Below are positions 1 to 38,527 of a DNA stretch of 38,527 nucleotides, one piece after another. The position numbers and the translations under genes are program-made. The notes under the pieces were generated by a model. That model saw nothing but the letters and a program-made list of their open reading frames with translations, was not told the origin of the DNA and made no database searches. Origin of the DNA: a virus (lineage: Duplodnaviria > Caudoviricetes); IMG/VR virus record IMGVR_UViG_3300044507_000081, positions 1 to 38,527 of that record; one strand, written 5' to 3'. Each line of letters starts with the position of its first letter. Position 1 is the first letter of the stretch.

Positions 1-44
1 GCCCTCTCGTCTTGCGGCGGCGCGACGAGGGGGCCGTCATTTTT
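1..44 (+). terminator. probable intrinsic terminator (11-bp GC hairpin + T run)
   Basis: GCCCTCTCGTC (1-11) pairs with GACGAGGGGGC (24-34), followed by CGTCATTTTT. It would end the lysis operon if the window is circular. Confidence 0.55.
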
Positions 45-343
45 CCGCGAGGTGTCGCCGTGCCCATGCTAGGCTCGGGAGTCCGGGGCCGGTCCTCGCG
101 CCTCTCTCTCCTGGTGGCTTGGCGGCCTCCCAGGCGGCGCGGGAACCGGCCCCTCCTCTTCCCCCTCCAGGCCCCCGAACCGCCGCCCAGGAACTCTCCA
201 CCGACGCCCGTGATTTACCATGCCACCGGATCGTGCCGCCGCGAACCGCCCGCCGTTCAAGGGGTCACGGGGAGGCCCCGAGGAGGGGCCGGAAACGGCA
301 CCGGTGGCATGTACCTTTCCCGGAGGAATCTGACCCTCCCCCC

Positions 344-372
344 TTGCACCCCTCACCTGCGCCCATGATGAT
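344..372 (+). promoter_or_regulatory. possible sigma70-type early promoter
   Basis: TTGCAC (344-349), 17-bp spacer, GATGAT (367-372), about 110 nt upstream of the first ORF. The -10 match is weak. Confidence 0.3.
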
Positions 373-478
373 GCGCCCCTGGAGGCCGCCAATGACCGAG
401 AGAGAGAAGGGGAAGGGAAGGGCAGGGGCGGCCCCCGCCTGCGCCCGCGAAGAGGCGCCCGAGAGAGAGGCCGCCACC

Positions 479-1549
479 ATGACCAAGACCCCGAAGACCG
501 CCACCGCCGCCACCACCGCCGGACCCCGCGAGGCCGCGATCCTAGAAAAGGCCCTCGCCGCCGCCGAGAAGACCGCCGACACCGCATGGCACCGCGCGAG
601 GAAGGCCGAGAACACCGCCCAGGTCTACCGCGAGCGGGCCGCCCTCGCCCAGGTGAGGGCCGAGGACCTCGACCGGAAATCCCACGACCTCGCCCGCCTC
701 GCCGCCTCCTACCGGGCGAAGATCGCCGCCATGACCGGCGCCCCCGCCGCCGAGGCCCTCGCGCCCTTCCTGACCCCCGAGACCGAGGCGAAACTCGCCG
801 CCGCCCTCGCGCCCCTCTCCACCGAGGAGAAGGCGCAGGCCGCGCGGCACCGCGCCCAGGAGGCCGAGATCCTGAACCTGACCGCCGAAGACCTGAGCGC
901 CCACGACGACCCCGGCGGCGAGGCCTGCGGCGACTCCCCGGTCTGCCGGGTCTGCACCTTCCGCGAGGCCGAGGCGAACCGGCCACAATTCGCGGTGGCC
1001 CTGACCACCCGCCCGCGCGCCTGCGAGGCAGGATGCACCGCGCGGGCGACCGAGGCCTGGGCGGACGGCAAGGGCCTGCACGCCCTCTGCACCCCCTGCC
1101 GCGACCGCGCCCTTCGGGCGACCGGCGGCCCGACCCCCGCGCCTGACTTCTCCTGCGCGGAATGCGGCGAGGTCCTCCCCCGCCTGCGCCTGCGGCCCGA
1201 CCCCGACGAACCCGCCTCCCTCTACTGCGGTCCCTGCTTCCGCGACATCTTCGAGGACGAGGCGGCGGCCTGCGACGCCTGCCGCGCCAACGGCCCAGGC
1301 GCGAAGGGTTGCACCTGCAACGAGGAGAAGGCCCCCGAGGGCGCGCAGGCCTGGGCGGAGGACGACGCCGAGGCCGAGGCGGAGGGCCTCCTCTCCGACC
1401 TCCTCTCCCAGGCGCGCGAAGAGGGCGAGGCGCCGATCACCAGGGTCGAGACCTTCGGGGACGCCGGGGTCCTCTCCCGCGACCGGGGCCTGGTCCTCTA
1501 CCTCCTGGGCGGCGGCAGGATCTACCTGACGATCCGGCACTCCCGCTAG
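479..1549 (+). CDS. early hypothetical protein: N-terminal coiled coil, several CxxC zinc-binding motifs, C-terminal 'TFGDAGVL..GLVL' domain
   Basis: In frame with ORF 119-1549. Start chosen at ATG 479 after GAGAGAGAGG-CCGCCACC. Strong GC3 codon bias. Confidence 0.8.
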   Translation: MTKTPKTATAATTAGPREAAILEKALAAAEKTADTAWHRARKAENTAQVYRERAALAQVRAEDLDRKSHDLARLAASYRAKIAAMTGAPAAEALAPFLTPETEAKLAAALAPLSTEEKAQAARHRAQEAEILNLTAEDLSAHDDPGGEACGDSPVCRVCTFREAEANRPQFAVALTTRPRACEAGCTARATEAWADGKGLHALCTPCRDRALRATGGPTPAPDFSCAECGEVLPRLRLRPDPDEPASLYCGPCFRDIFEDEAAACDACRANGPGAKGCTCNEEKAPEGAQAWAEDDAEAEAEGLLSDLLSQAREEGEAPITRVETFGDAGVLSRDRGLVLYLLGGGRIYLTIRHSR

Positions 1550-1600
1550 GCCGAAACCCCCGCAAGGGGGTCGCGGGGTTCCGCCCCGCCTGACGAGGCC
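1549..1600 (+). ncRNA. hammerhead ribozyme HH1, type II (open stem II); cleavage after C1572
   Basis: GGCC-GAAA-CCCCC(GCAA)GGGGG-TC-GCGGGG(TTCCG)CCCCGC-CTGACGA-GGCC. All core residues present (CUGANGA, GAAA, GUC), with three perfect stems. Confidence 0.95.
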
Positions 1601-1643
1601 CGAGAGACCCGCAGAACCGAAGAGAGGAAGAGAGGCCGCCACC

Positions 1644-2363
1644 ATGAAAAAGACCCGCCCCGAACCCCTCCAGACCCCCGAGACGCTCGCCCAGGACGGC
1701 GCCCGCGCGGGGCGCCGCCTCCGCCGCGCCCAGGCCGAGAGGCGCCGCCGCCTGCGCCTGGGCGCCGAGGCCGACGCCGCCTATGACCGCGCCGCCTCCC
1801 TGGACGCCGACGACCGCGCCGCCCTCCGCCGCCTGGAGGAGGCCGAGGCCTTCCGCGCCCGGTTCTCCGCCGAGGCGACCGGCGGCCCGCAGGCCCGCCC
1901 CTCGACCAACCGGGGGATCTCCCTCCAGGGGCTGCTCCTCCTCCTGGGCCTGCGCCACGGCGCGACCCACCTCCTGACCGATTGGGGCGAGGAGACCGCC
2001 TGTTGCGGACTCAAGGCCTGCGACCACTCCTGCGAGGAGGACGACCCCTGCGCCCTCTGCGCGGGTCGGGGCGATTGCGGCGAGGGCCTTTTCCTCTGCG
2101 CCTGCGCGCCCCTCTCGCCCATGCCGCAGACCGCCGCCCTCCTCCACCTGCGGACCTGCCCCTCGGCCCGCCGCGACGGCCTGCGGATCGCGGTCTTCTC
2201 CGACGCCTGTTGGGTCTGCTACCGCCGCGAGGCGACCACCACCGAGCGGCGCGCCCTCTCCGGCCCCGCCTGCTACCGCGCCTGCGACTCCTGCGCCGAC
2301 CAGGTCGAGGCCGACGCGGTGGAGAAGGCCGAGACGGCGGCGGGTTGGGACCCGAACCCATAG
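1644..2363 (+). CDS. early Cys-rich hypothetical protein
   Basis: RBS GAGAGG-CCGCCACC-ATG; many CxxC pairs in the C-terminal half. Confidence 0.75.
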   Translation: MKKTRPEPLQTPETLAQDGARAGRRLRRAQAERRRRLRLGAEADAAYDRAASLDADDRAALRRLEEAEAFRARFSAEATGGPQARPSTNRGISLQGLLLLLGLRHGATHLLTDWGEETACCGLKACDHSCEEDDPCALCAGRGDCGEGLFLCACAPLSPMPQTAALLHLRTCPSARRDGLRIAVFSDACWVCYRREATTTERRALSGPACYRACDSCADQVEADAVEKAETAAGWDPNP

Positions 2364-2422
2364 GCCGAAACCCTGCCCCCTTCGGGGCGGGGTCGAGGGG
2401 TAAGGCCCCTCCTGACGAGGCC
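2363..2422 (+). ncRNA. hammerhead ribozyme HH2, type II; cleavage after C2394
   Basis: GGCC-GAAA-CCCTGCCCC(CTTC)GGGGCGGGG-TC-GAGGGG(TAAGG)CCCCTC-CTGACGA-GGCC. Confidence 0.95.
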
Positions 2423-2466
2423 AATACCGGCACCGCAGAAACGAGAGAGAGAGAGGAGACCCACCA

Positions 2467-3105
2467 ATGACCAACAAGCAGAGGACGCAGACCCTCCGGC
2501 AGGCGGCGGTCGAGGCCCAGGAGAAGATCAAGGCGGCGGCGGCGCTCTGGACACCGAAGACCCCCAACTCCGCCTTCACCTTCCTGGGCGAGGCGGACGC
2601 GATCCTGGTGACCGCCCTGAACCTGACCGGCGCCCTGCGGAAACCGGCCATGACCGAGGAGGAGAAGGCGGCGGCCAAGGCCGCGCGCCGGTTCGAGAAG
2701 GCCCAGGAGCGCATGCTCCGCCAACTCCGCCTGACCGGGATCCGGCAGGGGGCGTTCGGGATCGCCAAGGAAGGCGGCGCGCGGGTGGCCTTCCTGACCG
2801 ACCCGCGCCTGGAGGGGGCGAAGATCCTGGTCCAGGCCCAGGACGCCCAGGGCGCGATCTTCGCGGCGGAGGCCCTCGCCTACCGCCCCGACTACGCCGC
2901 CATGGACATGACCGCCCCGAAGGCGAAGGCGGCCACCCGGAAGACCGAGGCCGAGGGCGGCGCGAAGGGTGGCGCCCAGGCGCGCGCCAAGGGCGCCCAG
3001 GCGAAGGCGAAGGCCGCCCCGAAGGGGAAGGCCCCCGCGAAGGCCAAGGACCCCGTCCAGGCCGCCCAGGCGCCCCAGGGCGACCCCCTGGGTTCGCGGT
3101 TCTAG
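2467..3105 (+). CDS. early hypothetical protein with Lys/Ala-rich C-terminal tail
   Basis: RBS GAGGAG, strong codon bias, basic AKA-rich tail. Confidence 0.8.
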   Translation: MTNKQRTQTLRQAAVEAQEKIKAAAALWTPKTPNSAFTFLGEADAILVTALNLTGALRKPAMTEEEKAAAKAARRFEKAQERMLRQLRLTGIRQGAFGIAKEGGARVAFLTDPRLEGAKILVQAQDAQGAIFAAEALAYRPDYAAMDMTAPKAKAATRKTEAEGGAKGGAQARAKGAQAKAKAAPKGKAPAKAKDPVQAAQAPQGDPLGSRF

Positions 3106-3107
3106 CA

Positions 3108-3171
3108 GGCCGAAACCGGGCGCGCCCAGGCGGGCGCCCGGTCGGGCGGTGCGGCCGCCCCTGACGAGGCC
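3108..3171 (+). ncRNA. hammerhead ribozyme HH3, type II; cleavage after C3143
   Basis: GGCC-GAAA-CCGGGCGC(..)GCGCCCGG-TC-GGGCGG(TGCGG)CCGCCC-CTGACGA-GGCC. Confidence 0.95.
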
Positions 3172-3272
3172 AAGGCGAGAGGAGGGAGGCCCGCCCCAGG
3201 CGAGGAGAGAAGGCGAGAAGGCGAACCGAACCGGGCGGCCCAGGCCGCCCCCAGGAGAGAGGAGAAACCACC

Positions 3273-4436
3273 ATGTCGAACGTCAATCTGATGCAGGCCT
3301 CCCAGGAGTGGGCGGACCGCCCGGCGGACGAGAGGTTCTCGACCCCGGAGGAATTGCTCCAGGCGGTCACCGAGAGGAAGGCGCGCGCCGCGACCGCGAC
3401 CGTGCCCTTCTCCCTCCTCCAGGCCCAGGCCACCGGGGACCGCGGCCTTCTCCTGGTGGGTCCGGCGGGGGTCCCTGCCGCCCTCTCGGACTGGTCCTTC
3501 GGTCAGGTCTGCGGGAGGATCGGCGCGCCGAAATCCTACTTGCAGACCCTTCCCGCACCGAAGGCGGCGGACCTGGTGAACTACGGGATCTCCCAGGGCG
3601 AGGGCGCCGGTAAGATGGCGGCCCTCCTCCTGGACAACCGCGATGGCGCGACCCGGATCCGGTCCTTCAACTCGGAACTCTACGAACGCCTGTGGGACGA
3701 GGCCCTCGCCTCGCGCCTCTGCACCCTCCAGGCGGAAGGGTGGCGGGTTCCTCCCGCGCGGCCCGCATTCCCCAACCAGCCGGGGTCGCGCCCCGCGACC
3801 GAGGCGGACGTCCTGCGGTCTCGAGACGGCGGCGGCGGCCTCTCAATTTCCATCGGGGACATGATCGCCCCTGCGGGCCTCTACGCCGGGGACCGCGACA
3901 TGTTCGCCTTTATGGTGAACGAGGCGGCGCGCATCGAGGACGGAACCGACCAGGGCCTCTCGCGCGGGTTCTTCCTCCAGAACTCCGAGGTCGGCGCCTC
4001 CTCGGTGAAGATCACCGCCTTCCTCTACCGGCATGTCTGCGGGAACCACATCGTATGGGGCGCGGAGGCGGTGCGCCGCCTCGCGATCCGGCACGTCGGG
4101 GACGGGCCTGACCGGTTCTTCCGCGAACTCCGGGTGCGCCTCACCGAGTACACCGCCGAGGGTGCCGCAGAGGACCGCCTCCGGGTGAAAAAGGCCCAGG
4201 CCTTCACCCTCGCCGCGAAAAAGGACGAGGTGATCGACCTCCTGTTCAAGGCGGCGATCCTCTCGCGGCGGAAACTCACGACCGCCTACGACCTCGCGGA
4301 GGCGGAGAACGAGAACCCGACGACCGCCTGGGGGTTCGCCCAGGGCATCACCCGCCTCTCCCAGGCCGCGCCCTTCGCGGGCGAGCGGGCCGACATGGAC
4401 AAGGCGGCAGGGAAGGTCCTAGAGATGGCGTTCTAG
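3273..4436 (+). CDS. DUF932/DUF945-family phage/plasmid protein
   Basis: Motifs 'LYAGDRDMFAF', 'GFFLQNSEVG.SS..ITAFLYRHVCGNHIVWG' and 'TAWGFAQGIT'; RBS GAGGAG. Confidence 0.8.
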   Translation: MSNVNLMQASQEWADRPADERFSTPEELLQAVTERKARAATATVPFSLLQAQATGDRGLLLVGPAGVPAALSDWSFGQVCGRIGAPKSYLQTLPAPKAADLVNYGISQGEGAGKMAALLLDNRDGATRIRSFNSELYERLWDEALASRLCTLQAEGWRVPPARPAFPNQPGSRPATEADVLRSRDGGGGLSISIGDMIAPAGLYAGDRDMFAFMVNEAARIEDGTDQGLSRGFFLQNSEVGASSVKITAFLYRHVCGNHIVWGAEAVRRLAIRHVGDGPDRFFRELRVRLTEYTAEGAAEDRLRVKKAQAFTLAAKKDEVIDLLFKAAILSRRKLTTAYDLAEAENENPTTAWGFAQGITRLSQAAPFAGERADMDKAAGKVLEMAF

Positions 4437-4441
4437 GCCCA

Positions 4442-4515
4442 GGTCGAAACCCTGCGCGCGCGGGCGGCCTCTCTCGCGCGCAGGGTCGGCGGGTGACGCC
4501 CGCCCTGACGAGACC
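4442..4515 (+). ncRNA. hammerhead ribozyme HH4, type II; cleavage after C4487
   Basis: GGTC-GAAA-CCCTGCGCGCG(..)CGCGCGCAGGG-TC-GGCGGG(TGACG)CCCGCC-CTGACGA-GACC. Stem II carries a compensatory change (GGTC/GACC versus GGCC/GGCC). Confidence 0.95.
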
Positions 4516-4558
4516 CGGCGGCATGGGGCCGCCCTGGAACCGAGAGGAGGATCCCACC

Positions 4559-5047
4559 ATGAGCCTGAACCACGGCGCGGTCGAGGCCTTCGACCGCCAT
4601 GTCTGCCGCGCGATATGCGAGGCGCTCCAGAAGGCCGCCGAGGGGGTCGCGGAGACCTACGGGGTTGCGATCCAAATCGGCGGCGGGTCCTTCTCCTCGG
4701 GGGAGTTCAAACCCAAGGTCACGATCAAGACCAAGACCTCCGACCGCGACCTCTTCGCCTCCTACTGCGGCCTCTTCCACCTGCGCCCGGAACACTTCGG
4801 GCGCGAGGTCACGGTCTCGGGCGCCCGCTACCGGATCTCCGGGATCACCCCGAGGGTGGGCCGGTTCCCGATCCTCGGGGTTCGCCTGGACGGGAAGAGG
4901 GCGGACAAGACCTTCCGCCTCCCTGCCCTGCCGGTGCGGTCCTCTCTCGGTATCTGCGAGGCCTGCCACAAGGACGGGGCCTCCTGCGGGTGCCCCTCTG
5001 ACCGGCAGGCGGTCGCCTTCGCCCAGGCCTGGAGGTCACGCCCGTGA
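4559..5047 (+). CDS. early phage hypothetical protein
   Basis: RBS GAGGAGG-ATCCCACC-ATG, in frame with ORF 4493-5047. Confidence 0.8.
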   Translation: MSLNHGAVEAFDRHVCRAICEALQKAAEGVAETYGVAIQIGGGSFSSGEFKPKVTIKTKTSDRDLFASYCGLFHLRPEHFGREVTVSGARYRISGITPRVGRFPILGVRLDGKRADKTFRLPALPVRSSLGICEACHKDGASCGCPSDRQAVAFAQAWRSRP

Positions 5048-5223
5048 CGGCGCCCTCCTGCCCCGCCTGCGGCGGACCCGGCGGCCTCCTCGGGACCCTC
5101 GGGTTCCTGCGGTGGTTCCGGTGCATCGCCTGCGGCATGGAGTTCAACCGCCGCCTGCGCCCGAGGAGGCGCAAGGCCGAGAAGGCGCCCCAGGCGCGAG
5201 GGGAGGCCCTTCACAGACCCTGA
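5044..5223 (+). CDS. 59-aa zinc-ribbon protein (CPAC...CIAC), not in the ORF track
   Basis: GTGA overlap with the previous stop; translates as MTAPSCPACGG...FRCIACGMEFNRRLR. Confidence 0.65.
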   Translation: MTAPSCPACGGPGGLLGTLGFLRWFRCIACGMEFNRRLRPRRRKAEKAPQARGEALHRP

Positions 5224-5347
5224 AACTCCCCCGCCCTGGGGAGAGGAGGCGCACGCCGCCGTGGGTGGCGCCCTCGCGGAGTCCAGGATCGGTTCGCCGC
5301 GAGGGCGCCGATGGTCTCACCGCACCGAGCCGTCCAGGAGGTCAACC

Positions 5348-5593
5348 GTGAAGAACGGCAGGAAGAGGGAAAGGGTGGCCGAGGGGTTCAAGGTATCGGA
5401 AATCGTCCTGGTCAAGGGACGCTCGACCCTCTACCGCTACCAGGTCCCGACCGAGGCCTGCGCGGTCTGTTTCGACTGTGAGGCGTGCCCCGATGGGAAG
5501 GGGGTCGGCCCGGAGATCCTGTTCGCGCCCGAGAGGGCGGAGGCGCACCGCCGCCGAGGCCACGAGGTGGTCCCGGTGGTGCGGCGCGGGTGA
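5348..5593 (+). CDS. small hypothetical protein (CxxC, H motifs)
   Basis: RBS AGGAGG then GTG at 5348. Confidence 0.65.
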   Translation: MKNGRKRERVAEGFKVSEIVLVKGRSTLYRYQVPTEACAVCFDCEACPDGKGVGPEILFAPERAEAHRRRGHEVVPVVRRG

Positions 5594-5790
5594 AGGGGCC
5601 GCGCAGGAAGGTCGAGGGCGGGCGCCTCTTCGTGAAAGACGGCATGGTCTGGAGGGACGCGGGGCCTGCGCCCCCGCGCCGCCGCCTCACCGAGGCGCAG
5701 AGGGAGGCGCGCCACCGCGCGCGCATGGACCGGTGGGCCGCCCGCTACGACCGCCTGGACGGCGCGCCAGAAGGGAGGGAGGATTCATGA
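5590..5790 (+). CDS. small basic hypothetical protein
   Basis: GTGA and ATGA overlaps on both sides. Confidence 0.6.
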   Translation: MKGPRRKVEGGRLFVKDGMVWRDAGPAPPRRRLTEAQREARHRARMDRWAARYDRLDGAPEGREDS

Positions 5791-5981
5791 CCTTGATCCT
5801 CGGCGGGGACCGGCCCGTGCCGCCCGCCAACCGCAAGGTGAAGACGGGGTCGCCCGCCCAGGCGGCGGCCTTCCTCTTCGCCGTTCTCGCCCTCGCCGTC
5901 TGCGGGGGCGAACTCCTCGGGTGGATCCTGGACCGGGTCGCCCTCTTCTCCTGGGCGGCCTCCCAGGGGTGGCGCCCTTGA
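5787..5981 (+). CDS. small membrane protein
   Basis: RBS GGAGG; one hydrophobic helix (AAAFLFAVLALAVCGG). Confidence 0.6.
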   Translation: MTLILGGDRPVPPANRKVKTGSPAQAAAFLFAVLALAVCGGELLGWILDRVALFSWAASQGWRP

Positions 5982-6814
5982 CCACCAGAAGGGTCCACCG
6001 ATCCGTCTCGGGCCTGCGCCTGTTCCAGAAGTGCCCCGCCGCCTGGGAGCAGAAGTACGTCCAGGGCCTTCACATGCCCTCGGGGGTTCATGCGATCCGG
6101 GGGCAGGGGCCGCACGCGGCGGTCGCGCACAACCTCTCGCAGAAGATCACGACGCGGGTGGACCTGCCGCTCGAGGAAGTGCTCGCCGTCGCCGCCGAGA
6201 CGGTCGCCACCGGGTTTCGCGGCGAGGTGCACTTGACCGAGGAGGAGAGGACGATCGGCATCCGAAACCTAGAGGCCAAGGCGAAGGACACCGCGGTCGC
6301 CATGACCCGGTTCCACCACCTGCGGGTCTCGCCCCACATGCGCCCTCTCGCGGTCGAGAGGGAGATCCGGGTCAGGCCCGATCCTCGCCTGGGCCTGCCG
6401 GAGGTGGTCGGTCGACCGGACCTGGTCACCGAGGGAGGAGGCCCAGGCCTGGAGGACCTCCACGATCACAAGACCAAGGAAGCGTCACCCAGGGAGGGAG
6501 AGGAGCACTACGAGCAGGGCCTCACCATGTACGCCCTCCTCTTCCACTCGAAGTACGGCCACCTGCCGCGCACCGTCTCCCTCGACTTCCTGGTGGCGCG
6601 CGGCCACCGGGTGGAGTTCTACCACCGCCCGTCGACCCGGAGCATGGACGACTTGCGGGGTATGGTCACCGCCCTCCAGAAGGCGGAGGCCTCGATTCAG
6701 GCGGGCGCCTTTCCGCCGACCGACCCCTCGAACTGGTGGTGCTCCGAGAAGTGGTGCGGGTTCTGGAACCGCTGCCCCTTCGTCGCGGGGCGCCGCCGAA
6801 GGGAGGGGGCATGA
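5978..6814 (+). CDS. PD-(D/E)XK RecB/Cas4-like exonuclease
   Basis: 'SVSGLRLFQKCP', 'GRPDLV', 'DHKT', 'QGLTMYA' and C-terminal 'WCSEKWCGFWNRCP' (four-Cys Fe-S-type arrangement). Confidence 0.85.
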   Translation: MTTRRVHRSVSGLRLFQKCPAAWEQKYVQGLHMPSGVHAIRGQGPHAAVAHNLSQKITTRVDLPLEEVLAVAAETVATGFRGEVHLTEEERTIGIRNLEAKAKDTAVAMTRFHHLRVSPHMRPLAVEREIRVRPDPRLGLPEVVGRPDLVTEGGGPGLEDLHDHKTKEASPREGEEHYEQGLTMYALLFHSKYGHLPRTVSLDFLVARGHRVEFYHRPSTRSMDDLRGMVTALQKAEASIQAGAFPPTDPSNWWCSEKWCGFWNRCPFVAGRRRREGA

Positions 6815-6984
6815 CCGCGCCCTTCCTCTACCGCCTCCTGCGCGCCCTTCTCTTCCGCCTGGAGTGGGAAGGCCGCAACGGCGACCACTCCCTGGAGGCC
6901 TGCCGCAGGCGGGTGCGGGAGAAGAGGGCGATCCGCCGGATCGCTATCGCGGCCTCCCTGCCGCCCGAGAGGCTGCCCCGATGA
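6811..6984 (+). CDS. small hypothetical protein
   Basis: ATGA overlaps on both sides; RBS GGAGG. Confidence 0.5.
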   Translation: MTAPFLYRLLRALLFRLEWEGRNGDHSLEACRRRVREKRAIRRIAIAASLPPERLPR

Positions 6985-7172
6985 AGAGGCCGCGCCGCAC
7001 GCGCAATACCGCCCAGGAGTCGATCCTCACCGTCGAGGCCTTCTCCCTGGAGAACGAGCAGAACTGGACAACCTTTCACGGCGTCCTGTCACCCGACAGG
7101 GCGCGCGCCCTCCGCGCGGTTCTTCGCCTCGCGCGTGAGGCGGTTCGCAACCGGCGAAGATCGGAGGACTGA
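6981..7172 (+). CDS. small hypothetical protein
   Basis: ATGA overlap upstream, TGATG coupling downstream. Confidence 0.5.
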   Translation: MKRPRRTRNTAQESILTVEAFSLENEQNWTTFHGVLSPDRARALRAVLRLAREAVRNRRRSED

Positions 7173-8056
7173 TGGCACCGAAGAGAAACCCACCCAGGCC
7201 CGACGCGACCATGGAGATCCTGCCCCCGGAGGCCGCCGCCCCGGAGACCATGATCGACGTCCTGCGCGGCGGCGCGGCGATCACCAAGGCGGAGAACGAC
7301 ACGCTCTCCCAGGTGGCGATCACCCGCCCCAGGAACGCGGCGCGGTCGCTGCAGACCGCCCTCGCGGAACTCGAACTCGACCCCGCCTTCGCGGAGAAGC
7401 AGTACTACGTGATCCCCTACAAGAACGCGGACGGCACCACCACCAACATCGAGGGCCTGTCGATCAAGGCGGCCATGGCGCTCGCGCGCACCTGGGGGAA
7501 CTGCACCACCTCCGCCCGCCTCATCGAGGAGACCCCCGACGCCTTCCTGGTCGAGGGGGTCGCTATTGATTTCGAGACGAACTTCCGGGTCTCGAAAATC
7601 GGCTCCGTCTCGAAGTACTACCGGAACCGGAAGACCGGCGCCATGGTGAAGTGGCGCGACGACAAGTACCCCCAACTCCTCGGGGCCGCCGCCTCCAAGC
7701 AGGTCCGCAACGCGATCCTCAACATGATCCCGGAGGCCCTCCAGCGCCGCTACTGGTCGAGGGCAAAAGAGATCGCCGCCGGTGACAAGGCGCCCCTGGA
7801 CGTGAAGGCCGAGGGGAAAAAGATCCTCGCCGCCTTCGCGCCCTTCGGGGTCGAGGCCGAACACCTGGAGGGGAAGATCGGCCACCCGCTCAAGAACCTG
7901 ACCAAGGCCGACGTCGGCCTCCTGCGGGGGATCTACAACGCCCTCGCCCAGGGGCAGACCACCGCCTGGGAGGCCTTCGGAGTCGAGGCCCCGCAGGAAG
8001 GCGAAGAGACCACCGCCGCGCCCCAGGGATCGCCCCTGGGCGGCGAGGCGGACTAG
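7172..8056 (+). CDS. putative ssDNA-annealing/recombination protein
   Basis: 'IEGLSIKAAMALARTWGN' and 'AAASKQVRNAILNMIP' resemble a conserved phage family that sits beside exonucleases. Function is inferred from context. Confidence 0.6.
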   Translation: MAPKRNPPRPDATMEILPPEAAAPETMIDVLRGGAAITKAENDTLSQVAITRPRNAARSLQTALAELELDPAFAEKQYYVIPYKNADGTTTNIEGLSIKAAMALARTWGNCTTSARLIEETPDAFLVEGVAIDFETNFRVSKIGSVSKYYRNRKTGAMVKWRDDKYPQLLGAAASKQVRNAILNMIPEALQRRYWSRAKEIAAGDKAPLDVKAEGKKILAAFAPFGVEAEHLEGKIGHPLKNLTKADVGLLRGIYNALAQGQTTAWEAFGVEAPQEGEETTAAPQGSPLGGEAD

Positions 8057-8064
8057 CAACCGGC

Positions 8065-8097
8065 GGGCGCGGCCTCGGGCCTCCTGGGGCCGCGCCC
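8065..8097 (+). terminator. GC-rich hairpin, possible terminator or mRNA stabiliser
   Basis: GGGCGCGGCC...GGCCGCGCCC followed by CTCTTCT; weak U tract. Confidence 0.35.
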
Positions 8098-8113
8098 CTC
8101 TTCTGGAGGGCGC

Positions 8114-8485
8114 ATGATCTACTGCGGGGAATGCGGGGCCGAGATGAAACTCCGGCCCTCCCGGTACGGGCACTTCTACGGGTGCACCAGGTTCCCCGAC
8201 TGTCGAGGAACGCACGGGGCCCACGCGGACGGTCGGCCTCTCGGCATCCCTGCCGACCGCGAAACGAGAGAGGCGCGCACCCACGCGCACCAGGTCTTCG
8301 ACGCCTTCTGGAGGGCGCGCGGACTGGAGAGGAACAAAGCCTACGGTTGGCTCGCGGCGCGCCTGGGAATGTCGCGCGCCGCTTGTCATATCGCCCGGTT
8401 CAACCGCGAGGATTGCCGCCGCCTCGTGAAGGTTGTCCAGGGCGAGGAGGATCGACCACCCAGGCGGAGGAGGAGAGAACGATGA
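8114..8485 (+). CDS. DUF3268-like zinc-finger protein
   Basis: 'CGECG', 'FYGCTRFPDC', 'PLGIPAD', 'AH..FD..W', 'AYGWLA..LG', 'CHIARF'. Confidence 0.75.
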   Translation: MIYCGECGAEMKLRPSRYGHFYGCTRFPDCRGTHGAHADGRPLGIPADRETREARTHAHQVFDAFWRARGLERNKAYGWLAARLGMSRAACHIARFNREDCRRLVKVVQGEEDRPPRRRRRER

Positions 8486-9156
8486 CCGCGAAGAGGAAGG
8501 CGCCCGAGGCGCCGAAGGCCGCCAAGGAAACCACCGCCCTCGTCCCGACACCCGAGGCCGCCGCCGCCGCAATCTACCGGCGCAAGGACGAGATCAACGC
8601 CCTGGTCGCCAAGGCCGAGGCGCAGAAGATCACCGACTCGACCTCGCAGACCATGGCGGTCGAACTCCTCGGTGAGATCAAGAGGCGCAAGATCGACGCC
8701 GAGGAAACCCGGAAGGCGATGAAGCGCCCATGGGATACACTCGTTCGCGCCATCGACGGCGCCTGGAGGGCGATCCTCGACCCTCTCGACGCCGCCGAGA
8801 GAACGCTCAAGAACCGGTGGGCGATCTATGTCGCAGAGGAGAGGGCGGCGCAGGAGAAGGCGCTCGAGAAACAGCGCGCCCACGAACAGGCGTTCCAGAA
8901 GGCCAACCCCTCGGCCACGGTTCTCCCGGTCGAGGCCCCCGCGCCCGTCTCGAACATCACCACCACCGCCTCGGGGTCCAAGGCGGTCGGCAGGGAGGTC
9001 CCGGACTTCGAGATCCTGGACCTGGAGAAGGTGCCGCACCAATACCTCGACCTCAACCCAACGCGGGTCAAGGCCGCGATGCGGTCGGGGGTTCGAGAGA
9101 TCCCAGGCCTGCGCCTCTTCTGGCGGCAGGACGTATCGGTCGGGGCAGGGCGGTAG
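8482..9156 (+). CDS. coiled-coil phage protein (Gp157/Gam-like C-terminus)
   Basis: Long helical region then 'FEILDLEKVP.QYL...IPGLRLF'; RBS GGAGGAG. Confidence 0.6.
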   Translation: MTAKRKAPEAPKAAKETTALVPTPEAAAAAIYRRKDEINALVAKAEAQKITDSTSQTMAVELLGEIKRRKIDAEETRKAMKRPWDTLVRAIDGAWRAILDPLDAAERTLKNRWAIYVAEERAAQEKALEKQRAHEQAFQKANPSATVLPVEAPAPVSNITTTASGSKAVGREVPDFEILDLEKVPHQYLDLNPTRVKAAMRSGVREIPGLRLFWRQDVSVGAGR

Positions 9157-9157
9157 C

Positions 9158-9649
9158 ATGGGCGCCGCGATTTGCGTCTACTGCGACCAGGCGGTGACCG
9201 GATCGGTCGAAGGCCACCGCGCCCGCGCCTGCAAGGGCGCCCCGCGCGGAGTCGTCGAGGCCTCGCGCCTCGCCGTCGCCGCCTTCGGGGAAGGGTTCGA
9301 CCTGCCCCCGAAGGCCCCCCAGGCGCCCGCCCAGGAGGCGGCGCCCCCGAAACAGGCCGCAACCCGTGCGCGGCCCGAGGCCGCCCGAACGGCCCAGGCC
9401 GAGGCCAAGGCCCCGCAGACGGGGAAGAACACCCCGCCTGGGGCCGCACAGGGGTCCACGGGGCCTCGTTCGGCCCCCGCCCCCGCCCCGAAACCGGCCC
9501 CGCCGCCCCCGGCGCCCGCCTCGCCCCCGCCTCCCCAGGCGCGGCAGGCGGCCCCGGAAGGCCCCGCGAAGGCCGCGCCGCCCCCTCCTCCGCCTGCGCC
9601 CAGGCGGAAGGCCCCCGCCACCACCGCGCCCAAGACCGCGCCCTTCTGA
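9158..9649 (+). CDS. zinc-finger (CxxC..H..C) protein with Pro/Ala-rich tail
   Basis: ATG follows the previous TAG directly; CVYC...HRARAC. Confidence 0.65.
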   Translation: MGAAICVYCDQAVTGSVEGHRARACKGAPRGVVEASRLAVAAFGEGFDLPPKAPQAPAQEAAPPKQAATRARPEAARTAQAEAKAPQTGKNTPPGAAQGSTGPRSAPAPAPKPAPPPPAPASPPPPQARQAAPEGPAKAAPPPPPPAPRRKAPATTAPKTAPF

Positions 9650-9661
9650 CCGGGAGGGAAG

Positions 9662-10699
9662 GTGGGGGACAACTTCCGGTGGTGGAAACTGTGGTACTCG
9701 GCCCTATCGGACCCGGCGGTCCTCTCCCTGCCGCCTGCCCTCCGGTGGGCCTGGGCCGCCCTCGGCGCCTTCTGCAAGGTTCACGGCGCCGGGGGCGTCC
9801 TGCACTTCGACGGCAACCTCGACGGCCTCCTCTCCCTCGCCCTCTACATGGGGGTCCGACCCGAGGCGGTGCGCGCGACCTGCGCGCGCCTTCCTGGGGT
9901 GCGGGTGGTGGAGGGGGCCGCGAGGCGCGGACCAGGCGGAAGGCTACTCGACGAAGGGCGCAAATCCTACTCCGAAAACCTATGCACTCGGAAGGCCTCA
10001 CCCTTCTCGGTGGTCTTCTCTAACTGGAGGAAATATCAGGTGGATCGGCGTCGGTCAACCTCCAGGAAATCACGCAAGCAAATCCCCTCTCCTCTCCTCT
10101 CCTCTATCAGTAGCAGTAAAGGGGTAGAGGTCCAGGAGGAGGGGGCCGCCCAGGCGCCCGCATTGTTCCCCGTTGAACAACCGGCGCCGAAGGCCAAGGG
10201 TCCGAAGGCGAAACCCTCCCGCGAGGCCTGCGCCACCTGCGCCGAGGTCCTCGCTGAACTGAACCGACTGACCGCGCGCCCGCGTGGGTTCTCTGCGGTC
10301 GGCCAAGGCGGCGCGTTCCTGCACTCGCGGCACCAGGAGACCTCCCGAGAGGACTGTCTCCGGGTGGTCCGGGTCATGGTCGCGAAGTGGAAGGGCCGCA
10401 CGATCATCGACCGCGACACCGGGGAGACGGTGAGCATGGAGGATTACCTCCGGCCCTCGACCCTCTTCCGGCCCTCACGGTTCGCGGAGTACGTCACCCT
10501 CCCGGAGAGAAGAGAGAGGCCCGCGCCGACCCAGGCGGGGACCCCCCTCGACCCCCAGGAGATCGCGGCGGTCGACGTCGAGGCCGCGCGCGCCAAGACC
10601 AGGAGGGGGGAGTCAATCTCCTCCACCGAGGCGGCGGCCCTCGCCTTCGACCGGGAAAGGGCGGGCGCCGCCGCGCGCGCCCCTGGAGGGAAGTCATGA
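9662..10699 (+). CDS. phage replication initiator (replisome organiser) with conserved phage C-terminal domain
   Basis: N-terminal 'WWKLW'; C-terminal 'VLAELNRLT...KWKG...MEDYLRPSTLFRPSRF.EY' (Phg_2220_C-like). Confidence 0.8.
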   Translation: MGDNFRWWKLWYSALSDPAVLSLPPALRWAWAALGAFCKVHGAGGVLHFDGNLDGLLSLALYMGVRPEAVRATCARLPGVRVVEGAARRGPGGRLLDEGRKSYSENLCTRKASPFSVVFSNWRKYQVDRRRSTSRKSRKQIPSPLLSSISSSKGVEVQEEGAAQAPALFPVEQPAPKAKGPKAKPSREACATCAEVLAELNRLTARPRGFSAVGQGGAFLHSRHQETSREDCLRVVRVMVAKWKGRTIIDRDTGETVSMEDYLRPSTLFRPSRFAEYVTLPERRERPAPTQAGTPLDPQEIAAVDVEAARAKTRRGESISSTEAAALAFDRERAGAAARAPGGKS

Positions 10700-11178
10700 C
10701 CGAACCGCCCGACGACTTCGACCCGTCCGACCAGGGCCTCTCGCCGCCCAGGGAGGGCGGCCTCTCTCGCAACACCGACCCGGAGACCTCACACGCCGCC
10801 GGTGATAGCATCGCCGGTATGAGGATCGGGATCCTCCAGGGCGCGGTCCTCGCGGTGGTCAAGGCGCACCCTGGGTCCTTCGCCTCGGCGATCTTCGCCT
10901 GGGTCTGCGCCCTGTTCCAGGAGGCGGGGCGAACGCTCTCGGCCCCGATCTACCGGGACTCGATTACCCCGCGCCTCTCCGAACTGCGGGAGAAGGGGTT
11001 GGTGGAGAACGAACCGAAGGGAAGTCCGCACCGCACGACGATAGACCCCGAAACCGGGCGCGCGGTTCTCCGGTGGTGGGAGAAGGGCGAGTCGCCATCC
11101 GCCAAGGCCGCCGCCGCGAACGCCTCTAAACCGCAGGCCGAGTTGTTCCCGCGCGACCCCGCGCGGTTCACCGAGTAG
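10696..11178 (+). CDS. winged-HTH phage protein
   Basis: 'RNTDPETSHAA' and 'SITPRLSELREKGLV'. Confidence 0.65.
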   Translation: MTEPPDDFDPSDQGLSPPREGGLSRNTDPETSHAAGDSIAGMRIGILQGAVLAVVKAHPGSFASAIFAWVCALFQEAGRTLSAPIYRDSITPRLSELREKGLVENEPKGSPHRTTIDPETGRAVLRWWEKGESPSAKAAAANASKPQAELFPRDPARFTE

Positions 11179-11186
11179 GAGGACCG

Positions 11187-12044
11187 ATGGAAGAGAACCC
11201 GAACCCCACCGCAGAAACCCCCACCGAGTACTCGGACCCCACCGTCGAGGCGGTCCCGGACTCGCGGTCCGCGCCCCTGCCGGGCGCCCTGCCCCTGTTA
11301 CGAAAGGCGCACATGCGCGCCCTGACCGACACCCGGCGCCTGGTCCTGCACGAGGACCTGGTGACCGCCCTGGGCGAACTCGAAACCCACGAGGAGAACG
11401 CGAAGGCCTCGGCGGCCACCTACAAGGAACTCCAGGGTGACGCAAAGGCCGAGGTGCGCCGCCTGCGCGGCATCCTCCACTCGGGCGAAGAGAAGGTCGA
11501 GGTCCTCTGCCGCCAGATCGTGGACTTCGACTCGAATGCGATGCGGTTCGTCTCGGTCGAGACCGGGGAGGAGATCGCCTCGCGCGCCCTCCGCCCCGAG
11601 GAGGCCGAGGCCGCCGCACAACTCACCATCCCGATCCCACCCTCCGCTCCACAGGCGGAGGCCGCCACCGCGGCGCCCGCGCCGACCGGATACTCCATCG
11701 TTCGCGCGCTCGAAGGTGACCGACCGCCCCGGTTCGTCTTGGCCGACGCGGACGGCAAGATCGTCCAGGAGTTCGCGGACTTCTACGCGGCCTCCGACGC
11801 CCTCGCGACCATCGAGGGGCGGCCCCTGCCGGTCTGGACCTGCGCCAAGTGCGGCGCGGAGATCAACGGGGCGCCCTCCAGGACCACCGGAGGGGTGCTC
11901 GATCAACCCCTCTGCTCGAAGGTCTGCGCCGACGCCTGGGAGACCAGGACCATGTCGGTCTCCGAGGCCGAGGCCGCACCACCCGCGCCCGCGCCGAAGA
12001 AGCGACCCAGGCGGCGGATCCTCCGCGCGGTGCCGCCCGCGTGA
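11187..12044 (+). CDS. hypothetical phage protein (C-terminal CxxC..CxxxC)
   Basis: RBS AGGAGG; 'VETGEEIASRAL' motif; strong codon bias. Confidence 0.75.
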   Translation: MEENPNPTAETPTEYSDPTVEAVPDSRSAPLPGALPLLRKAHMRALTDTRRLVLHEDLVTALGELETHEENAKASAATYKELQGDAKAEVRRLRGILHSGEEKVEVLCRQIVDFDSNAMRFVSVETGEEIASRALRPEEAEAAAQLTIPIPPSAPQAEAATAAPAPTGYSIVRALEGDRPPRFVLADADGKIVQEFADFYAASDALATIEGRPLPVWTCAKCGAEINGAPSRTTGGVLDQPLCSKVCADAWETRTMSVSEAEAAPPAPAPKKRPRRRILRAVPPA

Positions 12045-12391
12045 TCCTCGCCGCCCTGTTGGCGGCCCTGCTCTCCTGGGCGCCTCCTCTGCTCGATTGC
12101 AGGGGAGGCGCCGAGGCGGGGCCTCTGCACTACACCGTTCGGTGGGCCTTCCGCGAGGTCATCGGAACGACCATGGTGAGCGGTGAACCGATGCCGGTCT
12201 ACTCGCCCTTCTCCTGGTCGGCGCTCGAGACTGTCCCCGCCTCGTACTGCGCCGACCTGCACGACGGGGAGGGCCTTCGGTGCCGGTGGGTCATTCCTCC
12301 GGCGCCTCAACCTGCGGTGGGGGCGTTCCTGGTGACCGAGGTCACCGCCTACGACCCCGCCGACAACCCCGACTGTGGAGGGAAACCCTGA
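12041..12391 (+). CDS. exported protein, possibly FN3-like beta fold
   Basis: Hydrophobic N-terminus (MILAALLAALLSW), 'YTVRW', 'VTAYD..DN'. Confidence 0.55.
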   Translation: MILAALLAALLSWAPPLLDCRGGAEAGPLHYTVRWAFREVIGTTMVSGEPMPVYSPFSWSALETVPASYCADLHDGEGLRCRWVIPPAPQPAVGAFLVTEVTAYDPADNPDCGGKP

Positions 12392-12639
12392 TGCCGACGC
12401 GCGTTGGTGGACTTGGAACCTGGGCCGCCGAGAAACTCACCGCCTTCCGGGAGTGGGCCGCGACGCCTGCCCCCGCGCCTGCCCCTGGGGATCGGCGCCC
12501 GCCCTGGGCGGCCTCCGTCGCCGCCGTGGCGGCCTCTGCCGCCGTCGTACTCCTCTCCCTCGCCCTCCTGGGCCTCGCGGCCTGGGCGTTCCTCGCGGCC
12601 TGGTTCGGGGTCCTTCGGTACTTGGGGTGCGGATCTTGA
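12391..12639 (+). CDS. small membrane protein
   Basis: TGATG coupling; long hydrophobic C-terminal segment. Confidence 0.6.
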   Translation: MPTRVGGLGTWAAEKLTAFREWAATPAPAPAPGDRRPPWAASVAAVAASAAVVLLSLALLGLAAWAFLAAWFGVLRYLGCGS

Positions 12640-13397
12640 CGCCTCCGGTCGCCAAGGAAGAGATCGTCCTCGCCCTGCCGACCCTCTCGGGGCGGGTCGC
12701 CGCAGGGGTGGCGCACATGCTCTACGAGGCCGCCCTCGTCACCGCGGACCCTTCCGCGCCCTGGGCGATCCGGCCCCTGTGGCTCAATAAGTACAAACCC
12801 CTCGCCTACGCGCGCAACGTCGCCATTGAGACCGCCCGCGCGATGGACCCGAGGCCCTCGCGGATCCTCTTCGTGGACGACGACATGCCGCCTCTCACCA
12901 ACTGGTGGCGCCTCCTCCTCCACGATTCCCCCATCGTCGCCGCCGAGACCCTCGGGTGGCAACCGGCGGAGCACCAGGGAAGCCAGGTCCCCGCGACCCT
13001 CTTCCCCGTCACGTTCGAGAAGAACGGATCCGGCACCTATGACCAGGTGATGAAGGTCGGGGTGGAGGAGCCGTTCATCTGCGACGCCGCCGGGGGCGTC
13101 TTCCTGGTGAAGATGGAGGTCTTCGACGCCCTCCCCCTGCCCTATTTCCTCGACGAAAGGGACCCGGTCACCTCGCGGATCAAGATCACCGAGGACGTCT
13201 ACTTCTACCGCAAGGCCAACGCCGCCGGGTTCCGCGTTCTGGTGGATCCCTCGGTGAAGTTCGACCACCTCAAGGAGTGCGCCGTCTACGACGTCCTGGA
13301 GTACGCGAAGGAAGCGAACCGCCAACTCCTGAAACAGTTTAGAGACCTGCGGGGCATCAACATCGTTCTTCCAGGAGACCCCAGGATCTCACATTGA
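12636..13397 (+). CDS. GT-A fold (family 2-like) glycosyltransferase
   Basis: 'ARN', 'ILFVDDDM' (DxD), 'TEDVYFYRKA...GFRVLVDPSVKFDH'. The TTG start is uncertain. Confidence 0.8.
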   Translation: MTPPVAKEEIVLALPTLSGRVAAGVAHMLYEAALVTADPSAPWAIRPLWLNKYKPLAYARNVAIETARAMDPRPSRILFVDDDMPPLTNWWRLLLHDSPIVAAETLGWQPAEHQGSQVPATLFPVTFEKNGSGTYDQVMKVGVEEPFICDAAGGVFLVKMEVFDALPLPYFLDERDPVTSRIKITEDVYFYRKANAAGFRVLVDPSVKFDHLKECAVYDVLEYAKEANRQLLKQFRDLRGINIVLPGDPRISH

Positions 13398-13426
13398 CCC
13401 CTGCCGCCGCAGGGAGAGGAGGAGCC

Positions 13427-13840
13427 GTGAATATCGACCCGAGAAGGAAACGCCTGACCCTGGAGGACCTGGTCGCCGCCGCGAACAAGGTCCTTGCCGA
13501 CCCCGCCTTCGCCCCCGTGGGCGCAGGCGCCGCGATCATGCTCGCCGCGTTCCTGACCCACCTAGTGGGGAAGGACCGCGACGGGAACTTCTGCCACCAA
13601 CTGTGGTGCGACGACCAGGGCACCCGGTTCGTCGTTCGCCCTGGGCCGCCCGTCGCCCTGGAGGGGAGGGTCGCGGAGGTCCGCTACAAGGACCCCGAGA
13701 CCGGTCAGGCCCTCCAGGTCCAGGGGCGCGGCCTGGAGGACGCCGCGCGCATCTGCGAACGGTTCATCCGGGTCGTCCAGAACGGAGAGGCGGTCGTCAC
13801 CCCTCGGGTGATCCTCCCCATGCCCCAGGGGGAAGCATGA
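13427..13840 (+). CDS. hypothetical protein
   Basis: RBS GAGGAGGAG then GTG. Confidence 0.7.
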   Translation: MNIDPRRKRLTLEDLVAAANKVLADPAFAPVGAGAAIMLAAFLTHLVGKDRDGNFCHQLWCDDQGTRFVVRPGPPVALEGRVAEVRYKDPETGQALQVQGRGLEDAARICERFIRVVQNGEAVVTPRVILPMPQGEA

Positions 13841-13889
13841 GGGACGTCGGATGGCAGGGGAAGTGGATCAACCGCGCGGGGTTCCGCCG

Positions 13890-14108
13890 GTGAGCCTCAT
13901 GATAACCGCCGCCACCCTGCGCCTTATTTCCAAGACCCACGTCATGGGGTGCACCTGCGCCTCGCCGCACCCGCCCTGCACGGGGCCGGTCTGCGACAAC
14001 CCGCAGGACGAATACCACACGGGGTCGAAGGACCTCGCCTGCGCCGCCCTCCAGGCGGAGTGGGCCGAGGTCGTCAACCTCCTCCTCGCCGCGAGACCCG
14101 CGCGGTGA
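13890..14108 (+). CDS. small Cys-rich hypothetical protein
   Basis: Coupled through GTGA overlaps (preceded by an 18-codon ORF at 13837-13893). Confidence 0.5.
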   Translation: MSLMITAATLRLISKTHVMGCTCASPHPPCTGPVCDNPQDEYHTGSKDLACAALQAEWAEVVNLLLAARPAR

Positions 14109-14521
14109 CCCGGATCTCCTGGAGGCACCCGGACCCGAAGGCCTGGGCGCGCGTTCGCCTCCAGGTCGCCACCCGCGCCCAGGGGCGATGCGAATGCCAC
14201 GGCGAGTGCGGCCTCCACCCGCCCACCATGACCAAGCGCGCGGACGGCCTGGTCTGGAAAACCCCCAGGCGGTGCACCGAACGGCAGGGCGCCGCCGCCG
14301 TCTTCGCCGGAGGCCGCATCGTTCTCACCACCGCCCACCTCAACGCCAAGGGTGGGCCCTGCGCCTGCGACCCCCTCTGCTGCAACCTCGCCCACCTCCG
14401 CGCCATGTGCCAGAGGTGCCACCTCCGATACGACCACCCCCGCCACATGTCCAACGCGCGCCGCACGCGGGAGAGGAAGTCCGGTCAGGCGCGCCTCTTC
14501 CCCAGGGAGGACCATCCGTGA
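14105..14521 (+). CDS. HNH-like zinc-finger endonuclease
   Basis: 'RAQGRCEC.GEC', 'VLTTAHLN', 'NLAHLRAMCQRCHLRYD'. Confidence 0.75.
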   Translation: MTRISWRHPDPKAWARVRLQVATRAQGRCECHGECGLHPPTMTKRADGLVWKTPRRCTERQGAAAVFAGGRIVLTTAHLNAKGGPCACDPLCCNLAHLRAMCQRCHLRYDHPRHMSNARRTRERKSGQARLFPREDHP

Positions 14522-15162
14522 CCGACGCCGCCTCCGACCGGCCCTGCCCTCGATGCGAGGGGGAACGAACCCTCCGCTACAAGGCCCCAGGGAAACGCCC
14601 CACCCGGATCACCTGCACCCTCTGCAACGGATCCGGCACCACCGCCGCCTTCCCTCCGAACGTCATTGACCCCGACCACGACCAGGGCGTAGGCTCGGCG
14701 GGAGGCGGGCGGGAGGCGCGAGGGGGTGAGAACCCCCGAGACCCTGTGGTAGATCCCAACTCCGAGGTAGACCGGAGAAGGTGGCGCGCCTGCTTCGACC
14801 GCACCATTCCCCTCCGCCCTCCCTCCCTCAACGACCTCAACCGCCGCTACCGGAAAATGCGTTGGGCACGCGAGGCCGTCAAACGCGACTGGCGCCCGTG
14901 GTTCAAGGGCGTCCCCCACGACTCCAAGGCCACCGGGTTCCGCCTGGTCCTCTTCACCCGGTTTATCGGCCCAGGCGAACGCGAGTTCGACGACGACAAC
15001 TTCAAGGGGGGCGTCAAGGCGATCCGCGATTTGTGCCGAGAGGCGGGCCTTATCCTCAACGACGACCCCAAGTCCGCACGCTTCTCCTACCGGCAGGAAA
15101 GGGCAGGAGGCCCCGCCGCCCTCCGCATCACCGTCCTCCTGGAGGACCCGCCGGTTCCTTGA
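14518..15162 (+). CDS. RusA-like Holliday junction resolvase with N-terminal DnaJ-type zinc finger
   Basis: 'CPRCEG..CTLCNGSG'; 'PPSLN', 'FDDDNF.GG.K...D....GLI.NDD'. Confidence 0.75.
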   Translation: MTDAASDRPCPRCEGERTLRYKAPGKRPTRITCTLCNGSGTTAAFPPNVIDPDHDQGVGSAGGGREARGGENPRDPVVDPNSEVDRRRWRACFDRTIPLRPPSLNDLNRRYRKMRWAREAVKRDWRPWFKGVPHDSKATGFRLVLFTRFIGPGEREFDDDNFKGGVKAIRDLCREAGLILNDDPKSARFSYRQERAGGPAALRITVLLEDPPVP

Positions 15163-15188
15163 CCTGACCTGGGGGGCGGGCGTAGGCT
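15159..15188 (+). promoter_or_regulatory. candidate sigma70-type promoter for the modification/morphogenesis operon
   Basis: TTGACC (15159-15164), 18-bp spacer, TAGGCT (15183-15188), then RBS GGAGGAG, in one of the few gaps between genes. Confidence 0.5.
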
Positions 15189-15213
15189 CTCGCGCGGGAG
15201 GAGTAAAGACCCC

Positions 15214-16005
15214 GTGGGAAAAAAGGCCGCGCCCGCCCCGCCACCCTCTGCCGCCCGCATCGAATCGGTCCCGCTCGCCTCCCTGCACCACGCGCCCTAC
15301 AACCCCCGCTCCATGCCGACCGCCGAGATGGAATCCCTCGAACGCGCCCTGCGGACGTTCGGGTTCGTGGACCCGGTGATCGCCAACCGGCGCGAGGCGG
15401 CCCAGGGGTGGAAGGCCTCGGACCCCAGGCCCATGATCGTCGGCGGCCACCAGCGGTGCAGGGCGGCGGAGAAGATCGGCCTACGGTCGGTGCCCGTGGT
15501 CTTCGTCTCCCTGGGCGCGGTGGAGGAGAAGGCGCTCAACCTCGCCCTTAACCGGATCGGCGGGGAGTTCGACCCGGAGAAGTTGGCGCTCGTCATCCAG
15601 GAGATACAGGACCAGGCCGACGCCCTCGCGGCGACCGGGTTCTCCGAGGCCGAGATCGCCGCCGCCATCGCCTCCCTCGCAAAGGACGCCGAGGCCCAGG
15701 CCGCCGCGCAGAAGGTCGCCACCCTCGCGGAACGGTTCGGCGTGCCGCCCTTCTCCATCCTCGACGCCCGGCAGGGGTATTGGCGGGCGCGCAAGGAAGC
15801 GTGGCTCTCCCTGGGCATCAAGTCCGAGATCGGACGCGGCGAGAACCTGCTCAAGTTCTCGGAGACCGTCCTCTCGAACGGGAAGAGGCGCCGCCCTGAA
15901 ACGATCGGGCCTCGTGCAGGAACGAAGGGGCCTGATGCAGCAACGACCCCGCCTCGTATAGCAACGCCGAGGCCTCGTGCAGCAACGCGCGGGGGCGCCC
16001 GGTGA
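15214..16005 (+). CDS. ParB/Srx-like domain plus the N-terminal segment of a phage DNA methyltransferase family
   Basis: 'YNPR', 'FGFVDPVI.N', 'IVGGHQR..AA', 'EKALNLALNRIGGEFD', then 'LAERFGVPPFSILDARQGYW..RK..W.SLGIKSE.GR'. Confidence 0.85.
   Translation: MGKKAAPAPPPSAARIESVPLASLHHAPYNPRSMPTAEMESLERALRTFGFVDPVIANRREAAQGWKASDPRPMIVGGHQRCRAAEKIGLRSVPVVFVSLGAVEEKALNLALNRIGGEFDPEKLALVIQEIQDQADALAATGFSEAEIAAAIASLAKDAEAQAAAQKVATLAERFGVPPFSILDARQGYWRARKEAWLSLGIKSEIGRGENLLKFSETVLSNGKRRRPETIGPRAGTKGPDAATTPPRIATPRPRAATRGGAR
15909..15987 (+). repeat. 4 imperfect direct repeats at exact 21-bp period (core GCCTCGTGCAGCAACG)
   Basis: Copies start at 15909, 15930, 15951 and 15972; a degenerate in-register copy starts at 15888. 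Confidence 0.85.
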
Positions 16006-18014
16006 GGACCGGGTTCGTTCACCCCGAGGCCATGGGCGAGGTCGCCCACGCCTACCTCCGCCTGCTCAACTCCCTCTCCGCGAAACCCCTGCCGCGATCT
16101 ATCGCCTCCGCACCCCAGGGGGCAGAGGCGCTCCTCTCCCTGGTCTACCGAGGGGAACCCCCCGAGGTGCACGACTGGATGCCGGTCAGGGGCGGCGGCG
16201 CCAAGGCCGACAAGGCGCGCGCCTGCGTCGTCTTCTCGGGAGGGAAGGACTCCGTCTCGGTCGCCCTGCGCCTGGTCGCCCAGGGGAAGCGCGTGGTCCT
16301 TGTCCATGTCGCAGGCGCCAACCGCTACGCCGCCGCCGAGGAGGAGAAGGCCGCCCGCGCCCTCGCGCCGCTCCTGGGCCTGCCCCTGGAGATCGTCCGC
16401 CTCGACCACGAGGGCAAGGCGGAGTGGGTCGAGAACCCGATCCGCAACAACTTCCTCCTCGCCTGCGCCGCCGACCTCATGGCGCGGCAGGGGGTCCGCC
16501 TCTTCGCCCTCGGCACCATGCGCTCGCACGCCTTCGACGCCGAGGTGGTCGAGACCGGGGTCTCCGATGCCGTCGAGGTCGTCGACGCCACCGCGGTTCA
16601 CCTCGCCCAGGTGTGGAAGGGCCTGCGCGTCGATCACCTCCTCGCCTCGAACTCCGACTCGTTCCGCGAGGTGGCGAAGAGGCCCGACCTCCTGCCGGAG
16701 ATCCGGTCATGTCTCATCGGCGCGCGGTTCCGCGAGGCCCACCGCCGCACGGCGAAGCGCGTGCACGGCGTCGATCTCCTCCCTGGACGGTGCGGCGTCT
16801 GCTCGAAGTGCGCGGGGGAATACCTCCACCTCGCGCCCCTGGGCGCCCTGCCCTGGTCGGCGTCCTTCGCGGCGCGGTGCATGACGACCCTGCGGCGCGC
16901 CTGGGCGAAGCACTACGGGCGGAAGGGGACCGAGGCCGAGGCCCTCGCCTACTTCCTCGACGCCCAGGCCCTCGATGACCTGTCCAAAGTCCTTCCCCTG
17001 CGGGCCTCCAGTCACCCGCCTCCTCCCAAGGCGCACCCGAACCCTGTCCAGACCCTCGCGCAGAGGCGACAGAACCGAGGCCTGTGGAGAGGCGGGGTGC
17101 AGGGGAAGGACCCAACCTTCTACGCGCAGAAGCGCGAGGTCGAGGCGCGCCTCGGTCGCACCCTCTCAACCCCGGACTTCCGCGAGAACCACTGGGTCCC
17201 TTCGGAGTCGTATCGGGGCACGTCGATCTTCGACCCGGTCCTGTGCGAGTTGGCCTACCGGTGGTGGTCGCCGCCCGGTGGCCTGGTCCTCGACCCCTTC
17301 GCGGGCGGGTCCGTGCGGGGGATCGTCGCCGCCCTCCTGGGCCGCCGCTACCTGGGGGTGGAACTCTCCCAGGCGCAGAAGGCCGCCAACGAGGCGCAGA
17401 GGCGCGACGTATTCGCCCTCCTGGGCCGCGTACGCGCCTCGGGGACGGCGTTCCCAGGCCTGGGCGAGGGAGGGCCGCCGATGCCGAGGTGGACCCTCGG
17501 GGACGCGCGCGCCCTCGACAAGGTCTGCAAGGAACCCGTGGACTTCCTCTTCACCTGTCCGCCCTATGGGAGTCTCGAGCGGTACTCCGACGACCCGCGC
17601 GATCTCTCCGCCATGCAGGACGAGGAGTTCGACGCCGCCTACCGGGAGGTGATCGTCAAGGCCTGCCGCCTCCTCCGGCCCGACTCGTTCGCCTGCTACG
17701 TCGTGGGCGACTACCGAGACGCGCGCGGGGTGTATCGCAACCTGGTGGGCCGCACCGTCGCCGCGTTCGAGGAGGGCGGCCTCGCCTTCTACAACGAGGC
17801 GATCCTCATCACCCCTGCCGGGTCTCTGCCGATCCGCGTGGCGCGCATGTTCGAGGGGAGTCGCAAACTCGGCAAGGCCCACCAGAACGTGCTAGTTTTC
17901 GTGAAGGGGGACCCCGAGGCGGCCACGAAGCGCGTTGGGGCCTGCGAGTTCGGAGAGATCGTTCTCGACCAGGAGGCGGACGGTGGCGGCGCACCCCAAG
18001 ACCAAGCAGGGTAA
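16002..18014 (+). CDS. QueC-like PP-loop ATPase fused to an amino (N4-C/N6-A) DNA methyltransferase
   Basis: N-terminal half: 'VVFSGGKDS', 'PIRN', 'RSC...CGVCSKC'. C-terminal half: 'TSIFDPVLCELAYRWW', 'LDPFAGGSVRG', 'FTCPPY', 'HQNVLVFVKG'. Confidence 0.85.
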   Translation: MRTGFVHPEAMGEVAHAYLRLLNSLSAKPLPRSIASAPQGAEALLSLVYRGEPPEVHDWMPVRGGGAKADKARACVVFSGGKDSVSVALRLVAQGKRVVLVHVAGANRYAAAEEEKAARALAPLLGLPLEIVRLDHEGKAEWVENPIRNNFLLACAADLMARQGVRLFALGTMRSHAFDAEVVETGVSDAVEVVDATAVHLAQVWKGLRVDHLLASNSDSFREVAKRPDLLPEIRSCLIGARFREAHRRTAKRVHGVDLLPGRCGVCSKCAGEYLHLAPLGALPWSASFAARCMTTLRRAWAKHYGRKGTEAEALAYFLDAQALDDLSKVLPLRASSHPPPPKAHPNPVQTLAQRRQNRGLWRGGVQGKDPTFYAQKREVEARLGRTLSTPDFRENHWVPSESYRGTSIFDPVLCELAYRWWSPPGGLVLDPFAGGSVRGIVAALLGRRYLGVELSQAQKAANEAQRRDVFALLGRVRASGTAFPGLGEGGPPMPRWTLGDARALDKVCKEPVDFLFTCPPYGSLERYSDDPRDLSAMQDEEFDAAYREVIVKACRLLRPDSFACYVVGDYRDARGVYRNLVGRTVAAFEEGGLAFYNEAILITPAGSLPIRVARMFEGSRKLGKAHQNVLVFVKGDPEAATKRVGACEFGEIVLDQEADGGGAPQDQAG

Positions 18015-18417
18015 GCGGAAGAGGGGTCGCCCTCCCGGATCCCCCAACGCGACCACGCTCGCAATCGGCGGGCGCATGGACCTGGTCAAGGCCGCCCTCT
18101 CGCGCGACGTCCTGCGCGCGGTCATAGCAGAGGACCAGGTCGCCCTTGCGGCGTTCGAGAAGACGAACAAGGCCGACCTCCGCCTCGCGCGGACCTCCTG
18201 GCTCGCCGCCCTGCGCGCCTCGACCGACTCTCGATTCATGGCCGCCCTCACCGCGATGCAAGACCGCATGTGGGGCAGGGTGAAGCAGGAACTCGAACAC
18301 TCCACCCCGCCCGGCGTTCCCCTGGAGGCCCGCGTATACGTCTGCGAACTCTCCTCGGGCGAGGCGGCGTTCCCCCCGCAGAAGAACGGGAACGGCAACG
18401 GCTCGCACAACGAGTAG
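17983..18417 (+). CDS. terS: probable terminase small subunit
   Basis: RBS AGGAGG, 'GRPPGSPN' motif, located upstream of terL. Confidence 0.6.
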   Translation: MAAHPKTKQGKRKRGRPPGSPNATTLAIGGRMDLVKAALSRDVLRAVIAEDQVALAAFEKTNKADLRLARTSWLAALRASTDSRFMAALTAMQDRMWGRVKQELEHSTPPGVPLEARVYVCELSSGEAAFPPQKNGNGNGSHNE

Positions 18418-18419
18418 GC

Positions 18420-18626
18420 ATGCGGCCCAGGGGCGGACGCTGCCGGAACTGCGGCGCCGTTCTCCCTCGGGAGTTCCTGCGATCCGCCCTCACCCGAGGG
18501 ACTGATTCCTGTCAACGGTGCGCCGAGGCGCGGTTGATCACGGCCATGCGGCGCCCCGAGGCCCGCGCCTGGGAGGCGGAGTGGCAAGAGCGGTTGCGGT
18601 TCGCCCTGCTTCTCGTGCGCGAGTAA
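18420..18626 (+). CDS. C4 zinc-finger protein (TraR/DksA-like spacing)
   Basis: 'CRNCG..LP.E.L........SCQRC'. Confidence 0.5.
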   Translation: MRPRGGRCRNCGAVLPREFLRSALTRGTDSCQRCAEARLITAMRRPEARAWEAEWQERLRFALLLVRE

Positions 18627-19945
18627 CCCTCCGCCTTCCTCCCCTGCGCCCCTACCAGGTGCGGTTTATCCTGCACCCCGCGCGGGACCTGGTGGTGGTC
18701 TCCGCCACGCAGATCGGCAAGTCCTTCGCCTGCGCCTGTTGGCTCCTGGGGAAGGCCTGGGAGAAACCCAACTCCCGGAACTGGTGGGCCGCGCCGACCT
18801 ACTACCAGGCCGAGGTTGGCTACCGCCTGGTCCGCGATCTCGCGCGCAGCGCGGGCGTCCTCCACTCCGCCCTCGACGGCAAACTACGCCTCACGCTGAT
18901 CAACGGCGCGGTCATAGAGGCGCGGTCGTGGGAGAGGGACGAGAACCTCCAGGGGCCGACCGTCGACGCGATCGTGGTGGACGAGGCGGGCCTCCTCACC
19001 CAGGCGGCGCGCGCGATCCTCTCGACCAGGCGCAGCGCGACCCTCGGGCCGATGCGGTTCATAGGGAACCCGACCTACTCCATGAGCGAGTTCTGGCGCC
19101 TCGCGCGGCAGGCGCAGACCTCCAAGGACACGGCGGTCCTCGCCTACATGCGGTGGACCTGGGAGGACATGGCCGAGGCCCTCCCCGCCCAGGAGGCCGC
19201 CGACTACCGGGAGTTCATCGCCCAGGAAAAGACCCAACTCCCGACCGACGAGTTCCGCCGCCTCTACGAGGCCGAGTTCCTGGAGATGGGGACCGGGATC
19301 CTCGACCTGCGCCCGGTCTGCACCCTGGGCGGCGACGATCTCCACCCGGTCAAGATGCCCTACCTCGACGCCTGGAACCCCGAGAGGGACGGCCCCTGCG
19401 TCGGCGGCATGGACCTTGGCGAGCACGTCAACCCCTCGGTCCTCACGGTATGGGGCAGGAAGTCGGGCCGCCTCCTGTATCTCATGTCGATGAAGAACCT
19501 CAAGTGGGAGGTGCAGGCGGCGCGCGCGGTCACGGCCTTGCGGTCGTTCTCCGTCCTGAAAGGCGAGAGGGCGCCGGGCGCCGAGAAGGACGCGGAGCGG
19601 CAGCAGAGCGTTCTGGTGTATTTTGACGCGACGGGAGTCGGGAGCGCCGTCGCCCAGGTCCTCTCAAAGGCCTCGGTGAACACCGCGGTGCGGTTCTCGG
19701 GCGTCACCTTCAACACGGAGAACAAAAAAGACATGGTCCAGTCCCTCCAGGTGGCGGTCGAGCAGAGGCGGATCGCTATGCCGTGGATCGCGGAGGCGAT
19801 CTCCGAGGCCGACACCCTGGAGAGAACGCAACTCGCAACGTCCGTTCGCTACAAGGCCGCCGAGGGGTTCTCCGACGACATTGTCTGGAGCATGGGCCTT
19901 GCGATCTTCGGCCTGACCAACCTGATAACGGGGGTGCCCTCATGA
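18581..19945 (+). CDS. terL: terminase large subunit
   Basis: 'LRPYQ', Walker A 'ATQIGKS', 'APTY.QA', Walker B 'IVVDEA', 'GNP', nuclease 'GMDLG', 'DATGVG', 'SDDIVWS'. The start is uncertain. Confidence 0.92.
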   Translation: MARAVAVRPASRARVTLRLPPLRPYQVRFILHPARDLVVVSATQIGKSFACACWLLGKAWEKPNSRNWWAAPTYYQAEVGYRLVRDLARSAGVLHSALDGKLRLTLINGAVIEARSWERDENLQGPTVDAIVVDEAGLLTQAARAILSTRRSATLGPMRFIGNPTYSMSEFWRLARQAQTSKDTAVLAYMRWTWEDMAEALPAQEAADYREFIAQEKTQLPTDEFRRLYEAEFLEMGTGILDLRPVCTLGGDDLHPVKMPYLDAWNPERDGPCVGGMDLGEHVNPSVLTVWGRKSGRLLYLMSMKNLKWEVQAARAVTALRSFSVLKGERAPGAEKDAERQQSVLVYFDATGVGSAVAQVLSKASVNTAVRFSGVTFNTENKKDMVQSLQVAVEQRRIAMPWIAEAISEADTLERTQLATSVRYKAAEGFSDDIVWSMGLAIFGLTNLITGVPS

Positions 19946-22131
19946 GCATTTACCGCGACGTCCGCGACGCCTTCGCGGCCTTGGCCGCCCTCGGACGCAG
20001 GACGCGCGCGCGCGCCGAGGCCTCGCAGACGCGGGAGAAGGGCGCCGATTGGGGGTGGCCGACCATGCGCTCGGTCGTCACCCCGGAAATGTGGCAGACG
20101 GGGTTGGACACCCTCCTGCCCCTGGTGCGGACGAACCTCTCGCGCCCCTATGGTCAGGCGCCCACCGTCTACCGCGCGGTGAAGACGATTGCGACGGCCA
20201 TCGCCCAACTCCAGGGCGAGGTGTGGAAGGCGAACCCGCCTGGGCGCAAGTCCTCCGTCGAGGAAGAGGCGGTCGAGGGGCACTGGCTTCCCTCCCTCCT
20301 CGCGGCGCCCTCGCCCACCATGGTCGGGGACCAACTGATAGAGGCGGTCGTCACCTTCCTGGAGATCCGGGGTGAGGCCTTCCTCCTCCACTCGCAGCGG
20401 GCGCAGGAGAACGCGCGCGCCCCCCTGAAACCGAACGAGATCTGGCTCATTGACCCGGCGCAGATGACCCCGAAGGTGAAGGTGGGGCAGGCGGTGACGG
20501 TTTGGACGTGGAACACCCCCTCGGGGCCGCAGGAGGTCGAGGCCGAGGACCTGACCTTCCTCCGATACAACAACCCCTACGATCCCTGCCGTGGACTCGC
20601 GCCTCTCCAGGCGGCGGAGGTGGAGATCACCGGGGACTGGAGGATGGCGAACTACAACAACGCGTTCTTCGGCAACTTCGCGGTGCCGCCGATCCTCTTC
20701 TACGTCGAGGGAGAGCAGGAGTGGCTCGAAGAGGACCGCGAGCGGTTCCTCGAATTGTGGCAGGCGAAGCAGGCGGGGCAGGGTGCGCACAAGGCGGGCG
20801 CCCTCCCGCGCGGCGTGCGCCCGTTCACCGTGGACCTCTCGCAGAACGACATGCAATTCCTGGAGGGCCGCCGGTTCACCAGGGAACAGATCCTCTCGGT
20901 CTTCGGGGTGCCGCCCGCCATCGCGGGGGTGTTCGAGTACGCCAACTACGCGAACTCCCGAGAGCAACTCAAGTTCTTCTGGCACGTCACCCTCCTCCCG
21001 AAGATCCGGTACATCGAGGCGGCCCTCACGCGCGATCTCCTCCAGCGATACGAGGCGGGGTCGGAGTTCTTTTTCAAGACCGAGCCGGTCCTCGCGGAGA
21101 TCGCCTCCGCCGACTACAAGGAAAAGGTCGGCACCGGCAAGGCCCTGTGGGACATGGGGTGGCCTGCGGCAGACGTGAACGACCGCCTCGACCTCGGCAT
21201 GCCGACCGATGGGCGGCCCTGGCTCGAGGAAGGGTTCCTACCCCTGGGCCTGCAACCGGCGGGCCTCGCCCTCGAACCCGCGCCTCCCGAGGCGGAGATC
21301 CCCGAGGAAATGCCCCAGGGCGGAGGGAAGGCGGCGCGCAAGGCGGCCCAGGTCAAGAGGGCGCGGCACGCCACCTACGAGAACCTCGCGGCGCATTGGA
21401 CGCCTATCGCCCGCTCCTACTCCAGGGCCGTGAAGTCCTGGGTATGGGAACTGCGGGCCGAGGTCCTGCGGCGCCTGGAGAAGAACAGCGAGACCCTCCC
21501 GCGCGCGGTGAAGTCGGAGACGCAAGGCCTCCTGTTCGACGCGGAGGAGGCGCGCGTGAAGTTGGTCAAGATCTCCCGCGCCGCCTGGACGCGCGCGGCG
21601 GAGCAGGGCGCCTCCGCCCTGGGCGAGGAGACGGGCGTCGAGGTTTCGTTCGACCTCCTCGACCCGAAGGCGGTCGCCTTCCTCGCGTCCAAGGAAATGC
21701 GGATCCGCCGGGTCTCCGACACCATCCGGCAGGACGTTCGAGAGGCCCTCTCCGAAGGGATCGCGGAGGGCGAGTCGGTCAAGCAGTTGGCCGAGAGGGT
21801 CCGCGAGGTCTTCGACGTGGCGCGCGGCAGGGCGATGACCATCGCGCGCACCGAGACGGCCCAGGCGTTCAACGGGGGCCGCTACCTCGGGATGAAAGAG
21901 GCGGGGATCGAATACCACCAGTGGCTCACCTCGGCGGACGACCGCGTTCGGGACCTCCATGAGGCCCTGATGGGAGAGGCGGTGCCTGTCGGCGAGGCCT
22001 TCGTGCAGAACCTCAAGTACCCCGGCGACCCGGACGGGGAGGCCGAACAGGTCATCAACTGCCGGTGTGTTACTATCCCAATCAGGGCCGAGGAACTCTC
22101 GCCCGCAGGAGGCGGTGAGGAGGAATCGTGA
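19942..22131 (+). CDS. HK97-type portal fused to a Mu F/SPP1 gp7-like head morphogenesis domain
   Basis: Portal motifs 'RGLAPL', 'DMQFLE.R.FTREQI..VFGVPP', 'NYAN'; MuF motifs 'TIARTE', 'WLTSADDRVR..H', 'YPGDP..INCRC'. Confidence 0.9.
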   Translation: MSIYRDVRDAFAALAALGRRTRARAEASQTREKGADWGWPTMRSVVTPEMWQTGLDTLLPLVRTNLSRPYGQAPTVYRAVKTIATAIAQLQGEVWKANPPGRKSSVEEEAVEGHWLPSLLAAPSPTMVGDQLIEAVVTFLEIRGEAFLLHSQRAQENARAPLKPNEIWLIDPAQMTPKVKVGQAVTVWTWNTPSGPQEVEAEDLTFLRYNNPYDPCRGLAPLQAAEVEITGDWRMANYNNAFFGNFAVPPILFYVEGEQEWLEEDRERFLELWQAKQAGQGAHKAGALPRGVRPFTVDLSQNDMQFLEGRRFTREQILSVFGVPPAIAGVFEYANYANSREQLKFFWHVTLLPKIRYIEAALTRDLLQRYEAGSEFFFKTEPVLAEIASADYKEKVGTGKALWDMGWPAADVNDRLDLGMPTDGRPWLEEGFLPLGLQPAGLALEPAPPEAEIPEEMPQGGGKAARKAAQVKRARHATYENLAAHWTPIARSYSRAVKSWVWELRAEVLRRLEKNSETLPRAVKSETQGLLFDAEEARVKLVKISRAAWTRAAEQGASALGEETGVEVSFDLLDPKAVAFLASKEMRIRRVSDTIRQDVREALSEGIAEGESVKQLAERVREVFDVARGRAMTIARTETAQAFNGGRYLGMKEAGIEYHQWLTSADDRVRDLHEALMGEAVPVGEAFVQNLKYPGDPDGEAEQVINCRCVTIPIRAEELSPAGGGEEES

Positions 22132-22799
22132 AGGTCAACGATCGCATTCCCCCCGCAGTTGTCCGAGGCGTTTTCGTCGAGAGGGCCGAGTCCTTCGACG
22201 TCGAAACCCGCACCATTTCCCACGTGATCTCCAGGGAGTCGTCCGACCGCGCGGGGGACATTGTCCGCGTGGCCGGGTGGGACTTCCGCAACTTCGAGAA
22301 GAACCCGGTGGTCATGTGGGCGCACGACTACGCGCGCCCGCCCATTGGGACAAACAAGGGCCTCTCCATCGTCGGCAAGAACGTCAAGGCCAAGACGCAG
22401 TTTGACGTGGCCGATTTCGCCCAGGAGATCGCGGGCCTCTACGAGAGAGACGTGATGCGCGCCTGGTCGGTGGGGTTCCGCCCGAGGGCCTGGGAACCCA
22501 TCCTCGACGACCGGGAAATGATCCTCGGGTTCGAATACACCGACCAGGAGCTCTTGGAGTATTCCGCGGTGCCCATCGGCATGCACCCCGACGCCCTGGG
22601 GAACGCCGTGAAGAACGGCCTGGTCCGCCTCACCCTCAACGAACTCAAAGCCTTCCTCCCGCAGCCCGAGGCCACGCCGGATCCGGCGGTCACGCCCGAG
22701 CAGACGCGCGAGGTCTTCGACCGCCTGGGGAAGATAGAGGTCTCCCTCCGGCTCTCAACCCTTCGCACTCTTCTCAGAGGAGAACGCCGTGGACCCTGA
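22128..22799 (+). CDS. HK97-family prohead protease
   Basis: 'DRAGDIV', 'NPVVMWAHD', 'WSVGF.P', 'ELLEYSAVPIG'. Confidence 0.9.
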   Translation: MKVNDRIPPAVVRGVFVERAESFDVETRTISHVISRESSDRAGDIVRVAGWDFRNFEKNPVVMWAHDYARPPIGTNKGLSIVGKNVKAKTQFDVADFAQEIAGLYERDVMRAWSVGFRPRAWEPILDDREMILGFEYTDQELLEYSAVPIGMHPDALGNAVKNGLVRLTLNELKAFLPQPEATPDPAVTPEQTREVFDRLGKIEVSLRLSTLRTLLRGERRGP

Positions 22800-24222
22800 A
22801 CTGAAAAAGCAGTTGGACGAGATCCAGAACATGGCCTCGGGGCGCCTCGACGCCATCGACGCCCAGGGGAAGGCGACCGCCGCGTCGGTGGCCGACCTCG
22901 CGGGGAAGGTCGCCCAGGTCCAGACGGACGCGGGGTTGATCTCCGCGAAGTTCCTGGACCACGAAAAGTGGGTGTCGAACGTCCAGAAGGCGCTCGACAA
23001 GCGCGTCCAGGGTTCGGGCCTCTTCGCCCAGGACGCGATCAAGGCGGCCATCCCCGAGCGGTACAAGGGAATGGTCGACGCCTACGCCCGCAGCGGCGGG
23101 CGGCACTACAAGATCGGGTCGAGGGAGATCGACCCGACCCGCGATCCCCACACCCTCGCGGCCATGGAGGTGTGGCTCAAGAACGCGATGAAGTTGCAGA
23201 TCGGTCGCTTCGCCTCGGAGCACGCCAAGTGCGCCGAGGAGAACGAGAACATCGAGAAGGCGCTCCAGGGTGGCGTGACCACCAAGGCGGCCTTCGCGGA
23301 GTCCACCAACTCGACCGGTGGCTACACCGTGCCGCAGCCGGTGGAGGCCATGGTCCTGCGGATCGCGGAGGACTCCGGGTGCGTGCGCGCCCTCGCGAGC
23401 AAGTTCCCCATGACCACCGAAAAGCACCTGATCCCCACCGACGCGGGTGGGATCACGGTGGCGGCGGTGGCCGAGGCGGGGGCGATCTCCGAGAGCGAGC
23501 CGACCCTCGGTCAGAAGACCCTCCAGGCGAAGATGATCGCCGTCCGGGGTCTCGCCTCCATCCAGGTCCTCGCGGATTCCACCATCGGGATCCTCGACTA
23601 CTGGCTCCTGCGCGCCTCCGAGGCCTACGGCCTCTACGAGGACGCCCAGGCGCTCGAAGGCGACGGGACCGACTTCACCGGCCTCGCCGCCGCCTCGGCG
23701 GGGACGATCGTGAACGAAGTCTCGATGGGGACGGACGGCGCGAACGTCGCCTACCAGCCTCTCGTGACCACGCTGTTCAAGGGGGTGAAGCGTTCGACCA
23801 GGCGCGCGGGAGCGGCGTGGATCATGCACCCCACGATCCTCTCGCGCCTCGTGCAGTTGAAGGACTCGTCCGGTTACCCGATCTTCAACCGCGACGACAT
23901 CGGGAGGATCCTCGCCATCACCAACCCCGCCCTCAACACTGGGCAGGAGGGAACGCTCCTGGGATACCCGGTCTTCACCTCGGACCGGATCTCCCTCACC
24001 CGCACCCAGGGGTCGGCCTCGACCGCTTCGAACATCTACTTCGGCCCCTGGGCCGATGGGATCATCATCGGAGACCTCCTGGGCCTCACCTTCGACGTCT
24101 CCGAGCATGTCGCGTTCAACAACGCGCAGATCGCGATGCGGCTCCTCAAGCGGACCGCGATCATCGTGGGCGCGAACCTGTCCATGACGCGCCTCGTCGG
24201 CGTCCTGAACGCCGCGCCGTAG
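22789..24222 (+). CDS. HK97-fold major capsid protein with N-terminal delta domain
   Basis: 'TGGYTVP', 'WIMHP', 'LKDSSGYPIF', 'GTLLGYPV', 'AFNNAQIAMR'. Confidence 0.93.
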   Translation: MDPELKKQLDEIQNMASGRLDAIDAQGKATAASVADLAGKVAQVQTDAGLISAKFLDHEKWVSNVQKALDKRVQGSGLFAQDAIKAAIPERYKGMVDAYARSGGRHYKIGSREIDPTRDPHTLAAMEVWLKNAMKLQIGRFASEHAKCAEENENIEKALQGGVTTKAAFAESTNSTGGYTVPQPVEAMVLRIAEDSGCVRALASKFPMTTEKHLIPTDAGGITVAAVAEAGAISESEPTLGQKTLQAKMIAVRGLASIQVLADSTIGILDYWLLRASEAYGLYEDAQALEGDGTDFTGLAAASAGTIVNEVSMGTDGANVAYQPLVTTLFKGVKRSTRRAGAAWIMHPTILSRLVQLKDSSGYPIFNRDDIGRILAITNPALNTGQEGTLLGYPVFTSDRISLTRTQGSASTASNIYFGPWADGIIIGDLLGLTFDVSEHVAFNNAQIAMRLLKRTAIIVGANLSMTRLVGVLNAAP

Positions 24223-24258
24223 CAATCCCCTCGGGCCTCGCGGCCTGAGTTCAATACC

Positions 24259-24292
24259 GGCGGGGGTCGTCTCTTCGGAGGCGGCCCCCGCC
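24259..24292 (+). terminator. 15-bp hairpin with a C(UUCG)G tetraloop after the capsid gene
   Basis: GGCGGGGGTCGTCTC-TTCG-GAGGCGGCCCCCGCC, short TTCT tail; partial terminator or stabiliser. Confidence 0.55.
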
Positions 24293-24316
24293 TTCTCCCC
24301 GAGGAGGACCCCTCAC

Positions 24317-24967
24317 ATGAAGCGACTCCGAATGCTCGAGAAGGTGGACAACATCGGCGCCAAGGGAGAGGTGATCACCGTGCAGGACGACGGCATGGCC
24401 GAGAAGTTCATCGCCCGTGGTTGGTGCGCGGAGGTCGCCGCCCAGCAGGCGCACGCCTCCGAACAGGGCAAGGCCCCCGCCGGGCCGCCGAAGAACCGCG
24501 CCCAGGGCCGCGCAGGGGTCGTCAAGGCCCTCCTGGTCGGCCTCCTCCTGGGCGCCCTGGGCCTCTTCGGCCCCCAGGCGCAGGCCGCGCAGTATGTGCT
24601 GGAGGCCTCCGGGGATCACACCGCCGCAGGGCAGGGGGCCGCGATCCCGATCAACGGTGGCTACATCTTCGTCGCGGTGAACCTCTCGACGGGGTCCGGG
24701 ACGGTGACCGCCTTCTACGTCTACCTCCAGGCCTCGCCCGATGGAGGGACGACCTGGGCGGCCCTGCCCTGTCAATCGGTGCAAAAAGAGAACACCACCA
24801 CCAATGCGTCCGACCGCGCGAACATTGTGCAGGAAACCACGATGATCTCGGCGGCGACCGCCTGGGGGGCGATGTGTTTCTCCCCCGCCGGGTACATTCG
24901 CGCCGCCTGGTACATCACCGGGACGGGGCCGCACGAGACGTTCGCGGTTCGGGCCGAGACCCGGTAG
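24317..24967 (+). CDS. putative virion-associated protein with an internal signal/TM segment
   Basis: RBS GAGGAGG; small N-terminal domain, hydrophobic helix ending AQAA, then a beta-rich domain. Confidence 0.7.
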   Translation: MKRLRMLEKVDNIGAKGEVITVQDDGMAEKFIARGWCAEVAAQQAHASEQGKAPAGPPKNRAQGRAGVVKALLVGLLLGALGLFGPQAQAAQYVLEASGDHTAAGQGAAIPINGGYIFVAVNLSTGSGTVTAFYVYLQASPDGGTTWAALPCQSVQKENTTTNASDRANIVQETTMISAATAWGAMCFSPAGYIRAAWYITGTGPHETFAVRAETR

Positions 24968-24979
24968 CGGGAGGCTCCC

Positions 24980-25555
24980 GTGGGCGACCTGACCACCCTC
25001 GCAAACGTCAAGGAGTACCTCGGCCTCCCTGCGGCGGCAGGCCCACAGGACGCCCTCCTCGGGAAACTCGTCACCCGGATCTCGTCCATGATCGAGCAGC
25101 ACTCCGACCGGGTTCTCTCCCAGGCCGCGGTGGTGCAGTACATGGACGGGAGTGGGACGCCGACCCTCAGCCTGCGGGAGTATCCCGTCTCCGCCGTGGC
25201 CTCGGTCTACTACTCCGAGAACAACGACTTCACCGCCCCCAACCTGGTCGCCTCCTCGGAGTATTTCCTGGACCCCGACCGGGGCCTCCTGATTCGCAAA
25301 GGGTTCATGCCCTGGATGCGGGGCGCCCCGAGGAATCACAAGGTCTCGTACACGGCGGGGTACGCCATTGGGTCAATGCACCCGGCGATAGAGCACGTCG
25401 CGATCCTCATGGTGGCGCGCGCCTGGGGAACAAAAGAGAACCCCTTTGTCACCTCGCAGAGCCTCAGGGACGGGTCGATCACCGTCAAGGCGGCGGCGGT
25501 GGACTTTTCCGATCTCCTGAAGCAGTTGAGCGCCTTCCGCGCCCGGCGGGTCTGA
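24980..25555 (+). CDS. head-tail connector (gp6/gp15-like adaptor)
   Basis: 'LTTLANVKEYL', 'DALL..L', 'YPV..V.SV', 'VSYTAGY'. Confidence 0.8.
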   Translation: MGDLTTLANVKEYLGLPAAAGPQDALLGKLVTRISSMIEQHSDRVLSQAAVVQYMDGSGTPTLSLREYPVSAVASVYYSENNDFTAPNLVASSEYFLDPDRGLLIRKGFMPWMRGAPRNHKVSYTAGYAIGSMHPAIEHVAILMVARAWGTKENPFVTSQSLRDGSITVKAAAVDFSDLLKQLSAFRARRV

Positions 25556-26025
25556 TGCCGACCCTCGCGCCTCCTCGCCTGGGCGGGGCCTACGCCTTCC
25601 TCTTGCGCGGGGGCGTGTCCGGTAAGGCCCTCATGCAACTGACCGAGGCGCACCTGAACGACGAGATCGCAAAGCGCATGGCGCGGGTGGTCGAGTTCGT
25701 CGCGGGGAAGGCCAAGGCGCGGGTCATCGGGAAGCGGGCGTCGAACCCGCCCTACCTCCTGGGCGTCGTCTCGGGGCGCCTGCGCCAGAGCATCGGGGCG
25801 AAGGTGACGCGCACCCCCGAGGGCGTCCAGGGGAAGGTTGGCACCAGGGTCGTCTATGCCGCGATCCACGAGTTCGGGGGGAAGACGAAGCAGGGCGGGG
25901 TCATTCCCGCGCGCCCGTATCTGGGGCCCGCCCTCGCGGAGTCGCGGCAGATGATCGTCGAGGAACTCGGGGACGCCTACGTCGCCACCCTGCGGCGGGC
26001 GAAGACCGAGGCGGGGGTCGCATGA
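25555..26025 (+). CDS. HK97 gp10-like / virion morphogenesis (neck) protein
   Basis: 'SGRLRQSI', 'VGT.V.YAAIHEFGG', 'IPARPYL.PA'. Confidence 0.8.
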   Translation: MPTLAPPRLGGAYAFLLRGGVSGKALMQLTEAHLNDEIAKRMARVVEFVAGKAKARVIGKRASNPPYLLGVVSGRLRQSIGAKVTRTPEGVQGKVGTRVVYAAIHEFGGKTKQGGVIPARPYLGPALAESRQMIVEELGDAYVATLRRAKTEAGVA

Positions 26026-26966
26026 CCGACTACTACATTCGCCCCGCCTCGAACGCCGCCCCGAATCAGAACCCCGTCGTGGGCGCGGCCCAATCCTGGG
26101 ACGCGGTCAACGATCCCAAGAGCACCCCGGACCAAGACGCCTCCTACATCAAACTCGCCATCGCGGGGAACGTCGACGCCTGGGGCCTCGAACCCTCGGA
26201 CATTGCGCTGATCCCCCCGGCGGAGGAGATCGTTTCCGTCTCGCCCTTCTCCCTGGTGTCTGGGCCTGGGGGCGACCCGGAGGTGAACGGCACCCTGTTC
26301 TCCATGGGCCTGCGCCTGGGCGGATCGGAGTTGTACGGCACGGCCCTCCAGTCCATCGCCCAGGATCCCTACACGGATTTCAACTTCGACCCGCAAACCA
26401 CGGATCCTTTGCGCGGCCTCGCCTGGTCGAGGGGATTCCTCTACTCGACTCGACTCCTCATCAGGACCGACACCCCGGCGCAGACCATTCCCGCCTCTCG
26501 ATGCACCCAGGCGCTGGTGAAGGTCACCACCCAGGCGGGGCGCAGCAAGTTGCGCTCGATCCTCTCGGAGATCGTCGGCCTCCTCTCGCAGACCTCGGTT
26601 GTCACCCTGGGCGTGGGAAACGATCTCATGGGGTGGTGGGAACTCCCCGAGGGGAAGGTCCCCGCCTGCTACGTGGTCCTCCCCGAGGAGGCGAAGATGC
26701 GGTCGCCAATGCGGTCCAAGGAAGGCACCGCGGTCTTCGCCCTCGCCACCTGCATCAGGGAGGGGAACGGTCTCGAGCCGTTCCTCGACTTCTACCAGGA
26801 GGTCGAGGCGAAGATTGAGGCGGACCCCTCCCTCGGGGGCCTCGCCCTCGACTCCGTCGTCCAGGGTTTCGCGGGCCTGACCACGAGTGCTACTATCGCG
26901 GGGAAGGTGCATGTGGCCGACATTCTCCTGGCGGTGACCTACCGCCACACAATGGGGGCGCCGTGA
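26022..26966 (+). CDS. putative tail terminator with an N-terminal extension
   Basis: Position before the tail tube; C-terminal 'IEADPSLGGLA'. Confidence 0.55.
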   Translation: MTDYYIRPASNAAPNQNPVVGAAQSWDAVNDPKSTPDQDASYIKLAIAGNVDAWGLEPSDIALIPPAEEIVSVSPFSLVSGPGGDPEVNGTLFSMGLRLGGSELYGTALQSIAQDPYTDFNFDPQTTDPLRGLAWSRGFLYSTRLLIRTDTPAQTIPASRCTQALVKVTTQAGRSKLRSILSEIVGLLSQTSVVTLGVGNDLMGWWELPEGKVPACYVVLPEEAKMRSPMRSKEGTAVFALATCIREGNGLEPFLDFYQEVEAKIEADPSLGGLALDSVVQGFAGLTTSATIAGKVHVADILLAVTYRHTMGAP

Positions 26967-27139
26967 AGATCGCATACGTCGGGAGCATGGGAGAGGCCGT
27001 TCTCGTGGACGGGCGCGTGGTGAAGAGGGGCGATCCGTTCGAGGTGGACGAGGACCTCGGCGGGCGCCTCCTGGAGCAGACCGAGAACTATCAACCGGTG
27101 GAGGCGGAGGCCAAACCCGCCGCCCGCAAGGGGAGGTAG
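26963..27139 (+). CDS. 58-aa virion-region protein (not in the ORF track)
   Basis: GTGA overlap; MKIAYVGSMGEAVLVDGRVVKRGDPFEVDEDLGGRLLEQ... Confidence 0.65.
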   Translation: MKIAYVGSMGEAVLVDGRVVKRGDPFEVDEDLGGRLLEQTENYQPVEAEAKPAARKGR

Positions 27140-27142
27140 CAC

Positions 27143-28096
27143 ATGGGCGCAGGGAGAAACGCACACATCGGGTGGGCCGAGGAATCGACCTGGGGAACCT
27201 CCACGACCCCGACCAAGTTCGCGGAACTCGTCTCGGAATCCCTGGGCGTCGGGCGCGACCGCGAGGCGGTCCCCGTCACCCGCGACCTCTACGAGAGGGA
27301 GGGGAGGATCTACGACGCGAAGTTCTACGGCGCCGGGTCCTTCGCCATCGAGGCCTCCTACGAGGGCCTCCTCCGCCTCCTGGAGCACACCTGGGGCGCC
27401 TCGGTCGACGCCCTGGTGTCGGGAACGCAGTACTCCCACACCATGGACGTGCAGGCGGGCGAGATCAAGGCGGGGAAGGGCCTGTCGCTCTCCGTGTTCA
27501 AGGACATCACCCTCGCCCACCGCTACGTCGGGGCGAAGATCAACCGCCTGAAGATCTCGGCGGCGCCCGAGAGGAACGTGCAGTTCGAGTTTGACGTGGT
27601 CGCGAAGGACGTCGTCGAGATCGCCGAGACCTCCCCGACCTTCCCAGGGTCAACCCTCTACTGCGCGGGGCACCAGACCACGGTGGAGATCGACGACGCG
27701 GTCCAGGCGGGCGTGACGGCCTGCGATCTCACGATCGACAACGGCCTCGACGACGGGCGGCGCGGCCTGGGGTCGAAGAACATCATCGAGCCGGTTCGCG
27801 GGGGCACGCGCCCGAGCATCACGGGGACCATGGTCCTCGACGCGACCCAGGCCCTGTGGCAGAAGGCGGAGGCTGGGACCCTGTTCAAACTCGAATTGAT
27901 CTGCACCGGCCCCGCCCTCGCGCCCTCGAACTACTCGTTCGCAATCACCGCCCTCAAGTGCATCATGACCGAGGACCCGGTGAAGATCGAAGGCCCCGGA
28001 ATCGTCAAGGCCTCTCTCGCGTTCAAGGTTCTGAAGCCCGCCTCGGGCCTCATGCTGAACCTGGTGGTCAAGAACACCGAAACCGCCGTCGCCTAG
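27143..28096 (+). CDS. major tail tube protein
   Basis: 'EESTWGT', 'Y.GAKINRLKIS', 'LTIDNGL', 'ITGTM'; position before the chaperone and tape measure genes. Confidence 0.8.
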   Translation: MGAGRNAHIGWAEESTWGTSTTPTKFAELVSESLGVGRDREAVPVTRDLYEREGRIYDAKFYGAGSFAIEASYEGLLRLLEHTWGASVDALVSGTQYSHTMDVQAGEIKAGKGLSLSVFKDITLAHRYVGAKINRLKISAAPERNVQFEFDVVAKDVVEIAETSPTFPGSTLYCAGHQTTVEIDDAVQAGVTACDLTIDNGLDDGRRGLGSKNIIEPVRGGTRPSITGTMVLDATQALWQKAEAGTLFKLELICTGPALAPSNYSFAITALKCIMTEDPVKIEGPGIVKASLAFKVLKPASGLMLNLVVKNTETAVA

Positions 28097-28113
28097 CAGG
28101 CGCAGGAGGACCA

Positions 28114-28521
28114 ATGTCTCAGGAGGACCCCGCACTTCTCACCGCCGCCGACCTCCTCGCCCAGGCGAGGAAGACCGTCGAGATCTCCGATGGGCGCCAT
28201 GTCGTGATCCGGCGGATCTCCCCCGCCGATTTCGTGGTCGCCACCAAGGGCCTCCCCGATCTCTCGGCCCTCGCCCTCACCGTCCAGGAAGCCACGCCCG
28301 AGAAGGTCGCGGGCCTGGAGGAAGTGTTCACCATGATGGGCCGCATTGTGACGGCGGCCCTCGTCTCCCCGCGCCTCGCGCGCCCAGGGGAGGGAGAGCC
28401 GACCTACCAGGACTTCTCCCTGGACGACCTGCGCGTGATCTACGTCGCCGCCCTGGAGTTCGCGGGCCTCTCTCGTTCGGAGGCGGGAGAGGTCCTCCCT
28501 TTGTCCAAAACCAGCGGTTGA
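28114..28521 (+). CDS. tail assembly chaperone (gpG-like)
   Basis: RBS AGGAGG; lies between tube and tape measure; ends at a slippery site. Confidence 0.75.
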   Translation: MSQEDPALLTAADLLAQARKTVEISDGRHVVIRRISPADFVVATKGLPDLSALALTVQEATPEKVAGLEEVFTMMGRIVTAALVSPRLARPGEGEPTYQDFSLDDLRVIYVAALEFAGLSRSEAGEVLPLSKTSG

Positions 28522-28685
28522 TGGAAGGCCTCGACTCGTTGGCGCAGAGGTACGGCATCAGGCCTTCGGAGTTCCTCGGGTTCCAGAACGGCTTTGCGGC
28601 CCTCTGCGTTGACATGTGGGCGCACAACTGGGGAGTCCAAAGGGACGCCATGCTGGTTCGACAAAGCAGGAAGCGGGGTGAGTAG
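28497..28685 (+). other. -1 programmed frameshift site C CCT TTG and gpGT-like extension ORF
   Basis: X XXY YYZ heptamer at 28497-28503 in the correct phase; the -1 frame is open (FVQNQRLMEGLDSLAQRYGIRPSE...) to TAG 28683-28685, abutting the tape measure start. Confidence 0.75.
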
Positions 28686-30695
28686 GTGAGCGGCGGGGTG
28701 GACACCCACAAACTGGAGATCCTCATCGAGGCGAAGAACAAGGCCTCCGCCGCCCTGGAGTCTGTCGGCCTCTCCCTGGGCGGGGTCGCCGCCGCTGCCG
28801 CTGCCGCCGCCGCCCTCCTCGCGGGGTTCGTGCATGTCATGAGCGAGGGGATCGCCAAGGCCTCCGAGGAAGAGCAGGCTCAGATGAAACTCGCCTTCGC
28901 CCTCGCCTCCGTGGGCGCGGGGGGGAAGCAGGCGCGCGAGGACATGTTCGCGTTCGTCGAGAGCCTGGAGACCTCGACCACCGTCGCGGACACCACGATC
29001 TACAAGATCTCCTCCCTCCTCGCGGTCCTCGGGCGCCTCTCGGGCGAGTCCCTCAAGCGCGCCACCAGGGCGGTCCTGGACTTCTCCTACGCCACGGGGA
29101 AGGACGCCGAGACCGCCGCCTTCGCGTTTGCAAAGGCGGCCCAGGGGAACATGACCGCCCTCCAGCGACTCGGCCTGCGGGTCACCGCGACCGGAGATCG
29201 GGTGGCGGACTTCAACTCCCTGCTGAAAAAGGTCGAGGGCAATATGACGGGCGCGGCGGGGATCGCGCTCAAGACCTACCAGGGCGCCATCGACTCGGTC
29301 GGGATCCGGTGGGAGCGCCTGCTGAAAACCCTCGGGCGCGCGGTGACGGAGAATCAGGCGGTCCGGGACGCGATCTTCGCCTTCGCCCGCCTCCTGGAGA
29401 GCCTGACCTCGTGGATAGAGTCCCACCGCGAGACCTTCGACAAGTTGATCACCCTCTTCGCCCGCGTGGCGGAGGCCACGCTCAACGCGGCGGTGAAAAC
29501 CGGGACGTTCGTCTCCACCTGGAGCCGGTGGATCCCGGTCGTCGGGAAGGGGGTCCAGGCCCTCGACGTTCTCAACCTGCTCATGGGGAAGACGGCGACC
29601 TCGACGGTCAAGGCCGCCGACGCCGTGGATACCCTCGGGGCCGGACTGACCGGCCTGGGGCAGGAGTCGGAACTGTCCTCCCTCGACCAGGCGTTGAAAA
29701 AGGTCGGGGCGCAGACGGGCGCCGAGTTCGAGCAGAAGTTGAAAGACGTCAATGCGGCGCTCACCATGCTCGACAAGGAGGAGCTCACCGGCACGCTGAG
29801 TCCGATGACTTACAAGGCCCTGCGGAACTCCCTGGAGGGTGTGCAGAAGCAACTCCAGGACCTCATGATGCCCATAGAGGAGATCAAAGGTGACGAGGGG
29901 TTCCCTGCGGTTGGGGACGAAATCCAGGGCCTCGCGGACCTCGGCCTCCCGACGATCAAGGCCCTGAACGACGAGTTGGAAGCAATCGCGATGGCCTTCG
30001 AGCAGATCAAGGGCGGCCCCGCCCTGGGCCTTTTGGACCCTGCCGCCGCCGAGAGGATGAACGAGCAACTCCTCGGGGTGATCGACAACCTGCGGCAGAT
30101 GGGGGTGGCGGTCGTCTCCCCCTTCACCCAGGCCGAGGAGCTAATGCTCTCCATTGAGCAGGGTATGCGCGGGGTCCTGATGGACTCCGCCATGGCCTTT
30201 GGTGACACCCTCGCCGCCGCCATGACCGGCGCCGCCGTCGACTGGCGGCAGTTCGCGATTCAGGTCATTCGTGACCTTATCGGTATGATCCTGAAGGCGA
30301 TCATCTTCCGGGCGATCATGTCGTTCATGGGGGGGTTGTTCGGCCCTGGGGCAGAGGGAGGGGAGGCGGCGGCGGTGAACGCCCTCCCTGACCCCCTCCA
30401 CGCGGCCCCAGGAGGCCAAATCGCGGGCGGCATCCTCGGGAGGGACTCGGTGCGCGCCCTCCTGATGCCGGGCGAGGTTGTCCTCCCTGCGCGCCTGCGA
30501 GGGGACTTCCAGGCGATCTCGGACTTCGCCCGCAGGGTGAAGGACGGCGGCGGCGACATGGGCGCCCCGACCTACATCTCGAACCGCATCGAGGCGGGGA
30601 ACCGCAGGGAGAAGGCGGTCGCCCTTGTGGAGGAGATCAACTCTCTGGTGGAGCGCCACGGTTTCCGCCTGGTCGCCTCCGAGGTCGTCGCCTGA
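28686..30695 (+). CDS. tail tape measure protein (669 aa)
   Basis: 'LEILIEAKNKAS', Ala-rich helical sequence, C-terminal 'GG...GRDSVRALLMPGEVV'. Confidence 0.85.
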   Translation: MSGGVDTHKLEILIEAKNKASAALESVGLSLGGVAAAAAAAAALLAGFVHVMSEGIAKASEEEQAQMKLAFALASVGAGGKQAREDMFAFVESLETSTTVADTTIYKISSLLAVLGRLSGESLKRATRAVLDFSYATGKDAETAAFAFAKAAQGNMTALQRLGLRVTATGDRVADFNSLLKKVEGNMTGAAGIALKTYQGAIDSVGIRWERLLKTLGRAVTENQAVRDAIFAFARLLESLTSWIESHRETFDKLITLFARVAEATLNAAVKTGTFVSTWSRWIPVVGKGVQALDVLNLLMGKTATSTVKAADAVDTLGAGLTGLGQESELSSLDQALKKVGAQTGAEFEQKLKDVNAALTMLDKEELTGTLSPMTYKALRNSLEGVQKQLQDLMMPIEEIKGDEGFPAVGDEIQGLADLGLPTIKALNDELEAIAMAFEQIKGGPALGLLDPAAAERMNEQLLGVIDNLRQMGVAVVSPFTQAEELMLSIEQGMRGVLMDSAMAFGDTLAAAMTGAAVDWRQFAIQVIRDLIGMILKAIIFRAIMSFMGGLFGPGAEGGEAAAVNALPDPLHAAPGGQIAGGILGRDSVRALLMPGEVVLPARLRGDFQAISDFARRVKDGGGDMGAPTYISNRIEAGNRREKAVALVEEINSLVERHGFRLVASEVVA

Positions 30696-30958
30696 TGGCC
30701 TCGCGCACGCTCGAGGAACTCGCCCAGGAGATCGCCACCCTGCGGCGGCAGGTGCAGGCCGCCGCGAAGACCGCCGACGTCCTCCAGGGGGAGTCGGACC
30801 CAGGGGTGGTTGCCACCGGCCCGCTGCGGTTCAAGGGCGGCGCGGTATACTCGGTCGCGATGGATCCCTCGACGGGCGGCGCGGCGGTGGACGTGAGGGC
30901 GGTCAGGACCTTCGCCGTGGAGTTCGTGTTCGGGACCGCACAAGCGACATTCTCATAG
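30695..30958 (+). CDS. small tail-region protein
   Basis: TGATG coupling with the tape measure gene. Confidence 0.6.
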   Translation: MASRTLEELAQEIATLRRQVQAAAKTADVLQGESDPGVVATGPLRFKGGAVYSVAMDPSTGGAAVDVRAVRTFAVEFVFGTAQATFS

Positions 30959-30968
30959 GAGAGAGACC

Positions 30969-31412
30969 ATGATTCGAGCAGGTATGGTGCAGGCGGTGTC
31001 GGCGGCGGCGGCCACGGCGTTCAACCGCATCGAACTGAACCCCGCCGACGTGATCCTCCTCTCCGAGGTGGGGATCTCCCACGACGGCGCGGCGAACGAC
31101 ACGAACAACCCGGTCCGCTACCAGGTGCAGCGCCTCTCGACGGTGGGCACCGGCAGCGCGGGAACCGTGGTGAAGATGAGCAAGGACAAGTCCTCCTCCC
31201 TGGGGACGACCGCCTTGATCAACAACACCGCGGACGGGTCCCTCTCCGACGCGGTCCACACGTGGTTCGTGCCGATCGTGGCGGGGATCGTGTGGGTGGC
31301 CGCGCCGAATCAGGAGGTGGACTGTCAGGCCGCCGAGTTCCTCGCGGTCAAGAACATGGCGGCCCTCCCCGCGTCGAGATCCGCCGCCGTCTACGTGGTG
31401 TTCAAGGAATAG
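30969..31412 (+). CDS. tail-region beta-rich protein
   Basis: RBS AGGAGAG; codon bias. Confidence 0.7.
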   Translation: MIRAGMVQAVSAAAATAFNRIELNPADVILLSEVGISHDGAANDTNNPVRYQVQRLSTVGTGSAGTVVKMSKDKSSSLGTTALINNTADGSLSDAVHTWFVPIVAGIVWVAAPNQEVDCQAAEFLAVKNMAALPASRSAAVYVVFKE

Positions 31413-31423
31413 CAGGAGGCCCG

Positions 31424-31705
31424 ATGATCGCCCTCGTCCGCCATGCGCGGTTCGGGGTGCCTGGGGCCGGTCATGTGTTCCTAGAGGTCCGCCGCCTCCA
31501 CGACACCACCAAGCAGCGAGAGAACAAGACCTTTCAGTTCATGCGCCGGGTGGTCGGCGGCCTCGGCCTCGGGGCCGTCTCCACCCGGAACTTCTCCTCG
31601 ATTCACGAGGCCTTCCGGTATTGGGACTCCGAGGTCGCGAAGATGACCGACCAGGGGTTTCCCCGGCAGGACCTGAAAATGGTGGGGTTCCGAGAGGAGG
31701 GGTAG
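31424..31705 (+). CDS. small hypothetical protein
   Basis: RBS AGGAGG. Confidence 0.6.
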   Translation: MIALVRHARFGVPGAGHVFLEVRRLHDTTKQRENKTFQFMRRVVGGLGLGAVSTRNFSSIHEAFRYWDSEVAKMTDQGFPRQDLKMVGFREEG

Positions 31706-31708
31706 CAG

Positions 31709-33112
31709 GTGGGGACGCGCTTCTACTTCGACTCCGCCGCCGCCGCCGAGGTCTCCCCCGCTTACGACCTCGGGTGGAACTACTCCGCCGAGGCCTCCCG
31801 CTACCGACTCAACCTCGGCAAGAAGTCCTCCGCCATGGCGACGGGGGCGCGCATCGGCCCCTGGACTCCCGACTCCACCGCCCTTGACCGGCAGTTCGTT
31901 TCGAAGCCACTCGACGCCGGGGTCGTCTTCACCTCGGGCGGCAGCGCCGTAAAGGGGCGCATGCGCGGGGCCGAGTTCGCCGTCTCGGACAACGCCTACC
32001 CCGCGTGGAAGATCTTTGTCGCCAACCGCGCGGGGACAAAGCAGGCCTACCTCTACGATGGGTCCTCCTCCCTGGAGTTCTCGACCGCCCTCACGAACCG
32101 CAACCCGTTCGCGGCAGGCGGGGGTCTGTGCCTAGCGAACTACACCACGGCCCAGGGCGACCGTCTCGTGGTGGAGGTTGGGTACATGGACGTCTCGGGG
32201 ACCACCCCCGAGGCCAACTCGCGCTTCGGGGACGCCGCCGCCTCCGATCTTCCCGAGGACGAGTCCTCGACCAACGACTACAACCCCTGGGTCGAGTTCC
32301 CGCAGGCGATCACCGAGGAGGTGGTCGGCGCCGCGCCGCCGCCCTTCGTGATGCGATACCCCGAACCGGATCCGCCTGCGCCTCTCCTCTCGCAGCGGGC
32401 GGCGTTCTTCGGGCCGAAGTGGAATCAGGTGCCGCCCCCTGCGGTCTTGGCGGTGGCGGTGGTGGTCCTCCCAGGCGCCGAAGAGGCGCCGACCCTTCTC
32501 GGCCTCTCCCCCGTTTTCTATGGGCCGAACTTCCCACCGCCGCCTCCGGCCTCTCCGGTCATCGCCCCGCACGTCTTCCTCCCGCCATGGGCCGATCCAG
32601 AAGAGGCCGCGCGGATCGCGCCCTTTGTCTTCCCCGTCATGCGCCGACCCGCCGCCGCGCCTGGGCCTGCAAGCCCGGTCCTCGCGGTCGCGGTCGCGCG
32701 CGTGTTGATCGACGACGACGCCCTCGACTTCCTCCCCGAGGCGTTCGAGCGCGGGTTCGTGGGGCCGGTGTGGTTCCCGATCAAGTGGGCCGACTACCCC
32801 AACGCGGCGGGGCAGAAGACCTACCTCTACATCGACCCGGCGTGGTTCTCCCCTGCCGCGACCTGGACGTTCGAGACGGTGATGCGCGCCTCCGCCGCAG
32901 ACCTGTGGGCCTACGCGCGCCTCCTGGACCCGGACGGATACCAGGTGGGGCCGGTCCTCGCCTCCCTGGGGTCAACCTTGACGCGCGTCGTCTCGCCCCC
33001 TCTCTCTCTCCCGAGGGCGGGCCTCTACACCGTGCAGGGCGGCAAGACGTTCCAGGGGATCAACTACGTCTACCTGATGCGCGCATCCCTGCGCGCCGTG
33101 GTGTCCTCGTGA
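31709..33112 (+). CDS. putative minor tail protein with a central Pro-rich repeated region
   Basis: RBS GAGGAGG; beta-rich end domains flanking a P/V/A/F-rich region. Confidence 0.7.
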   Translation: MGTRFYFDSAAAAEVSPAYDLGWNYSAEASRYRLNLGKKSSAMATGARIGPWTPDSTALDRQFVSKPLDAGVVFTSGGSAVKGRMRGAEFAVSDNAYPAWKIFVANRAGTKQAYLYDGSSSLEFSTALTNRNPFAAGGGLCLANYTTAQGDRLVVEVGYMDVSGTTPEANSRFGDAAASDLPEDESSTNDYNPWVEFPQAITEEVVGAAPPPFVMRYPEPDPPAPLLSQRAAFFGPKWNQVPPPAVLAVAVVVLPGAEEAPTLLGLSPVFYGPNFPPPPPASPVIAPHVFLPPWADPEEAARIAPFVFPVMRRPAAAPGPASPVLAVAVARVLIDDDALDFLPEAFERGFVGPVWFPIKWADYPNAAGQKTYLYIDPAWFSPAATWTFETVMRASAADLWAYARLLDPDGYQVGPVLASLGSTLTRVVSPPLSLPRAGLYTVQGGKTFQGINYVYLMRASLRAVVSS

Positions 33113-33459
33113 GGTGGCTCGGGTGGTTTTGGGACAAGGAAGAACTCCGCGTGGTCGAGGGCGATTGGGACGGCCTCCCCGACAAAGGCGTCCTGAAGTT
33201 GATCGCCGTGAACTTCGACGGCCTCTCCCTGGAGATCTCGGGGTTCGACCGCTACTACTACAACGGCACCACCCTCGGCGGAGTGACGGACGGCCCCTCG
33301 CCGTGGCCTCGCGGCGCGCACTTCTCCTGCGGCCCAGGTCGGCGCATCGCGCACGCCGAGGGAGAGAGGGGCCGACCCGAGAACATCCCAGGCGGAGCGC
33401 CCTTCAAGCACGGCGCCACCTGCCCCGATGAAATCGCGCGCGCGGTCGGGATCCTGTGA
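33109..33459 (+). CDS. hypothetical protein
   Basis: GTGA overlaps on both sides; 'WDGLPDKGV' motif. Confidence 0.6.
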   Translation: MRWLGWFWDKEELRVVEGDWDGLPDKGVLKLIAVNFDGLSLEISGFDRYYYNGTTLGGVTDGPSPWPRGAHFSCGPGRRIAHAEGERGRPENIPGGAPFKHGATCPDEIARAVGIL

Positions 33460-34571
33460 CGGTCGCCTCCTGGGCCTGGGGGCTCACCAATGTCGAGGCC
33501 GACCCTCCCTACAACCGGATGGAAGGCCTCCGCAACATGGCGGGCCGGAGGTGGTTCAAGGCCGGGTTCACCCTTCTGCGCGTCGACGTTCCAGCCTCGG
33601 ACGTCCCTATGGATTGGTACTGGTACTCGGCGCCCGGCGAACCGGGGATTTCCTACTGGCCGGTGCGCCCACTGGAGAACCTGGTGTGGGAGGTGGGCCT
33701 CTACGTCTCCCAGGCCCTCACGGGTTGCTACCTTTTCGCCCAGGCGCAGAGGGTGGACGCTTCGGGACAGTTCATCGCGAACGCCTCGGCGCCGGAGGAG
33801 GTCCTCCTCGACACGCCCGGAGTCGTGTCTGTCGTCATGGGCGCCGGTCTGGAGCAGGCCGCCGCCTACGGCGACCGGGTCCGCCTCCTGATGCGGTTCC
33901 ACCGCGCCTCGAAGTCTGCGGGCGCTGTGGTACTTTGGCTTCGGAACGAGGCCACCACGTTCCTGCGGAGTCCGCTGCCGATGGCAAATCCCAAGATCGT
34001 CTACGATGGAAAGACCCTCTCGTTCCCTCAACCCCTCTCCGCGTATCGCCTGCGCCCGCGCACGGGGCGGATCCTCTCCTGGTCGGAGGCCTCGGTCGCG
34101 GCGACCCGAACGCACTCCGCCTGGGACGAGGCGGAGATTGAGGTCGCGCGGTTCGCGGAGGAGTCGTTCTACAACGACCTGCGCGCCTGGTGGTCCTGGG
34201 CGCGGCGCGGGAAGCAATACGCCTTCGCCCTCGACTCCTCGGAGGTGCAAGACGCCCTCTCATCGGCCGCCTCCGTCGCGGGAGGCGGCGCGATCTACGT
34301 CTCGAACACCTCGGGGTTTGTGCAGGGGAAGCCCTACGTCGTGCGGCGCGCGGACGGCATGGCGGAGGAGATCATCGTCCCGACTTCCATCTCGACGAAC
34401 GCCTCTCTGAACCTCGCTCCCGCCACCCTCAAGTTCGACTACCCCGCCGCGTCGATCGTGCGGTCGCCCGACTATTTCCCGAAGGTCGTGTCCCTCGACG
34501 ACGAACTCCCCTGCGCGCGCGAGGTGACGACCTGGACCCTCGCCCACAAGTTCCGGGAGGACAAGGGTTGA
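33456..34571 (+). CDS. putative distal tail/minor tail protein
   Basis: Position, GTGA coupling and codon bias. Confidence 0.6.
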   Translation: MTVASWAWGLTNVEADPPYNRMEGLRNMAGRRWFKAGFTLLRVDVPASDVPMDWYWYSAPGEPGISYWPVRPLENLVWEVGLYVSQALTGCYLFAQAQRVDASGQFIANASAPEEVLLDTPGVVSVVMGAGLEQAAAYGDRVRLLMRFHRASKSAGAVVLWLRNEATTFLRSPLPMANPKIVYDGKTLSFPQPLSAYRLRPRTGRILSWSEASVAATRTHSAWDEAEIEVARFAEESFYNDLRAWWSWARRGKQYAFALDSSEVQDALSSAASVAGGGAIYVSNTSGFVQGKPYVVRRADGMAEEIIVPTSISTNASLNLAPATLKFDYPAASIVRSPDYFPKVVSLDDELPCAREVTTWTLAHKFREDKG

Positions 34572-36214
34572 CCTACAACCCCAACGCGGCCTGGACCGCG
34601 AAGACAGCAGAGGGCGCCCAGGCGCCGATCTACTACGTCTCGGTGGGCGGCACCACGCGGCACTTCGCCTCCGGCCCCGTCAGCAACGCGGTGGTGTCGA
34701 AGCCTCTCCTCCTGAGCATTCCGCAGAGCGTCGCGCAGAAACTCTACCAACTCCAGGGGAGATCCTCCCTCACCCTCACCTCCCTGCGCCTCGCGGATCG
34801 CGACGACCAGGTTACGGCACTCGCGGCGACGAGGAAGGCGACCCCCCTCCTCTCGACCCTGGTGAATGCCCCGGTGGTGATCTATGCGGGGTACGCGGGC
34901 CTCCAGGAGTCGCAGTACGCGCCTATCGCCCGAGGCGAGATCACCTCCGCGCGCCTCATGGAGGACGGGGTCTCCTGGGAGTTCGAGATCGCGGACGCGC
35001 GCAGGGCCGAGGCCGAAGACCTCATGGTGAACGCGAACGCCTCCTCGGTCCCCATAGCCACCACGCTCCAGACGGGGATCGGCGTCGGCGCCGGAGGAAT
35101 GCAGTTGGTCGACGCCTCCTCGGTGAACCCCGATACGGATCTGTTCATAGGGCCGAACGCCTTGGGGCAGGAGCAGCGCGTCACCGTCGCCGCGGTGGAG
35201 GCGTCCTGGGTCTACTTCTCGTTCCAGGAGTACTCCCTCTACGACTTCCCTGCGGGAACCGAGGTGCGGTGGGCCTCCTCTCTCGTGAGAGGGAACCCGA
35301 TCAACCTGTTCTATTCCCTCCTGACCGGAGACTTCGCCTCGGCCCTCTTCCCCCTGGACAAGGTGCGGGGGATCCCGACCGGCCTGGGGTATTCGCCCTC
35401 GGCCCTCGACGTCGCCGCGCTCCAGGAGGAAAGGGATCGCTACTACCCAGGGCAGGTGTGGGAGTTCGAGTTCAAGAGGCCGACGCCTGGAGACCGGTTC
35501 CTGGAGACGAAGATCAACCGCCTCCTCGGGTTCCCGGTGGTGACGATCGCGGGCCTGGTGTCCTTCCACCCCTTCCGCCCGCCCTGGGTGGAGGATTGCA
35601 TCGCGGGCCTGCCGACGATCACGAAGGCCGACGTCCTCTCCTGGGATTTCAAGGTGGCGTTGGACCTCCACATGAACCGCGTGGAGATCGGCCTCGACCC
35701 GAACGCCGAGACCGGCAAGCCGTTCTCCTCGGTGATCTCCGAGGATCTCCCGGACCAGGAGGCCACCGGAGAGGTGGCGGACATTACCGAGGCCGACTCG
35801 GGCCTCCGGGGAATCTATGCGGGCGAGAGGATCGCGACGGAGATTGGCGGCGCCCTGATCCGCCGCTACAAGGGTCCGCCGTGGCAGATTACCGTGCGGT
35901 GCCCTCTCACGAAGCGTGCCCTGGAGAGCGGGGACTTCGTTTCGTTCTCCCATGACGAGGTGCCGAACCTCACGACGGGCGGGCGCGGCCTCTCGGGCGC
36001 GCGCCTGGAGATCGTTGAGCGGCGGGAGTTGCTCTCGGACGCGGCGGTGGAGTTCCTCCTCCAGGATCCGGGGTTTGTCCGGCCCGCCGCTTGGGCGCCC
36101 GACGACCTGCCGGGTGATTTCTCCACGGCCACGGCGGCGCAAAAGGAGTACGCCTCCTGGGCGCCCGACTCCGGTAACATGGCGGACGGTTCTTCGCCTT
36201 ACGAGTGGATCTAG
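34568..36214 (+). CDS. putative tail tip/hub protein
   Basis: TTGA overlap; 'YAGY.G', 'GNPIN', 'LESGDFV...H..VP'. Confidence 0.65.
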   Translation: MTYNPNAAWTAKTAEGAQAPIYYVSVGGTTRHFASGPVSNAVVSKPLLLSIPQSVAQKLYQLQGRSSLTLTSLRLADRDDQVTALAATRKATPLLSTLVNAPVVIYAGYAGLQESQYAPIARGEITSARLMEDGVSWEFEIADARRAEAEDLMVNANASSVPIATTLQTGIGVGAGGMQLVDASSVNPDTDLFIGPNALGQEQRVTVAAVEASWVYFSFQEYSLYDFPAGTEVRWASSLVRGNPINLFYSLLTGDFASALFPLDKVRGIPTGLGYSPSALDVAALQEERDRYYPGQVWEFEFKRPTPGDRFLETKINRLLGFPVVTIAGLVSFHPFRPPWVEDCIAGLPTITKADVLSWDFKVALDLHMNRVEIGLDPNAETGKPFSSVISEDLPDQEATGEVADITEADSGLRGIYAGERIATEIGGALIRRYKGPPWQITVRCPLTKRALESGDFVSFSHDEVPNLTTGGRGLSGARLEIVERRELLSDAAVEFLLQDPGFVRPAAWAPDDLPGDFSTATAAQKEYASWAPDSGNMADGSSPYEWI

Positions 36215-36228
36215 GGGAGGAGAGGCCC

Positions 36229-37107
36229 ATGTCCTACGACCCGATTCTCGATTCCGACATCGCCGCCGGTGGGTTCATCCGGCAGGGGTTCGGGAGGAAG
36301 ACCAAGGACAACCTCGCAGACCACCAGGCGCGCCTCTCTCGCCTGGAGACACAGACGCGCCTCTTCGACCACTTCCAGCACAACAACCCGGTGCGGTCCT
36401 TCGGGAACCCCGAGCCGACCTACACCAAGAACCTCTACAACCCCGACACCGGGGGCACCACCTGGAACTCGGTCGGCCCCCTGTGGGAGTACCTGGAGAA
36501 CATCGGCCCGACCGGATCGTCTGTCGGCGCCGGGGACTGCCCCAAACCGGACTACTCCTCGGGGCGCCTCACCGTTTCGGGCGCCCCGCCCTGCTGGAGT
36601 GCGGCCCTCTCGCGCCTGCGCCTGAACTTCTCCAAGGTGTCGGCGCCCCTGGTGTTCGAGGCGCGGGTGAAGTGGCGCGGCACGGGAGCGGGGTTGGTGA
36701 TCGGCATGGTGCAAACGTTCCTCCCGAACGGCGGGGCCGTCCAGCCACACATGGGTTACCTGCCGGGGATCTACCTCTCGACACCCAACTCGACGCAGGG
36801 GCAGTTCCGGTGCTTCAACGGGGCCTCGGTTTCCCTCGGCGCCCTGTGGGGGAAAAAGTCGCAAGACGCGTGGTTCACGGTGAGGATTGAAATGCAGGAC
36901 TCGCCTGGTGTCCGCGCCCTGACCTACCTCGACGGCGCCCTGGTGGATCAATTCACGCAGTACCTCCCGACAAACGTCAACCTGGGGGCGTGCTTGGTCG
37001 TGGGGAAATCCTCCGGGTCGAATTACTGGGTCGGGACGGGGATCTCGAACGACCTGGAGGTTGACCGGGTCGAGTTCGGATGCGAGGCGATCTCCGATGC
37101 CGCCTAA
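36229..37107 (+). CDS. putative receptor-binding protein with a lectin-like beta-sandwich
   Basis: RBS GGAGGAG; short coiled coil, then 'FEARVK', 'WFTVRIE', 'YLDGALV', 'LEVDRV'. Confidence 0.55.
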   Translation: MSYDPILDSDIAAGGFIRQGFGRKTKDNLADHQARLSRLETQTRLFDHFQHNNPVRSFGNPEPTYTKNLYNPDTGGTTWNSVGPLWEYLENIGPTGSSVGAGDCPKPDYSSGRLTVSGAPPCWSAALSRLRLNFSKVSAPLVFEARVKWRGTGAGLVIGMVQTFLPNGGAVQPHMGYLPGIYLSTPNSTQGQFRCFNGASVSLGALWGKKSQDAWFTVRIEMQDSPGVRALTYLDGALVDQFTQYLPTNVNLGACLVVGKSSGSNYWVGTGISNDLEVDRVEFGCEAISDAA

Positions 37108-37621
37108 ACTCGCCCTCCGCCTTCTCTCTCCGACGCGATCCCTCCTGGTGCGCGGCCCCGACGATTGGGCGCCACAGGGAGGCGCCTTCGGGGTGCGCCG
37201 AACCACGGTGGCGTGGTCGAAGGGCGAGAAGGTCGTCGTCGAGAGGCGCCACCTCGGCCTCGACCTGGTCCTCGCGGAGGGCCTGCTCGCCTGGGCGCCC
37301 TGCGAGGGAATCCTCGAGCGGGTCGGCCTCTGCTACCCCGACGACCAACGTTTCCACTCCCTGTGGATCCGCCCGGACGGGTTCCCCGGCGTCCTGGTGA
37401 AGGTCCTCTACTGCCACCCGGAACCCGGCGGCACCCTCGGCGCGGCTGCGCCGATGCGGATCGCGCGGGCCGCCCTCCTGGGGCGCGCCGAGAACCTCGC
37501 CCTTCGCTACCCCGACCCGGACGGACCTGGGCCGAGGAAGGCCATCGTCAACCACCTGCACCTTGAGCTCTGGCTCTCGGGCGTTCGGGTTGACCCACTC
37601 GACTATCTGGAGGCCGAATGA
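37097..37621 (+). CDS. M23-family metallopeptidase (endolysin)
   Basis: 'HLGLDL' (HxxxD), 'YCH', 'HLHLEL' (HxH), 'VDPLDYL'. Confidence 0.8.
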   Translation: MPPKLALRLLSPTRSLLVRGPDDWAPQGGAFGVRRTTVAWSKGEKVVVERRHLGLDLVLAEGLLAWAPCEGILERVGLCYPDDQRFHSLWIRPDGFPGVLVKVLYCHPEPGGTLGAAAPMRIARAALLGRAENLALRYPDPDGPGPRKAIVNHLHLELWLSGVRVDPLDYLEAE

Positions 37622-38055
37622 AATCCAGGGCGCCCGCGTTCTTCCTCGCCGCCGTAATGGGGGTGACCGGCACCGGCCTCATGGGCGCCGTCTTCCACAA
37701 GGCGCAGGCCGACCAGGTCGCCCAGGCGCCGCAGGTCCAGAGGGAGGTGGACGCGGAGGTGACAAGGGACCTGGGTTCGTTCTCGGAGGAGTTCCTGCTC
37801 TTCCTCATGGGACTCGCGTTCCAGACGGGCGCGTTCGTTCTCGTAACCCGCGCGCAGATCTCCAGCCTACGAGAGGACCTCAAGGAAGCGAAGGACACGA
37901 TCTCGACCTGGATGCACATTGAGCGGTCGCAGGAGTCGCGCCTCTCGCGCCTGGAGGCGAGGACGGCGGCGATGGCGGCGGTCTGCGCCGAACGCCACGG
38001 GGTGAGTGCTGACGATGCGGTCGAAGGCCTGGGCCGCACGGACGAGAAGGACTGA
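37618..38055 (+). CDS. lysis-cassette membrane protein (TM + coiled coil)
   Basis: Two hydrophobic segments and a 'RLSRLEAR' coiled coil, downstream of the lysin. Confidence 0.6.
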   Translation: MKSRAPAFFLAAVMGVTGTGLMGAVFHKAQADQVAQAPQVQREVDAEVTRDLGSFSEEFLLFLMGLAFQTGAFVLVTRAQISSLREDLKEAKDTISTWMHIERSQESRLSRLEARTAAMAAVCAERHGVSADDAVEGLGRTDEKD

Positions 38056-38444
38056 TGCCCTTCCTCCTGGTGCTTCTGAAGTACGTCATCGGACCGTTGG
38101 CGATCCGGGAGTTCTCCCTCGCGCGTGAGCGGCGGCGCGTGAAGAGGGAAGAGAGACGCCGCTCCAAGGAGGTGCCGAAAATGTGGCAGGCGGTGGTGAA
38201 GGGGATCCTGCGTCTCGGGTTCATTCCGCAGGGGTGGTTGACCTACCTCGCGGGGTTCGCGACCCTCCTGGTGGGCCTCTGCAACGCTCTCGGCCTCCAG
38301 TCCTACGTCCCTTCGGTTCCTCTCCCGGTGGTCGACAACCCCTGGGAAGCGATCACCGCGGGCGCGACGATCATTGGTCTGCGGCGCATGCTCGAAGGGC
38401 AGGTGCAGAAACTCATCGAGAAGACGGCGACCAAGATCCCCTGA
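38055..38444 (+). CDS. holin-like membrane protein
   Basis: 'GWLTYLAGFATLLVGL' and 'AITAGATIIGLR'; internal RBS AAGGAGG before ATG 38181. Confidence 0.55.
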   Translation: MPFLLVLLKYVIGPLAIREFSLARERRRVKREERRRSKEVPKMWQAVVKGILRLGFIPQGWLTYLAGFATLLVGLCNALGLQSYVPSVPLPVVDNPWEAITAGATIIGLRRMLEGQVQKLIEKTATKIP

Positions 38445-38527
38445 CCGGGATCTCGACTCCATGCCGGGGCGGGTCCTCCCCTCGGCGGCGGCCCGCGCGG
38501 GGAGGGGGGGCGCGGCGTGGGGGCCGG

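Follow-up and report, generated by a model that had tools for sequence, protein, structure and literature searches.

An array of four type II hammerhead motifs, one behind each of genes 1 to 4, was found on the plus strand of the window, by which we mean the whole analysed stretch of 38,527 nt from an uncultivated phage (Table 1). We think it probable that the four units cut the early transcript, while it is being made, into single-gene mRNAs with a hairpin at both new ends; the early status of the genes is read from gene order only. Processing of a polycistron is the best reading of the array and a plausible one, and it was already put forward by Perreault et al. in 2011 (PMC3088659) for clustered hammerheads that flank single prophage genes. 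The array is a new example of the layout described in that year and not a new system. What it adds are pseudoknot-free units with a predicted A-U1.7 contact, their hugging of stop codons, and a parallel in a related phage (G001), where a DUF932-like gene sits between two such units.

Table 1. Hammerhead units and neighbouring genes in the window
Feature	Position	Strand	Position with preceding A	Predicted cut	Predicted contact	Description
Gene 1	479..1549	+				356 aa, Cys-rich, no family
HH1	1549-1600	+	1548-1600	after C1572	A1548-U1579	type II hammerhead
Gene 2	1644..2363	+				239 aa, Cys-rich, no family
HH2	2363-2422	+	2362-2422	after C2394	A2362-U2401	type II hammerhead
Gene 3	2467..3105	+				212 aa, Ala/Lys-rich tail, no family
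HH3	3108-3171	+	3107-3171	after C3143	A3107-U3150	type II hammerhead
Gene 4	3273..4436	+				387 aa, DUF932 family (phrog_1362); Pfam E 5.7e-08, PHROG E 5.4e-21
HH4	4442-4515	+	4441-4515	after C4487	A4441-U4494	type II hammerhead
Gene 5	4559..5047	+				162 aa, first gene of the downstream block without ribozymes; no Pfam or PHROG match

Each unit consists, in this order, of a 4-bp stem II strand, GAAA, the stem III hairpin, GUC, stem I, CUGACGA and the second 4-bp strand of stem II. The core of the hammerhead class (CUGANGA, GAAA and NUH) is present as CUGACGA, GAAA and GUC in all four, together with the three stems around it and the A15.1-U16.1 and C11.1-G10.1 pairs. Stems I and III each have a closing loop and stem II is open to the flanks, which is the type II permutation as defined in PMC3088659. 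Stem I has 6 bp and a 5-nt loop throughout, stem II of HH4 has co-varied to GGTC/GACC, and the isolated units fold with stem probabilities of 0.90-1.00. The initial annotation had identified the motifs as type II hammerheads with an identical core and with stems I and III that differ yet stay paired; its coordinates and cut sites were all correct, core and stems were perfect in every unit, and all pairs were kept.

The position of the units relative to the stop codons was also as annotated. The TAG of gene 1 (1547-1549) and that of gene 2 (2361-2363) overlap stem II of HH1 and HH2, the former providing both the A that precedes stem II of HH1 and the first G within this stem, and HH3 and HH4, which bracket the DUF932 gene, begin 2 and 5 nt after the preceding stops. 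Among viral relatives, an ORF of at least 40 aa ends no more than 25 nt upstream of 100 of 121 units, compared to a mean of 12.9 (maximum 22) at random places and 21 of 121 on the opposite strand. In a second set of metagenome units, the same test gave 75 of 81 against a control value of 10.3. The main text of PMC3088659 makes no mention of stop codons.

A structure descriptor at its strict setting found the four units in the window and none in each of 200 dinucleotide shuffles; the loose setting gave a mean of 0.045 and a maximum of 1 in 200 shuffles. No extra or variant unit was detected on either strand of the window with one core mismatch allowed, and a covariance model run with filters off found no further hammerhead in the 38.5-kb record. 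This model, trained on 34 units including HH1, scored HH1 to HH4 at 68, 60, 51 and 40 bits, compared to 12 bits for the next match. In the alignment of the 34 units, pairing holds in 99.3% of 544 cells, and both sides vary in 13 of 16 pairs; these figures are partly built in because the units were chosen by a descriptor requiring pairing. The contigs of one DNA run, possibly from the source sample, span positions 300-6000, and two long pieces have 0 differences; as sequence data they speak against a copying error, and as support they are not independent. No RNA run was listed as containing this DNA.

The Rfam search proposed in the initial annotation was borne out only in part. Hammerhead_II (RF02276) matched HH1 at 27.1 bits, below its cut-off of 37, and HH2 to HH4 were unlisted at E up to 1; Hammerhead_3 gave no match on the record, as it gave none on the control genomes. 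The window units share with RF02276 the core and the order of the core blocks, but they differ from its pseudoknot consensus in a 4-bp stem II with an A before it and in having no pseudoknot. A pseudoknot of at least 4 pairs that joins loop I to the tail behind stem II was found in none of the four units (best runs of 3, 2, 3 and 2 pairs), and in relatives it occurred in 17 of 111 units versus 19.8 with swapped tails, which is the chance level. All four window units have instead an unpaired U after the 6-bp stem I and an A just 5' of the 4-bp stem II. The A directly precedes stem II in 119 of 121 viral relatives although the viral search pattern did not require it, whereas U1.7 was part of the pattern and is therefore not independently counted in them.

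A U1.7-A Hoogsteen contact is known from other hammerheads, according to PMC11875169. That paper also cites O'Rourke et al. for sTRSV, Schistosoma and minimal hammerheads, which likewise have an unpaired U after a 6-bp stem I and an A before a 4-bp stem II. It is likely that the A before stem II pairs with U1.7 in the pseudoknot-free units. Compared to the U1.7-A(L2.4) hammerheads as presented there, the contact in the window is predicted, and its A lies in the open upstream strand, often as the A of a stop codon, and not in a closed tetraloop.

Clustered units of the same orientation flank single genes on this record, which also has phage hallmark genes. A search of related contigs for the same architecture, as the initial annotation had suggested, showed how common such arrays are, with two or more units, and up to nine, on 22 of 70 viral contigs. 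The prophage arrays of Perreault et al. (the ardA triple of A. tumefaciens, C. scindens and A. caulinodans) likewise place several units between consecutive phage genes with changing cargo, and the same processing into single-gene mRNAs was proposed for them. ArdA recurs among the genes flanking the present relatives (2 of 150). In contrast to those arrays, the window has a run of four units that all belong to one type, without the loop I pseudoknot. In the related phage G001, a sigma-70-like promoter (10 of 12 positions) starts directly behind the second unit, and this is consistent with the unit helping to form the upstream mRNA's 3' end. No type II unit was found at the 14 loci retrieved by the gene 4 protein, and Rfam on 11 of these gave one twister (L140) and one tRNA. 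An obligate link between ribozyme and DUF932 was thus ruled out, and gene 4 does not need the ribozyme.

We suggest that a single transcript would run through genes 1 to 5 and beyond. Each unit would fold, aided by one contact from U1.7 in loop I to the A, and would cut after GUC. With 4 bp alone holding both type II products, these should separate instantly, making the cut effectively one-way. The upstream piece would terminate a few bases past its stop codon, in the stem III hairpin and a 2',3'-cyclic phosphate; a 5'-OH followed by the stem I hairpin would form the start of the downstream piece. Genes 2, 3 and 4 would become separate pieces of 822, 749 and 1344 nt, with stability and translation independent of their neighbours, and the ribozyme might serve the fast-changing early region as a gene insulator that is portable and needs no protein. 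In the early transcript of T7, RNase III cuts between consecutive early genes and produces single-gene mRNAs with 5'-phosphate and 3'-OH ends. The window array would be analogous in function but does not belong to this system, as no protein enzyme would take part and the predicted ends are a 5'-OH and a cyclic phosphate. In E. coli, 5'-OH ends and hairpins slow RNA decay, and cleavage of glmS acts in the opposite way. The hairpins may protect the cut ends and the process may be independent of the host, but the fate of these ends depends on host nucleases.

In earlier work, cleavage was shown in vitro for three tandem arrangements and in E. coli for one, and 4 of 18 consensus hammerheads were inactive (PMC3088659). 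The 5' end of a halovirus transcript maps no more than 3 nt from a hammerhead cut site. A 2019 review describes the processing role as unproven and the roles of bacterial and phage hammerheads as largely elusive. With 100 nt of upstream sequence in a thermodynamic model, stem II was outcompeted in HH1, HH2 and HH4 (probability 0.00-0.04), and cutting in context may therefore be slow or partial. However, this model says little, because tertiary energy is ignored and the median stem II probability over 120 relatives with upstream sequence was also 0.02.

Each gene downstream of a unit has its own purine-rich ribosome-binding leader. The predicted access of this site after the cut rises from 0.38 to 0.64 for gene 2 and hardly changes for genes 3 to 5; cleavage as a means to free ribosome-binding sites was supported for gene 2 only. 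In a scan of positions 1-7200, no consensus promoter was found and the four gaps had no terminator; a weak -35/-10-like stretch at 344-372, below the scan threshold, was spotted by eye. Genes 1, 2, 3 and 5 had no matches among 269 collected loci. Genes 1 and 5 had no relatives, gene 1 matching just itself among proteins of similar length. For gene 5 there is a lead only, a likeness to the Y4mA C-terminal region (Atlas feature score 0.86, TM 0.58). Relatives of the capsid are at most 53% identical, and those of gene 4 in isolated phages, which infect varied hosts, are 28-37% identical. No function of DUF932 was found in the literature, including passages of 10.1101/2025.06.20.660599.

It is possible, though unlikely, that the cuts serve as a decay timer, exposing the early transcript to host nucleases for brief expression. 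Cellular RNases degrade the glmS mRNA once it has cleaved itself (PMC6765202), and a transient expression of early genes is plausible. However, strong hairpins are predicted at both new ends in all four units, and decay alone would not call for one cut per gene, placed so as to spare the coding sequence upstream and the leader downstream.

The closeness to stop codons raises the question of whether the ribosome on the upstream gene decides the folding of the unit, since it might mask stem II during termination or else clear away competing upstream pairing; the cut would then report translation. In 39 of 121 units, HH1 and HH2 among them, the contact A is part of a stop codon, and of 35 stop triplets at the place of the contact A, 26 end an ORF of at least 40 aa, compared to 4.4 expected. 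When the upstream 93 nt were held unpaired, the median predicted stem II probability rose from 0.02 to 0.62 in 120 units and from 0.00 to 0.71 in HH1. However, masking of any flank is expected to favour a local helix, and HH2 and HH4 stayed low (0.17 and 0.04). The overlap can also be explained without regulation by tight packing of phage genes and by the possibility of sharing TAG or TAA with an AG or AA at the start of the unit, and the distance from stop to unit is not fixed, ranging from overlap to several bases. Gating by translation is considered very unlikely. Quite unlikely, too, is its more specific form, in which a pseudoknot-free type II subfamily would use the stop-codon A for a rate-setting U1.7 contact and the terminating ribosome would gate the cut. 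If this were true, each early mRNA would be released in step with translation of the preceding gene, and hundreds of phages would carry a protein-free, translation-coupled processing switch, often beside anti-restriction genes.

Still more improbable, in our view, is that the units are the punctuation of mobile cassettes, duplicating with their genes and tolerated as cutters of gaps with little effect on expression. Neighbouring units within one array are more alike than units of different arrays, the flanking genes of relatives are diverse (23 of 150 with any Pfam match, from many families), and the loci fetched by the gene 4 protein lacked units, all of which would suit cassettes. On the other hand, stems I and III vary among the four units while all pairs and the core are kept, which calls for continuing selection, and decayed copies were not found in the window.

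An RtcB-type ligase could join 5'-OH and cyclic phosphate ends. That such a host ligase or a hybrid ribozyme closes the pieces flanked by two units into circular or re-joined mRNAs is nevertheless barely credible. All three excised window pieces can re-form stem II between their two ends (GGCC/GGCC twice, and GGTC/GGCC with one G-U), as can 49 of 63 neighbour pairs across arrays versus 18.8 for random partners. However, pairing in the opposite, gene-skipping direction is equally common (45 of 63; 41 in each direction when only strict pairs are counted), and neighbours resemble each other in stem II about as much as in the core-near positions of stems I and III, so that shared descent explains the compatibility. 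Moreover, the ends would be held by 4 base pairs alone, and a search by Perreault et al. (PMC3088659) for spliced and circular products revealed none of either kind. Not every excised piece has a length divisible by three, and all of them contain a stop codon.

Cutting of the early transcript can be addressed well on this array, a tidy test object whose 3 kb hold four perfect units, every one of them accompanied by a gene and a leader. The rule of stop-codon fusion and the predicted A-U contact show why the Rfam type II model misses most such units. Should the insulating role be borne out, they would be natural, compact analogues of engineered ribozyme insulators.

The four units in the window are real, well-formed hammerhead motifs, and selection has almost certainly acted on them. 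The initial annotation had called them as type II ribozymes, and re-reading the sequence upheld their positions, the predicted cleavage sites and all other details checked. Each unit runs on the + strand in the order of a 4-nt stem II strand, GAAA, the stem III hairpin, GUC, stem I, CUGACGA and the complementary stem II strand, and stem I has 6 bp with a 5-nt loop, first base U and last base G. With a descriptor covering all three permutations at a strict setting, the window had 4 units and none of 200 dinucleotide shuffles had any, and tolerating one core mismatch yielded no extra unit in the window. A covariance model trained on 34 equal-length units, HH1 included, gave the scores in the table; the next place in the window reached 12 bits.

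Coordinates of hammerhead units, genes and other features in the window and in related loci
Feature	Position	A before stem II	Predicted cleavage after	Covariance score (bits)	Start context
HH1	1548-1600 (+)	1548	C1572	68	
HH2	2362-2422 (+)	2362	C2394	60	
HH3	3107-3171 (+)	3107	C3143	51	
HH4	4441-4515 (+)	4441	C4487	40	
Gene 1	479-1549				474-481
Gene 2	1644-2363				1639-1646
Gene 3	2467-3105				2464-2469
Gene 4 (DUF932)	3273-4436				3268-3275
Gene 5	4559-5047				4554-4561
Hairpin	12061-12126				
ParB-N gene	15214-16005				
QueC-like/methylase ORF	16002-18014				
Portal/Mu F-like ORF	19783-22131				
L043, array	2738-5660				
L140, twister	4796-4854				
L147, type II unit	400-494 (G001 10545-10609, -)				

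A hammerhead array of this kind has been known since 2011. The processing of a polycistron into single-gene mRNAs, proposed in the initial annotation, is plausible but not new, as it equals the published hypothesis of Perreault et al. (PMC3088659); a 2019 review repeats this hypothesis and calls it unproven (PMC6765202). Two further papers confirm that ribozymes are linked with phage genes (PMC10085705, PMC7761336). Our additions are modest: the units lack the pseudoknot and have a predicted A-U contact, their position follows a stop-codon rule, and a related phage has a DUF932-like gene bracketed in the same manner. In the viral collection, the unit pattern matched 131 loci from 5 of 64 parts (estimated at about 1700 stored stretches); in the prokaryote genomes it matched 123 loci from many phyla in 16 of 64 parts, and in the metagenomes a stricter pattern matched 123 loci in 41 of 64 parts. 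Four units in a row are unremarkable, because at least two type II units lay within the fetched DNA of 22 of 70 viral contigs (80 loci with flanks), the longest rows having 8 or 9; locus L008 is listed with three, one of which looks spurious.

For the anatomy, 61 of the 80 viral loci supplied 121 distinct type II units, a set biased by the search pattern to this geometry and thus representing a subfamily, not all type II units. Stem II had 4 bp in 111 of them, and the base directly before it, which the viral pattern did not specify, was A in 119, as in all four window units. Loop I began with U in 4/4 window units, this U being part of the search pattern. In other hammerheads, the terminal A of loop II, which directly precedes the 3' strand of stem II, takes part in a Hoogsteen contact with an unpaired U1.7 (PMC11875169). 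By analogy, we infer the same contact in these units; it may already be on record in Figure S5 of Perreault et al., which counts loop-type contacts by hammerhead type (PMC3088659). The same authors reported a loop I pseudoknot in most type II units. We found it in 0/4 window units and in 17/111 relatives, compared to 19.8 with swapped tails. Its absence likely explains why the Rfam Hammerhead_II model, suggested earlier as a check, listed HH1 alone, at 27.1 bits against a cut-off of 37, and left HH2-HH4 unlisted.

An ORF of at least 40 aa, called mechanically without a gene finder, ended within 25 nt upstream of the core GAAA in 100/121 units, mostly at 3 to 8 nt, compared to a mean of 12.9 at random places and 21/121 on the opposite strand. 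In a second set from metagenomes, with units having less than 200 nt of upstream DNA left out, this held for 75/81 units against a control of 10.3. The predicted contact A lay within a stop codon in 39/121 units, and likewise in HH1 and HH2. The AG at the unit start does not explain this: a stop triplet stood there in 35 units and closed a long ORF in 26 (4.4 expected), and in 61 of the remaining 82 an ORF ended 5-25 nt upstream. Downstream, 108/121 units were followed within 200 nt by a ribosome-binding-like motif and start codon (median 29 nt). Stop-codon overlap of hammerheads was not found in the literature searched, which excluded most subscription papers, and may be treated in supplements; the main text of Perreault et al. 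contains no instance of "stop codon" (PMC3088659). The boldest reading, improbable in our view, is that the ribozyme uses the stop codon as one of its functional parts and that translation thereby gates the cut.

The window spans an entire virus record with an estimated completeness of 98% and a G+C content of about 70%, and its DNA was present in one sediment metagenome run. Among 42 ORFs scanned against Pfam and PHROG, those named lay on the + strand and followed the customary order: DUF932 (gene 4), PD-(D/E)XK nuclease, replication-protein C-terminus, ParB-N, DNA methylase, and then terminase, portal with Mu F, HK97-type capsid, tail tube (Pfam) and tape measure (PHROG). Genes 1, 2, 3 and 5 matched no Pfam or PHROG family. 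Since genes 1-5 are located ahead of the recombination and replication genes, they are probably early, as first annotated; no consensus promoter was detected in 1-7200, and none of the four gaps had a terminator. Each of these genes can begin translation independently, because each has its own purine-rich leader, long and GA-rich, ending CCACCATG or CCAATG. The start regions of genes 1 and 2 share GAGAGGCCGCCACCATG, which fits the eukaryotic Kozak consensus, although the record is that of a phage. Elsewhere, a 670-aa ORF with a QueC-like N-terminal part and a DNA methylase part lies directly behind the ParB-N gene, possibly as a DNA-modification module. A single ORF joins the portal protein to a Mu F-like head morphogenesis domain, and its two parts match separately in L146, a related locus. 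Behind the ORF ending at 12044 is a long, nearly perfect hairpin, whose match to a microRNA in Rfam was due to chance (27 bits, cut-off 100).

The best terminase relatives were in L146 (52%) and L147 (55%). The L146 record, an 11% fragment, had no type II unit. The full record of L147 (G001, 38.9 kb) had two, one on each side of a 357-aa gene that matched no Pfam family and showed a weak likeness to gene 4 (26% over 175 aa, E 1e-05). Starting at the TGA of this gene, the second unit is directly followed by a 10-of-12 sigma-70-like promoter. In the tabulated unit of L147, an additional base separates CUGAUGA from stem II; a strong sigma-70-like promoter stands at once behind it, and then an HTH_17 gene. 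Relatives of gene 4 lay directly behind a unit in four loci (L011, L037, L109, L231), and another DUF932 gene was so placed in L007; 0/14 loci fetched by the gene 4 protein had a type II unit. In L140, another ribozyme class occupies the same kind of region: a type P5 twister lies upstream of a gene 4 relative at a distance of about 1.1 kb, with a possible type I hammerhead near 3184. Of 164 flanking proteins extracted, 150 were scanned and 23 had a Pfam match, including two to ArdA, others to ArdC, RadC and DUF932, and one to a SAM lyase that fell under its cut-off. This recalls the ardA link of the Perreault et al. arrays.

Most likely, each unit would cut the transcript during its synthesis. 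In the type II order the products would be joined by the 4-bp stem II alone and should separate quickly. In predicted folds, the stem III hairpin would stay on the upstream piece, just behind its stop codon, and the stem I hairpin on the downstream piece, at its 5'-OH end; for HH1 and HH3, the prediction has the downstream piece adopt other hairpins. The cuts would turn genes 2-4 into separate units of 822, 749 and 1344 nt. Such ends may resist decay, as they do in E. coli. However, glmS shows the opposite outcome (PMC6765202). Predicted leader access after the cut was higher for gene 2 only. With 100 nt of upstream sequence, a folding model lost stem II in HH1, HH2 and HH4, which would count against easy activity, but the model ignores tertiary energy and did the same in most relatives (median stem II probability 0.02, n=120). 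The pieces between units might instead form circular RNAs, and circle closure was possible in 49/63 neighbour pairs; however, gene-skipping pairing was possible in 45/63, which gives circles no special support. Returning to cleavage of the transcript, the promoter behind the second G001 unit suggests that the cut can serve to form the 3' end upstream. The loci L043, L024, L056 and L067, with small genes separated by 7 to 9 arrayed type II units, are suitable material for a family-wide study, and the cultured actinobacterium Phycicoccus jejuensis, with three units about 1 kb apart (NZ_JOEE01000015.1, L352-L354), is a possible living test system.
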